The notes under the pieces are model-generated. The model searched no databases. It saw only the letters and a list, made by a program, of their open reading frames with translations, and had not been told where the DNA came from. DNA of 63,004 bases, counting the filler. It is 4 parts of 4 records of this genome, joined end to end, with 100 filler letters (N's around TTAATTAATTAA, not from the genome) between each part and the next. Parts side by side here need not be neighbours in the genome. Positions count along the whole stretch, not along the records: positions 41,341 to 57,090 come from SRR20825019_2788; 3 more parts are not named here. One strand, written 5' to 3'. The translations under genes were made by a program, and so were the position numbers. The first letter of the stretch is position 1. Each line of letters opens with the position of its first letter. This document shows, piece by piece, positions 1 through 63,004 of this stretch.

Positions 1-139
1 GATGTACAAGGCCAAGGCAGCGAAGAAAGCCGCTGTGACGGAGCCGGCTGCTGCACCCGAGGAGCCTGAGGCAAAGAAGGAGGAGGCTGCTGCTGCTGAG
101 GAGGAGGCAGAGCAATATGATGACGATTTTGAGGAATAA
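1..139 (+). CDS. 3' end of a eukaryotic gene, acidic low-complexity C-terminus (...EEEAEQYDDDFEE*), product unknown
   Basis: Open frame from base 2 to TAA at 137-139; truncated by window edge. Confidence 0.6.
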   Translation, partial: MYKAKAAKKAAVTEPAAAPEEPEAKKEEAAAAEEEAEQYDDDFEE

Positions 140-166
140 ATTCATTCATGGTTACCTTACACTACC

Positions 167-3100
167 TCAGACTCCTGAGCGCACGGCGTCTGGGTTGCGC
201 GGAGGCGGGTCCGCCATCTCGAAGCTGAGCCTGGACAAGGCGCCGATCGGCTTCTCATACATGGACGCAGTTACTGCTGCAAAGTCATATTTCTGCAAGT
301 TGAGGGTGGACCGCCTCTTCTTGACTACATCCAACACCTGATCCCTGCAGATGTGGTTAGGACCTCCCAGCACCCGCGCCCCCCCATCCAAGTACCACTC
401 ACCAAACATTGTCCTTGTACACGGAGGTCATGTCAAAGTTGAACTCTTCGTCCTCGCTGTCATCTGCGGCGACCTGTGCAGTTGCATTGCGGAACTTCTT
501 CAACCTCTTGGCGAAGTCCTTGGAGCTGCCCCCTTTGAGCTGCTTCCTGCAACGGTGGCCTCGCCAAATGGCTTGGAACTTGCTTGCGAACCTGTCGTAG
601 ATAGCCACCTCGGCAAATCGAAGGAACGGCTCCTTCTCATCATTCGCCAACGATTCGAGGCCCATCCTGTTCAGTACGAGCAGCTCCAGCATGGGGCGGA
701 ATGCCACGCCGTGCTGCTCGTTGTAGCAGCACATCGTCGCCACACGTCGAGTGAGGCCCATGAAGAACATGTACTTGGGCCGACCCGACACCAACCCGAG
801 AGGCGGCTCCAAACTCTCGGCCAGCTGTCGCACCTTCGTGATGGGAATATACCCGGTTCCCTGTGGATCGAGTTTTTTCCAGGCTTCGCTGAAATCATCC
901 AGGTGGTCGTGCGTAACTGTTAGTTGTGTCAGAACACCAGTGCGAAAGGACCCGGACCATTATCACTTACTGTCCTTCAAAGTGGTATTGTACCAATGAC
1001 TGAAGCTCTCGACGACGACACCAAGCGCGAGGTTGACAAATATGAAGTTCATCACGATGAAGTAGCTAATAAAGTAGGGGTAGGCCAGGAAGGAGCCGCA
1101 GTCATTCCGCTCTGGCGTGATGGTGCAAGCAGGCGGCTGGATCGCAGCATCGTGCATCACATAAGTCCAGCTATCACCAGTGGAGATGCGATAGAGGCTC
1201 ACTAGGGCACTATGGAAGGTGGCGTAGTTGTCGCGGTTGTTCAACGTCGACCCGTAACGAGTACCAGCGAATATCTTTGTTCCGAGCAGTGCATAGACGA
1301 ACCACACCAAGCTCAGCATCACCATGACATTCAAGATGTCCGGGGCGGCACTAGCCAAGGTTTGGAATATCATCTGCAGAGTCTTCAGTCGCTTGACCAG
1401 ACGGAAGAGCCTGATGGTCCTCAGCACTCGAAGGAAGGAGGTCTGCGCAGACTTGTGGATGACCAAGGTCATTACCTGACTAGTTGTTGAAGTGACGACA
1501 ACAAAGCAATCGAAGCAGTTCCATGGGTCGCTGAAGTACCCACGGATCGACAGGGCCCACATCTTGAGAAGCATTTCGAACACGAATATCACCGTTGAGA
1601 TCTGTGTGAAGATTTTCACCGCCAACGACCATTCGGCACTCGCGTCGGCATGGTCCAGCAACATCACAGCAGCATTGACAACGATCAAAATAAAAATGAA
1701 TGAGTCGAACCACGGGTGCAGCGCAAACTTGAACACCCATGTTGCGGGCCAGCGCGTGGGGACTTTCAGCTCACGCAGAGGAAGCATCGCGTTGATGGCG
1801 GCCCGAAGATCCAGAAGCGCAATCTGGTGTTCATTCAGGAGCGCGCGCCCAGAGATCTTGGACATGGCCGAGATGATGACACCAATGAAAAGATTCAACA
1901 GGAAGAAAGCCGAGATGAAGATGAAAACGATGAAGAATATGTAGTTGAAATTGGAGTATCCCTCTTGTGGGGCCGTGTCTGCTCCAGTAAGGTCAAGGAC
2001 GGGGATGACCAAATCATTCCAAGTGTCGAGGGTGGCCAACTGGAAGAGTGTGATCATCGACCAGAACACGTTGTCATAGTTGTGGACGGGGCGGAGCCAG
2101 GCGCGTGGTGCAAGAACGTTGTTGTCGTTCACGAAGGAGCCGAAGCAATCTCCCTTGTCCAGCTCCGAGTCGGTGCACGAGTCAAGCTTGCCCATCCACA
2201 GCATCATGGCGATGGCACTGAATACCATGAGATTGATCATGAAGAACAGGGTGGTGTAGAGAATCTGCTCCATACTTTCAAGCAGCGACTCGAGTATCAC
2301 ACGCATAGACCTGATCCGCAGCCCAATTCGCACCACCCTCAGAGCCCGCAGTGACACAGTGAAGCCCTTGAGCCACTGGGTGTGGGCCGGCAGCGACATC
2401 ACAAGGACAATTTCGGCATACATGGCCAGGACGATTACAAAGTCAAACACGTTCCACTTGTTGGAAAGATAACCAGTGGGGGTGAAGTAGAACCCAAGGG
2501 CGAGGATCTTGAGGACGGCTTCCACCGTGAAGATTAAGAGTAGGACGTACCGAGTCAGCTCAAAGTACCAGGCCAGCGCGCTTGCGGTGATGTATGTGTG
2601 TACAGCGGCCTGGACGCAACTCATAACGATAACAAACATAATGAATGCGTCGAAGTACTTGTTCAGCGCGATGGTCACCAGGATATTCCTGGCAAAACTT
2701 CCTTCCTTTAGGAAGAAGCACGAGTACTGCTGCCTCTCCTCAGAGTACAGCTGGTCGTAGAAGAAACCTCGGGTCCGCGCCAGGACTCCGCCCTTGTCCT
2801 GCCGCAACACGCCGTCTTGCAGCAGCCCCTCCTGCATCGCGTCATACTTCCCCCCATCTCCACTCATTACCTTCATCTCGATCTCCTTGGGGTCCTCTTC
2901 TTTCTCCAGGGCGGCGACCTCGTCTTCGTCTTCTGCCTCCTCAAAGTTCTCGAGGATGATGACGATGAAGATGTTGACCAGCACTGCGCATCAGGTCTAG
3001 TTAGTATTCCCACCACAACGGCAACACGAGCAAGCAGGTACACTCACCATACTGAGCCAGGCAATAGAACGCAATGAACACAATCGGAGTGATGATGAAC

Positions 3101-5544
3101 TGCGAGGGCGAGTACACGTATGTATACATAACCCCTGTCCAGGACGCCCCGGTCATGACCTGGAACCATGATACGAAGCCGTTGAACATGTTGGCGAAGT
3201 TGAAGCGATCCATGCCCAAGTCATTGGTCTGCTGATGCGGGCCGCCATACAGTTGCATGCCGAGGATGGAGAAGACGATGAGAATGAACATGATGAACGA
3301 GAAAAGAGAGAGGATAGCACTCAGATTCTTGAAGGACTTTCTGAGGAGGTCAGCTAGACCCTTGACGCGCACCATCAACCGCAAAATACGGGCCAACCGA
3401 GCAATCCGAAGCAGATTAAACACCATTAGCTTGCTGGAGTGGATGAAGGGAGAGAAGCTTGTGAGGACCACGATGGCGAAGTCAAACCGATTCATAGACG
3501 ACTGGCTCAGGAACCGGAAGAGGCCACGAGCTGCTATGCTGCGGATGACGATCTCCAAGAAAAAGATTGTGACGAAGCAGTAGTTCATTATCTGAAGGAC
3601 GTTGGCGTAGCCCTGGGACATTTGCCGGTAGGGAAGGAGGAATGCGACTGTGTTGAGGCAGATCACCAGCATGATCGACATCTCAAACTTGGTGTTGTTG
3701 CAGATGGCATCGGCCACACTGGCGGCCCACTGGGGGACAAACTGCACATCGCGGGCGTTCATGACCCAGTTGTCCAGCCGATCGGAGATGTTGTGCCTGT
3801 TCTTGAACTTCTCCCACTTGAGGGACAGCCACGTCGAGAACGACCATGCGCGGGCAGAGGACTGCTTTGTGGAGCCGAAGAGCCCGTGGTTCTCCAGCAC
3901 CCGGACCTTGCCGAAGAAGGTGCTGATGACAGCGATGAAGAGATTCACAATGAGGAACTGGAAGGTCGAGATCATCACGACAAAGTATAGCGCGGCAAGC
4001 GGCGACGTTGCCTGCATGACCGTGTACATGTAGTCACCCCACGAGTCCATCGTCATGGTCTGCCAGTTGAGCAGGAAGGTGTGGTAGGCATTATCAAATG
4101 AGGTCAGCCCGCCGTTCGGGTTTCCGACCTCCCTGCACTCCTGGCCAAGCTCTGCAGAACAGTGGTGCGCCCACGCCCCCTCGCCACAATTGGTTAGCGG
4201 GGTGATAGGGTCGCCAGAGGCTATGTGGACACACTGGAACCGCATCGTTCCGGCAAAAAGCTGGATCCCGAATATGGCGAAGAGCACAACCACAAACACT
4301 AGGGCGAACACGATGTAGATGAGATGGGGGATGGAGAGCATCACGGCGTCGGCAATGGTGCGCAATCCCTGCTCGCCCAGTCAGAACACACCGCGCCGGC
4401 GGCCACCCCTGCCGTTCACCCACCTTCATCGCCTGGATTGCTCGCAGGGGCCGTATGGCACGCAGGGCCCGAAGGGCATTCACCTTCAGCGGGAGCAGCC
4501 AAGGCACCAGGAACTACGGGGGGCTTAGAGCGATGCCTTCCAGGGCGGTGGCAAACCCACCTCGATCCATCCCGATATCACCACGATCCCGTCCAGCCGG
4601 CACCAGCCATCGTTGATGTAAGCGTCTTGAGACGACATGAAGGTTCGCACGATGATCTGCAGGACCATCTCCATCCTGGTGGCGGATGCTCGTCAGCCAG
4701 GCAAACACCAACACATGGGTTCTCACTCACGTGTATATGAAGAGGCACAACCGATCTATCAAGTTAATCACAAACTTATCGGTGCCGCCTTCCTCCCGCA
4801 CCGCTGTAGGATCAGTGTTAGCCCATCGTTCAAATGTGCTCACACCATACAAGCATCAACAACTGCGGTCTCCTGCCATCCCGCAGCAACTCACACAACA
4901 CCCGCCACTAACCAGTCGTGTCCATGGCCAATGCTATCACGTTCACCAGGATGGTAAGTTGCAGGAGGAGCTCTGTGAAGGGGTTGAACAAGACTTTGTT
5001 GCAGAACTGCCGAAACTTGTTGTCCGGGCCCAGGACGAACAGAGACACCCCGGACACGTCAGGCGGCTGCACAAACCATGCGGTTGGTCCGTCAGCCCCT
5101 CCGAGCACACTGTGGGGGGGGGGGGGTCGCCGCACCTGAACCATGACGGTCATGAGACGGTCATTCACGCTGAGGTTCGCCTGTGCCGACATGGAAAGCA
5201 TCACTTTGTTCTTGTCGTAGAGCTTGTTGTACAGCCGCTGGTACCTGCCCAACCAAGTTATCCCCAACCACACCAGTCGGCCCAGACCAGCCCGCTCACC
5301 TCTTGTACACGCGTGCCTCTCTTTCCTGGGCGAGCCGCTGCTCCTCCAAAGACACATATGGGCCCGGCGGCCCCCGGGGCTTGGGCGTCTGGCGCAGCAC
5401 GTGCTTCTTCACCGCCCTGTTTGCCGCTCCGAACGCCTTTCCAACTCCTGGGACATAGACAGACTTCTTCTTGGAGCGGGGTGCGTTGGCGCCTATGGTC
5501 GTGGCCGCGGCCCAGGAAGGACCGGCTTCTTCACCTGCAGTCAT
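167..5544 (-). CDS. Four-domain (4x6TM) voltage-gated Ca2+/Na+-type channel alpha subunit, multi-exon
   Basis: Four S4 segments (LRALRAIRPLRAI; LLRIARLARILRL; LRALRVVRIGLR; LRVLRTIRLFRLVKR), four pore helices (QTMTMDSW, QVMTGASW, QLATLDTW, RISTGDSW), S6 motifs (NLFIAVI, NIFIVII, NLFIGVI, NLALGVV), C-terminal IQ motif (FQAIWRGHRCRK); ORF pieces join through GT-AG introns (e.g. about 2984-3047, 4369-4423). Confidence 0.92.
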
Positions 5545-6486
5545 GTGACCGGGTGGGCTAATGGGAGACTGATAGACCCAGGATAATTATAACTAACGCA
5601 AAAGACTTGCTGGGTTGAAGGACGGGCCGCAATGGAGCTTCAGGTTTGGCCGGACGCTGACACGCCTGAGGCGTTCAGGGTGTGCACGTATAAGGGGAGC
5701 GATAACCTCCGGACCACAACCGGCCGGTGCCGCGCTCGCCTCCCTCTGGGCTGGGGGAGCACAGCCTGAGTGGGTCTCTCTAGTGCGGCCACCGGCCCAA
5801 CGGCGCGCCGCGGCGGGCCCGGCCCAGTGGCATGTCAAAAGAATGAAAAAATTTGCACGCCGGACGACGACCAAACGATGCTGGGCTGGGGGTGCCCGTC
5901 GGGCCGGCGGAGGATGGCAACGCGATGCGGGTGCCGCGCGCGCCCCGATCCCGGTCCGGATCGTTTGATTTATGGGGCGTTCAGCGAGGCCTCGGTGTGG
6001 GCTTCTTCTCGGGCGGTCGTCACGCCGGTGGCACGGGCGGGAACCGAAGCGCGAGCCCACCCGGCGTGAGCGGCCGCGAGCCGGCTGGGGGCGATCCTGA
6101 GGACGGACCGCGGCCGACGCAGCGGGTGCCGGGCCCAAAAATTGAAGCGACAACGGTCCAGATATCATAATTGGCATATGTCCATCGTAATGATCGAGCC
6201 CCGGCGGCGCCGGTGGGCGCCGCCCCGATGACCATGACAGCACGGGCAGGGCGCTGCCCGCACCACGCGCCGCCGCCGAGTCATCAGACTGGCGCGCTGG
6301 GGCGCCGACGAGCCGCGGCCAGCCGCCGGGCCGCAGCGAGAGTCGAGGCCCTGACGGTGCCGGTGCCGAGTCAGTTCCTTCCGCCCCCCCGGGCCCGCCG
6401 GCTCGCTGCTCCAGCGATACGCTCCCGGCCCCCAGTACAAATAGCATTGGTGTACCTCTTAGTTTAATTAACGAGGAGGGAGACAC

Positions 6487-9400
6487 ATGCGCAGGTCCGG
6501 CGGGTACTCCCAAGACCATGATTCTTCGCACAAAAGACGAAAGCATGAAGACCCGCGGCCATCCTCATCCCGCTCGCACGATCAGGACGGCGGGCGGCCC
6601 CGACCTTCCGCAGAGTCGGACGTGAGGCGGTGGGCGGATGGCAAGTTCTTCGGAGAGGATGCATACATCCGACGTGACTCCCCGCTGTATGAAGACTTCT
6701 GGGAGTTCCGGGCCAAGTTCGTGAAGCTGGTGGAGGGGCAGGCACGGGCGATGGGGAAAGGGGGGGAAGGGGGCGCGGGCACTTCGGTTTCTAAGGGGGA
6801 CTTCAAAGACTCTTCTCTTGCTCGTTCATTCCAAGAACTGGGGCTCCCCCCCACATATGACCTACGCTACCGCAGCAACGTCACACTGGTCAAGGAGTCT
6901 ATGACAGGTGAGTATTCAGAGTGTTAAGGGTAATAGCCATACCCCCGAATGGGTCGACTGAACATGCCTGCGCAGAGAATCGCGGCGACATCAAGCGGAG
7001 CCTTCACATGTTCGAGGACTACAGGCAGAAGAGGTGCTTCGCACAAATTCGGAAGCTGCAGCGGGACCGCGCGGCGCTGCCAATGGCCCAGTACAAGAAG
7101 GACGTTGTGGAAATGGTGCGGAAGCACTCGGTGGTGGTGATAGCGGGGGACACCGGGTGTGGCAAGTCCACCCAGGTGCCACAGTACCTTATGGACGCCG
7201 GCTTCACCAAGATTGCGTGCACCCAGCCCCGGCGCATCTCCACAATTGGTCTGTCCCGCCGGGTTGCAACAGAGACACTGAATGAGTATGGGTCGAAAGT
7301 GTCATACCAGATCCGCTTTGAGACGACCAAGACGGAGGACACGCAGCTCCTCTTCGTGACCGAAGGCCTCCTGCTGAGGCAGCTGGCGTCGGACCCGCTG
7401 CTGCTGTGCTACAACGTGGTGATCATTGACGAGGCGCATGAGCGCCACCTCAACTGTGACATTCTCCTCGGCTGCCTTCGCCGGCTCGTGGTCCTGCGTG
7501 AAGACCTGCGCATCATCCTCATGAGTGCAACCATCAATATTCAGGCGTATTCGTTGTTTTTTGGCGGTTGTCCCGTCGTGCAGGTCCCGGGCCGACTGTA
7601 CCCCATTCAGGTCGAGTACGTGAAGCTAAGTGAGTATTGTCGGATTGGCGCCGCGCGCTGTGGGATGCTCACAGTGCTGCAGAGAAGAAGGAGGAGACCG
7701 GGAAGGGTCGCGGGAGGAATGACGAAGGAAGGGATAAGAGGTCGGCCAAGAACGACCACATTGACCCTGAGGACTATCTCAGGCTGCTCCACCGGGTAGA
7801 CCAAGAGTACCGGGAGGATGAGCGCGGTGACATGCTGGTGTTTGTAAGCGGGATGAGTGACATGGGAAGCCTGCAGGAGGTGCTGTCTGAGTACGCACAG
7901 CAGAGCCAGCGCTGGATCATCCTCACCCTCCACAGCGCACTCTCCCTGGACGAGCAGGACAAAGTGTTCGACATCGCCCCGGACGGGGTCCGCAAGTGTA
8001 TCATATCCACCAACATCGCAGAGGTACCCCAGTGCCGCGGGGGAGTTGGCTGCGTGCTCACAGATCTTTGTGCAGACGTCCGTGACCATCGATGGAATCC
8101 GCTTCGTGGTGGACTCGGGGAAGGCAAAGGAGATGAACTTCGACGGGGGCCTGCGCATGCAGTCCCTGCAGCAGTTTTGGATAAGCAAGGCGGAGGCCGA
8201 ACAGCGCAAAGGCCGCGCTGGGCGGACAGGCCCAGGGGTCTGCTATCGAATGTACTCGGAGAGTGACTTTTCAAATTTCACTGCTTTCCCCGTGCCGGAG
8301 ATACAGCGCCTTCCGCTGGAGTCGGCGATGCTGAATGTCAAGCTGCTGACGAGCCAAGACCCGCGGGCATTCCCGTACCTTGAGCGGCCCACGGACGATT
8401 CGATCGAGCAGGCGATTGCGGTGCTGAAGGACCACGGCGCCCTAGAGAATAATGGGACGGAGGCGATCACACCACTGGGACATGTCCTGACGAGGCTGCC
8501 GGTGGAAATATCGAACGGCAAAATGCTCATATACGGCTCGCTTTTCCAGATAAGCGATGTGATACTGACTGTTGCATCGTGCATGACTGTGCAGAGCCCT
8601 TTCTTGAGGGTGGACGAGAACAATACCGCGCTGCTTCAGCAGCGCCGGACGTTTGACAGTGAAGAAGGTGATGCGTTCACCCTGCTGAGGCTTTATGACG
8701 AGTGGATCATGATCAAGGGCGGCCAGTCCCGCCCCTCCCGCAAGTGGTGCAAGCAGCATGCAGTAGAGGAGCAGCGCCTGTACGAGGTGCAGAAGCTCAA
8801 GAATCAGTTCAAGAAGCTTCTGGAGGACGATCGCGAGGTGGGCGATGTGCTGCTATCAGCCGACCGGCGGTCCGACCGGCGCCGGCTCAAGCAGATGCGC
8901 GTGGAGAAGGAGAAGAAGAGAAAAATGAAGATGTTGCAGATGGATGGGCCCGATGCGGAGGAGAAGGACGATGCCGAGGTGGAGGAGTACCAGATCCACG
9001 ACCTCGATTTCAAGATATCCAACAACATCGAGAACCTCGTGGCCCGCTCGCGCGCGGGCCTGAGCCACCGAGAGGTCATCCTCATCAAGTTCATCATTGC
9101 GTCGGGCCTGTACCCCAACGTTGCATTCCCCGATGCCAACAACGGCAACCGCAAGGGCCCGGAGCAGATGTACCATACCCGCCGCAAGTTCCACGTGAAC
9201 ATGCACCCCATGAGCGTCTACAGCTCGTCGCACGAGGCCCTGAGCCGCAACCATGTGGTGGTATTCGGCTCCCTCCTGGAGACAAACAAGGTGTACCTTG
9301 TCCACTGCATCCGCATGCCGTGCCTGCACACCCTTCTCCTCTTGTCGCGCTCCATCGATTCAAACACCTCCTGCAGCCGCATCCTGGTGGACGGCTGGGT

Positions 9401-9908
9401 CAAGATATCGATCGACAACTCAGACAAGGCGCGGGTCCTCCTCCGCAAGGCGTATGAGCTACGTGAGAGCATAGCTCAGATGCTGGACCAGAAACTTCGC
9501 TTGTCCACCCAAAAACCGGTGGCCGGGGGGCCGCCGACGCAGGGCCAGGGTGCGTACCAAGTACCGGCTTGGCTGCATGAGGCTGGAGTGGACCCCTTCC
9601 GGGACGACGAGATTCTGGACAGGCTTGATGATTACTTTTCCATGGACATCGCCTATAGCCTGGAGCTAATCCGGCCGGAGCTGGACGGTGACGGGTCCAA
9701 CCTGGCCTCCACGGGCACGCCGGGCGGTGAGGGAGTACAGGTGGCGGATTACATGCGAGTCGGAGCGATCGATGACGACGCGTGGAGCATGGCGGGGCTT
9801 TCTGAACACATGCAGAAGCAGTGGCAGTGTCCGGCGTGCAAGAAGACCTTCATGTACAACCTCCTAGAGGCGCGGGACCATCGCAAGAGCTGCCCCCTGC
9901 TAGAGTGA
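6487..9908 (+). CDS. DHX34: DEAH-box RNA helicase DHX34-like, multi-exon
   Basis: GDTGCGKST, TQPRRIS, DEAH, SAT, TNIAE|TSVTIDG, QRKGRAGRTGPG, HA2/OB region and C-terminal CPAC..H..C zinc finger typical of DHX34; introns near 6908-6975, 7628-7683, 8023-8075. Confidence 0.9.
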
Positions 9909-9927
9909 TTCGCGGATCGAGCATTTA

Positions 9928-12900
9928 CTATTTCTGCAGAAGTCTCTCCGTGATCTGTTTGAGGCACTGCATGTCGCGGATGGACGTTGCCTTTTGGTGC
10001 GATGCCCGCACGAGGTCGTTGTCCCTGTTGTGTCGGAATAAACCCAACGTGAGCTACGTCAACTGGCCCCGGATAGATTCGCCGCTTACCCTTTATACAC
10101 GCCCTGAACAAAGAGGATCCGACACTCTGAGCACGCGTCTCCAACTTCGCTGGCGGTAGTCAGGGCCTGCGATAACATCTCCCATCCTTGTTCATCCCCC
10201 TGGCAGACACAGTATCAGCATCCCCGCTCGTCTCCACCACCATCCGCCAATACCTTCATAACCAGGATAGTTCCGTACACGCGCCAGCAATTGCCGACTC
10301 CCCTGCGGTCACCTATGCGCTTCTTGACATCCAGGGACTTCTCCAGCAGGTCGATGGCCTCCTCCTCCTCGCCCTGGCCGTGCAGTGTCTCAGCAAGGCT
10401 CAGCTGCGTGTCCGTCTCCACAAAGCGGTCTCGAATCTGCACCGCGATCTCCAGACTCTGCATTGGGGATCAGCTTCTGTCGCGCAAGCCATGGCACGCC
10501 ATGGTACCTTGCGAAGGTACTCCTCTGACTCCTCGACCTTGTTGAGGGAGCGCAGGTCGTCGCCCAGCGACCTCAATGCCAGTGACTCCAGTTGCTTCTC
10601 TTCGATCTCTTGTGCAATGTCGAGCGCACGCTGGTGACGTGTGAAGCACCGGAGCTGGCCCGACTCCTCGCACACACCAGTATACATATCGATCACGCCC
10701 AGTAGGCGTAAGATGAAGCCGGACACATCCCGCGCGCCAATCACTTCCGCTGCGGGGGCACTAGAGGTTAGCCACGCCCCAAGAACCCACCGAGCCGGCC
10801 AGGACCCACCAAGCTGTAATCCGTTTGTGAGGCTTTCGGATGCCTTCTCCCAATTAGCCAGGTAGCAGTATATCTCGCCAATATTGGCAAGCGCCACCGA
10901 CTCCCCGTGCTTATGCCCAATCTCCCGGCAGGCCTTGAGGTTCTTGTCATGGTGCTCCAAGGCACGGTCGTACGTGCTCCAGCACGCATATATGTTCCCT
11001 TGGGCCCCATGAGCTGATGTGCCCCGGATGGATCGAGATATAAGGACTCACCGATATTCCCGTGCGTCAGTGCCTCCCCCCGCTTGTCTCCTACTTCTTG
11101 GCACACCTCGAGGCTCTCCATGTGATACCCCAGCGCCCGTTCGTACTGACTATTGGCGAATAAGCACCTCGCGGCGCGACTTGTCCTAGCACTCACCTGA
11201 GGCACTGGTACGAATTACCGAGGCCTGTAAGAGCGTTGGACCATGAGTTCTTGTTCTGCAGAACGTTCCGGCCAATGTTCAGCTGTTTCTCATAGTGTTC
11301 GATGGCCGCATCATAGTTGCCCAGCACGTAGTACACTAGGGTGACCGTGAGCAACACAACATACGGTGACGGAATGGCGCGTCGCCCGACAAGGCGCAAA
11401 ACTTACCGGTCCCGACATTGCCTAGTGCATTAGCCTCGGCGGACTTGTCCTCAGACTCTTGAGCGAGCTCAAGCGCGCGCCGGAAGAATATCAAAGCCTC
11501 CCTGTTGTTGCACAGAGCCTGATGGACGCAGCCAAGGTTGTTCACCGCGTTCGTCTCGCCGGCCTTGCTTCGTATGTGGATGGCCAGCTGGAGCGATGCC
11601 TCAAAGTTCTCAATGGCGGTGGTGTAATTGCACTGCAGTTGGGCCCAATCAGTGGTGGACAGGCCCCGATATGGCCGGCGCTATTCCTACCAAATGGTTC
11701 TCCACATTGCCGATGTGCGCCAGTGCACGCATCTCGCTCGCCCGGTCCTCCAACTGGGACGCTGGTCAGGGCAAGGGAAGGCGGGAGCTTCCGCACACTC
11801 ACCTCCTGAGACAAAAACAAGCTTGATCGATAGTGCTGCCTGGCCTCAGCAAACTGGAACAGGTTTTCAAAGACAGTGCCGATATTAGCCTCGACAAAGA
11901 GCTGGCAAGAGACGCCTTTAGCGAAATGCACCGCAGCGCACGAGCAACCCACCCTCAAGGTCGTGTTTCCAAAGTGACAGCATATCGCCGCACACATCTT
12001 GAGCATGGCGAGGCTCGGCTTATACTTGCCATCTTGTAGCCAGGCCACTCCATCCTTGAAAATTGGCCACTCGGGAGGGCTGTCGCCCGCCTGCTCCCGC
12101 AGGTTCCGCGCCTTGGTGTACTGCTCCTGAGAACACCCACCGTCACGCTCGCCCCGCCGCACCGAATATGCCACACTAACCATTGCCTTCTCCACGTTTG
12201 CCTGACATTCCTCAAGGTACCACCCGTAGCAGCATAACCCCTGACCGCAAGGTGTCAACAGGGCTCCCTCAGCACATCCACCATGCCTACCATGAATGAA
12301 TCTTCTTCCGCCTCAAGGAAAGCCCGGTAAACTCGCTCGGCCCTCTCATAAAACCGATACTCATTGTCTATCCACAGAAATAGCGCATACTCCCTGACCA
12401 CCAGTCAGACCCTCGCCCTTCCCCCACACACACCAACAACTTGATCGTACCAGAGCGCCTGGGTCAACCCTTCCTTGGCGGCCTCCACAGCCCGGGCGAA
12501 GAGAAGGTCACCCTGCAGCCCGGGCTCTGCCAGTTGGGCGCGCGCCTCTTCCTCCAGGTCCTCCTGGGACTCAAACTCCTTGATGATCGCGGGGTGCATC
12601 TGGATGTAGCTCTCATACCTATCGCACGTCAATTAGCGCCCGCCACACCCTGACCAACCCACCCCCCGCACCCCTACACCTGCACTTACCACGTTAACTT
12701 CCCGGGAGGGTGGAAGCCCCACTTGGTGAGGCAAGCCGGGATCTTCTCTCTCCACAGGGTGTCCAGGCTGGCAATCGAGTTCCACCGTTCAGACACCTGG
12801 CAGCTGTCAGTGTGACCGCCTCCGCACGCGGGCACCACCTACCAGTCTACACTTGACCAGCTCCCTCGCCGGGAGGAACCCAAAGATCAAGTGGAGGAGG

Positions 12901-13318
12901 TCGTCGTTCTCTATGACACACATGGTCGTCCAATCGTCATCCCTGTGGCACGAAGTTACCACCCACCCGCAGAGCATACTTATACGCCTTACGTTATCAA
13001 GGTGCTTGCGGAAGAGTTTCTGCGTAGAGACAGCTGGCGAGAGATGCGGCCCGGCGAGAAGAGAGGGGTCGCCACGCTGCCCCTCCTCTGAGGAGAGAGG
13101 ACGGAAGAAGGCGGGCCGGAGTGCGACGGAGGCAGACGAAAGTGCGTACTAGTAGGAGTCGTGGGATACGAAGCGCTTTGAAGGGGCGGAGTCATAAAGT
13201 CACTGCTACTGTCGTCTATGTCCGGGATGGACACGGTCATTTCCGTGAAGGACGATCGCTTTGGTGTCGGAGGGCCCCTCAGCGGAGTGGTGGGTGGCTT
13301 CTCCGGCCTTAGAGACAT
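9928..13318 (-). CDS. F-box plus tetratricopeptide-repeat protein, many short introns
   Basis: Spliced F-box DDLLHLIFGFLPARELVKCRL|VSERWNSIASLDTLWR (about 12750-12910); many TPRs of the GDKRGEALTHGNIG / ALGNVG / NNLGCVH type; predicted TAG at 9928-9930. Confidence 0.8.
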
Positions 13319-14057
13319 GGTGGCCCTCCCTCAGTTTACTCCGCGGCTGAAACGATAAGTGTAGGTGCTTTGGTATATTTCAGAGTGTCAACGCAGTGTG
13401 ATCCCCGTTCCACGGAGTAGGATGGGAGAAGGGCTGCCCAAGCATGGCCAAGCGTCTTAGTCAGGCAGCACCCCCCCCAAACGCCCCCGCCGGGTCGAGG
13501 CGCCCGGGCGACCGGGACATTGGCATGATGCCGCCGGGGAGCGGGGGGCAGTGGGCCCGGCGGCCCGCGCCCCCGGCCGGCCCAGGCAGTGGGCGGCGGC
13601 TCACTCCAAGCCTGCGTGGATGAGAGTCTCACCAGCCGTAGGCCCGGCCCACACTGCGGTGCGGCGCCGGAGTTCAGTCATGGGCCCAACGACCCCTCAA
13701 AAAAACATGACTCCAAAGTGAGAAATTATTTAGGCGTCGCCATATATTCATGATCAAGTCCTCCGGCGCTGTTGATTGCGCAATGATGGCCAGACGGTCT
13801 CCGGTGGTCAGCGTCCTCAGACATCACGGGTCACCCTCCAGCCTTGGCGGATCCGCATCAGCCAGAGACATCTGAGTTAAGTTACCACGACCGCCTCTAC
13901 TTCTAGTGACTTCGCCGTCACGCGTACCCGAGGCCATGGACCACTGAGGACAGAGGGAATCCCGGGGACTTAATGGTGTTTGGCAGAGGACTGGCACTCA
14001 CCAGGACCGACATCCATCTTCGGCTTCGGCAACACCTACAATGCTAGTTCCCTGACA

Positions 14058-15159
14058 CTACGACGCTGGACCCGGAGCCAGGTTCACTGCCTCGAAGAAG
14101 ACGTGCTCGAGCCCTCTCTCCCTGAGAATCGGCAGCAGGTCACCTGCGCTCTCAATGGCGAGTTCCTGGAAGGTCTCGAACGCCCGCCAACTGTCAGAGG
14201 ACGCCTCGGCACCTTCAATCTGCAACCAACCATCAGCATGCCGAATAGTCCAGCCGCCCACCGCCAAACGTCAACCACCTTCTCGGTTCGGACCTCCGTC
14301 ATTTTCTTCCAGTTGAGACCCCGAAGGCGCTTCACGTAGTCCACCAGGGCGTCCAGATCCCCTTCCGCGACTATGACACCTGGTGTTCCTATGCGCGACA
14401 CGCCGGTGAGGTTCAGCTCTGCTGCCCAGTCCACAATGTGCGCGCGCTTCTTTGATGACTTGATGTGCTGGTGGGAGAGGATTAGCATCCATCAGGCCCG
14501 GATATTCCCGCACTCATGCATAACACATGCACTCACATGAAATCTCAGAATTGTGCGAGCGGGGATGACCGTCCGACGGCTATCACCCGTGGCGTTAGAG
14601 CAGTCCGGGAAGGGAGTTCGGACAAACAAGTCACTGCCGTTCTGGCTACAGTAATCTGACAACCATTGGAGGAACTCAAACATCACTTCTGCGCCGACGT
14701 GACTCTCAAGATATGAGCTGCAGACCTCCATCAACAAGTGGCGCATGACCTAGTGGTGTGCTGCAGCTCACCTCACTGCGGCCTGTAGCGATCGGGAGCC
14801 CTCGTTGGTCAGGTCCCCCGACGAGCAAGACACTTCCGGGGGCATCAACTCCGGATACTCAGGAACAAAACGGGCCGTGGCCTTCACTGCCCCGGCGCGT
14901 TAGTCTTCGCCAGCGGCAAGGACACTGATAACTCCCTACCCTGCCTGTCATCTTCGGTGGATATGCACACAGAGAAGGTGATTTCAGGAACGCTGTCAAA
15001 CTCCTCCCCGTCCTCCACGCGCGAAATAAGTGCACGGAACCGCTCCTCCTGCTCAATCTTGAACTTGGCATTACTGTCAAGACTATACATACTTTCCAAG
15101 ACGCCAACCTCCGCCACTTGGCGGGCAACGGTTTCCGTTGCTTCGGGCTCGGAGGCCAT
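14058..15159 (-). CDS. RWD-domain protein with C-terminal DUF1115-type domain (RWDD2-like), multi-exon
   Basis: N-terminal QVAEVGVLESMY, YPELMP and EVMFEFLQWL (RWD); HHIKSSKKR..WAAELNLTGVSRIGTPGVIVAEG..YVKRLRGLNWK. Confidence 0.8.
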
Positions 15160-16013
15160 AGCTATGCGTACAGCGTTGCTACGTCGAAACCTACGGAGAG
15201 AGAGTATATATCATTTCAGGGCTGGGTTGTGAACGGTCCATGTGGGTGAGAAAGCTGCGCCGAGGCCCCCGCCCGGCCCGGGGCACCGGCGCGGCCCCCG
15301 GCGGGGGCCCGGCGCACTGTTCGACCGGGCACTGCCGGTCCCGGCGGCACTCGGGCCCGGGGCGGAGCCCGGCCGCCGGGTCCGCCAGGAAAATTCAAGG
15401 TCGATTGTTTCGAGTCGGATCTCACTCTGCTGGCGGGCTTCGCGTGTCATGAGTCACCGAGCCAGCCCTGATCGCCGGACGCTGCGGCGGCGCGCCCCCC
15501 GGACACCGAAAACCGTGGGCCACGACCGGTCACGGCTCAGCGGGCGGCCCCGGCACCCGCGGCTCCCCGTTGAACCAGCAACTGCACTGTAGGGTCGGCG
15601 GACGGCCCGCCGCGGCCGCCTGTAACAAGCTATCCGCCACACAGAGGCCGGTGGCGGCCGTGACACCCCTGACAACAACAGTCCGGCCCTGCCGCAACGG
15701 CCGGCCCCCGTCGGTCAGGCTGGTCGGGTGCTGTGCCCGCAGACCATCGCTTCGCAGCCACCACTGCGGCCCCAGTGACCACACGGCTCGGGCACTGGGA
15801 GGGCAGGATTTGGTGCAACAAGGCTATCCTTGTGGAAGCCTGGCGGCCGCTCCTTGGTCTGATGGAATGTAGTCGGGCTAATGCGAACGGGGCAGCAAGC
15901 CTGTGCTGTTAGAGGAGTGCAAGCGAGCGTCACTTTAGGGTTTCCTTACCATATTGCGAAATATTTATCTGAAGAGGACAGAATCTTCAAAAACCTAGAC
16001 TATACTTGTGAAC

Positions 16014-17013
16014 ATGGTGGGCGAGTCCAGCACTTTTCAGACCAAGCGCTAACTTTAAATCTGCTAGAGTAAGAAAAGGGGTCTATCGTACGAGGAAAAG
16101 CGCGTTCGGATGCAGGAGGTATTCTTTGAGGAGGTGAGATGGCTCATGGAGTGCAGTGCCCCGAGGTTCATTCAGCCATGCAGCAAACTTTCTTCACGCT
16201 CAAAGAAATGGAAAAAATTGCTTCCAAGAAGAAGGGGATAGGTAAGGGGGTCCCTGGGCAGTGGGTGCGCGTCACTTATTCTTTTGTGCGCAGTACTCCA
16301 GTCAGTGAAGGAGGTGCTCCAGTCGTTGTGTGACGACGCCTTGGTTCAGTTCGATAAGGTTGGAACGTCAAACTACTTTTGGTGGTAAGTGCTCGCGTGA
16401 GCCACCTGTCGGCGATACTGAGTGTCATTTGGCAGCCTCCCCAGCCAGGGTGTCCAAACTGTAAGGTTGTGAGGGTCGATTGTCTGATAGTGCTGATGTG
16501 ATCACAGCGGCAAGTGAAGATTGCCTCGCTCGAGGACGCCATCGAGAAGGCCCGTGCCCTACAAACTGATCTCAAGAGAGAGAAGAAGGACCTGCAAGCC
16601 AGCCGGCCTGAAACAGTATGAGCGCACCCTATCGCTCGCGTAGATCGCAGGTGTGTGACTAATGCTCATACAGGAGGATAGGAAGAAAAGGAAGGCGGTA
16701 TATGATGAGCTTTTTGACAAGAACAAGAGGATCAAGGCCGAGCTCCAGAATTATGCGGACAACGACCCTGAGCTCATTGCAAGCATTCGCCACGACACTG
16801 CGGCTTTCGTAGACTCAGCCAACCGCTGGACAGGTGGGCAAATTCAATATGAATGCGTGGGCTTACTAATTTGATTCTCGTCACGTCTGACCAGACAATA
16901 TTTTCAACATTCGCTCTTACTGCACGGGGAAACTCCAGAAAGACACAGCTGATGTCGACAAGTTCCTTGGTGTGGGCGAGGACTTTGACTACATTGAGGC
17001 TCCAGCCAACTGA
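16014..17013 (+). CDS. MND1: Meiotic nuclear division protein 1
   Basis: Spliced M|SKKRGLSYEEKRVRM..FFTLKEMEKIASKKKGI|VLQSVKEVLQSLCDDALVQFDKVGTSNYFW..NDPELI..ANRWT|DNIF; first coding exon is only ATG. Confidence 0.92.
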
Positions 17014-17244
17014 ACGGCCGATTCCTGCCGCATCGGCGGCTAGTGTGCCTGAGCTGGCCCGCAACCACTGCTGTACTCGGGTGGGTGTGTAGATATTGGC
17101 CCATTCCCCCATCGCTCTTGCACGGTGCACGATACAATTGTGGGTGGATATATCCTCAGGAGGGCCACTCCCATATTACAAAAAGAAGAATGTTCGATCA
17201 AAATAGTTTTATTTCCTTCTTTATCTTGTGGTGAGGAGGATGGA

Positions 17245-20200
17245 TTACTTCAGCTGGAGTGTGGGCAGCAGCTCATTGAACACCTGCGCATTTTCACCGA
17301 GCAGAGAGGCAGAGCGGGTGAAGTCACGGATTGCGCCCTCACTGAACTTCTGGTTGTTCATTTTGCCGTTGTCATCAGCCTTGGTCAACTTTTTCTTCCA
17401 TTCGTCATTGCTCTTGATCAGATCCTGCAAGTTGCCGGGAGTCTTATTGCCGCCCGCATTGCCCCCTCCATTGTGGCCCTGACCATCATTATTGACATTG
17501 TTCCCTCCGGCCAGATCATGTCCGCCACCGTTATTGCCTTGACCCCCGTGATTGTTGGCGTTGCCGAGGTTATTAGTCAGTGCGCCCATATTGAAATCAG
17601 TAGCTGCCTCTTCCTTCTTCTTAGCAGCAGCCTCGGCCGCCTGCTCGGTGGCATAGTTCTTCCTCTTCAGCAATTCAGCATTCAAAATCTTCTCGATCTG
17701 CTCCGAGACCTGCTTCAAAGCATCAATCCTGTGGCTGTACTGCCCGAAGACTTCCACCATCTTTTCTTTGGCAGTGGCCTTCATCTCTTCAAACTTGTCG
17801 GTCAACCGCTGCAGCTCCCCTTGTAGGTCCTGCTCAACATCCGACACCTTCTTGTGCATAGCTTTCTTGTCTTCTTCCTTCTCCTGCTTGATCTTGTCAA
17901 TGAAGCTCTGCAGCTCGCGCTCGGATGCGGCGCGTTGGGAAGCAATCTTGCCGAGCATCTCGAGAAGATGCTTCCTGCTGTCGCCAAACCCGTCAAGCCT
18001 CTTCTCCCAACTGTCCTGGAGGGTCTCAAGGGTCTTGACGCGGGTATTCTCGCGGTCCTCTCCCTCGTCCTTCCATTTCTTCAGCCACTTGTCCCATTGA
18101 TCACAAGTACTGTCCTGGCTCTCCTTTAGACCCTGGAGCGTTTCCTCGAGGACGCCTCCCCAACGCGTCAGCTTCTTCGCCTCCTCGATCTTGCCGGCAA
18201 TTTCGTACAAGAAGTAGTAGCGATCAATCTCGTAACGAGACGGACGTGGCGGCGCGAAGAAGAGGGAGAACTGCGAATAGGATTTCTCTCCGGGCATGTG
18301 GACAACGGCGGGCCAGCTAGGGGGGATGTTGGCATCGATCATAGGCCCATCATCCGACGGAACATCCTCGGTGGGAATGTACTGGTCGGCAGACGTCACC
18401 TGATCATTGGGATCCTCCGATGGAGCCTCGCTGTTGTTTCCCTCGTCGTCGTCGCGGGTCATGGTATCCATGTAGATCCTGGGAGGAGTGAAGTCATTAC
18501 CATTGTGCACCCATCCCATCGCCTTGGCTTCGGGGGTCAGCACCCAGTACGGGTAACGCTGCTTGCACACAGCCACGACGGCACCAGCCCTGCGAAGTTT
18601 GTGGTATACTTTGATGCGATATCCATAATGCCGGGCCTCCCTCTTGCCACAAACACTGGCATCGACAGTAAATGTTCCGGTTCCCGGGTTAACAAACAGG
18701 TTGTGATGGCCCCACCGTGCCCTGCGATTGTTCATGACACGGACGTCGGAGGGCCAGGCCTGGTAGTCCTTCCACCTTCCAGAGACACAAGCAGTCCACA
18801 CAGGAGGCTCGATGTTGGCGCCAAACGAGATGCCATCGAGCGAGATCCAGTCATTCGAGCCAAACTCCTCGGTCGTCGTCAGGCGGCCCTGGCCATCAAT
18901 ATTCAAGAAGGCCACATCGGTGCGGCCCTCGGCGGTGCGACCCAGAAGAATAGGGACGGTGACAGGACGCGGGGGCCGGTAGCCCGATGGCAGTTGGAAA
19001 ATCTCTGCGGCATTGACTCCATCCACGGAAGAAACATCACTTCCCATGAGCTGACCCTTAAGGTACACCACGCCGTTCTCAGTCCTGAAGTAACCGATGG
19101 GAGAATTGCGGTGAGCAACCCAGCCGTTGTGGAGGACAATGTCCGTCCTCCAGTCCTCGGCAATGCCCTTGTTGGCCCGATACACCACAGAGTCCAACGA
19201 CAACATCGACACGTCCTCCTTCTGCTTAAGTATCTTGCTCGGCCACGCAATGTGGCACTGGTCCTCAATCTTCTGCTTCTGCTGAACGCTGGATCCTGCC
19301 GGAACCTCCCACACGCAGATATCCTGGAAGACACTCTGGTCGCAACACTCGGTGTATCCGTCGGGGGCTTGACAGTACTTATCATCACCAAGATCCACCC
19401 AGCCTCCCGGGCAGCGCTGACCATAATTGCGTTCCTTCATACGGTTGTCCCCCCCCTGTGAGGAGATGCCGCCGTTCACGCTGAGGGTCAAGGCACAGTG
19501 ATTAGGGCACAAGAGCATCTGCCCACGGGGATTCGAGAACGCGGCGCTCTTGCCATTGTAGGAGATCGACACGTGCTCCGGACCCCAGGCATCGGTGCCT
19601 GAGATGCGAAGGGTGACGGCAGTAATATCGCCAATGAAGTCCTGCCTAGTGTGGATCACGTCTGGTGACCTGCGCTGGCCCATACCCTTGGAGAGAAGGA
19701 ACTCAGAGGACTTTCCCTTCGTCCCCACAAGAGTCATGTACACTTCATCCACGGTCTCGGCCCTGTGCTGGTGCCTGTTGGTGTTGACGCTGATCATGTA
19801 GAAAGTCTTCACACCGCCCCGGATGAACACGCGGCCTCCCTTGGTGATGTGAGTGTACGCGGTGTTGTACTGGCCGCTGGCAGTCGTGAACATCGAGGGG
19901 ATATGCACGTCCTGCTTAGGCCGGTGGGAACACGGGAGGGTGAACACCGGATTCTCCTGGTCGAGGTCACCATCCTTGATCTGCCCGCGCATGGTAACTA
20001 TGCCATTCACATCCTTGAAGAACTCCACGTTGGCGTCAGAGAGATACCGGGTCCATCCGTTGCTCAGGCGACCAACCGGGCTGAACTCATTGTCTGCACC
20101 GTTGCCATCGCCCTTAATCTGCGGCCACTGCACTCCACAGTTCCTGGCCCAGCTCTGCTTCTCCGTGATCTGGGCATTTAGTGTGAACTTGTGTGCACAC

Positions 20201-22623
20201 CCAATATGGCGAACCTGCTCGCAACAATCACCGTCGTAGGTGGAGGGGGCTTGGCAGTAATCATTCTCGCCGAGGTCGGTCCAGCCCTCGGGGCAACGTT
20301 GGGAGTAGTCGTACGACACACCGGAAGAGGGTTTCGGGCATTCCTTGGCGTTGGCATTATTGCCCGACGCTCCCTCGCCAGGGCGTCCGGAGCTTCCTTC
20401 GTTGCCGTTGATGGTGTAGTAGCGAGTGCACATGTTGGGGCACACAAGGTCCTGGCCGGCATTGCCATGGACAGTCACCTCCTTTCCGGCGGCCTTCACG
20501 TGCAACTTCTTCATGATCCAGGAGTCGGAGCCGGTGTTGCGAAGTTTGATCTGAATGATGCTGCCCACATCCCGCATGTGCAACTTCATGCTGACATTTT
20601 CGCCAGCAGCAAAGCCTTGGCGCAGGCTCTGCTCACCGGTGTTCCCGCGGTCACCATAGATAGTAACGAGGATGCGGTTCATGCTGCCGGCATCCGCAAG
20701 CTTGAAGGTTTCGATATTGAAGGCATACTCGATAATGCTCGACGAGGCGTTGGCGTCACCTTGGTGGTTGGTCTCATCACGGGGCTCGCTGGCACTGAAC
20801 TCAATACCATCAAGGTAGAACTGCTCGCTATCACCAGCAACTGCGAACACACGACCGTTCGACGCAATGGCCACACGTGCGATGACAGTCTTGCCACCCT
20901 TGTCCTTGGCAGTGCAGAACTTGTACACAGTTGAAGATGGCCGGCTGTTATGCGGGAGCTCAAAGATATACGAATCGTTCTCCTCATACTTCTGGCTAAC
21001 GGTTCCTCCGGAAACAATTCCACGCACGTGCACAATCTTATCGGTGGTAAGCATGTACTGCACATCCTGGTTGTTCACGACTCTCCATCCGTGCGCGAGC
21101 CGGCCGCGAGGAATTGACTTCCAGGCCACTTCCTCCTCCTCCTCTTCCTTCTCATTCTCCGGATCGGGGATTTTGACACTTTCATCATCATCCTTTTGCT
21201 CCGGGAACATGGCCATGACCTCAGGAGGGGGCGTGAGAGAGTTGCCGGCCTCCATGCGCCATCCCATCCTGCTCGCTTCCTTCGTCAGTCTCATCACGTA
21301 CCGCCCAGTGTACCTGGACTTGTAGGCAGTGGCAACAGTGGGGCCAACCTTCTCACCCTTGTGAAGAAACATCACCCTGAAACGGTTGAGCCTCCTCCCC
21401 CTCGGATCCGATACCTGAGCGTTGTTGGCCTGATTGTTGGCGTCCACGTACTTGGTATGAGCAACACCAGCGTCGATGCTCTTATCCTCATTCGCTGCCT
21501 CCATGATCGCCTCGTATTGGGAGCGGCCTCTCTTTGCCTCAAGCTGCTTGAGCTGACCAACTATCTGCTCCCAGCTGGCGCGGAACTGACCTGTTTCCTG
21601 GCTGACACTAATGGGAACCTCCTCGGAGCTACGCGCGCGAACCGCGACCGCTGTCCACTTCGGTATCTGATCGGCCTGTTCGGGGTCGGAGATGAAGGGG
21701 GGAGGGGTGATCGCTCCATCGTTGCCAATGGTCCAGCCGTAAGCCTCCGCAGATGCAGTCAGGCGAAGGCGCTCAGCGGGGTCTTGAGACCTGGGCCACA
21801 TGGTGGCGACCTTGGGCCCGATCCTAATCATATTCCTAGCGAAATACACGTGGAACTTTCCAGCCGCACCATCAATCCTGGGGTCAAACTCGGCTGTCTC
21901 TTGGTTCACAGGCACGCTCATGTATGCTGCCTTCCTCCAGTTATATTCGGTGGTCGCACGCTTCATTGAGGGCCACGCGTGGTAATTATACAAACGACCC
22001 TTGACGTACGCACTGTACTCAGGCAAGCGCCTTGGGCCATCCTGAACATTCGCGGCTTCCATCAGCTCACGCAAATCACTTTGCTCATCTTCAACAATTC
22101 CAGCCGGGACGCGTGCCCATACGCCATTCACCAACCTCAATGCTACGCGAAGCGAGAATTCATAAGGCTCGTCTTCACAGCACTCGTCCAGCACCACAGG
22201 GGCCTTGGTTTCAATCAGGTCCATTTCGGTCTGATTTGTAGGGAGTAACGGCTTCATGATCTGGAACTGAGTGGTACATGTTGAGGCACCTGCCTTGAGC
22301 AACATGCCCCCGGCATAGTCCTGGTACGCCTCCACGAACCTGCGCCTAGTATCCTGCAAACAAACCAAGTCGTCAATCCTGATCGCTTCCCTGTGGTTCA
22401 GGCTTCCGTCTGGGTGAAGGACCTTAAGTGCATTGGGGGCCCACTGAACCGTATCCGACCCGAACATGCACTCGTCCATGTCACACTGCAAGTTAAAACC
22501 CCTGTTCATGCTACGAATGACAATGTCGTCTTCCCACTTCAAAACGCTTCGAGTAATTGCTGAAGCGAAGCCTGCTACCAGCAAGCACACAAGGCCCACA
22601 AGCACCACTCGAGGAGGAGACAT
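17245..22623 (-). CDS. 1792-aa secreted multidomain protein: signal peptide, 3 copies of an unknown ~60-aa repeat, 3 phage-tail-like beta domains, 2 PLAT/LH2, 2 CPW-WPC, coiled coil, G/N-rich tail
   Basis: Single uninterrupted ORF; hydrophobic N-terminus VVLVGLVCLLVAGFASA; PLAT-like IYGDRGNTGEQSL / LVGTKGKSSEFLL..DAW; YSQRCPEGW..CQAP..CGVQWP and YGQRCPGGW..CQAP..CHIAWP; L.NGW..V..RG..F.LP...RP..I...G repeats. Confidence 0.85.
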   Translation of the reverse strand: MSPPRVVLVGLVCLLVAGFASAITRSVLKWEDDIVIRSMNRGFNLQCDMDECMFGSDTVQWAPNALKVLHPDGSLNHREAIRIDDLVCLQDTRRRFVEAYQDYAGGMLLKAGASTCTTQFQIMKPLLPTNQTEMDLIETKAPVVLDECCEDEPYEFSLRVALRLVNGVWARVPAGIVEDEQSDLRELMEAANVQDGPRRLPEYSAYVKGRLYNYHAWPSMKRATTEYNWRKAAYMSVPVNQETAEFDPRIDGAAGKFHVYFARNMIRIGPKVATMWPRSQDPAERLRLTASAEAYGWTIGNDGAITPPPFISDPEQADQIPKWTAVAVRARSSEEVPISVSQETGQFRASWEQIVGQLKQLEAKRGRSQYEAIMEAANEDKSIDAGVAHTKYVDANNQANNAQVSDPRGRRLNRFRVMFLHKGEKVGPTVATAYKSRYTGRYVMRLTKEASRMGWRMEAGNSLTPPPEVMAMFPEQKDDDESVKIPDPENEKEEEEEEVAWKSIPRGRLAHGWRVVNNQDVQYMLTTDKIVHVRGIVSGGTVSQKYEENDSYIFELPHNSRPSSTVYKFCTAKDKGGKTVIARVAIASNGRVFAVAGDSEQFYLDGIEFSASEPRDETNHQGDANASSSIIEYAFNIETFKLADAGSMNRILVTIYGDRGNTGEQSLRQGFAAGENVSMKLHMRDVGSIIQIKLRNTGSDSWIMKKLHVKAAGKEVTVHGNAGQDLVCPNMCTRYYTINGNEGSSGRPGEGASGNNANAKECPKPSSGVSYDYSQRCPEGWTDLGENDYCQAPSTYDGDCCEQVRHIGCAHKFTLNAQITEKQSWARNCGVQWPQIKGDGNGADNEFSPVGRLSNGWTRYLSDANVEFFKDVNGIVTMRGQIKDGDLDQENPVFTLPCSHRPKQDVHIPSMFTTASGQYNTAYTHITKGGRVFIRGGVKTFYMISVNTNRHQHRAETVDEVYMTLVGTKGKSSEFLLSKGMGQRRSPDVIHTRQDFIGDITAVTLRISGTDAWGPEHVSISYNGKSAAFSNPRGQMLLCPNHCALTLSVNGGISSQGGDNRMKERNYGQRCPGGWVDLGDDKYCQAPDGYTECCDQSVFQDICVWEVPAGSSVQQKQKIEDQCHIAWPSKILKQKEDVSMLSLDSVVYRANKGIAEDWRTDIVLHNGWVAHRNSPIGYFRTENGVVYLKGQLMGSDVSSVDGVNAAEIFQLPSGYRPPRPVTVPILLGRTAEGRTDVAFLNIDGQGRLTTTEEFGSNDWISLDGISFGANIEPPVWTACVSGRWKDYQAWPSDVRVMNNRRARWGHHNLFVNPGTGTFTVDASVCGKREARHYGYRIKVYHKLRRAGAVVAVCKQRYPYWVLTPEAKAMGWVHNGNDFTPPRIYMDTMTRDDDEGNNSEAPSEDPNDQVTSADQYIPTEDVPSDDGPMIDANIPPSWPAVVHMPGEKSYSQFSLFFAPPRPSRYEIDRYYFLYEIAGKIEEAKKLTRWGGVLEETLQGLKESQDSTCDQWDKWLKKWKDEGEDRENTRVKTLETLQDSWEKRLDGFGDSRKHLLEMLGKIASQRAASERELQSFIDKIKQEKEEDKKAMHKKVSDVEQDLQGELQRLTDKFEEMKATAKEKMVEVFGQYSHRIDALKQVSEQIEKILNAELLKRKNYATEQAAEAAAKKKEEAATDFNMGALTNNLGNANNHGGQGNNGGGHDLAGGNNVNNDGQGHNGGGNAGGNKTPGNLQDLIKSNDEWKKKLTKADDNGKMNNQKFSEGAIRDFTRSASLLGENAQVFNELLPTLQLK

Positions 22624-23536
22624 GTTGGATCTCCTACTCAGATGCTTCGGCCGAAGTATTCACCTAACCTTGTCCATGATGTGTGCGCCATGTCATATAT
22701 GGAGGGAACGCAGGTTGACAAAGGCGGTGGGAGCGAATGGCCGAAGGCTACCGTGCGAGCTGCTGTAAGGCAATCACCTGCAACTTGGCCGGCCATTACT
22801 CGATGGAGTCCCTCCAAGACGGGTTTTGCACGGGTAAGTGGGTGGGCCGAGAAATCGATCACGCGCGTAGGGTGGCAGTCCGGCCTGTCTGACCAGCAGT
22901 GCCGGTGTGAGTGGACTCACGATCGCGGTGGTGAGGGGTGATCAGCTGTGGCAACGGTGGGGGCTCCTCAGGCGACGACCGGCAGCCGGTCAGGCAACGA
23001 CATCAAGCGTTGTTTACAAGTTCACTATCGAAGATTACAGCAAATCTTAGGCTCCAGCAAACGAAATCTTTCGTTTCGCTCGGTATAACGAAAATAGGGG
23101 GAAAGACGATATCCGACCTTCATAACTTCATTTTATCGAGATATTTCGTAAAATGGTCACTGTCGGCAACGTCTTTTGCCATCACTCACTCACGTCGTCG
23201 GGGACGTGATGAGACTGATGATGGCCAGTCGTCGGCGTCCCGCGGCCGTCACGGCGCTGGGCCCAGCCGGGGGCCGGCCCGCCGGCCCGCCCGACGCTGG
23301 TCCGCCCTCGGCTCTGCCAGTGATCCCGTTCGGCGCGCACCTCGGGCGGTATCCATTTCCTGTCTCGGCCCGGCCCTCCTGTCAGGTGTGGGCCGGCCCG
23401 GCTCAAGAAAGCCACAAAGTGAGCGAACTCCCGCTTCTTGGTCGCAGTGCCGATTTCAATTTTTCCAGGAAGCTGAGTTGTGTGGTTAAATAAGTCATAA
23501 ACACCATATCTAATAAGGAAGTCACCGTAGCTAAAA

Positions 23537-24227
23537 ATGAATATAGTAGATCATGCCGCGAACTATGGCGCCTACCATGCCGATTGGAGGTATCGTATGT
23601 GGACGCGAACACCTACACTAGTTTGACTGTTTCACAGGAACATCGTCATTCACACCATTTTCGTGCCCTCTATCACCTTTTGCATTCTTGTCTTCCTCGC
23701 CTACTATCCCCTCCCTGTGGACTTTGATTTGAACGGAAACTATGTTCAAATGAACTGGGGCTTGGTGGCGCTCGTGGCTATGACCGGAGGATATGCTCTG
23801 TTGAACGTCGACGTCGCTTTAACCTTTGCCTTCTGTATGTCACTGTTTTCATTTGAGGGGCTGGTCACTCACTGACTGCAATGCAGGGGCAACCATTTTG
23901 TGGATGTATGCTAACCACCTTGTTGCTCTCTTCCCTGAGACTGCGTGGATTTATGCTATTGGTCTGAAAGTTATCAGCTGGATCTTCCAGTTTGTGGGGC
24001 ACGGTTACTATGAAGGCAGGCGCCCCGCACTGGTGGATAACGTTTTCCTAACTTTGGTTGCGCCATTGTTTGTAACGTTGGAGGTGATGTTCTACTTGGG
24101 TGAGTAAACGCGGGAGGCTCGTTGAGGGGAATAGGTACTGATCGACTGTGCAGGATGGAACCCCAAGCTTAAGAAGAGGATTGACACGCGTATCAAGGCG
24201 AAGCTAGAGGTTTGCAAGAGGAAGTAA
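23537..24227 (+). CDS. Mpo1/DUF962 family membrane protein (2-hydroxy fatty acid dioxygenase-like), 3 introns
   Basis: YGAYHADWR|NIVIHTIFVP..SWIFQFVGHGYYEGRRPALVDN..APLFVTLEVMFYLG. Confidence 0.88.
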
Positions 24228-24258
24228 ACACAGTTGGTTGTACAGGCGTGGGTAGAGT

Positions 24259-27200
24259 TCAATGTGAGATACGGTCTTGCCGGGTTTGGTTGTCCCAGGC
24301 ATTCTACGATAATGTCAAACTAAGCGACACCATGGCGGATGGGTATATGATTGGAGCTTACCTTCAACATGATCACGACTTGTGCCAGGTCGAAGAGTTG
24401 CGTCCATAGAACGGCATTGTCTTTCTCCTGATCAGCGTCCAACTGCTGTTCCAACTTGGAGACCTGTCCACAACATTAGCAAGCGCTCAAGACAAAACTA
24501 CTCCTTGAGTTCAATCACATACGATTCTATTCTTTTTTGCCTTCTTTTTGGATTTCGACCAAAAACAGGTTCGGCAGCATCGTGAAGAACACATGATTAT
24601 AGGAAACAACCAAATGTTGTACCACTTTGCTTTGATTGTTTTTCGGTTAAAGTAGTGTCTATCAGTTTTGTTTGGTTAGAAGCAAATTTCTGGCAAGCAC
24701 TGTGATGCCATTACCTGGAATACGGTGGAGCATACACGCGGTTCTTATTGATGGTACCTCTGCACGAATCAAATAGTATCAACTGCGCCTCCTGCGGGAG
24801 GTCATGCCCAAGATGAGACTTGATGTCAAACAGTGTCACAAACTCCTTCTTGCCAAGCTTGATCGTCAACACAAAGATTATGTCCGCAATCGCATGTCTA
24901 ATCTCGAATTATCAGGATCAGCCTGCCAGACTACCCCAACCACTCACCTTCTCAAGCACAGGTCACTGGTAGATATGCACACGTTTCGAATCTCATCATT
25001 AACCGTGAACAGTCTTGACTTCGAGGCTTTTGCATATCCCTTCACATCTTTTCAGGAAGAGCAATCCACGAAGGTTACCGTTTCACTCACCTCAAGCACA
25101 ATAGCAACGAAGAAATTCATCAACACGACCGAAATGAAAATATTAATAAAGAAAAACAGCAGTGGCGCCAACTGTTGGTTCCCGTAGTAGAGCTCTAACC
25201 AATCCCAATCTCCAAAGGTGATGCGACACACCGAATGAATGGCTCGATCTAATGAACTGAACCAGTATATGGCTATTGATGGTCAACTCTCAGCACTAAC
25301 ACGAGAAGCTATGCCATCAAACTCACTCTCTCCATACAGTCCGTGTGCCATGAGAGCACATGCGAGCGAGACTATACCCATGGTAAACATAAAATGAACG
25401 GTCTGGACAAAAGGGTAAGCAAGATCCGTCACTCCAAACCACATTCTTTCATGTACCTGGCTGAAGACATATTTGATTGTGGTAGTAAGAATCGACAAGA
25501 GTCCACGATGACGCGTGTATTGCAACAACTTTGTGATTGATAGTAATCCTGTCAATGCACCAAAAACAGCCAAAAAGTTTTGCAGTGAATCTGTTATGAC
25601 CATTAGCATAGCGATCACTTTTCATACGAACACCTGGCTTACTTAGATAGCGATACTCTGTTGCGGCGTTAGAGAAGTTTCCATCAACAATCTTTCTGAT
25701 TTCTTCATCCATAGCTGACGGAACACTTTGGTATTTCATTGATAACTGATTGAGCGCAAGATATCCTACCTTCAGTATAGATCAAGAATGTCAACAGGAA
25801 AACATAGTGGGCCAGAGTGTGATAGACCCAGTAGTCAGTTACAAAGTATCTCAAGAAAATAGGGCTAGACGCGGTCAATATTCGAGACTCAAGCAAGACT
25901 TTTCAAAACTCACTTCATCATGATGCCGCGAAGCACATGAAGGACGAATATTGTGAATCCGACGATGAGGTACAACCACAAGACCACCGCAGAGAATATG
26001 TGAAGCGCAGCATCCGATCCTTCATTTGGGTCAAACAGGGCTGTAGTAGCAATCGTGAACTTGGGCTTCCAGAAGCCGCGAACAGTGACCTTAATCAATC
26101 ATGAGCATTTGTTTGGAGGCGGCGAGAAAGATTCGGTACTTACATCGTATTGGATGAAAAGAGACACGGTCATGGGCCGCTCACTGTAGTCGATGCCGTA
26201 AATCTCCAAGAGGACTTCGCGAGTGGCTCGATCATAAAAGTTGCAGCGATATAACATGGTGAAGTAATCTATAATACTGTCAGATACAAAACGGGCTCGC
26301 GTCAGTTCCCAGGAAGGACATACTCTCCCAATTATCAGGATGTGATTGATGAAACACTGCAGTCCATTCTGTTGAATCGTAATGCCAGGCATTCTCATTA
26401 GCTGAAAACGTAGGGCACGCCGTCGCACTGCTCCCGACAATTGTTGTGTCCGTCCAAACTGCATCGGCTTGCCAGTCTGTACACCCAGAGGGGCAGTCGC
26501 CGAAAGGGGTTACAATATCTTCTCCGTGCCCAAGTTCCCTCGCACAAGTCATATTGAAATACTCGGGGACCTGGAGGTCCGATTCGAAGCTGTAGAGCTG
26601 GAGACTGCACGATGTGAGTATTACATTGCCGGCAGCCCAGACCAACGCACCAATCGCTAATATAGCCCCTTCTTTGAATAATTGCCATCCGAGAGATTTG
26701 TACACTGTTCATAAATACTAGTTGTGTCGTTGTATCGGGCGTATATAGTACGGAATACTGGAAAGGCATGTTAGTGCGTTTCCACAGTATCGTTCTCTCA
26801 GTAGTACCTGGCCTGAAACTGACTGGAGGAAGAAGTTGTAGAAGTCTTTCGCTGTCCTGACTTCTTGAGCGCCCCCAAAACCATTGCCACCAGCGACCTG
26901 CGCATGATTAGCAGTGAAACTCACAGCCCGGACACCACCTTACCCAGCAGTTTGTAATGATCTGTGTATACCCAAAGTTGCCACCCATCGCAAACGCTTT
27001 GTCCGTTGAGTTTCCCACGGTGATAAATAGAATCAGGAAAATAATATATACTACATGCCACGGCAGGTTCGCAAGGGAAGAATAATTTGCTTGCACTTCG
27101 TGCAACCTGAAAAAATTCGGCGCGTAAGTCGTTTTGACATTTCCTTCTGGTGCAGACTCACTTTCTCAAGATATGCTGCCGCCGGAATAAGATGGCATTA

Positions 27201-28261
27201 TCTTCCCGCCACATCTTGTACTGCCGCCTTGCCAAGAATGGCCTTGCAAAATAGAGTTAGAATGGGACTCATTCAGAAGACTGCTAGCTTACCTGACGTG
27301 ACGTTGCATTGTCTTTGCAGCACGTAGTTCATCTGGGTCCTTTTTCACAACCTTATCCGCAATCTTGATCGCAGCCTGGGTTACAGCATAGGAGAATGTC
27401 TCAGCGGCAGCCTTCCCTTGAGAATGGAGAGACATCTCCCCCTTCAGCGACTCTGAAAGAATGTCAACAATTTGCTAGTGCGGTCATGAATCGCATCATA
27501 CTCCTCTCCCTTTCAGGATAATTGAACGTGAAGAGATCCTTTGTTCTGGAGGGGATATTAAGCAAAAGTTAAAGTCAACGTCAGAAAACAGCACATACAG
27601 CAACTCGTCGTTTCCACTGCTCGCCTTGATCGGCTTCTCATAAGTGGCCCCACCACCAAGGTCAACAACAGACGCCTGCTTCTTCAAAAACTTTGGTGCG
27701 AATGGAACAGGAGAAGCGGAGGTGCTTGACCTTCGGGCCATGCTAGGAGCGTTCCCGAGAAATCCTATGTCTGGCGTTCTTGGCGGCTGCGAACTTTGTT
27801 CCTGTGCAAGGGAGAGGTTGTTCGCCTCAGCTACTTCTCTGTCAACAGGTGTCAGTGCCACCCATTCCAGCATCTGCATACATACTTTGCAAACGGATCC
27901 TCGTCGGAGTTGTTTGGAATTTCCTCCAAGGGGGGATAGTCACCAGATATGGTTGATACTAGCTTCGGCGTCCCCAATAACTCCACGGTGCCCAACTGCG
28001 ATCCCGCATCCACCTCTGCCTCGGCCTCGGCCTCGACTTCGTTCATCAAGGCATTGAGGGAATCCTCATGATTGTTCTCGTGTCTTCGTAGGACCCCCTC
28101 GGTTACCACATTTTGGGCAATAGGTAGAGATGGTTCCGGGTCCTGCGCAGACGAAGGCGGCGGGCTTTGGCCTTCTGGTGTGGATTGGTTTCGCACGTCA
28201 CCACTGAAACAATCTATTAACAAAAGAACAAACGAAACACTCTGAGAAACAACCTCTCCAT
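24259..28261 (-). CDS. Polycystin/PKD2 (TRP-like) cation channel, intron-rich; ends approximate
   Basis: Long acidic N-terminus, S1 (VVYIIFLILFITV), large extracellular loop, then KLLQY..LSILTTTI, ALMAHGLYG, pore helix CRITFGDWDW, S6 VLMNFFVAIVLE. Confidence 0.65.
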
Positions 28262-28443
28262 CTGAACGGTAGCACTAGTGAGGTTCCACCCGTCGCAACA
28301 AATTCTCACGTGCTGTCCCGCTGTGAAGCACTAATATTAGTATTGGAGCAATGTGCAAACAAAAAGCAGGTGCTGGAGAGACTGCCAGTGAGAGCTGACT
28401 TAGCCAGTTGGAGAGAAGGGGATGTGGGAGAATATTGCATGCG

Positions 28444-28461
28444 CCCCCCCCCCCCCCCCCC
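28444..28461 (+). repeat. Poly-C homopolymer at contig end
   Basis: Run of C directly before the N spacer; likely the cause of the assembly break. Confidence 0.8.
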
Positions 28462-28561
28462 NNNNNNNNNNNNNNNNNNNNNNNNNNNNNNNNNNNNNNN
28501 NNNNNTTAATTAATTAANNNNNNNNNNNNNNNNNNNNNNNNNNNNNNNNNNNNNNNNNNNN
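28462..28561. other. Artificial contig linker (N run with TTAATTAATTAA)
   Basis: 100 nt with central six-frame stop; composition and taxon change across it. Confidence 0.98.
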
Positions 28562-29690
28562 CGGCACCCTTGATGGCGCCCACATGCTGGCCGGTCAGCC
28601 GCTGGGAGCTACGATTGGTTTCGGTACCAAGGCCGATATCATCACTGCCTTCAGTATGGATCTGAATGGTAACGGTATTACTGTTTCCAATGATATCTGG
28701 GATCAGATGAAACCCAACGTCCCGGTCGGCGAAGACGGCAAGCCGGTGCACCCCATCAGTGCTGAAGCGCTCAAACCCGTGGTGGATTCATACAAGGCTG
28801 AGGGCAAGCCTTTCAATATGGGCATGGTCTTCCCGGTATCTACACATAACTATGAACTGCGTTACTGGCTGGCCGCGGGGGGAATTCATCCCGGTTATTA
28901 TGCCCCGCACAAAGGCGATGTCAGCGGTCAGTTACAGGCTGATGCACTGCTTTCTGTGACGCCACCGCCACAAATGCCTTCGACCATGGAGGCCGGAACC
29001 ATTTACGGTTACTGCGTCGGTGAACCATGGAACCAGCAGGCGGTATTCAAAGGGATTGGTGTGCCGGTGATTACCGATTATGAAATCTGGAAAAACAATC
29101 CGGAAAAAGTGTTTGGTGTCAGTAAAAGCTGGGCTGAAGAAAATCCCAACACCCATATCGCGGTGGTCAAAGCATTGATTCGTGCCGCTCACTGGCTGGA
29201 TGAGGACAGTAATGCCAACCGGCCTGAAGCCGTCGAAATCCTGTCACAAAGTCGTTACGTCGGTGCTGATTACGAGGTCATTGCCAACAGTATGACCGGC
29301 ACCTTCGAGTATGAAAAAGGCGACAAGCGAGCAGTGCCTGACTTCAATGTCTTCTTCCGCTATAACGCGACCTATCCATACTACAGTGACGCGGTGTGGT
29401 ATTTGACCCAGATGCGTCGCTGGGGTCAGATTGCCGAGCCCAAACCGGATAGCTGGTATATGGATATCGCCAAGCAGGTCTATCGTCCCGACATTTATGC
29501 GGTGGCAGCCAAGGAGTTGATCGAAGAGGGAAAACTACCAGCATCGGCGTTTCCTGACTTTGAAACAGAAACCGGTTTTAAACCCACACAAACCGAGTTT
29601 ATCGACGAGATCAGCTATGACGGCACCCAGCCTAATGCTTATCTGGAACAGTTCCCGATTGGTCTTAAAGGTGAACAAGTCGTTGAGTAA
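28562..29690 (+). CDS. nrtA: Nitrate/nitrite ABC transporter substrate-binding protein (NrtA/CmpA/NasF), 5' truncated
   Basis: [60 protein letters not shown]. Confidence 0.93.
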
Positions 29691-29706
29691 TACCGGAACC
29701 GCAAGC

Positions 29707-29733
29707 CACCCTGTCTGCCTCGCAGGCAGGGTG
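29707..29733 (+). other. Intergenic stem-loop between nrtA and nrtB (mRNA stabiliser or partial terminator)
   Basis: caccctgtctgc-ctc-gcaggcagggtg, 12-bp stem with one G-U pair. Confidence 0.6.
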
Positions 29734-29762
29734 ATTGTTTCCAACCCAATCAAAGAGTCAAT

Positions 29763-30785
29763 ATGAAAGACAAACTGATTTATTTCCTTGAGTTGACCGG
29801 CTTCAACTGGTTTATCCCCTTGGTCAGACTGACAGCGGGAGAGTCACCCAAACACCAGCTGCAGGCACTGGTCAAAATGGTCGGCGTGCCGTTGTTTGCG
29901 ATCGCTGTGTTTTTATTTTTGTGGCATCTCGGTGCTGCCAAGGTGATTACCAGCCTCGGTCAGGTGCCGGGCCCGGTCCAGGTCTGGGAGCAGGTGACGG
30001 TGCTGGCTGATGAGCACCAGGCCTCGCGTGAACGTGAAGACGCTTTCTATGATCGTCAGGAACAACGCAATGCCGCCAAGCTGGAGAAAAATCCGGATGC
30101 GGAGGTGACGATTCGTTCCTATACCGGAAAGGAAACTTTCTTTGATCAGATCCTGACCAGCTTGTTTACCGTTTTTGTCGGTTTTCTGCTGGCCACTGTG
30201 ATTGCAGTACCGATTGGTATCATGGCCGGGCTATCCGACACGCTTTACTCCGCACTGAACCCGCTGATTCAGATCTTCAAACCGGTGTCACCTCTCGCCT
30301 GGCTGCCGATTGTGACCATGGTGGTCAGTGCGCTGTATGTCACTGACAATCCCGTCTTTGAGAAGTCCTTTATCACCTCTGCACTAACCGTGACACTGTG
30401 CTCACTGTGGCCGACCCTGATTAATACTGCCGTTGGGGTGTCATCGATAGATAAGGATTTGATTAATGTCGCCCGGGTATTGCGCCTGAATTATTTTACA
30501 ACGGTCGTTAAAGTCGTGATCCCGGCTTCGATACCGATGATTTTTACCGGTTTGCGTATTTCACTGGGTATCGGCTGGATGGTGTTGATTGCTGCTGAAA
30601 TGCTGGCACAGAACCCGGGTCTGGGTAAGTTCGTCTGGGATGAGTTCCAGAACGGCAGTTCTTCCTCGCTCAGCCGTATCATGGTCGCAGTACTGACCAT
30701 CGGCATTATCGGTTTCATACTGGATCGCATCACATTGAGCTTCCAGAAATTCTTCTCTTACGACAAAAACGCCGTCATTCGCTAG
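29763..30785 (+). CDS. nrtB: Nitrate ABC transporter permease (NrtB/NasE)
   Basis: PLIQIFKPVSPLAWLPI, WPTLINTAVGV, FTGLRISLGIGWMVLIAAEML. Confidence 0.93.
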   Translation: MKDKLIYFLELTGFNWFIPLVRLTAGESPKHQLQALVKMVGVPLFAIAVFLFLWHLGAAKVITSLGQVPGPVQVWEQVTVLADEHQASREREDAFYDRQEQRNAAKLEKNPDAEVTIRSYTGKETFFDQILTSLFTVFVGFLLATVIAVPIGIMAGLSDTLYSALNPLIQIFKPVSPLAWLPIVTMVVSALYVTDNPVFEKSFITSALTVTLCSLWPTLINTAVGVSSIDKDLINVARVLRLNYFTTVVKVVIPASIPMIFTGLRISLGIGWMVLIAAEMLAQNPGLGKFVWDEFQNGSSSSLSRIMVAVLTIGIIGFILDRITLSFQKFFSYDKNAVIR

Positions 30786-30795
30786 GAGCCAGACA

Positions 30796-31587
30796 ATGGA
30801 TAAATATCTTAATATCGATCATGTCAGTATTGATTTCCCTACGCCCGATGGACCTTTCCGGGCGCTGGATAATGTCAATCTGAAAATTGAAAAAGGTGAG
30901 TTTGTCAGCGTCATCGGTCACTCCGGATGCGGTAAATCCACGGTGATGAATATTGTTGGCGGACTCTATAAAGCCACCGAAGGCGGTGTTGTGCTCGAGG
31001 GCAGAGAGGTCGACGAGCCAGGCCCGGACAGGGCCATTGTGTTCCAGAACCATTCTTTGTTTCCCTGGCTGAGTTGCTACCAGAATGTGGAACTGGCGGT
31101 GAAATCTGTGTTCGGTGCCAGCCGCAGCCGTCAACAAATCCGTGAATGGGTTGAGCATAATCTGGAATTGGTGCAAATGACGCATGCGATGCACAAAATG
31201 CCCTCGGAAATTTCCGGTGGCATGAAACAACGGGTCGGCATCGCCCGGGCTTTGTCGATGGAGCCCAAGGTATTGCTGATGGATGAACCTTTCGGCGCTT
31301 TGGACGCGCTGACCCGGGCTCATCTGCAGGATTCCTTAATGGAGATTCAGGCTGATTTGAATAACACAGTGATTATGATTACTCATGATGTCGATGAGGC
31401 CGTATTGTTATCTGACAAGATTGTGATGATGACCAATGGACCGGCTGCGACTATCGGTGAAGTCATGGAGGTGAAGTTACCACGCCCGAGAAAACGTCTC
31501 GACCTGGCTGATGATCGGGACTACAACCATTACCGATCCGAAGTGATTCATTTCCTTCATCAGCGCCACGCCCGCAAAGTGGCCTGA
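30796..31587 (+). CDS. nrtD: Nitrate ABC transporter ATP-binding protein (NrtC/D, NasD)
   Basis: GHSGCGKST, VFQNHSL, ISGGMKQRVGIARAL, DEPFGALDALTR, THDVDEA; RBS GGAG upstream. Confidence 0.93.
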   Translation: MDKYLNIDHVSIDFPTPDGPFRALDNVNLKIEKGEFVSVIGHSGCGKSTVMNIVGGLYKATEGGVVLEGREVDEPGPDRAIVFQNHSLFPWLSCYQNVELAVKSVFGASRSRQQIREWVEHNLELVQMTHAMHKMPSEISGGMKQRVGIARALSMEPKVLLMDEPFGALDALTRAHLQDSLMEIQADLNNTVIMITHDVDEAVLLSDKIVMMTNGPAATIGEVMEVKLPRPRKRLDLADDRDYNHYRSEVIHFLHQRHARKVA

Positions 31588-31710
31588 TTACAAAACCGGT
31601 GCAGGCTTTTTATTACACAAGTCAGAACTATTGACGATAAATTCACCAGGTCTCAGATATCAATAATGTTAAAGTGTTGTACGCAATCATCTACAAAGGT
31701 CCGGGTTGGA

Positions 31711-32949
31711 ATGACAGAACTTTCCTTCAGCGAGCAAGGTTTCGCCGCCGCTTTCGATAACCTCTCACTGACGTCAGCGTTCCAGCCGATCTTCAGTATT
31801 GCGCATCGCAGACCAGTCGGTTATGAGGGCTTATTGAGGGCCTATGACAGTGACGGGCGCTACATCAGTCCGGTACAGGTGATGCAACGGCCATCCACGA
31901 GTCGTGAACATCTGGAACTGGATCGCACCTGCCGCGCGTTGCATGTCCGTAATTTTGCTCATAGCGGTGAGGCGGAAAACTGGCTGTTTATCAACCTGAA
32001 CTCTCAGTGTCTGGTGACAGAGCGACCTGATGCCGGTTTTATGCGTGATTTGATGAGTCAGACCGGTATTCCTGCCAGACGAATCGTTATCGAAATTCTG
32101 GAAAGCGAGATTGATGACCGCCTCTATCTGAAACAATTGATTCAGCATTTCCGGCAATTGGGCTGTTTGATTGCTATTGATGATTTTGGTGCCGGTCATT
32201 CCAATTTCGATCGGATTTGGGAGTTACAGCCGGATATCGTCAAAATCGATCGCAGTCTGGTCAGGCAGGCGGGGCGGTCACTTAAAGTGGAGCGGATTCT
32301 GACTGGAATCGTCTCGTTGATTCATGAAACCGGCAGCCTGGTAGTAATTGAAGGCGTGGAGACTGAAAAAGAGGCCATGGTCGCCATTTCCAGCAATGCC
32401 GATATGGTGCAAGGTTTTTATTTCGCCAAGCCGGATAAACAGCTGAAACGCGATCGTGACTTTGCGACTAAACTCGACGACCTGCTGCACCGCCAGCATA
32501 ATGTCCGTAGCCAGTACAACCGCAAGCTGCAATCCCATTTCGATGCATTCAAGCATCGTTACAATGCCGAAATCGAAGCGCTGAAACAGCAAACCCCGTT
32601 TGAGCAATGCGGCGCCTCAGTGTTTGAGGATGAAAGGGCAGTGCGTTGCTACTTGCTTAATGAGCAGGGTTTTCAAATTGGCAAAAGCCTGTATTCACCC
32701 AAATATACCGCCAGGCTGGATATTCGTTTCACACCTTTACTGGCCGGAGAAAATGCCAACTGGTCACATCGCCATTATCATTATCGTGCGATACAAAATC
32801 CGGGGGTGACCCAGGTCAGCCGACCTTATCTGTCAGTCGCCGGTTCACATATGTGTGTGACGGTATCACAGGCGGTTCAGGTTGGTGAGGCGAATTATGT
32901 GCTTTGCTGCGATCTGGACTGGCCTGACGAAGATGAGACATCGTTGTAA
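31711..32949 (+). CDS. EAL-domain c-di-GMP phosphodiesterase with C-terminal YkuI_C-like sensor domain
   Basis: FQPIFS..YEGLLR, LFINL, IAIDDFGAGHSNF, VKIDRS, EGVET, QGFYFAKP; C-terminal ANWSHRHYH..SRPYLS. Confidence 0.88.
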   Translation: MTELSFSEQGFAAAFDNLSLTSAFQPIFSIAHRRPVGYEGLLRAYDSDGRYISPVQVMQRPSTSREHLELDRTCRALHVRNFAHSGEAENWLFINLNSQCLVTERPDAGFMRDLMSQTGIPARRIVIEILESEIDDRLYLKQLIQHFRQLGCLIAIDDFGAGHSNFDRIWELQPDIVKIDRSLVRQAGRSLKVERILTGIVSLIHETGSLVVIEGVETEKEAMVAISSNADMVQGFYFAKPDKQLKRDRDFATKLDDLLHRQHNVRSQYNRKLQSHFDAFKHRYNAEIEALKQQTPFEQCGASVFEDERAVRCYLLNEQGFQIGKSLYSPKYTARLDIRFTPLLAGENANWSHRHYHYRAIQNPGVTQVSRPYLSVAGSHMCVTVSQAVQVGEANYVLCCDLDWPDEDETSL

Positions 32950-32958
32950 ATCACAGCC

Positions 32959-33075
32959 CGCACAATCATAGTGCAGGCTGCACCGATTTAGACTTAAATT
33001 AGCTTTTTTAATACCTATTTTTAGCAGCCATCTCATAGTAAAACAAATACTTACAGAACTGGCATGATTCCAGCA
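32959..33075 (+). promoter_or_regulatory. NtrC enhancer, IHF site and sigma54 -24/-12 promoter for the narK unit
   Basis: cGCACaatcataGTGCa (32959-32975, NtrC GCAC-N7-GTGC); aaacaaatactta (33041-33053, one mismatch to WATCAANNNNTTR); tGGcatgattccaGCa (GG 33061-62, GC 33073-74, N10 spacing). Confidence 0.8.
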
Positions 33076-33127
33076 ATTAGAACGCGAACCAATGTTGGTA
33101 ACGTGTTCTAAAGAGAGAACTGAATTC

Positions 33128-34594
33128 ATGTCTAGTCAAAAGCTAAACCTCCTGTCTTTCAGCGGCAACATCCGTACTCTCCATCTAACCTGGATGGCTT
33201 TTTTTATCACCTTTGTGGTCTGGTTTAACCATGCGCCCCTGATGGTTGCAATTCGCGACTCGCTTGGTCTTGATGACCAACAGGTGAAAACGCTGTTGAT
33301 CCTCAATGTGGCACTGACTATTCCGGCGCGCATCGTGGTCGGTATGCTGGTTGATAAATACGGCCCTAAAATCATGTTCAGTATGCTGCTGGGCATTTCC
33401 AGTTTTATCTGCTTCTTTTTCGCTATTGCCGACAGTTTTGAGCAGATGGCTGTAGCCCGCTTTATGCTGGGTTTTGTCGGTGCCGGTTTTGTTATTGGTA
33501 TCCGGATGATTTCCGAGTGGTTTCCGGCCAAACAGGTGGGTCTGGCTGAAGGCATTTATGGTGGCTGGGGTAACTTCGGCTCTGCTGCGGCAGCCATGAG
33601 TTTGCCGACACTGGCTTTGATTTACGGCGGTGATGATGGCTGGCGTTATGCGCTGGCAACGACCGGTGCGGTTGCGCTCATCTACGCGTTTATTTATTAC
33701 AACAGCGTATCGGACACACCTAAAGGCTCGACCTATTTCAAGCCTAAGAAAAACGGTGCGATGGAAGTCACCAGCAAAGGCGATTTCTTCCTTTATATCA
33801 TCATGAGCATTCCTCTCTATGCGGCGTTGGCACTGCTGGCCTGGAAACTGTCTCCAAATGGTGTTGAATTGCTGTCCGGGAACATCACTTATGCCATCTA
33901 TGCGGGTCTGATCGCTTTGTTTGCCTACCAGGTTTATCACATCTATCAGGTCAACAAGGAGGTGTTTACGACCGAAGTGCCAGAGATTCATCGCTACAAA
34001 TTCAAACAGGTGGCCGTGCTCGATCTGGCATATCTCGCTACTTTCGGTTCTGAGCTGGCCGTGGTCTCAATGCTGCCGCTTTATTTCAGTGATACCTTTG
34101 ATATCAGTGCGGTCCAGGCCGGCTTACTGGCGTCTGGTTTTGCCTTTATGAACCTGGTTTCACGGCCGGTGGGTGGTCTGTTCAGTGACAAACTGGGTCG
34201 TAAACGGACACTGACGATTTGCATTACCGGGCTGGCGATTGGTTACGTTGTGCTGGGCATGATTACGCCGGAGTGGTTACTGGTCTTTGCCGTCTTGGCG
34301 ACCATGGCTTGTTCTTTCTTTGTACAGGCCGGTGAGGGTGCCGTGTTTGCCGTTGTGCCGCTGGTCCAGCGCCGACTGACAGGTCAGATTGCAGGGATGG
34401 CCGGTGCCTATGGTAATGTCGGCGCGGTGACTTTCCTCACCGTGCTGTCGTTTGTTTCAGCTCAGACCTTCTTCTTCGTGATTGCTGCGACTGCCGTCGT
34501 GACCCTGATTGCGGTACAGTTTATGGATGAGCCGCGCGGCCAGATGGCGGAAATTCTGCCAGACGGTACTGTGCAAATGATTGACGTCCATTAA
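33128..34594 (+). CDS. narK: NarK/NasA-family nitrate/nitrite MFS transporter
   Basis: [16 protein letters not shown], nitrate signature [48 protein letters not shown] at 33128 after AGAGAG. Confidence 0.93.
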
Positions 34595-34605
34595 TAAGGA
34601 CTTCC

Positions 34606-36330
34606 ATGGTAGCCAGGTTAAAGGTCACGGTTGGCCAGTATTCTGATAAAGGGCAAAAAGCTGAAAATCAGGATTCATTAGGCTTTTCCGTGCCCGGCCA
34701 CCCTGCACTGCTCGATACCAAAGGCGTGGCCTGTGCGCTGGCAGATGGTATCAGCAGCAGCGCTGAGGGCAAGCAGGCCAGCCAGGCCTGCGTGACCGGA
34801 TTTATCAGCGATTATTTCAGTACCCCGGATTCCTGGTCTGTGAAGCAATCCGGCGGTAAAGTACTGACCGCCATCAATACCTGGTTGCATGGCCAGAGCA
34901 ATCATTTCAAGGATGCCTCACGGGGGCTTGCCAGTACTTTCAGTGCCATGGTGATCAAATCCATCACAGCGCACCTGTTTCATGTTGGCGACTCGCGTAT
35001 TTATCTTTATCGTGACGGTGAACTGGAGCAGCTGACTACCGATCACCGAATACGGATTGATGAGAACAAGGAATACTTGGGGCGGGCGTTTGGTGTCGAC
35101 TACTGTCTGGATATTGATTACAAGTCGCTGACGGTTGAGGTGGGTGACCGCTTCTTGTTTACTACTGATGGCATCCATGATGTGCTTAGCCATAAGCAGT
35201 TACGTAGTCTGCTCGGTAGCGAAATTCATGATCCGGATACGCTGGCACATCAGCTTTGCGAGCAGGCATTGCAACAGGGTAGCCAGGATAATGTCAGCTG
35301 CCTGATTCTGGATGTGGAACAACTGCCGACGCAGGATCCCAATGAAGTTTTTGCTCAGTTGACGGCACTGCCGTTCCCGCCGGAACTCTACGAAGGTGTC
35401 ATTCTCGATGGCTACCGGATTAGTCGCGAGTTGCATGCCAGTTCCACCAGTCAGCTTTATCTGGCGGTGGATACCGAAACCGGTGAGAAAGTGGTTATAA
35501 AAACACCGTCAGTTAATTTCGAAGATGATCCGGCTTATCTGGAACGTTTCCAACTGGAAGAATGGATTGGCCGCCGTATTGATAGCCCGCATGTGGTCCG
35601 TACCATTGAGCAGAAACGGCCGCGGCGTTTTCTGTATTATGTGCTGGAATACGTTAATGGCAAGACACTGGAACAGTGGTTGGATGATGTCGGCACGTTG
35701 GATTTGAAGTCGGTGCGGGAGCTGGTGCCACAGATTGCTTCCGGCTTACGGGCTTTTCACCGCCTGGATATGCTGCATCAGGATCTCAAACCCGGCAATA
35801 TCATGATCAGTCACGATGGGGTGCTCAAAATCATTGATTTCGGTTCAACCAAAATCGCCGGTATCGCCGATATTTCGACGCCGGTGGAACGGCGGGAGTT
35901 ACTGGGTACCAAGCATTACACGGCACCGGAATATCTCATTGGCAGGCCGGGCTCTACCCAGTCGGATTTGTTCGCGCTGGGCTGTATCGTGTATCAGATG
36001 CTGACCGGCAAACTGCCCTATGGCGACAAACTTGCCAGCGTACGGGAGCAAGCCGGCTTGAACCGGCTCCGCTACCGATCGGTCAGCGAGTCCATCAGTG
36101 ATATTCCCCACTGGGTCGATAAAGCTATTCGCAAGGCCGTGCAGTTATCACCCGAATCACGTTATGAAGCCCTGTCTGAATTGGAAGCGGATCTGGTTAA
36201 ACCGAACCCGGATTATCTGCGTGAGGAACAGCTGCCTTTAATGCAGCGTAACCCGGTGGGTTTCTGGCGGGGACTGGCGCTGTTATTGCTCATCAGTAAC
36301 CTGATTTTGATTTACTTTCTGAGTCGCTGA
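34606..36330 (+). CDS. Bifunctional PP2C-type phosphatase / Ser-Thr protein kinase with C-terminal TM anchor
   Basis: NQD, ADGIS, HVGDSRIY, TTDGI, GSQDNVS (PP2C); VVIK, HQDLKPGN, IDFG, YTAPE, SDLFALG (kinase); hydrophobic C-terminus. Confidence 0.92.
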   Translation: MVARLKVTVGQYSDKGQKAENQDSLGFSVPGHPALLDTKGVACALADGISSSAEGKQASQACVTGFISDYFSTPDSWSVKQSGGKVLTAINTWLHGQSNHFKDASRGLASTFSAMVIKSITAHLFHVGDSRIYLYRDGELEQLTTDHRIRIDENKEYLGRAFGVDYCLDIDYKSLTVEVGDRFLFTTDGIHDVLSHKQLRSLLGSEIHDPDTLAHQLCEQALQQGSQDNVSCLILDVEQLPTQDPNEVFAQLTALPFPPELYEGVILDGYRISRELHASSTSQLYLAVDTETGEKVVIKTPSVNFEDDPAYLERFQLEEWIGRRIDSPHVVRTIEQKRPRRFLYYVLEYVNGKTLEQWLDDVGTLDLKSVRELVPQIASGLRAFHRLDMLHQDLKPGNIMISHDGVLKIIDFGSTKIAGIADISTPVERRELLGTKHYTAPEYLIGRPGSTQSDLFALGCIVYQMLTGKLPYGDKLASVREQAGLNRLRYRSVSESISDIPHWVDKAIRKAVQLSPESRYEALSELEADLVKPNPDYLREEQLPLMQRNPVGFWRGLALLLLISNLILIYFLSR

Positions 36331-36381
36331 TGATGGCTGTAGAATAGTCATTACTTCGTATCAGATAGCTGCCTGCCTTTC

Positions 36382-36813
36382 ATGCACCTCACCACTTTTT
36401 CAGATTATTCCATGCGTGTCCTGATGTATCTTGCGCTGCAGCAGGAACAGCGGGTGACGATTGGTGATATTGCAAAGCGCTATCAAATCTCTGAGAACCA
36501 TCTCACTAAAGTGGTTCATTTTCTGGCCAAAGCCGGCTATATCAAAACCATTCGCGGCAAGGGCGGTGGTCTCAGCTTGAACAGGGCCGCTGAGTCAGTG
36601 AACCTGGGTGAAGTCATCCGCCAGACGGAAGGCGATGAGGGGCTGCTGCCCTGTGTCCATGGCGAAGGCGATTGTTGTCTTATTCAGGTGTGCAGGTTGA
36701 CCGGGATTTTACGGGAATCGCAACAGGCCCTGTATCAGGTGCTCGATAAATATACGCTGGCCGATTTACTCGTTGATACAGTTCCACTCAGCCGGATTCT
36801 GACACCGAACTGA
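36382..36813 (+). CDS. nsrR: Rrf2-family NO-sensing regulator NsrR
   Basis: MHLTTFSDYSMRVLMYL, ISENHLTKVVH, RGKGGG, three Fe-S Cys (C..C..C). Confidence 0.88.
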   Translation: MHLTTFSDYSMRVLMYLALQQEQRVTIGDIAKRYQISENHLTKVVHFLAKAGYIKTIRGKGGGLSLNRAAESVNLGEVIRQTEGDEGLLPCVHGEGDCCLIQVCRLTGILRESQQALYQVLDKYTLADLLVDTVPLSRILTPN

Positions 36814-37627
36814 GGTTTTGCCAGGGTGGTGGCATGTTATTAAAGCGCCTGAGCTGTTGTTGCAGCGTTTTCTTCAGATGCTCACTGTTACGCTGGCTCT
36901 CATCAAGAATAGCCTGAAGTTCATCCTGTGCCGCCATCGGCAAGTCAGCCAGCATTGTCTGCTGCACTGCCGCATCATGAATATCACCTAATTGGTCTTG
37001 CAATGCTTTCATCATATTGATGAAGTTCTGGCTCGTGGTGCCGTCCAGCACCGGCGCAAGAAATTCACAGCCATAACGCAATTGCTTGAAACTAATGCGA
37101 AGCTGATGCAGTGCCGCTTCATCATTCAACTGTAAATCCTGGGTCTGTGTCTGCAGGTTCTGATAAAGCGTATTCAGTTGTTGCTTAGCCAGCCAGCGCA
37201 ATGACAGCGTCTGACGATAGCAATATTTTTTTTGCCAGTGTGTCTGCGCCAGTGCTTTTTTAAGTTGACGCCGGCGTTTGTTGAACTTGCCTGATTGGAG
37301 AGTGCTGCAAAGCTGTTTGTATAGTCTGGCCTTTTTCTTCTCTAAAGCCCCGTACAACTGAGAGTCTGATGCGGTTTCACCGAAATGCGTCAGTAGAAAC
37401 ACATCCAGATCACGCGCCGCATCCAATTGCTTTGCTAACTGCTTCAGTCGGCGTCGCCACTGCTGGCGGTAAGCAGGTCTAATAACCGGACTGAAAATGG
37501 TCAGGGCGCTACGCATCTTACGCAGACTGATCCTGAGTTGATGAACACCTTCAGGATCCCGGCCTTGAATCGCGACTTTGCGCCAGTGTTTGATGTTCGA
37601 CAGCTCGGCGAGGAGCAGGGTTTGCAA
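36788..37627 (-). CDS. CHAD-domain (polyphosphate-binding) protein; start uncertain
   Basis: DPEGVHQLRISLRKMRS, ARDLDV, LHQLRISFKQLRY, LQDQLGDIHD. Confidence 0.88.
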   Translation of the reverse strand: MQTLLLAELSNIKHWRKVAIQGRDPEGVHQLRISLRKMRSALTIFSPVIRPAYRQQWRRRLKQLAKQLDAARDLDVFLLTHFGETASDSQLYGALEKKKARLYKQLCSTLQSGKFNKRRRQLKKALAQTHWQKKYCYRQTLSLRWLAKQQLNTLYQNLQTQTQDLQLNDEAALHQLRISFKQLRYGCEFLAPVLDGTTSQNFINMMKALQDQLGDIHDAAVQQTMLADLPMAAQDELQAILDESQRNSEHLKKTLQQQLRRFNNMPPPWQNLSSVSESG

Positions 37628-37653
37628 TACCTGGCAGGCCGGCGCACTGCCAT

Positions 37654-38181
37654 TCAGTGCTTCTTTAGCAGTTTACCGTGAATACGTTGTTTGAGTTCGC
37701 AGCTATCGGCTTTGAGCTCCGCCCATTTGCCGTCAAATTCAAGCAGAACCAGCGAGGCCGGCAGCAGGCGTTTGCCATTAGGCTGATCACTGATGAAGTC
37801 AGTCCGGCTTAAAGCATCAACCAGATCTTCCAGTGCCGGATTGTGTCCCACTATCAGGACGCGGCTGATACGTTCGTTGAGTGTGTGAAAAAGTGATAGA
37901 AAGGTGTCGGTGTCAGCCAGATAAAGGGCTTCGCGAGGGCTTATGCCATGTCCGTCGATCGAGAGTTGTTCACAGACTATTTCGGCTGTCTGTAAAGCGC
38001 GTTTAGCTGTTGAGCTGTATATCGATTGTGGAATCAGTTTCAGCTCAAGCAAAGCCTGACCCAAATTGACGGCCTGTTGTCTGCCGGTTTCATTCAGCGC
38101 CCTGTGAAAATCACCGGCTGGAGAGTCGGTCTCTGCCTTGGCGTGACGTAAGATCATGATTTGTTTGGTATTAGCGACCAT
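37654..38181 (-). CDS. sixA: SixA-type histidine phosphatase
   Basis: LRHAKAE, RALNETG, SSTAKRALQT, LIVGHNP. Confidence 0.88.
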   Translation of the reverse strand: MVANTKQIMILRHAKAETDSPAGDFHRALNETGRQQAVNLGQALLELKLIPQSIYSSTAKRALQTAEIVCEQLSIDGHGISPREALYLADTDTFLSLFHTLNERISRVLIVGHNPALEDLVDALSRTDFISDQPNGKRLLPASLVLLEFDGKWAELKADSCELKQRIHGKLLKKH

Positions 38182-38381
38182 AACGTGACAACCTCGGATT
38201 GGCTAACTTAATGAGAGGGAAATATTTTCGCCGGCAAACTGGACCTGCCAGTTCAAGCATAATCAGGCAGACAGGCAGATGCAATGGCTGAAGCGATTGC
38301 TGTAGTTGCAGGCCGCTGGCGTTTTTTTGAGCAATGACATTATTGTTTATGCTTAGAGCAGCTTAAGACTTTTTACGCCTG

Positions 38382-38416
38382 ATACCCACAGACTTATCCA
38401 CAGTTATTGTGAGTAA
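38382..38416. promoter_or_regulatory. Cluster of three DnaA boxes (DARS/datA-like)
   Basis: Perfect TTATCCACA at 38394-38402, degenerate ATACCCACA at 38382-38390, inverted TGTGAGTAA at 38408-38416. Confidence 0.6.
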
Positions 38417-38460
38417 AAAATGAAGTTCTAATTAGGAGAGTTGCTGAAGACAGCGGCAAC

Positions 38461-38491
38461 AAAAAAGGGCCATGCAAAAGCATGACCCTTT
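38461..38491 (-). terminator. Rho-independent terminator after tRNA-Thr
   Basis: agggccatgc-aaaa-gcatgaccct stem followed by a T tract on the minus strand. Confidence 0.75.
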
Positions 38492-38499
38492 ATTTGTTC

Positions 38500-38575
<76 letters not shown>

Positions 38576-38588
38576 AATGAAGAAGCGC

Positions 38589-38617
38589 ATTATACGTAGG
38601 AGCCTATGACTCTGCAA
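38589..38617 (-). promoter_or_regulatory. sigma70 promoter of tRNA-Thr
   Basis: TTGCAG-N17-TATAAT followed by GC-rich discriminator GCGC. Confidence 0.8.
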
Positions 38618-38779
38618 GTCATTTGCCCGGTACTTTTACAGGGAATCGCTAAGTTATTGAAGCTAGGTAAAACTAACTCGCTGGAACAGCCCGGAATCTC
38701 AAACAGGGCGCTTGGCCGGAATCGGATTCAGACAGTTTGTTGGGAAGGTAGGGAGAAATCAGCAGGGAATGCAAAAAAA

Positions 38780-38856
38780 TGGGGTGAGTGATGGGGCTCG
38801 AACCCACGACAACCGGAATCACAATCCGGGACTCTACCAACTGAGCTACACTCACC
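38780..38856 (-). tRNA. tRNA-His(GTG)
   Basis: GGTGAGTGTAGCTCAGTTGGTAGAGTCCCGGATTGTGATTCCGGTTGTCGTGGGTTCGAGCCCCATCACTCACCCCA, includes G-1. Confidence 0.97.
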
Positions 38857-38911
38857 ATTAATTTTTGCAGAAAGCAGGGCGTTTGCAGCCCCGTGCTTTA
38901 GAAAGACGATA

Positions 38912-38939
38912 ATTCTACTGTCTTTATTTTTCTGGTCAA
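38912..38939 (-). promoter_or_regulatory. sigma70 promoter of tRNA-His
   Basis: TTGACC-N16-TAGAAT. Confidence 0.65.
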
Positions 38940-38976
38940 GGAAAATCTGTCTATACAGCTAAGATTAACCGTCATG

Positions 38977-38999
38977 AAGCCGCTACGAGAGCGGCTTTT
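38977..38999. terminator. Hairpin immediately after rnr stop
   Basis: aagccgct-acgag-agcggctt. Confidence 0.6.
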
Positions 39000-39001
39000 C
39001 C

Positions 39002-41170
39002 CTATACCAGTTCCAGATCGATTTTCTTTTCATCCAGATCGACGCGGACCACTTTCACGGTCAGTGTGTCACCCAGCCGGTAAACCTTGCGAGTGCGTTC
39101 ACCGGTAAGCCGGTGGCCGGTGGCATCAAACTGATAATAATCGTTCTTTAATGAGGTGACGTGAACCAGGCCTTCTATATAGATATCACTCAGTTCCACA
39201 AACAAGCCGAAACCGGTCACACCGCTAATCACACCCTGATGGGTTTCACCGACACGGTCACGCATGTATTCACATTTGAGCCAGTCACTGACGTCACGGG
39301 TGGCTTCATCAGCGCGGCGGCTGGTCATTGAACAATGATCACCCAGTTGCACCATATCCTCATGCGTATAACGCCACTTGCCGGCTTTTCTGCCGCTGAT
39401 GATATGGCGGATAGCACGATGGACCAGCAAATCCGGATAACGACGAATCGGTGAGGTGAAATGAGCATAGGCATCCAGTGCCAGGCCGAAGTGACCAATG
39501 TTTTCCGGTGTATACACAGCCTGTTTCATACTACGCAGCATGACGGTCTGCAGCAGGTGACCATCCGGCCGTTTGCTGGCTGTTGCCAGTAAAGAGGCAT
39601 AATGACGTGGTTCAGGATCATCTCCGCCACCGAGGAACAGGCCCAGTTCACCCAGAAAATCACGCAGCCCACTCAGCTTTTCTTCTGATGGTGTTTCATG
39701 CACGCGGTACAGCACTGGCAGTTTATGCTCGAGCAGGAATCGGGCAGCGCTGACATTAGCCGCAATCATGAACTCTTCAATCAAGCGATGGGCATCGTTG
39801 CGTTCGCGTGGCTGAATTGAGCTAATCTTACGATTATCATCAAACAGGAACTGGGTTTCGGTCATTTCAAAGTCGATGGCACCGCGTTCTTCACGTGCCT
39901 TGAGCATGACATTGAACAACTCATACATGGTTTCCAGCGTCGGCAAGACAGACTGGTACTGCTCACGCAGTGTCTCATCGCCATCAACCAGCATGGCAGC
40001 CACCTTGTCATAGGTGAGACGGGCCTTGGAATACATCACCGCTTCATGGAAGGTGTGCGATTCCGTTTTGCCTTCCTGGTTGATTTCCATTTCGCAGACC
40101 AGACACAGTCGCTCAACTTCAGGATTCAATGAACACAGGCCGTTGGACAGCGCTTCCGGCAACATCGGTATCACCTGGCTAGGGAAATAAACCGAGGTGC
40201 CTCGGTCGCCAGCATCCAGATCCAGCGGACTGCCAGGTTGTACATAGTGCGACACATCGGCGATCGCTACCCACAGTCGCCAGTTACCGTTGTCCAGACG
40301 CTCAGCGCAGACAGCATCATCAAAGTCCCGTGCATCTTCGCCATCAATCGTGACCAGTGGCATGTCGCGTAAATCCAGACGACCTTCAATCGCATCCTGC
40401 GGAATGCTGTCACCAAACTGCTCCGCCTGTTGCAGCGCTTTATCTGACCATACATGGGGCAGTTCGAAGTCACGCAGGGCGAGATCGATTTCCATACCCG
40501 GTGCCATATGATCGCCGATAATTTCCACTATCCGGCCCAATGGGGAACGATGAACGTTGGGGTTTTCAGTGATCTCAGTTTCAACGATCTGATTTTCTTT
40601 GGCACCGATGAGAGCTTCAGGAGGAATCAGAATGTCCTGGCTGATGCGGCGATTATTGGGGATCACAAAATAGATGCCGGCGTCACGTATGAGACGCCCA
40701 ACGATATGAGTATTAGCACGGTGGGTGACTTCGACAATGGCGCCTTCCTTGCGGCCTCTGCGATCAATACCGGTGATACGGGCGAGGGCGCGATCGCCAT
40801 GCAGGACACTGCGCATCTCGCGTTCACCCAGGAAAAGGTCATCGCCGCCTTCCTCAGGGATTAGAAAGCCATAGCCTTCAGGGTGACCCATTACCCGACC
40901 ACTGACCAGGTTCATTTTGGAAAGGACACCGTAAGCGCCCTTACGATTGCGCAATAGTTGCCCGTCACGCTCCATAGCCCGTAATCGACGTCTTAAAGCT
41001 TCGTGTTCATCTTCCCCTGTTATGTTTAGCAATTTGGCAATGCCTTTTCGGGTCAGGGGGACATTATTTTGCTTTAAAATCGAGAGGATAAACTCTCTGC
41101 TCGGGATTGGGTTGTCGTATTTCTCGGCTTCACGTTCGAAGTTGGGATCGTTTTTCTTGTTATCAGTCAT
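39002..41170 (-). CDS. rnr: Ribonuclease R
   Basis: KYDNPIPSRE, cold-shock domains, TIDGEDARDFDDA, YAHFTSPIRRYPDL, C-terminal S1; probable start MTDNKK at 41170. Confidence 0.97.
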   Translation of the reverse strand: MTDNKKNDPNFEREAEKYDNPIPSREFILSILKQNNVPLTRKGIAKLLNITGEDEHEALRRRLRAMERDGQLLRNRKGAYGVLSKMNLVSGRVMGHPEGYGFLIPEEGGDDLFLGEREMRSVLHGDRALARITGIDRRGRKEGAIVEVTHRANTHIVGRLIRDAGIYFVIPNNRRISQDILIPPEALIGAKENQIVETEITENPNVHRSPLGRIVEIIGDHMAPGMEIDLALRDFELPHVWSDKALQQAEQFGDSIPQDAIEGRLDLRDMPLVTIDGEDARDFDDAVCAERLDNGNWRLWVAIADVSHYVQPGSPLDLDAGDRGTSVYFPSQVIPMLPEALSNGLCSLNPEVERLCLVCEMEINQEGKTESHTFHEAVMYSKARLTYDKVAAMLVDGDETLREQYQSVLPTLETMYELFNVMLKAREERGAIDFEMTETQFLFDDNRKISSIQPRERNDAHRLIEEFMIAANVSAARFLLEHKLPVLYRVHETPSEEKLSGLRDFLGELGLFLGGGDDPEPRHYASLLATASKRPDGHLLQTVMLRSMKQAVYTPENIGHFGLALDAYAHFTSPIRRYPDLLVHRAIRHIISGRKAGKWRYTHEDMVQLGDHCSMTSRRADEATRDVSDWLKCEYMRDRVGETHQGVISGVTGFGLFVELSDIYIEGLVHVTSLKNDYYQFDATGHRLTGERTRKVYRLGDTLTVKVVRVDLDEKKIDLELV

Positions 41171-41212
41171 TGACAGTTTCAAATTCACTCTGTAATCTTT
41201 GCGCCTTCTTCA

Positions 41213-41240
41213 GCCCAGGTGGCGGAATTGGTAGACGCGC
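41213..41240 (+). tRNA. 5' fragment of tRNA-Leu, truncated by contig end
   Basis: GCCCAGGTGGCGGAATTGGTAGACGCGC; upstream TTGACA(41170)-N17-TAATCT and GCGCC discriminator. Confidence 0.85.
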
Positions 41241-41340
41241 NNNNNNNNNNNNNNNNNNNNNNNNNNNNNNNNNNNNNNNNNNNNTTAATTAATTAANNNN
41301 NNNNNNNNNNNNNNNNNNNNNNNNNNNNNNNNNNNNNNNN
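41241..41340. other. Artificial contig linker
   Basis: N run with TTAATTAATTAA. Confidence 0.98.
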
Positions 41341-42049
41341 CATTCATGACCATCAGCATCACCGCCATTGGCCATTGTGCGATACATGAGCTTCTGGAAC
41401 TTGGCGTGGTTCGAGTCATTAGAAGCTGGGAAAGATCACTCCCACAAGCCGAAAAGACGAAATCAGGACTGAAGTCGCACTTCTTGTCTTAATAAGCGGG
41501 GAGATTGATGTAAGCACTGTCAGTTGCTTCTACATCGTTCCCGCTGTTGTACTGCCCAAGAAGGGCCCACACAAAGTGCATAAGTGGCTTCGGTATCGCA
41601 TCATATTTGCAAGCCGGTTTACCTATATCGGCCTGCGGGGGTGCTGTTTCGTCAATCCCGGAGCACGGAACTCAGGCTTGACTTCAGGGCTGCTCTTTCT
41701 TACCTCAAGAATTTGAAAACTTTTGCGGGAACTACGCTGACACCTATGATAGTCGTCTCTCCTACTATCTCCGCGGTCTCTGCGCCACATCTGAACGCAC
41801 TATCACGTGCTTCAGCCTCGCTCCTTATGGCATCGGGTACCGGGCTTGCGCATCCCGGCTCTCGACACACACACGTGGGATGATCAAACAGTACATGCGA
41901 CTTTATTCGTATGGCATGGGTCACTGGACTGCGAAAATGAATTCATATATAGTCACGCGGCATCGTGAATCACCTCGCTGTCATGCAGTGCATATCCGTC
42001 CCTATACCTCAGCACTATCCGGATGTGTTACGGGAGCGCAGCAAGGCTG

Positions 42050-44502
42050 CTAGAAACCTGCCCATTCGAATCCAAACAAACCGGCATCATGCGCTGATTC
42101 CCTGAGATACTTCACTTGGTTGTCCCATTCGATAACCTCCGGGTTGTAGTTGAGCATATTACAGACGGCGGGGAAATTGCTGATCTTCATCGTACCGCCC
42201 TCGCTCTTTCTAAAGAATCCTTTCTCCACAAGAACATCTACCGCCTCCATGACACATTCCGGCGAGGTTGGCTTCTCGGAATTCTCAAATCCATATTCCC
42301 AATGTCCCTCAGCTAAAGCCCTTTTCAATCTAGCTAGGTTCATGTTCACGTCTGGAGGGATCCTACTTCTCCGTCCGAACTTCTTCACTTGCCCGCAATA
42401 AAACTGGAATGCAAACTCGGTGCTGCAACCTAAACGTCAGTAATTGCCAATGTGCATATAGATGTGAACTCACCATATTGGCTCAGTCGTGCTCATCACT
42501 TCATGAGCCACAAATTGATTCTTCGCAATATGCTTGAAGAACAACTTGAGACGATCTGCAGACGAACAAGTTGGCGAATAGGAATCGGTCCGCTTCACGC
42601 CATGTGCGGTAGACACGAACAGTGGCGCCATGTGCATTTGTGCAAAGTAGCAATTATTGTCGGGTGACATGTAACCACCGAGGCTGACGACTGATGACCA
42701 CAATCTATCAGCCGTCATGCACAGCAAGAGTCACGCTCATACTTACGATAGAATCCATCGCCGTATCCTGGACCTCCAAACCATGGCGGGGGCGTGTCGC
42801 CCCTGGTTGTCACACTGTTGATCATTCGGCCAGGGAAGGTCTTCAGGGGGCCCGAGTCACGGGTCCCCTCGGTAAATAATTTGGTTGCCATGGCCGACTG
42901 AATCAGCGGTGCCACAGCAAAGTCCACCATTCCACCCATCTGCTCCCGCCTGGTCAGCATACTGATATTCTCATCCATCAGAGAATCGCCGGATCCCGCA
43001 TAGTCGTCCAGAATCACGATCTTGGTTTGATGACGGTCGCCAGCCCGCTCTTTCGAGATTCGCTTTATCCCGGCAAGGGTCTGAACCTTCCACGGGTCGA
43101 GTTCGTTGACGGTCAAATGTATCATTGTCGCCATGGTGAAGCTCTTGGGGGTAGTGCCGGGGATAAAATACAGGTCTGGTTCAAAGGCTTCCTCCACCAT
43201 GGCAAGGTGGATGTCCCGAGACAGTCTAACAAGATTGTTCATGCTGAGGAAGTGACCATCCTTCTCCATCCCTGCCGCAACCTCATCCTCGCTCCCGCAC
43301 CCCGCTACTGTGCGCACCGCTCGCTGGTATTCCCTGAAAGTGGGCATCATAGGGGCCAGCTCCATCGTGGCATAGAGGAGAAACAAGTTCCCTTGTGCTT
43401 CAATGTTCATTTCGCTATCGTCCAATTCACTTTCCGAAAAGAGGCCATCATCATCAAAGTCGGCGATGGCAGTGTACTCATCTGAGTCCATCTTGTCGTT
43501 GAAGTGCACCATCACATCAGGCACCCTCTCCAGACCCTCCTCTTCCGCCCACTGCTCCAGCTTACTCCGCACGTTCGACATTAGGATGCGCGTGAACATC
43601 ATGTGCCTCTCCACCACCGCCTGCCGCCCCGGTTCCATCTCGCCGTAGGAAGCGTGATACACATCCTCTACGTATTGGTGCTCATGCTCCTCAATAAGGA
43701 AGGCGCCCCTTTCCTTCACAGCCAAGGTTTCCTTCAATGCCACGGCAAGGCGTTTGATTATTTCTTTGTATTCCAATTGGTTAAAGAGGTTGAGCCCCAT
43801 TCCCCATCCAAGCGGCGCTAGAAACTTGACCTTGTCGTGCTGCGACAGTGCCATCAAATTCTTCTTCAAAGCTCTTCCCTCCGGAGTGTCCGCCGAGGCC
43901 TTGCGCATGAGAATTGTGTCCAGAACAATGATGTACCGGTCCTTGTTGCCTACCATGGACTTGCATCTCTCGAACTCCGACGCGTCGTAAGGGCACTCCA
44001 AGAAAAAGTCGATCGGGTCCATGCCATGTTCACTCATGTTGGGAATCTTATTCTTGGCGGCAAGGTAAGCGAGAACATCGCCCAGTCCTGCCGTCTCTTT
44101 GTCAATGTACAGCGCGGTCCCGGTGTGTATGAGCTCGCCCAGCAGGTTGTTTAGACTCTGCAGGTTTCCGTAGTGAGAGGCTTGGTAGACCAGCTCCGCA
44201 AGCTCTCCCGATGGGACACCAGCGTCTGCCGCCGCCACACTCACGGCAGCCTCCAAATCCTCAGTTGTCAATATAAGCATCTTCCGCTTGAGGGCTCGGA
44301 ACTGGCGGCCCAGCGCCGTGTCCGGCACTTCTTCGCCTCCAAGGTGGTCCAGCATCTCTGACACGTTCAAGTCTGACGAGTCGTCACTGGAGTCGCGGAA
44401 CATTGCCCCGGAACGGCCGCCCGAGATACGAACGGCGGCACCCACAGCAACCAGCAGTGCAAGGGCACACACCCTAAGGGTTGTGGCACGCCCTGGGGTC
44501 AT
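42050..44502 (-). CDS. Secreted protein with C-terminal phosphoribosyltransferase-like (PRTase-CE-like) domain, 3 exons
   Basis: Signal peptide MTPGRATTLRVCALALLVAVGAA; PRPP loop KIVILDDYAGSGDS; intron 42691-42746 joins GYGDGFY|LVSLGGYMSPDNN; second intron about 42430-42473 reads in frame to stop at 42050; TATAAAG at 44546-44552. Confidence 0.72.
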
Positions 44503-45430
44503 CACCGCACGCACTCCTTCCGGCTCCACAGGTTGTGCTCCTCTTCTTTATAGAAATGCCAAAGGGAACACTCAAAAGACAGGTCAGCCGGCAGACGGTA
44601 ATGTGGCCATCTTCAGCGGGGCCTCCGGCTCGGCCGGACGGGGCCACTGTCACTGGCCGGCCCAAGGCTCACTAGGGCGCCGTAAAGCTTCCGGGCCACC
44701 GTCCGAGGACCCGAACACGCGGCCGGCCGGGGCGGCGCCGCCGGCGGGCAGTCACGGTCCGCCGGCACTCAAGCCGGGGCGCCCGAGTGGCAGTTTTGGC
44801 GACCAACCCCGGCTGCGGGGCCTGTCATCAGTCATTCTTGGGGCGCCGGCTGTCGGTCAGTGGCCGGCGTGCGTAGTAGGCCCATCCATAGGTCGAATAG
44901 GATGTTGTCCCGAATGGGGGGGGGGACTAATTTGAGTTTCGGATGACGGGCGCGACGGGGCCGAATCGGACGGCGTCCGTGCCCCCCGGCACTGTGCCGT
45001 GGGCACCGTCGGGGGGCGCCGGGACGGGGATCCCAGAGTTCAAGTTTCGGGGTCTGACCGGCTCACTTCGGGCCGCGGTCTCGGCGGGAGCCGCCCCTGG
45101 CCGTGGCCTTGTCCGGCCACAGTGCCGGGCGGCCGCGTGGCCGCGGGACCGCGGGCCTCAGTTTCGCCACGTTGTGGGGGAGGGGGGGGGGGGGCACGGG
45201 GTATTGCATTCGATGCTTATTCGGCGCGGGGGCGGGCGTCTTCCGGTCCGGGCCGGCGCTGGCGGCCTCGCGTCCGGTCCGGCTGGCCAGTGAGCGCGGG
45301 CGCGGTTGGCGCCGCGCACCTGGTAGGTGATAATGCCCGCTAGGCCGCAGACAGGGTGCATATATATACACTAAAGCATGGAACTGAGCTCCTTAGTAGT
45401 CGCCATTGGATCGCGGGCGGCCACCGTGAA

Positions 45431-48400
45431 ATGGCGACGAAGGCTAAGAAGGTCACTCGTAAACAAGTTGCCACTTCGGCCCCCCTCTTGGAGCCCGCAT
45501 CTCGCCCTGGAAGTGCCCAGAAGATACGCGCGGAGGCGTTGCTAGGTCGTGTCCTGCCGGTTTTGGACAGCTTCGCCGAAGCCAAGACATTGAGGGTGGG
45601 TTGGGCGGGCAATGGTGTGATGTTGCTCTGATCTTGCTCCGACAGTGCCGTTTGTCAGTCCTGGACAGTGAGCATGCGGAGCCCCATACTGATGATAGTA
45701 AGGAGAGCTTCATGAGCTTCGTCCATTCTCATAAGGCGTGTTTGTGCGGCCTGCCTAAGGGCATGGAGCCCAGCGGGCCCCCCATCCCCCCCGCCATGAC
45801 TGAAACATGGAAGACCGAGGCCGAGGACGAGGCGCGCCAGCTGCGTGAAGCACTGGCGGCCCACGGGGGGTCGGAGAGCCACCCGGCGCCGAAGGTGGCG
45901 CCGCCGGACTCGGAGGACGAGTTCAAGGCGCTGTTGAATGCGCATGGCATTCATACGGTGGAGTGGGGGTCACGCTCATACAATAATGTGAAAAGCCTGC
46001 TGGCCACCCTGAAGGACGGTAAGGGCATTCTGCGCAAGAAGGGAGAATCCTTATACCTGGAGCTCCATATGGCGACACTCGTGTTGCCCGAGCCGCGCAC
46101 CGAGGCGGAAAGCGACAGGATCCAGCGGAGGTCCATTGTGGACCTGGCGGGCGCAGAGCACCTGGCAGGTCATGAGCGCTACTTGATTGAGACACACCAG
46201 ACACTCGTGGACAATCGGATGAGGGCCCGGTTCCAAAGCCCCATCACGACCATCCGGCTTGGGCATGGGGAGTCCTGCTATGATGCAGCCAGGCGCCTTC
46301 TAGTGGAGGAGCTCGACGAGACACGGTCCAATGATCGCAGGTTTGGGCATGACCGGGGGGTGTTGTTGATGTCTGACAGTCCTTTTCTTTGCGCAGGATA
46401 CGACAGAGCGTGGCCAACCACAAGTATGTCTGCACCTGTGCCCACACCAGCCACAAGGTGACAGTGCGTGACCTGCCATCACCTGACTACCCCACCCTTC
46501 CTACAAGGATATTCCTCCACCACGTGGCCGCTTACCACGGCAGCTTGCCGACGCGAGCTTTCTGCACGCCATCACGGAAGGCGGGTGATGTGTCCGTGCG
46601 ATACTGGGACTGGTTCGATGAGCCCTTGTGGTTGCGCACCATGGCCTCGGCATGGGAGGACAAGAATACCACCGGTCAGGCCTCCAAAGGAGATGCAGCC
46701 GCGGTGTTGCAGGCCAGCGCAGGGAGTGTGGAGATCGACTGGGATGTGGAGGGCGAGGCGCTAGATAGGTCCACTGAGAACTTTGTGCTTACGACCCTGT
46801 TCCCATCGTGGGCCAAACTGGGTGTGAAGATCCTTGCGGGCGGGTTTTCAGGCTCGCTGGTAGTCATAGTGAAAGGGCATGATGTGCAAGGCAACCTCCA
46901 GACACCGTGCGTGGCCAAGCTTGATCGATGGGAAGCGATATCGGATGAGTACCAGAATTTTAAGCTGATTGCCGCGGATCTGGGCGACAACTCCCCCGCG
47001 GTGCTTTCCACAAGCTTACACATCCTGCCCGATGTCTGCGCTAAGGCAGGGCTTCGATTCGAGCTGGCCGGGGCGTGCTGGAACGACCCTAAGTTCATGG
47101 ACAACGTGAAAATCAATACATACAAAGACACCTTCCTACAGCAAAGCCAGTTGCAGGATGACGGCGCTGGTATGGACTCTTTGCACTTTGGTGATATCCG
47201 TGCTGTGATCAAGGAGGTGTTCGGGGACATCATGGTAGGGATCGGCATGGGTGCGAGGTAGGGGTCACTGACTCTATGCAGGTGGAGTCAACCTTTAACA
47301 AGAGCGTCAAGAAACGCGGGAATCTCTTTGCTGAATATGAAATAGCCGAGAGCGTGAGTCGATACATATTCGATGAAGCCCCGGAGGCGAAAAAGAAGAA
47401 GAGACCGATGAATCCATCCGTCCTTGAGGAGATAAGAAAAGGCGGGCTTGTTGAGCTGTTCCAACGGTTTCGGGAGCACGTGACACTCCAGTCTGTTGGA
47501 GAAGGGGACCACTACTATGGAGTGTGTCATGGTAGGCAATTGTACCTCTGCCATGTGATGTTGTTGACCATGTCCAGGGGATTTGAATGGAGCAAATATC
47601 CTGATAGATTTCTACGAGGTCATCTGGCTTATTGATTTCGCGTAAGTTCTTGTTGTTATCTCACTTGCTGTGGACTAAGCTGGGTCCCTTGCAGCACCAC
47701 TGGGCACATGCACATCATGAAAGACTTGTGCAAGGTAGCAATACTAATTCTGGTGACAGCCACGCTTGGCTAATACTGTCTTTTCAGCTCGAGTCCTGCG
47801 TGCTTCTGGAATACATCAATACCAGCGGCTCCGATACGAGCTACGAGGATGCAATGGAGTTGATTGCATGCCTAGCCTCCATGGATGACCTGTCCACCCC
47901 TGTCCCCCCACTTCATGCCATACCCACGCTACCGTCAAATGTCGCTGGTGCGGCTCCTTCCCTGGGCATTCGCATCGCGTGGGCGGCCATTATAGAAATC
48001 CGTCATCACATTTCGCGATTCTGCAAAGATGTGACCTCGCCTCTCGAGTATGCCTTGCCATTTCTGTACTTCTCCCTCAAGGCGCTGTCCTTCCGTGAGA
48101 CTTCAATGGAGTACAAACGGCTCGCCATTCACGCGTGCAGATGCTTTGCGACCAAAATCCTGTCTATCCTAAACCCAGAGGCACTGAGCGAGGACGAGAA
48201 GTCGCTGGTTCAATGCCGATCCGGCTTTCGCGCGTCATCTTCGAACGATGTCGATAATGAAGCCGTGAGCGCATTGGAGGTTGATCTCGAAGAGCAGCAG
48301 AAGAAGTACCTCAGCTTCGTCCAAATGAAGTTCGGGCGTATTGTTGATCCGATCGGTGGCCAGGTGTTGAATGTGTGGGAGAACTGTGTCCCCATTAAGG

Positions 48401-51400
48401 TCCTCCAGGCCCGTGAACAGGATGAAATGATGTCCCAAAATCGCGCGGTCGATGATATCAAGATGGAAGATGACGAAAATTCCGTTGATGCCGTAACCAT
48501 CCTGCTACCCTTCAAGAAATGGGAAGAGGAGAATGAATTCTTGGCGGATCGGGACGAGCAGTTTCCCGGGGCGGCATGGCATGAGTTTGAATATGTGATG
48601 ACGGACAACGCCGGGGATGCGAGTGATGGCCCCACACCTGTGACCATGGCTTGCGAAGGCATTAAGCGAGGTCCACCGGTGGACGTTAACTTGCGATATG
48701 AAGAGGTCCAAACGGCACCAGCAGCAAAGAAGTCAAAAGCAAAGAAATCTGGGGGCCCTACCCGTAGCAGTTACACCAGGGAGGTCCGCACTGGCCCGGA
48801 GAAGCTCGTAGCAGGGGGTTTCATCCCGTGTCTTCACACGGCGTCCGGGCACTCTGCATCCTCATATGTGCGCTGCAAGAGTTGCCGAATGGTCTTTCAT
48901 GATGTCGAGTGCTTTGTGCGGAGCCACTCCGCCGATCCCAAGGAGTTTGACGACGAAGCCATGGACGACCGTCGCCTCCAGGAGGCTCATGAAGAGAACC
49001 ACACAAAAGGATATTTGAACGGGGGTGTGTACAGCTCCGCGGGCCATGAAATCATCGTGAACTCTCCATATGTCTTTGATGCGGGAGAGCCGGTGAAGGA
49101 GCTCGAACAGAAACTCAAGAGGACACGTGCCTGCCCTTGTGGCGCCCCGGCCTCCGAGTTTTTGAAGTATGCTTCTCACACCGCCCAATTTGACCAGCTG
49201 GCGAAGCATTGCTCCCAGTCGTTCTGCGATGTGATAATCGCGCCGGCCGATCACATGTTTGTGTGCAAGTGCTGCCAACTCGTAAGACGGCTGCGCTCAT
49301 TATTGATGCTGATTGTGCTAACGCGACACCTGCAGGTTTTCCACAGCTCAAGGTGCTTGGTCCAGAGTCACGTTTGTCTGCCCCCGGGCCCCGTCCCCAT
49401 CCCCGATGACTCACCTTATCTGAGGCTTTCGGACCTCCTGGATGAACCGCGCCTTCCTGTCGAGGAAAACAAGTTCTGGTTAATGCCTTCTCTTCCTGAT
49501 GACAACAAGTACGTGGTTCTGGGACCCGCGGCCAGCGGCAAGAGCGTACTCCTCAAGCGTCTACTGGTGCAGTCCGCCATGACCCAGACCCTGGGCGGGG
49601 CCACGATTGTGCCGTACCTCGTGATCCTTGTTGATCTCGCCCGGTTGGTTGAGAAGCTTGGGCTGCGATCAAGCGACGATCTCATTGACCACTACCTCCT
49701 TGACAAGCATGGAAAGTATTCCAGTCGATACGCATACCTCTCTCACGCAAGGAAGCGAAAACAGCTGTACATCATGATGGTAGGTGATTTGTACCGTGGC
49801 GCGAGAATCTGCTGACGACAGTGCCTCAGGACGGCCTTGATGAGACCGGCTTTGCCAGGGCCACCATTGAGGACTACATCGGAACGCACCTCTACGGAGA
49901 GGGCCTCCCCCTGCTCATTTCTTCTCGCCATGCCGGGTTCGACCGAAACAAGTATAGATCGTGGAAGTTTGTACTCATCCGCCCTCTGACCCAGGATTTG
50001 CGATTGTCGCTTTACAAAGCACGGTTTGGCGACGATGGCTTCTATGAGTTTTCCAACAGCTTGCAAGCCATGGATGAGAACTTGATCTCAATGACTGGCA
50101 CACCACTGCTGTTCAGTCTGTATTGCTTAGTCTACCGTCTGCAGCAAGAAGAGGGACTGGGGCGCGCGGAGATCGACAGGGGGATGTTGTACCGCGTCGG
50201 TATCGAGCTCATGCTCAAAAATTTGGACGCTGCGAAATTCCGAGGGAAAAAGAAGGTTGGTGCTGAGGAGCTAGGGTCGCAAGAGTGGGAGGAGCACGTT
50301 CATTTCTTGAGCGCCCTAGCGTTTGATCGGCACTGCAACGACGTCGAGAGCCGTGATATCATGCGCCCACACATTGCCGCGCTCGAGTCCAAGCTACGCA
50401 AGGGAGCCATGGTCAATCCTGGTCTCAACACCTCCAACGTGGCTGCGGTATGGGAGCGGCTGGAGGCCGGGGTGCGCTCTGGCAGGGTGCCTCTCTTGAC
50501 ATGTGTGGAGGACAACGTCCAGAGAGATCTGGCCATCTATCGCTTTTCTCATTTGACCTTTCAGGAGTATCTTGCCGCAAAGGTGGCGGTGATGAGAATT
50601 AAGGAGATAATGTCCATGGGGAGCCGTGAGGAGGCGCGGAAGGAGTTTCTAAAGTCGTTCACCAACAATGACAAGGAGCCCTACAACATGCTTTACCATG
50701 CATGGTACCGGCAAATGGTTGCACTGACGGCGGCAATTCTCCCCGATGACGCCTTCCGGTGGTTCTTTTGTCACCTGTCGTCCATCCAGGATAGCCGCGT
50801 CGTCTACGAGAGCCTTCCTCTCGTTGGGGAAGAAAAATTGCGTGCGAATCCTTCCTTCAATTTGTCTTTTGTCTTGAACACCAGTGAAGATGCAGTCGTC
50901 CTCTCTCCGAGGCTTAACTATGGTAATATGTTGAGCATGAAGCCGAGCGCGGAGGACAATCCAACTCAGGGCACAGTGGATGATGAAGAAGGCACGGATG
51001 ATATTCCACAGGAGGTCCGAGACATGATGAAGTTAAAGTTTCCTAAAAGAGTCATCGTGCCAAACCAAGACCTGGCAGCAAGAGTCAGGGAGAACGGACT
51101 CAAGGACATCTACAGTGAGATGAGAGATGACGGTAGTCCTGTTGCCCTTTTCCAATCCAACCCAGTCGTTCTTTCCCTGATGTGCACATCAGGAACGTCC
51201 CACATTGATGTGTCGGCTGTTGTTGAGGATCGGGTTAAGGACCGGCGCCGCGGCTACAACGACGAAGAGGAGGGTCTTGCGGTGCTCATTACTTCTGTTG
51301 GTCCTACCACCATGGAAAGTCTCAAGTTCTTTGGGCTGGGTGGCAAAATGACCTTACCAATTGCTCTTTCCGTGATGTCCCGCATTGATTCAAACTTGAC

Positions 51401-54400
51401 GACTCTCCATATGTGCGCTGGGGGTCTCCCGGACGATGATGGGACTTGCATGGAGTTTGCTGATTCCCTGAGGCAGAACTCCACCATCACGGATCTCGAC
51501 ATTTCCAACAGTTCGGTCAGCGGCAACGGGCTGTTGGCTATCGTTTCTGCAATTGGTACCAAGATTCGCAAGTTGAATATTAGCAAGACCGTGCAATCCT
51601 CCGATATGATGATCTTATCCCCAATCTGCAACCACCTGGAATATACCAACGTTGAGTCCGTCAGGCTGGCCTATATAAGTGCGCTTTACTGCACTGGCCC
51701 GCTACTAGCCACTATCAATTCATTGGCATCGTTTATTTCCAACTCAAGTCATCTGAAAAGGATCGATTTGTCGGGCGTCCGCTTGACTGCCGAGGACTTC
51801 ATCTTGGCCCTGGGAAAATGCAATCTTGCGGAAAGACTCTACGAGAATGGAGGAGGGATCAGGATACTAGGCACCTTGCTGATGAGCATGGAACCGACGG
51901 TCCCCCTTTGTGTCCTAAATAGCGATCCAAGGCTTCGGTATGTCACCAAGGAGTCCGTTGCCATACAATACGCGGAGATCTGGGGGAGATCGAGGAACGC
52001 CTATGGCCTCGCAGCCAATGTGCGGAGTGCAGCAGGTAGTTTCGACAAAGCGTTTGACGCGATGAAGGGCACGCTGGATAGCCCCGAACAATGCCGGGGT
52101 TTGCTCTCGAAAGTGAAGAAGTTACGCGCTTCTCACCATCCCGAATTCGATGTTCTAGGTAGAATGAAGGGGTCGGATCCAGTTGATTTCTATCGAATCG
52201 GGCTGCTTGATCTGTGGACGATCGTGCTTGTATATGTGTGTGAGGTTCATTTTGGTGATCAAGCATGGGTAAGCATTAGCCGCGAGGTCTACGCTGAAGC
52301 AGTGCATGTGTTCCATAGGCTCTCAATGGCGTCGCTGCTAGGTTATACATGCTTGTCGTGGTGGCTATTCGAGTTGAGGCAGGACAAAACTTCTGTGGAC
52401 TACGCATTGGCGGTGCGCCACTTGATCACTAAGGGGTCTCTGTGTGCAATGCTCTACAAGGGCAGCTCCAGGCGTGACGGGGAATTATCCTCTAAATGGG
52501 TCATGATATTTTTCTCTGCACAGTACCACGTCATCAAGCATTTCAAGTCAACCGGATCCAAAAACGAACTGAAGAAGGCGCACCCAGAGATATGGAAGTG
52601 TATGATTCTTGATCTATCCACTTCCCTTTACATAGGTGAATTCGAAGACGGCGCAATCCACGAAATGAAAATGTTCTTCAAAGTTGCTCCTAGTGACGAG
52701 GAAGGGGAGTCCCCTTCTGAGTCTCCACTTGACGAGATGGCGGCCAGCATACGAAGCGAATCGGAGAACCCCCTAAGGGTGCTAAGAGTCAAAACAGCCA
52801 CAAGGCTTCATCTTGAAAGCATGGTCGAATTCGTGGCAACCGCCGCTGCCGGTCTCAATGAATATCTATTTGAGCTGCGAGGAGCCTCCCCTGATGACTT
52901 GATGAGAAATGCCGTGGATTTCCTCCGTGCGGTGCTCATGTATACATCGTACTTGAACTTTGCGTTCATGATGGGTATTGTGGAACATGTGAAGAAGGCT
53001 TGCGGTGGGAATGCGCTGTTTCATGAAACGAGGGACTTCGGGTACAACATGCCCCAGGCACCACCGTTGCCCCAAGTGGACGAAGCGCATCTAGGCGATC
53101 GCATGGGGGTAATGAATCTTCTTCATGGGGCCACGTGGGTGCGAGCGAGCCTCTTCCATCTGCTTTCAAGAGTGGACTCACCAGCGCGTGCCTTCTACCA
53201 CAAGTTCATGATTGGTAACATCTGCACTGGGGCATCTTTTCGCGGGCTGACCACCACTGTTTGTAGGACTTGGACTGGATGGAAAGAATGTTGCCAGGGA
53301 CCCCTTCATGGAGTTAGTGTTTGAAAATCTAGTCGAGGTGGGTTTTTGATGCTTGGTTTTATCGGGTTACCTGAACGCGCTTCAGATGGATTTATGCATT
53401 GGGAAGCACGGGGCCGTCACCAGCCTCGACAATCTTGCTGATATGGATATCACATCTGACGACAATACTGTCGATAACCTTTCTATCATCAAACTAATCA
53501 TCGGCAGCGAAGATGACCCTGCCGGCAGACCCCTGAATGAACGCTACACAAAGTTGAAGATGGAAGCATTCCTTGGCCATTTGGAGTCTGATGATATGGT
53601 GAATGACCCTTTCATGCGGTGGTGGCTGAACTTGATGCCCTCAGAGGGCGGAGAAGAGGGCAAAGTGGCGAAGGCAATGGCCGTAGCACCCGCAGATCCC
53701 CTGCGCTTGGTGTTCTATGAGATGGGGGCGATGCAACTTTATGAGGATGGATATTTTTTGCGTATGTATTCGTGTTTGCATCTCGTGGTAACGTCTCACA
53801 ACCTAGGGCAGATTTTATGGGGGCAACTGAGGGTCACAAGGAGATCAATGAGATATTCATTAAGCTCATACAAGCCATTGCCCTAGAGCCCAAGGAACAA
53901 TTTGCTGTTTGTGACTCTTACTCGAGGGACGAGAGGATGGAGGTGGTGGCGTACCTATCCTCACAGATGTTGTTGAGTGGCGGATTCTTAAAAGAACAAG
54001 CGGGCATTCTGGAGAAAGCATCGGTAATTCCAGACGATGAACCCATATGGAATATGACATTCTACGAGCTCCTGCATATTGGGGCGGAGGCAATTGACAG
54101 TTTTGAAGTCTCAGACCAAAAGTTAACCGCGCTGATTGTATGATACAAATTCTATCCTGTCGAGGGTTTGCTGACATTGAATTCCTGTAGGAATCAAGCG
54201 GTCTGCGCACCCTGCTAGACGTGGCATGGAGACTTCACGAGTATGGCTCGATAGTGCAGTATCCATCACTGCGACTCGCTCTAGATGCATGTAAGAAAAT
54301 GTCATTTGATTCGGTTGATGGTGGGCTGACAAGGACGGGGCAGATTCCTTAGAAGTGCAAGCAAAAACGAATCCGCGCCCGAAAGACACTGACTTTAGTG

Positions 54401-54803
54401 GTATGGACTCTTCTGCACTTGCCTTGGTGGCGCAAGCGGCGGTTTCGAAATGCATCGAGGAGATCCTTGAGCCGTTGGAGCTGGGTGGTATCGTCCGCGC
54501 AATTATGACGAATGATGGAGACGCCATCGACAAAGTGTTGCACGAGGCCGGGCTGTGTGAGAGAGCGGGCGAGATTGCCGGCAAGGTAATCATATTTGTT
54601 TGAACGTCGCCCCTGATACTGAGTGCGCATTGAATCCGCAGCAAGCAGACAAGTTCATGGGAGGCGAACCTCTTGATCCTCTGACGGCTCCGGAGTTGGA
54701 AGCTGTCAATAGGCTGGGGCCCTTACTGCTCGTCATGAAATTTGTTGAGAAAGCCCTCGACCACGGCAGGGATCATAGCTTGCCGTTCGGGTCATTGTCT
54801 TAA
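45431..54803 (+). CDS. Giant NLR-like STAND protein: Nudix-like, APH/TCAD9-like kinase, Cys/His fingers, NACHT NTPase, LRR, helical C-terminus; multi-exon
   Basis: Exons splice in frame; kinase GGFSGS..VAKLD..E..HG|DLNGANIL..IDFA|T..KDLCK|LE; Walker A GPAASGKS (49522-49545); Walker B LYIMM|DGLDE; GTPLL; YRFSHLTFQEYLAA (50538-50579); LRRs ITDLDISNS, IRKLNIS, LKRIDLSG; 3' exon structure after 53200 less certain. Confidence 0.82.
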
Positions 54804-54885
54804 CCTCTGGATGGAGCAGTGGTGCATCCATGGTTAGGGCAGAGTAAATCGGGCGTTGCAGATAAGATTTGGTGGCGCCACACTG

Positions 54886-56769
54886 TCACTCATGGTTCAG
54901 GGGAATACGTACGGAATCAAACACCGCCCCCGCGCTGCTCACTGCCTCCAGCTTCAATGCATCTCCCGTGGATGTCACCCTCCAATAATGAGCCTCTGGG
55001 AAGGCGCCCACTATCCTTCCTTGACCTTGAGGGTCACTCGCCTTGGCTTCGTACCAGACCCCCAGGCTCCCGTCACCGGCATATACGGTGCCCTGGCCTG
55101 GCGGGCTCACCTCCCCACCACGCAGCGGTGATGTTCGCTTGTACATATGAAAATGATGCTCAAAGGCCACGGGCACGTTGAACTCATCGAACAGTCCCGT
55201 GAGCACACGCTCCGTCTCCGCTGAGTGGAACCATTTCTTTGACTTGTGATGGGACGGCTGCAGCGGTATGTGGTACATCACCACAGTGCGCGCACCGGAT
55301 TCTCGGGCACTCTGGAGGTGCCTGCGGGCGAAGTCCATCTGAGCCTCATCAGTAAATGGCACGGTGTGACTGGAGTCCAGCGACAGCACCGTCAGTTCCG
55401 GTGCCACCCTGTGCCCATGCCACACAGTCCTGGCATTTGGCCCGGATGTTCCGTCGTAGGGGAAATATGTGAGGAAGAACTTGCCGTATCTTCTATTCAT
55501 AATGCGAAACTTGGAGTCCTCCACGTCATGGTTGCCTGGTGAGACTGCCAGAGGCACCGAGTCGCCCGCTGGTGTCACCATCAGCTCATCGTAATCTCTC
55601 AGCAGCCGGTCCCACCGATAGTAGCAGTTCAGGCCGCCGTTGCTGTAGGCAATGTCTCCTCCTAGCAAGAAAAACGCGGGTGAGTCGCGCGCCATGAGGC
55701 CAAGCAGAGCCCGCCACACTGACGACACCCCGGCATCCCCGCCTTCAGTGAAGGCCGTGTGGCTCCCAAAGGACGCCAAGGGACGGAGCTGTCGCCGGGC
55801 CCACCAGCCCTCGTCGCCTGCGTACACGTGATAGCGATCCTCGACCAAGCCGGTGACTTCAGCGTAGTACACATAACGATGGAAGGCCTCTGACGGCCCG
55901 CCAATCTCGCTAACGGTGGCCGCCATGCAGTGCGCCTCCGGGCCTGGTGCATCGGGCGGGGCATTCCCGTGGGCCGCGAGCCAGCACACCCGTGGGCTGC
56001 CGTAAGACTGTGGAGAATGGAACACGGCGACGATGGACGATGGCTCGGAGGCGAGCGTGAAGTACAGATGGCATGGCACGCCTGGCTCGCACGGAACGTC
56101 AACGCCCGCCAGCCAGCGTGTCATGGCCGTGGACCACTGGGTGGGATGGATACAAAAGCACAGCCCCGCCGCACCCCACATGGCCATGGCCAGGAGGACG
56201 CAGATCGACACAACCAGGCTCCAGCGGGCTGCAGCGGACAGCCGCCCCTCCCCACAGCAGACGTCCCGAATAAGGGACCTGACCCCACCAGAGCGAGTGC
56301 GCCCGGCCTTCCAGTTGTCTAATACCAGCACGAGAGGAAGGCAGGCGGCCATTCCTAGCAGCCAGCCGGCAAAGGCGCCAATGTGTCCCCCCGCCACCAG
56401 GGCGAATGGCATGAACCCGCACACCACAACGCAAAATCCAAACGAGTACCACCAGAGCACCGCCCCGAGGCAACTCATGAGGCAACCCCACGGCCCGCGC
56501 GCCGGCGGGCCATCTCCACTGCCTCCACCGGGCTCCACTGGTGACCCTGCCCGCGTACCTACCCGGCGCGCCATATGTGCCAGCCTATCCCAAACTGACA
56601 GTACACGGCCTTGCACTCCCGACGTTGCGGGCTGATACCGGGGGCCGCCCCGGTGCTTGCGTGCAGGCCAGCTTCCCGCCAGGAAGAATACCCATGCGTA
56701 CATGAAGGGCACCAGAGCCCCACCGCACAGTGCTGCCCACATGGTGCCGTCCTCAAGGTCTGAGCCCAT
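54886..56769 (-). CDS. Purple acid phosphatase (metallophosphoesterase) with N-terminal transmembrane helices
   Basis: GGDAG, GGDIAY, PGNHD, MYHIP, EHHFH, YAGDG; FN3-like PAP N-domain (HLYFT..VYYAEVTGL); hydrophobic N-terminal segments. Confidence 0.88.
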   Translation of the reverse strand: MGSDLEDGTMWAALCGGALVPFMYAWVFFLAGSWPARKHRGGPRYQPATSGVQGRVLSVWDRLAHMARRVGTRAGSPVEPGGGSGDGPPARGPWGCLMSCLGAVLWWYSFGFCVVVCGFMPFALVAGGHIGAFAGWLLGMAACLPLVLVLDNWKAGRTRSGGVRSLIRDVCCGEGRLSAAARWSLVVSICVLLAMAMWGAAGLCFCIHPTQWSTAMTRWLAGVDVPCEPGVPCHLYFTLASEPSSIVAVFHSPQSYGSPRVCWLAAHGNAPPDAPGPEAHCMAATVSEIGGPSEAFHRYVYYAEVTGLVEDRYHVYAGDEGWWARRQLRPLASFGSHTAFTEGGDAGVSSVWRALLGLMARDSPAFFLLGGDIAYSNGGLNCYYRWDRLLRDYDELMVTPAGDSVPLAVSPGNHDVEDSKFRIMNRRYGKFFLTYFPYDGTSGPNARTVWHGHRVAPELTVLSLDSSHTVPFTDEAQMDFARRHLQSARESGARTVVMYHIPLQPSHHKSKKWFHSAETERVLTGLFDEFNVPVAFEHHFHMYKRTSPLRGGEVSPPGQGTVYAGDGSLGVWYEAKASDPQGQGRIVGAFPEAHYWRVTSTGDALKLEAVSSAGAVFDSVRIPLNHE

Positions 56770-56960
56770 TGGAAACCTTTTCTATCCGAGTGTCAGGTGT
56801 TGAGTCCACAAATAAATGACATGTAAATGTTGGGGTGCCCTTGAGGGCGTGGATGGCGGTCCGGCGGGCAGACCGTAAGCCGAGGGCCTCCAATGCACCG
56901 GCCGGCTGGGCAGCGCCGCGGCAGCAGGCATGGTGACCCGTGCGCGGAGAAGCCTTCACA

Positions 56961-57085
56961 TGGTGGGTGGGTGGGTGGGTGGGTCGCGGATGCCTCAGCC
57001 CGCCGGCCGTCCGGTCCCGGGCCCCAGCGCACTAAGCCTGGCAAACCCGGCGGCGGCCAAGCGCCGGTTGGTTGGTTGGTTGGTT
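56961..57085 (+). repeat. Short microsatellites (GGGT)n and (GGTT)n at contig end
   Basis: tggtgggtgggtgggtgggtgggt; ggttggttggttggttggtt. Confidence 0.7.
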
Positions 57086-57090
57086 TATTA

Positions 57091-57190
57091 NNNNNNNNNN
57101 NNNNNNNNNNNNNNNNNNNNNNNNNNNNNNNNNNTTAATTAATTAANNNNNNNNNNNNNNNNNNNNNNNNNNNNNNNNNNNNNNNNNNNN
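57091..57190. other. Artificial contig linker
   Basis: N run with TTAATTAATTAA. Confidence 0.98.
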
Positions 57191-57820
57191 TTTTCCTTTG
57201 TCCAAAACTACAATACGCTCGCAAACTTCTGTTACATGAAGTAAATCGTGACTAGAAACTAAAACAGTAACATCGGCATCGTCTTTAAATTTTGTAATCA
57301 ATTTCTTCAATCTTATTTGAGTAGTTGGATCGAGATTTGCAAAAGGCTCATCTAAAATAATCACTTTTGGGCTTCCAATAAAAGCGGCTACAATCCCTGC
57401 TTTCTTCTGATTTCCTTTGGATAAATCTCGCAGATATTTTTTCCCGCCTAGAATTTCCCCATGGAAAAAATCTTCAAAATCTTCTAAAAATTTATCAATA
57501 TCCTCTTTATTCTGTCCGCGTAGTTCCCCAATAAAATAAAAATATTCTTCAGGAGTTAAATAGCCAATTAAAAAAGTTTCATCTATAAAAGCGGAGGTTA
57601 AAGGCTTCCAATCTTCACTCTCATTTACTTTAATTTCATTATTCAATACAAATCCGGTAGTTGGCTGTATTAAATCTAGTAGCAAGCTAAAAAGTGTAGT
57701 TTTTCCAGCTCCATTATTTCCTACCAACCCAAATATTTGTCCGCTAGGAATTTGAAGTTCGTCTATGGATAAAACTGTATTTCCGTTATATGTTTTTGAA
57801 AGGTTTTCTATAGTAATCAT
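57191..57820 (-). CDS. ABC transporter ATP-binding protein, 3' truncated
   Basis: GNNGAGKTT, LSKGNQKK, ILDEPFANLD, SSH. Confidence 0.93.
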
Positions 57821-57824
57821 AATC

Positions 57825-59297
57825 TTAGTTTTTTTGTTTGTAAGCGACTAATGTTTTGTACTTCTCTGTTTTATAGACTTTTTCAATTTTATTAAATACC
57901 TTTTCTTTAAAGGCAAATCCTAAAATTCCGGCAAGAACAACTAGTAAATATCCTAGAAATGGTCCAACCGTATAATGCCCAAGAGCATATAACAATACAG
58001 GAAGAATCATTTTTGGTATGGTAAGTAAAAGAGTTTTAGCATTAAACGCTTGAGAATCTCCAAAGGCTTTTTTATTACTTGTTAAATCTATAGGCGTTTT
58101 TACGTACGCACCACCCCATAAAACCATGTGCGCATTTACGCCAATATTGTAAATAGCACCCGTTATAATAGCTAAATAAATTTCCCAACCGAAATATAAA
58201 TAGAAAGATGCTACAATTGTGGTAAGAATAGTTGCCATTACCATAAGCCACCACTTGGAGTCGAGATAATCTCGGTAACGTATATTCTGACTCATCATAA
58301 GCGGATAGTAAGAACTGTCCCAGCTTGGTACAAACTGCCCAAAACTAAATAAAAACCCACCTGTAACAAATATAGAAGCAAATATTCGCCAAGGAGCTCC
58401 TTGATAAGCTTCTATAGCATTTGTAAAAAATAAGAGTCCGTAAAAAACAAATAGAAAACTCATAAAAACTGCTGTTTTGGAGCGCTTGTTTCTTTTTATT
58501 AGTTTGATATCGTTTTTAAGAAACACAGAAATACTCCCAAAACGATTTAACCAATCTAAGTTTTCTTCTTTTGCCTCTTGATGTTTGCTAGCTAAACCAG
58601 CATCGAGATATAAATTCTTTTTAAAATAATTAAAAGCTATATAGTACAAACCACCCAACAACAAAACAGGAATGAACGCTACATATGGAATCCCATACAT
58701 TAATTCAAAAATAGGCCCTGTATAAAGAGTTATGTCAAATATTCCATAATATTGAAGTCCTCCTAATATTATAATAGCTCCAAAGACAACAAATAAAAAC
58801 GTATTTACGCCATTTAAAAATATATTTATAAAATTATTACAATACAATAACGCATAAATCCCCATAAGCCAAGCCAACACTTGTAAAGGCGGATATCCTT
58901 TTATAATTAACACTACTGAAAAAGGAATAAAAAAGAAAGCGTGAATGAGATTAAAGAAGGAAAATACCGTTTTCCATAAACTGAATTGCACTATTTTTCC
59001 CTTTTTAAACGGTAAATACAACAACGGTTTAATATTTACCACTGGCATTTTTTGCAGCATATACCTAAAGAGCAAATCCATTACCAAATAATAAATAAAT
59101 AACCTGTTTATAACTTCAAAGGCATTTAAATTGAATTCTTCTTCAATAAAATAATAAGAGGCTCCGCCCATGATTGAAAAAGTAGCAATCATATAAAGTG
59201 CCATAAAGCCCATAAAAATTTTCATTACCAAATTAGAAGAAAAGGAAGCCGATCTAAAAAAGGCTTTCCATTGGAGAGCGAAAAAATGTTTAATCAT
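57825..59297 (-). CDS. Multi-pass membrane protein, DUF5687-like ABC permease of Bacteroidota
   Basis: About 12 hydrophobic segments, LQWKAFFRS, NDIKLIKRNKR, SWDSSYY; directly upstream of the ABC ATPase. Confidence 0.78.
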   Translation of the reverse strand: MIKHFFALQWKAFFRSASFSSNLVMKIFMGFMALYMIATFSIMGGASYYFIEEEFNLNAFEVINRLFIYYLVMDLLFRYMLQKMPVVNIKPLLYLPFKKGKIVQFSLWKTVFSFFNLIHAFFFIPFSVVLIIKGYPPLQVLAWLMGIYALLYCNNFINIFLNGVNTFLFVVFGAIIILGGLQYYGIFDITLYTGPIFELMYGIPYVAFIPVLLLGGLYYIAFNYFKKNLYLDAGLASKHQEAKEENLDWLNRFGSISVFLKNDIKLIKRNKRSKTAVFMSFLFVFYGLLFFTNAIEAYQGAPWRIFASIFVTGGFLFSFGQFVPSWDSSYYPLMMSQNIRYRDYLDSKWWLMVMATILTTIVASFYLYFGWEIYLAIITGAIYNIGVNAHMVLWGGAYVKTPIDLTSNKKAFGDSQAFNAKTLLLTIPKMILPVLLYALGHYTVGPFLGYLLVVLAGILGFAFKEKVFNKIEKVYKTEKYKTLVAYKQKN

Positions 59298-59357
59298 ATA
59301 GCTAGGTGGTTGTTATTTAATTAATAAGTGTTGTTTAGCATGTTTTTGTTACAATTA

Positions 59358-60056
59358 TTAGGAATAATTGTATTCCGGATAGGTTTCAGTTAAGTAAATA
59401 CTTGCTTTTTTAGGAATTTTATAAATCATAATATACAGTAAAAACACATAAATCGTAATTGCTAAGCTCACAAAAGTTATTGTTAAAACAGACCATGAAA
59501 AAAGCTCGAATAATCGAAGTTGAGCTCCCAATTCAAGTGGGAGAGACATCCCTCCTACAACGCCCCCTAAATTAAAAATATGTTGCTCTAGCATCCATTT
59601 TTTATTACTGTTTCTTCTACGCTGTTTTATTGTATGGTTAAGTTTAAAAAGCATATATAGCATCACAACAAAAATTATAATAAGCAGACTTACAACAAGC
59701 ATTTCTTTGTTTCCAACCCAATACAGTCCTGCAAACAAAACTGCCCAAAGTGTAGCGAACTTAATAAACTCAGGCCATGAAAAATATGAAAAAAATTCTT
59801 TTTTAATAATTCCTAAATATTTCTTCCCTAAGGCTTTTTGTCGTTCTTCAACCACCTCCATAAATCCAAAAACACCAAACTTTTTAAACTCTTTTTCCAA
59901 GGCATCCTCAAAAGAAATATGAGGGTTTTGCTGCCATTGAGTTTCTATTCCATTGGCTAAATGATCCACCAATTCTGTTTGCAAATCAAAATACTCCACA
60001 TAATGTTTTTGTGTAAATTTATAGAGGTTTTGTATTTGTTCAGAACTGATTTTCAT
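59358..60056 (-). CDS. Membrane protein with HAAS-like N-terminal helical domain (paralog 3)
   Basis: EQIQNLY..VEYFDLQTELVDHLANGIE..FEDAL..FG, then about 4 TM segments. Confidence 0.8.
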   Translation of the reverse strand: MKISSEQIQNLYKFTQKHYVEYFDLQTELVDHLANGIETQWQQNPHISFEDALEKEFKKFGVFGFMEVVEERQKALGKKYLGIIKKEFFSYFSWPEFIKFATLWAVLFAGLYWVGNKEMLVVSLLIIIFVVMLYMLFKLNHTIKQRRRNSNKKWMLEQHIFNLGGVVGGMSLPLELGAQLRLFELFSWSVLTITFVSLAITIYVFLLYIMIYKIPKKASIYLTETYPEYNYS

Positions 60057-60059
60057 TGT

Positions 60060-60710
60060 CTAAAGTGCTATAAATTGTTTTTTATAAGCCTTCTTATATT
60101 GAATCCCAGTTACAAGCATTAAATAATATGCTGTAAATAATAATGCATTTGAAACCGATAGTATGTAAAACTTATTACCGCTAAGTTCTTGCAAAGAATT
60201 CAATGTAAATAAATATTTTCCAAAACTTGTCCCTAATTGACTTATCAACACAAAGAACAATCCAAGCCGCTGAATAGCAGAGAAGTTAAACCATTTCTTT
60301 CTTTTAAATACTAATATGGAATATAAAAGAGCTCCCCCTATTGAAATAGTTGTCGAGATCATATTTATAGCTTTAAATGAATATAAATTAGAAATTAAAA
60401 AGTTCATACCTATATAGCCCATTATAAAAACCAATATACATTGAAGGCTCCATGCGTTTGAAAAAAAATTCTTGAGTAACCTTATATCAACACTCCTTAA
60501 AAACTTTCGGTTACTATTAAGTAATCCTTTTTTGTGAAGCAACATATATTTTTTAAAGGCTTCGTAAAATAATGTTCCATGTTCTTTCATTTCTATTTCC
60601 ACTCCAGAAGCAACATGATCTATCATTTCAACCCTTATATCAAGGTATTCAATCCCTTCATTTTTAAGGTAATTATCTATAAATTGTATTTGTTCAACAG
60701 TTAAACTCAT
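60060..60710 (-). CDS. Membrane protein with HAAS-like N-terminal helical domain (paralog 2)
   Basis: EQIQFIDNYL..IEYLDIRVEMIDHVASGVE..FYEAF, then about 4 TM segments. Confidence 0.8.
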   Translation of the reverse strand: MSLTVEQIQFIDNYLKNEGIEYLDIRVEMIDHVASGVEIEMKEHGTLFYEAFKKYMLLHKKGLLNSNRKFLRSVDIRLLKNFFSNAWSLQCILVFIMGYIGMNFLISNLYSFKAINMISTTISIGGALLYSILVFKRKKWFNFSAIQRLGLFFVLISQLGTSFGKYLFTLNSLQELSGNKFYILSVSNALLFTAYYLMLVTGIQYKKAYKKQFIAL

Positions 60711-61384
60711 GATACAGATACTTTTCTTTCTCGTAATTTAAAATGGTTTTGCAGTAATCTTATCATATAAAATCCGCCAAAAATTATCATAATATGTATT
60801 GAAAAGTTCATAATATGAATCCATACCTGCGTTCCTTCATAATAAAATGAATGACCAAAAATCAAATTATTAAATTGAAGTGATATTAATAAAAAGGGAA
60901 ATGATTTTAATTTAAACAAATAACTATAAGTAGTATTATACTTAAACATTTTAATCCCGATAATCCCAGCTACAACAATTAGGGAATACAAAATGTAAAC
61001 ACCTCCAATAACAAAATCAAATTCCTTTATTACACTAAGAACTTCTTCTCTAATGGGATACAATGAAAATGCAATAAGCAATGCTCCTGCTATGAGTGTT
61101 AGTTCGTATCTTTTTATATAAGTTATACATTTATCAAGAAGAATAGTAGGAATATAATTGGCAGGTCCCAACCAAAAACTACTTGAATTATTTAAAGCAT
61201 CCTTCCATTTATAAAAAGCTTGATTAAAAGCTTCATCAAAAGAAATTGTTTTATCTTCAGTCATTAATTGTTCAATATCAGTAGCAATATGATCGAGCAA
61301 CTCATACTTTAAATCAATATAGTCTAAGCCTCTTTTGTTTAAAGCATACTCAATTTCCTGTATTTGTTCCTGTGTTAATTTCAT
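60707..61384 (-). CDS. Membrane protein with HAAS-like N-terminal helical domain (paralog 1); alternative start 61405
   Basis: EQIQEIE..LDYIDLKYELLDHIATDIE..FDEAF, then about 4 TM segments. Confidence 0.8.
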   Translation of the reverse strand: MKLTQEQIQEIEYALNKRGLDYIDLKYELLDHIATDIEQLMTEDKTISFDEAFNQAFYKWKDALNNSSSFWLGPANYIPTILLDKCITYIKRYELTLIAGALLIAFSLYPIREEVLSVIKEFDFVIGGVYILYSLIVVAGIIGIKMFKYNTTYSYLFKLKSFPFLLISLQFNNLIFGHSFYYEGTQVWIHIMNFSIHIMIIFGGFYMIRLLQNHFKLRERKVSVS

Positions 61385-61397
61385 TTCAACAATCTTA

Positions 61398-61736
61398 TTA
61401 ATCAATACTCCATTTAGGTTTTACCAAATGCTCCATATTTCTTATAAATGCTTCTAACTCTGCCAATCTATTTGCAGTTTCTGTAGTACCCTTTTGTGTT
61501 AGCTTATAATATTTACGCATTCTATTATCCACTTTTACTACTTCAACATCTAGCAATCCTTCCGACTCCAACTTATGCAATGCAGGATATAGCGCACCTT
61601 CCGTAATTTCCAGCTCCCCTTTAGTTAGCTCTTTTACTCTTTGCGTAATTTCATAACCATACATTTTATCATTCTTTTCTAACAATTTTAGAATAATAGT
61701 ATTTAAACTGCCCTTATATAATTTTGAATTACCCAT
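61398..61736 (-). CDS. padR: PadR-family transcriptional regulator
   Basis: LYKGSL..IILKLL..MYGYEI..ITEGALYPALHKLE..RKYYKLTQKG. Confidence 0.93.
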   Translation of the reverse strand: MGNSKLYKGSLNTIILKLLEKNDKMYGYEITQRVKELTKGELEITEGALYPALHKLESEGLLDVEVVKVDNRMRKYYKLTQKGTTETANRLAELEAFIRNMEHLVKPKWSID

Positions 61737-61755
61737 TTTAACATTAATCTTCCCT

Positions 61756-61847
61756 CAAATATATAGTAAATAATTTTATACATAAGAATATTATGTATAA
61801 ATTTTTCTTAATCACATTTTTTAAAGTGAATGCAATGCCTATTTTTG
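61756..61847. promoter_or_regulatory. Divergent Bacteroidota promoters flanking a perfect 11-bp inverted repeat (putative PadR operator)
   Basis: -7 boxes TAnnTTTG: TATATTTG (minus, 61756-61763) and TATTTTTG (plus, 61840-61847); TTTATACATAA-gaata-TTATGTATAAA at 61775-61801. Confidence 0.72.
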
Positions 61848-61862
61848 CCAAAAATTTTATTG

Positions 61863-62912
61863 ATGACTCATTTTCATTCGCTTAAAGTAATAGCAATAAA
61901 TAATATCACATCAAAAGCTGTAGTAATAACTTTTGAAATACCAGAAGACCTTATAAACCTTTATAAATTTATTCCTGGTCAATACATCACTATAAAGAAA
62001 GAATTCAACGGGAAAGAGTTGCGTCGTTCTTATTCCATATGCTCTGGAAAAGACGAAAAAAACATTTCTGTTGGAATTAAAGAAATGCCTAACGGAACTT
62101 TTTCTAAATATGCACAAACCATTAAAGTTGGGGATGTATTAGAAGTTCATCCGCCAGAAGGGCGTTTTACCTTTGAAGCTACAGATTACGAAGGAAAAAA
62201 TGTAGCTGCTTTTGTAGCCGGTAGTGGGATTACACCTATTATGAGTATTGCAAAAGATATTTTGCATAATACCGACAAAAATTTAATGCTCGTTTACGGT
62301 AATAAATCGCTTTCAGAAACGATGTTCCATCAAGATTTAATGGAATTATTAAAGGAATTCCCAAATAGATTTAGCGCGCAATTTGTTTACAGTCAGACAG
62401 AAGAAGAAGGTTCTTTATTTGGGCGTATTGAACGTTCTACCATTAATTATATTCTGAAAAATAAGCACAAAGAGACTCCCTTTGATGCTTTCTATATTTG
62501 TGGCCCTGAAGCCATGATTGAAAGTACTTCGGAAACATTAAAAGAAAATGGCATAGAAGAAAATAAAATTCATGTAGAACATTTCACCACTTCGGACGAC
62601 CATTCTGAAGTTCCAGACTCTATTGGAGATGGAAAAACAAAGGTGAAAGTACTAATTGATGACGAGGAGACAGAAATTGTAATGGATAGAAAGCAGCGTG
62701 TTTTAGATGCTGTTTTAGCCGAAGATCTTGACGCTCCATACTCTTGTCAAGGTGGCGTTTGTAGTAGTTGTGTGGCTAGATTAACCGAAGGAAAAGTAGA
62801 AATGGTAAAAAACCAAATTCTAACCGATGGAGAAATTGCAGAAGGATTAATATTAACCTGCCAGGCACACCCAACTTCTGATTCTATTTCGATTGATTTT
62901 GATGATGTATAA
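61863..62912 (+). CDS. FAD/NAD(P)-binding oxidoreductase with C-terminal 2Fe-2S ferredoxin (PaaE-like)
   Basis: PGQY, RRSYSI, GTFS, AGSGITP, YICGP, APYSCQGGVCSSC, LTCQAHP. Confidence 0.92.
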   Translation: MTHFHSLKVIAINNITSKAVVITFEIPEDLINLYKFIPGQYITIKKEFNGKELRRSYSICSGKDEKNISVGIKEMPNGTFSKYAQTIKVGDVLEVHPPEGRFTFEATDYEGKNVAAFVAGSGITPIMSIAKDILHNTDKNLMLVYGNKSLSETMFHQDLMELLKEFPNRFSAQFVYSQTEEEGSLFGRIERSTINYILKNKHKETPFDAFYICGPEAMIESTSETLKENGIEENKIHVEHFTTSDDHSEVPDSIGDGKTKVKVLIDDEETEIVMDRKQRVLDAVLAEDLDAPYSCQGGVCSSCVARLTEGKVEMVKNQILTDGEIAEGLILTCQAHPTSDSISIDFDDV

Positions 62913-63004
62913 GTAAACTCCTCAAGGCAAGCCTATGAAGGATTCAAAGCAAACAAATTTAATCCATTTCAACGTAGAGCCCTTCGGTAAACTCAGCACA
63001 GGCT

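Follow-up and report, generated by a model that had tools for sequence, protein, structure and literature searches.

A Spliced Eukaryotic Gene for a PRTase-CE Family Protein with a Putative Export Signal and Toxin-Like Bacterial Relatives

Introduction

To our knowledge, the PRTase-CE enzymes described so far are all suicide effectors that act in the cytosol as part of bacterial retrons. Bacterial toxin genes have been taken up and reused by eukaryotes, as exemplified by the Dae amidases of ticks. In the retron literature, PRTase-CE is described as an abortive-infection effector, and loss of PRPP is the sole effect that has been measured in this family (PMC12746101). The same study reports that the effector of Retron-Eco11 by itself is non-toxic in E. 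coli. Therefore, PRTase-CE enzymes may need activation. A second reference system is ShosT of ShosTA, a toxin in which an alpha/beta hydrolase domain precedes the PRTase; it binds PRPP and loses its toxicity in a DD>AA mutant (PMC11961720). A third group are eCIS toxins, described in PMC8213781 as proteins with N-terminal eCIS_core/DUF4157 and a C-terminal toxin; the main text of that paper makes no mention of phosphoribosyltransferase toxins.

Here, we describe a gene in a window of 63,004 nucleotides, by which we mean the whole stretch of DNA that was analyzed. The gene codes for a protein with a C-terminal PRTase-CE domain and a hydrophobic N-terminus. Our literature searches did not find a eukaryotic PRTase-CE described. 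In the best reading of the evidence, which we favor by a narrow margin over its negation, this protein has a bacterial ancestry and acts as an exported effector that targets PRPP, whereby we infer export, chemistry, target, and origin. It resembles the tick amidases in that a bacterial conflict enzyme would, once in a eukaryote, have acquired introns together with a signal for secretion, and it differs from them in enzyme class, which is PRTase-CE.

Results and Discussion

Gene Structure

The minus strand from 44502 to 42050 contains a GT-AG gene with three exons, two introns, and 2346 coding bases for 781 residues. This model is based on the open reading frames, on the continuity of the frame after splicing, and on a score of 129.5 bits for the spliced protein against a profile HMM of six bacterial relatives, from which the protein itself was left out. 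All motifs and features quoted in a preliminary description of this DNA were found in place on this strand. The ATG is at position 44502; between it and the upstream stop at 44550–44548, the frame contains no other ATG. The heptamer TATAAAG on the same strand (44546–44552), located 44–50 nt 5' of the ATG, is a candidate TATA box that we record as a sequence observation only.

Exon 1 (42747–44502) lies in a 610-codon open frame and encodes residues 1–585 as well as the first base of the next codon, 586. Intron 1 (42691–42746; 56 nt, GTAAGT...CAG) has its GTAAGT donor at 42746. Removing it joins GYGDGFY to LVSLGGYMSPDNN, the splice already proposed in the preliminary description, and brings exon 2 (42474–42690; residues 586–658) back into homology with the YMxPDNN motif of the family. 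Since one segment of the bacterial-only HMM (residues 592–631) falls into this exon, intron 1 can be regarded as confirmed. The distance between GYG and YM differs by at most one residue from that in P0004, a protein from the protist Spironema.

Intron 2 (42423–42473; 51 nt, GTGAGT...CTGAC...TTGCAG) is predicted from its splice signals and a branch-like CTGAC site. Excision preserves the frame into the third exon, while retention leads immediately to a TGA, so that the protein would end with EPIW. Exon 3 (42050–42422, including the TAG stop at 42052–42050) is predicted solely from a 123-codon open frame, the GT-AG signals, and the GC content by codon position (0.50/0.38/0.57, compared to 0.59/0.39/0.68 in exon 1); among the three frames, the one used has the best codon log-likelihood. 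Exon 3 gave no family or PDB match and no similarity to the C-terminal extension of a second Spironema protein, P0011, and homology support was likewise absent for intron 2.

PRTase Domain

Residues 442–631 (42554–43179, minus strand), encoded on both sides of intron 1, form the PRTase-CE domain. Its first motif, LYFIPGTTPKSF, occupies residues 444–455 and contains the near-invariant KS pair of the family alignment (K453-S454; 43141–43146) just past the first strand of the domain. The second motif, KIVILDDYAGSGDS (residues 494–507; 42982–43023), is the PRPP loop, with a hydrophobic strand and two acidic residues followed by x2-G-S/T-G-x-S/T. This loop is modeled as a strand (residues 493–502) that leads into a helix (506–517), it aligns with the PRPP loops of solved PRTases, and its residues D499, D500, and G505 are near-invariant among 63 aligned sequences. 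After splicing, YMSPDNN (residues 592–598; 42653–42673) provides the C-terminal signature of the family, as also recognized by the HMM. Overall, the protein keeps 13 of 15 near-invariant family positions, and the near-invariant FP ahead of YMxPDNN is replaced by GG.

Family membership follows from several searches. The HMM of bacterial relatives matches residues 71–265, 442–565, and 592–631. A phmmer search against 1.84 billion representatives returned 14 proteins at E ≤ 0.001 (best 8.7e-8), and these E values together with the HMM score place the match beyond chance. PF24390 (PRTase-CE; gathering cut-off 27 bits) is matched at E ≤ 0.01 by 11 of these 14 relatives, five of them above the cut-off, and by 54 of the 63 aligned family members (best 6.3e-13). 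Clear passes include L002:10182-12008 (48.1 bits), L015:9171-10994 (49.5 bits), and L007 (41.1 bits). Exon 1 of the present gene alone reaches 12.6 bits (E 0.12, residues 484–534) and so stays below the cut-off, with the domain being split by intron 1. Four PADLOC models for PRTase_III-A match the protein with E values of 0.0016–0.009; a search of NCBIfam gave no match.

The AlphaFold2 model (pLDDT 81.8, pTM 0.84) shows a type I PRTase fold. When a profile of this domain was compared to PDB sequences, all 15 matches were PRTase-superfamily enzymes (best 4fym, E 0.0042), whereas the profile of the full-length family produced no significant match. Retron PRTase structures do not occur among the structure-search matches listed, which says nothing either way. 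Taken together, the Pfam, PADLOC, and PDB-profile data substantiate the proposal that the C-terminal third adopts the PRTase fold of PRTase-CE, as found in type III-A retrons. That this is a real gene, a member of this family, and a protein with a PRTase fold, we consider highly probable.

By profile, the relatives of this protein and the PRTase-like effectors of type III-A retrons (e.g., Retron-Eco11) belong to the same Pfam family. Their PRPP loops are of the same type (VVILTDTIGSGNQ in the retron effector), and a conflict role has been assigned to both. The protein also contains GYGDGFYLVSLGGYMSPDNN, in which P-D-N-N follows a glycine by 13 or 15 residues; this motif may be equivalent to the comparable Gx14PNNxP of retron PRTases given in PMC12746101. 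Unlike retron III-A systems, the present family comes without reverse transcriptase, ncRNA, or winged-helix partner, it adds a conserved N-domain of about 200 residues, and its bacterial members occur either as stand-alone genes or at the C-terminal end of giant proteins. The protein described here is, in addition, eukaryotic, spliced, and equipped with a signal-like N-terminus.

Canonical type I PRTases (HGXPRT, UPRT, OPRT, APRT, PyrR, PRPP synthetase) share 7–16% identity with this protein in structural alignments. They differ from it in that the protein has extra domains, lacks wide eukaryotic orthologues, and does not match Pribosyltran (PF00156) even at E ≤ 1; weak matches to PF00156 occur in only five of 63 relatives (best 5.3e-4). 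A salvage PRTase with orthologues throughout eukaryotes, the case that would have spoken against the initial assignment, was hence not what we found. The comparison to ComF was not supported, given that the protein matches neither ComF nor Pribosyltran.

N-Domain, Helical Middle, and C-Terminal Extension

The protein consists of four parts: an N-terminal hydrophobic signal, an alpha/beta N-domain, a helical acidic middle, and the PRTase domain. The whole protein, including the N-domain, defines one family, a point that the preliminary description had missed. The N-domain (residues 71–265, as delimited by the HMM segment; 43708–44292, minus strand) contains the motifs HYGNLQSLNNL, LAYLAAK, IIVLD, and APLGWGMGLNLFNQ, with near-invariant residues Y146, D195, and G236 in the family alignment. 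It is predicted to be an alpha/beta domain with four strands (pLDDT mostly 88–97) and is as conserved as the PRTase domain. Searches of Pfam and of PDB sequences with this domain gave no match. Foldseek with two whole-protein models gave no result at E ≤ 0.001; the lists were filled by the PRTase domain, and the matches listed did not identify a fold for the N-domain. We do not claim a SIS fold either, as the matches to GKRP and GlmS isomerase superimpose with an rmsd of 14–18 Å.

The middle part (residues 266–441; 43180–43707) is helical and acid-rich by DSSP on the model, by composition, and by alignment, and contains insertions relative to the bacterial relatives. The model places nine helices and one short strand between residues 242 and 437, in agreement with the helical middle noted before. 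The C-terminal extension (residues 632–781; 42053–42553) has no detected relatives.

The two-domain architecture is reminiscent of ShosT, which also combines an N-terminal alpha/beta domain with a C-terminal PRTase. The likeness of the two N-domains may be one of layout only, and the protein gives no PADLOC match to ShosT. The layout does invite a different view of the chemistry, in which the PRTase-CE enzyme, rather than draining PRPP, uses a macromolecule or a specific small molecule of the target as phosphoribosyl acceptor, and the N-domain contributes a second catalytic or an acceptor-binding step. The equal conservation of both domains fits this idea, as does the position of the invariant N-domain residues (the Asp ends a predicted strand, and the Gly lies past the next one) and the pairing in ShosT. 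A BtpA-like barrel that we detected in five Myxococcota partner proteins (best E 2e-6; see below) might act on the phosphoribosyl product. Against this view, no PRTase-CE has a known acceptor, PRPP loss remains the sole effect measured in the family, and the structure searches identified no fold for the N-domain. We consider transfer to such an acceptor to be unlikely.

N-Terminal Segment

The protein begins with MTPGRATTLRVCALALLVAVGAAV, its sole strongly hydrophobic stretch (12-mer Kyte–Doolittle score 2.77). Residues 1–26 (44425–44502, minus strand), delimited by hydropathy, comprise a basic n-region, a 14-residue hydrophobic core (VCALALLVAVGAAV, residues 11–24), and small residues thereafter; AlphaFold2 models this segment as a helix with pLDDT < 50. 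Judging from this hydrophobic N-terminus, residues 1–26 are a putative signal peptide, and the protein may be exported. Among the eukaryotic members compared, only this protein and Spironema P0011 (3.35) have such an N-terminus, and among 28 bacterial sequences it occurs in one alternative gene call only. Spironema P0004 is a complete family member without it, which shows that export is not a rule of the family among eukaryotes.

Relatives and Bacterial Gene Context

Full-length relatives were found in Vampirovibrionia/Melainabacteria, in Myxococcota, and in Spironema. They are overwhelmingly bacterial and toxin-like, as had been anticipated for the nearest relatives, and we located 55 genome loci. 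In the phmmer search of 1.84 billion representatives, the eukaryotic relatives amount to three Spironema proteins. Two eukaryote-only features, a Trp ahead of GxGYG and a short linker, are common to the present protein and Spironema. In five bacterial genomes, all matches to PF24390 are members of this family. The distribution is patchy: among 201 genomes sampled from the class, 25 contain a member. V. chlorellavorus, an algal predator (PMC4451040), encodes three members, of which two are tandem copies.

Word-index homologue searches gave no match with the full protein or with alignment A1, the first 500 columns of which consist mostly of N-terminal low-complexity sequence; the alignment of the domain alone retrieved 11 additional proteins, and a named eukaryote was the source of none of these. 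Scanning JGI metagenomes for the eukaryote-type motif yielded seven loci, all of them uninterrupted bacterial-type ORFs with a long linker. No relatives were found in a phage collection, a plasmid collection, or IMG/VR. The one viral match (L073) was dismissed as a chance 12-residue motif with 5.8 bits. In trees, the placement of the protein is unstable, with long branches, and these trees do not resolve the direction of transfer. We consider a bacterial origin of the eukaryotic gene to be somewhat more probable than not.

In Myxococcota, the N-domain and PRTase module form the C-terminus of proteins of 1300–2830 residues. Two of ten long relatives scanned (L014, E 4.9e-12; L016, E 1.5e-8) carry eCIS_core/DUF4157 at their N-terminus, separated from the C-terminal module by a linker of more than 1000 residues. 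These two have the layout of eCIS-associated toxins; the eukaryotic protein itself contains no eCIS_core, and a scan up to 8 kb from L014 showed no structural genes of an eCIS. At 15 of 50 loci, among them every one of the 11 from Myxococcota, a homologous partner gene lies directly downstream; it is absent at the other 35, which include those of Vampirovibrio. A profile of the partner family found no significant match among PDB sequences, and the partner protein and the N-domain are both candidates for new domain families. The partner is different from that of ShosTA and is missing from the eukaryotic contig.

With these features, the bacterial proteins look like delivered toxins in predatory and gut bacteria. 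The preliminary description had assigned the protein to a bacterial conflict-system type; the delivered-toxin-like relatives agree with this assignment, whereas a link to retron-type loci is not supported, with no match to a reverse transcriptase family among 46 neighbor ORFs of ten bacterial loci scanned. One could argue instead that the bacterial family is not generally toxic, and that the eukaryotic protein serves its own cell as an enzyme or regulator in a lumen, outside the cell, or anchored to a membrane, for example in nucleotide or phosphoribosyl metabolism. Most Melainabacteria copies indeed reside among housekeeping genes (IMPDH, TruB, FtsZ, ribosomal proteins, LpxK) without the partner gene, Spironema P0004 has no signal, and the Retron-Eco11 effector alone is non-toxic. 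The eCIS_core fusions, the C-terminal placement behind long linkers, the partner gene at every Myxococcota locus, and the patchy distribution speak against such a role, and by established biochemistry PRPP is not expected beyond a cytosol. A function of this kind is improbable in our estimation.

Proposed Function

The best explanation for the differences to the bacterial proteins is that the eukaryotic version gained a hydrophobic N-terminal signal and a C-terminal extension of its own, while its gene acquired two short introns and the codon usage of the host. As an exported PRPP-targeting effector, the protein would enter the secretory pathway, which would keep a PRPP-binding enzyme from the cytosol of the producer. 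It would then be released or delivered to another cell, be it prey, a competitor, or an ingested microbe. There, the PRTase domain would bind PRPP through its intact KS / DD-x2-GSG / YMxPDNN site and either consume it or move the phosphoribosyl group to some acceptor, so that nucleotide synthesis would be starved. A nucleotide-targeting activity is inferred by analogy to Retron-Eco11 and ShosT. For the action as an exported toxin, we see somewhat less than an even chance. Against this reading, PRPP is a cytosolic compound, and we identified no device by which the exported enzyme would be delivered to or enter a cell. Further points against it are the GG in place of the near-invariant FP, the lack of toxicity of the Retron-Eco11 effector alone, and the 35 bacterial loci that lack the partner gene.

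A bolder version, which we hold to be rather doubtful, sees a two-domain PRPP toxin that occurs in several kingdoms, in each case in organisms for which other cells are food or opponents: Vampirovibrio, Myxococcota (which would load it on contractile injection particles), Spironema as a predatory protist, and the eukaryote studied here. The gene would have been taken from Melainabacteria-like bacteria, with a signal peptide replacing bacterial delivery and the secretory pathway providing both self-protection and a launch route, and the product would be the first secreted phosphoribosyltransferase weapon known in a eukaryote.

PRTase-CE in combination with the conserved, hitherto undescribed N-domain represents a separate family with marks of delivered toxins in predatory and gut bacteria, which has probably entered at least two eukaryotic lineages and there acquired introns and a putative signal for export. 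Provided that the protein is indeed secreted and active, depletion of nucleotide precursors would join the known chemistry of secreted weapons in eukaryotes. The protein would also be a tractable case of a self-toxic bacterial enzyme made safe in a eukaryote, and it would point to a new class of eCIS/T4SS cargo with the partner gene as a possible immunity factor.

Genomic Neighborhood

The window joins four contigs by N44-TTAATTAATTAA-N44 spacers, and the gene is located on the third (41341–57090). Two of the others are bacterial (28562–41240 and 57191–63004). The contig of the gene is eukaryotic: the neighboring genes are multi-exon and share a GC pattern by codon position. The GC content by codon position of the present gene is like theirs, which together with the two introns indicates long residence in the host. 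This contig and the GT-AG introns, with the HMM segment in exon 2, bear out the initial claim of an intron-bearing eukaryotic gene.

The divergent neighbor (45463–54143, plus strand) encodes a very large protein with a match to TCAD9 (E 6.1e-9; 36 bits, cut-off 40) and weak matches to P-loop/NACHT and LRR_6 families. This arrangement could represent a cell-autonomous immune pair, with our protein as the effector, its N-terminus as a membrane anchor, and the neighbor contributing a kinase fold similar to TCAD9 together with a P-loop NTPase and repeats of LRR type; the abortive-infection role of PRTase-CE in retrons would suit such a pair. The NTPase and LRR matches are, however, not significant (E 0.05–0.3), none of ten bacterial loci scanned has such a neighbor, and little weight can be given to an adjacency observed in one genome. 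A relationship between the bacterial partner family and the TCAD9 region of the neighbor was rejected by hhalign (probability 0.1). We judge the immune pair to be very unlikely. On the eukaryotic contig, neither a partner or immunity homologue nor a paralogue of the gene was found, tblastn of the bacterial partner proteins against the window gave no match there, and the neighbor ORFs scanned did not match reverse transcriptase.

As a last alternative, the gene could be a bacterial contaminant, an assembly chimera, or a decaying pseudogene. The mixture of contigs in this assembly, two of them bacterial, gives some reason for caution, as does the presence of the stretch in one sequencing run only and in no RNA run. 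We regard such an artifact as barely credible, because removal of two GT-AG introns restores both frame and homology, the interval 41341–57090 contains no N, the neighbors are multi-exon genes with a common codon-position GC pattern, the catalytic motifs are intact, and the eukaryote-only Trp ahead of GxGYG and the short linker recur in Spironema.

Gene Structure

The gene under study lies on the third contig (41341–57090, no internal N), on the minus strand at 42050..44502. Its first exon comprises 585 codons from an ATG at 44502 and is followed by intron 1 (42746..42691, 56 nt, GTAAGT...CAG), a second exon of 217 nt, intron 2 (42473..42423, 51 nt, GTGAGT...TTGCAG) and a third exon of 370 nt that runs to a TAG at 42052–42050. 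Joining the exons by coordinates in a script gave an in-frame coding sequence of 2346 nt, which encodes 781 amino acids (the query). As an observation, the preliminary description was confirmed as a whole, while its interpretation found support in part; sequence, splicing and motifs are as quoted: LYFIPGTTPKSF occupies residues 444–455, KIVILDDYAGSGDS residues 494–507, and GYGDGFY|LVSLGGYMSPDNN spans intron 1. Each of the three exons shows a coding-like codon-position GC pattern, similar to that of neighboring genes. Intron 1 is confirmed by homology; exon 3 has no homology support. Because a segment of the family HMM (residues 592–631) falls in exon 2, and the GYG-to-YM distance is within one residue of that in P0004, a family protein from the protist Spironema, the splice is precise and the gene is no frameshifted relic.

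A Two-Domain Family Containing PRTase-CE

A word-index search with the query found no homologue. Exhaustive phmmer comparison with 1.84 billion representatives returned 14 proteins at E ≤ 0.001 (best 8.7e-8) and no match below 1e-10, and the query is very isolated among known proteins. All 14 matches align with it along the entire length, beyond the enzyme part. A shared N-terminal region is marked by the family motifs Q-x-G-N-x-x-S-L-N, L-x-Y-L-x-x-K, L-D-x-x-x-L and P-x-G-W-x-x-G-x-N-x-F-N-Q; after a linker, the C-terminal domain carries K-S, h-h-L-D-D-x-A-G-S-G-x-S, A-P and F-P-Y-M-x-P-D-N-N. An HMM trained solely on six bacterial members scored the spliced query at 129.5 bits in three segments (residues 71–265, 442–565 and 592–631), and 13 of 15 near-invariant family positions are present, the exceptions being the FP before YMxPDNN, which is GG in the query.

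An AlphaFold2 model of exon 1 based on a 63-sequence alignment reached a mean pLDDT of 81.8 and a pTM of 0.84. In this model the N-domain (residues 71–265) is an alpha/beta unit with pLDDT mostly 88–97 and strands at 130–133, 167–169, 190–193 and 225–230; the third strand ends at the invariant D195, and the fourth is closely followed by the invariant G236. This domain has no sequence match in Pfam, PADLOC, NCBIfam or the PDB. The helical middle that had been read from the sequence is modeled as nine helices and one short strand (residues 242–437). For the last 150 residues of the query, no relatives were detectable in Pfam, among PDB sequences or in the C-terminal extension of another Spironema protein, P0011.

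Taken alone, exon 1 matches PF24390 (PRTase-CE) below threshold (12.6 bits, E 0.12), and four PADLOC PRTase_III-A models match it at E 0.0016–0.009. The same Pfam model matches 11 of the 14 phmmer hits at E ≤ 0.01 (five above cut-off) and 54 of 63 aligned family members (best 6.3e-13), with tandem Vampirovibrio paralogues at 48–49 bits. A domain-only profile searched against PDB sequences at E ≤ 10 gave 15 matches, each of which is a PRTase-superfamily enzyme whose alignment falls on the PRPP loop; the best was the OPRT 4fym (E 0.0042). Foldseek with the whole protein found the same enzymes at a probability of 0.97–1.00, but with E values of only 0.025–0.09. By way of the family, the predicted link to PRTase-CE is firm, and the original assignment stands. 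PRTase-CE is described as the family to which retron type III-A effectors belong (PMC13712802; PMC7736814). For Retron-Eco11 the PRPP loop is given as VVILTDTIGSGNQ, together with a Gx14PNNxP motif specific to retrons (PMC12746101); the G...P-D-N-N signature of the query looks like a variant of the latter. Two proposed analogies do not hold: Pfam gives no ComF or Pribosyltran match in the query, and no reverse transcriptase (nor any STAND NTPase) occurs among 46 scanned neighbor ORFs of 10 bacterial loci, which removes the likeness to a retron locus.

Bacterial Relatives

Scanning one genome per prokaryotic species yielded 55 family loci. Their hosts are Vampirovibrio chlorellavorus and other Vampirovibrionia/Melainabacteria (Gastranaerophilales, Caenarcaniphilales), and Myxococcota (Kofleriaceae, Haliangiales, Polyangia). 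Within the Vampirovibrio class, 25 of 201 sampled genomes carry the family; searches of phage, plasmid and IMG/VR collections brought up no relative. In Melainabacteria the members are stand-alone proteins of about 510–1100 residues, mostly encoded amid housekeeping genes. One V. chlorellavorus genome carries three copies, of which two form a tandem pair. The tandem paralogues of this species (L002:7773-9914 with L002:10182-12008, and L015:7041-8987 with L015:9171-10994, numbered within each locus) lie between truB and an FKBP gene, adjoined by IMP dehydrogenase, and have no partner gene.

In Myxococcota the module forms the C-terminal 500 residues of proteins of 1300–2830 residues, and those of loci L014 and L016 begin with eCIS_core/DUF4157. 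This layout is that of the eCIS toxins described in PMC8213781, which have an N-terminal DUF4157, a linker sometimes above 1000 residues and a C-terminal toxin. In 15 of 50 loci (11 of 11 from Myxococcota and 4 from Melainabacteria), a homologous partner gene begins only a few bases past the stop codon; in a sixteenth locus it lies nearby on the opposite strand. The partner domain of about 200 residues, with the motifs AP(E), L-I-T-R-Y-x-x-C-x-G-E and H-P-Y-A-x-R-G-x-x-H-W, has no Pfam or PDB match. Short forms are encoded at L003:2857-3555, L023:9516-10181, L028:5597-6274 and L035:2498-3151. A BtpA-like TIM-barrel part (best E 2e-6) is added in 5 of 12 scanned partner proteins, all from Myxococcota (L010:9518-10876, L014:9521-10900, L018:9612-10961, L019:9536-10960 and L022:9527-10939). 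The partner protein is a candidate immunity or helper factor. In Myxococcota the bacterial family thus has the behavior of a delivered toxin accompanied by an immunity-like partner, and in the other phylum that of an effector standing alone. V. chlorellavorus itself is described as an obligate predator of Chlorella, with a proposed type IV injection of proteins (PMC4451040).

Origin of the Eukaryotic Form

Three of the 14 phmmer matches come from the EukProt transcriptome of Spironema sp. BW2, and among these matches the query has no ordinary eukaryotic orthologues. A word-index search with the domain alignment returned 11 proteins, none of named eukaryotic source, and a metagenome scan gave seven loci, all bacterial-type, and no added eukaryotic member. 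Unlike bacterial members, the four eukaryotic sequences place a Trp ahead of G-x-G-Y/F-G, and the linker leading up to it is much shorter. They form a clade (SH-aLRT 99 in a quick tree, 100/99 in a careful one) with long branches of 1.5–1.9 changes per column. The attachment of this clade differs between analyses: between the two main bacterial clades in the quick tree, and beside the Gastranaerophilales pair L023/L024 in the careful tree (supports 69/39 and 82/98); with Spironema omitted and a simpler model, the query falls beside a Caenarcaniphilales sequence (support 84). In no tree does it group with Myxococcota, which are nested inside Melainabacteria.

Since these trees are unrooted, they do not give the direction of transfer. 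A bacterial origin is the more economical reading because the family is widely distributed in bacteria, PRTase-CE has its home there and only two eukaryotic lineages are involved; we consider it somewhat more probable than the reverse. The bacterial kinship and the introns of the preliminary description both hold, with relatives in Melainabacteria and Myxococcota. The two introns and a codon usage like that of the host speak against the gene having entered the eukaryote recently. Within the literature searched, a two-domain family that contains a PRTase-CE enzyme and occurs in toxin-like settings in bacteria is new, as is a spliced eukaryotic form with a signal-like N-terminus (by hydropathy).

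Possible Mode of Action

The sole strongly hydrophobic stretch of the query by hydropathy is residues 11–24, preceded by the basic MTPGRATTLR. Among the query and 31 retrieved proteins, only the query, P0011 and one alternative bacterial gene call have a hydrophobic N-terminus, and the hydropathy profile suggests that eukaryotes gained a secretory signal. Taking the enzyme out of the cytosol during translation would also shield the producer; in this self-protection argument, the Myxococcota relatives, which come with a partner gene, are taken as needing one. Once in a target cell, the enzyme would capture PRPP at its intact site and then consume or transfer it. Activation of the Retron-Eco11 effector is reported to lower PRPP by roughly 50%, and its PRPP-motif mutants lose defence (PMC12746101); ShosT is reported to bind PRPP and to be detoxified by a DD>AA change (PMC11961720). 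By analogy, the query may perform PRPP chemistry. For this gene we infer that the product is exported, that it targets nucleotides and which way the transfer went. Several points count against the exported effector: P0004 lacks a signal, the query shows no evident entry device, no RNA run is among those listed as containing the gene, GG replaces FP before YMxPDNN, and the Retron-Eco11 effector by itself is described as harmless in E. coli (PMC12746101).

Genomic Neighborhood

Divergent from the query gene, across a spacer of 67–69% GC, a chain of overlapping ORFs (45463–54143, plus strand) looks like one very large multi-exon gene. It contains a kinase N-lobe resembling TCAD9 (E 6.1e-9; 36 bits, Pfam cut-off 40), the P-loop GPAASGKS, to which AAA_16/NACHT match weakly, and a weak LRR_6 match; its product would be NLR-like. 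The two genes could form a sensor–effector pair, a low-probability reading given that this neighbor has no kinship with the bacterial partner family and that no bacterial locus scanned has a neighbor of this kind.

The four contigs are joined by three spacers (28462–28561, 41241–41340 and 57091–57190), each 44 N, TTAATTAATTAA and 44 N; the whole of 63,004 bases is not one molecule, and adjacency across spacers is meaningless because separate contigs were joined. The assembly is a mixture of one eukaryote and at least two bacteria. Contig 2 (28562–41240) is bacterial, with uninterrupted ORFs and two tRNAs (38503–38575 and 38783–38855). By eye, we take its ORFs to encode nitrate ABC transporter parts, an EAL-domain protein, an MFS nitrate transporter, a PP2C-kinase fusion, an Rrf2-type regulator, CHAD, SixA and RNase R. 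Contig 4 (57191–63004) is bacterial and AT-rich (28–32% GC); its ORFs, also read by eye, presumably encode an ABC ATPase, a large membrane protein, a ferredoxin reductase-like protein and a PadR-like regulator followed by three paralogous membrane proteins. Contig 1 (1–28461) is eukaryotic, with a four-domain cation channel, a DEAH helicase and an uninterrupted 1804-codon ORF (17245–22659, minus strand) with CPW_WPC (E 8.1e-18) and PLAT domains. CPW_WPC, Plasmodium-derived by Pfam's description, hints at an alveolate-like host, and contig 1 may come from another organism than the query gene.

On contig 3, the intergenic spacer (44500–45460) has 64–69% GC and short GC-rich inverted repeats; a 22-nt direct repeat within it (44904–44925 and 45171–45192) contains two G-runs. 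Further along, a single 631-codon ORF (54886–56781, minus strand) combines a membrane-like N-terminal region with a calcineurin-like metallophosphoesterase domain (Metallophos, E 2.8e-6).
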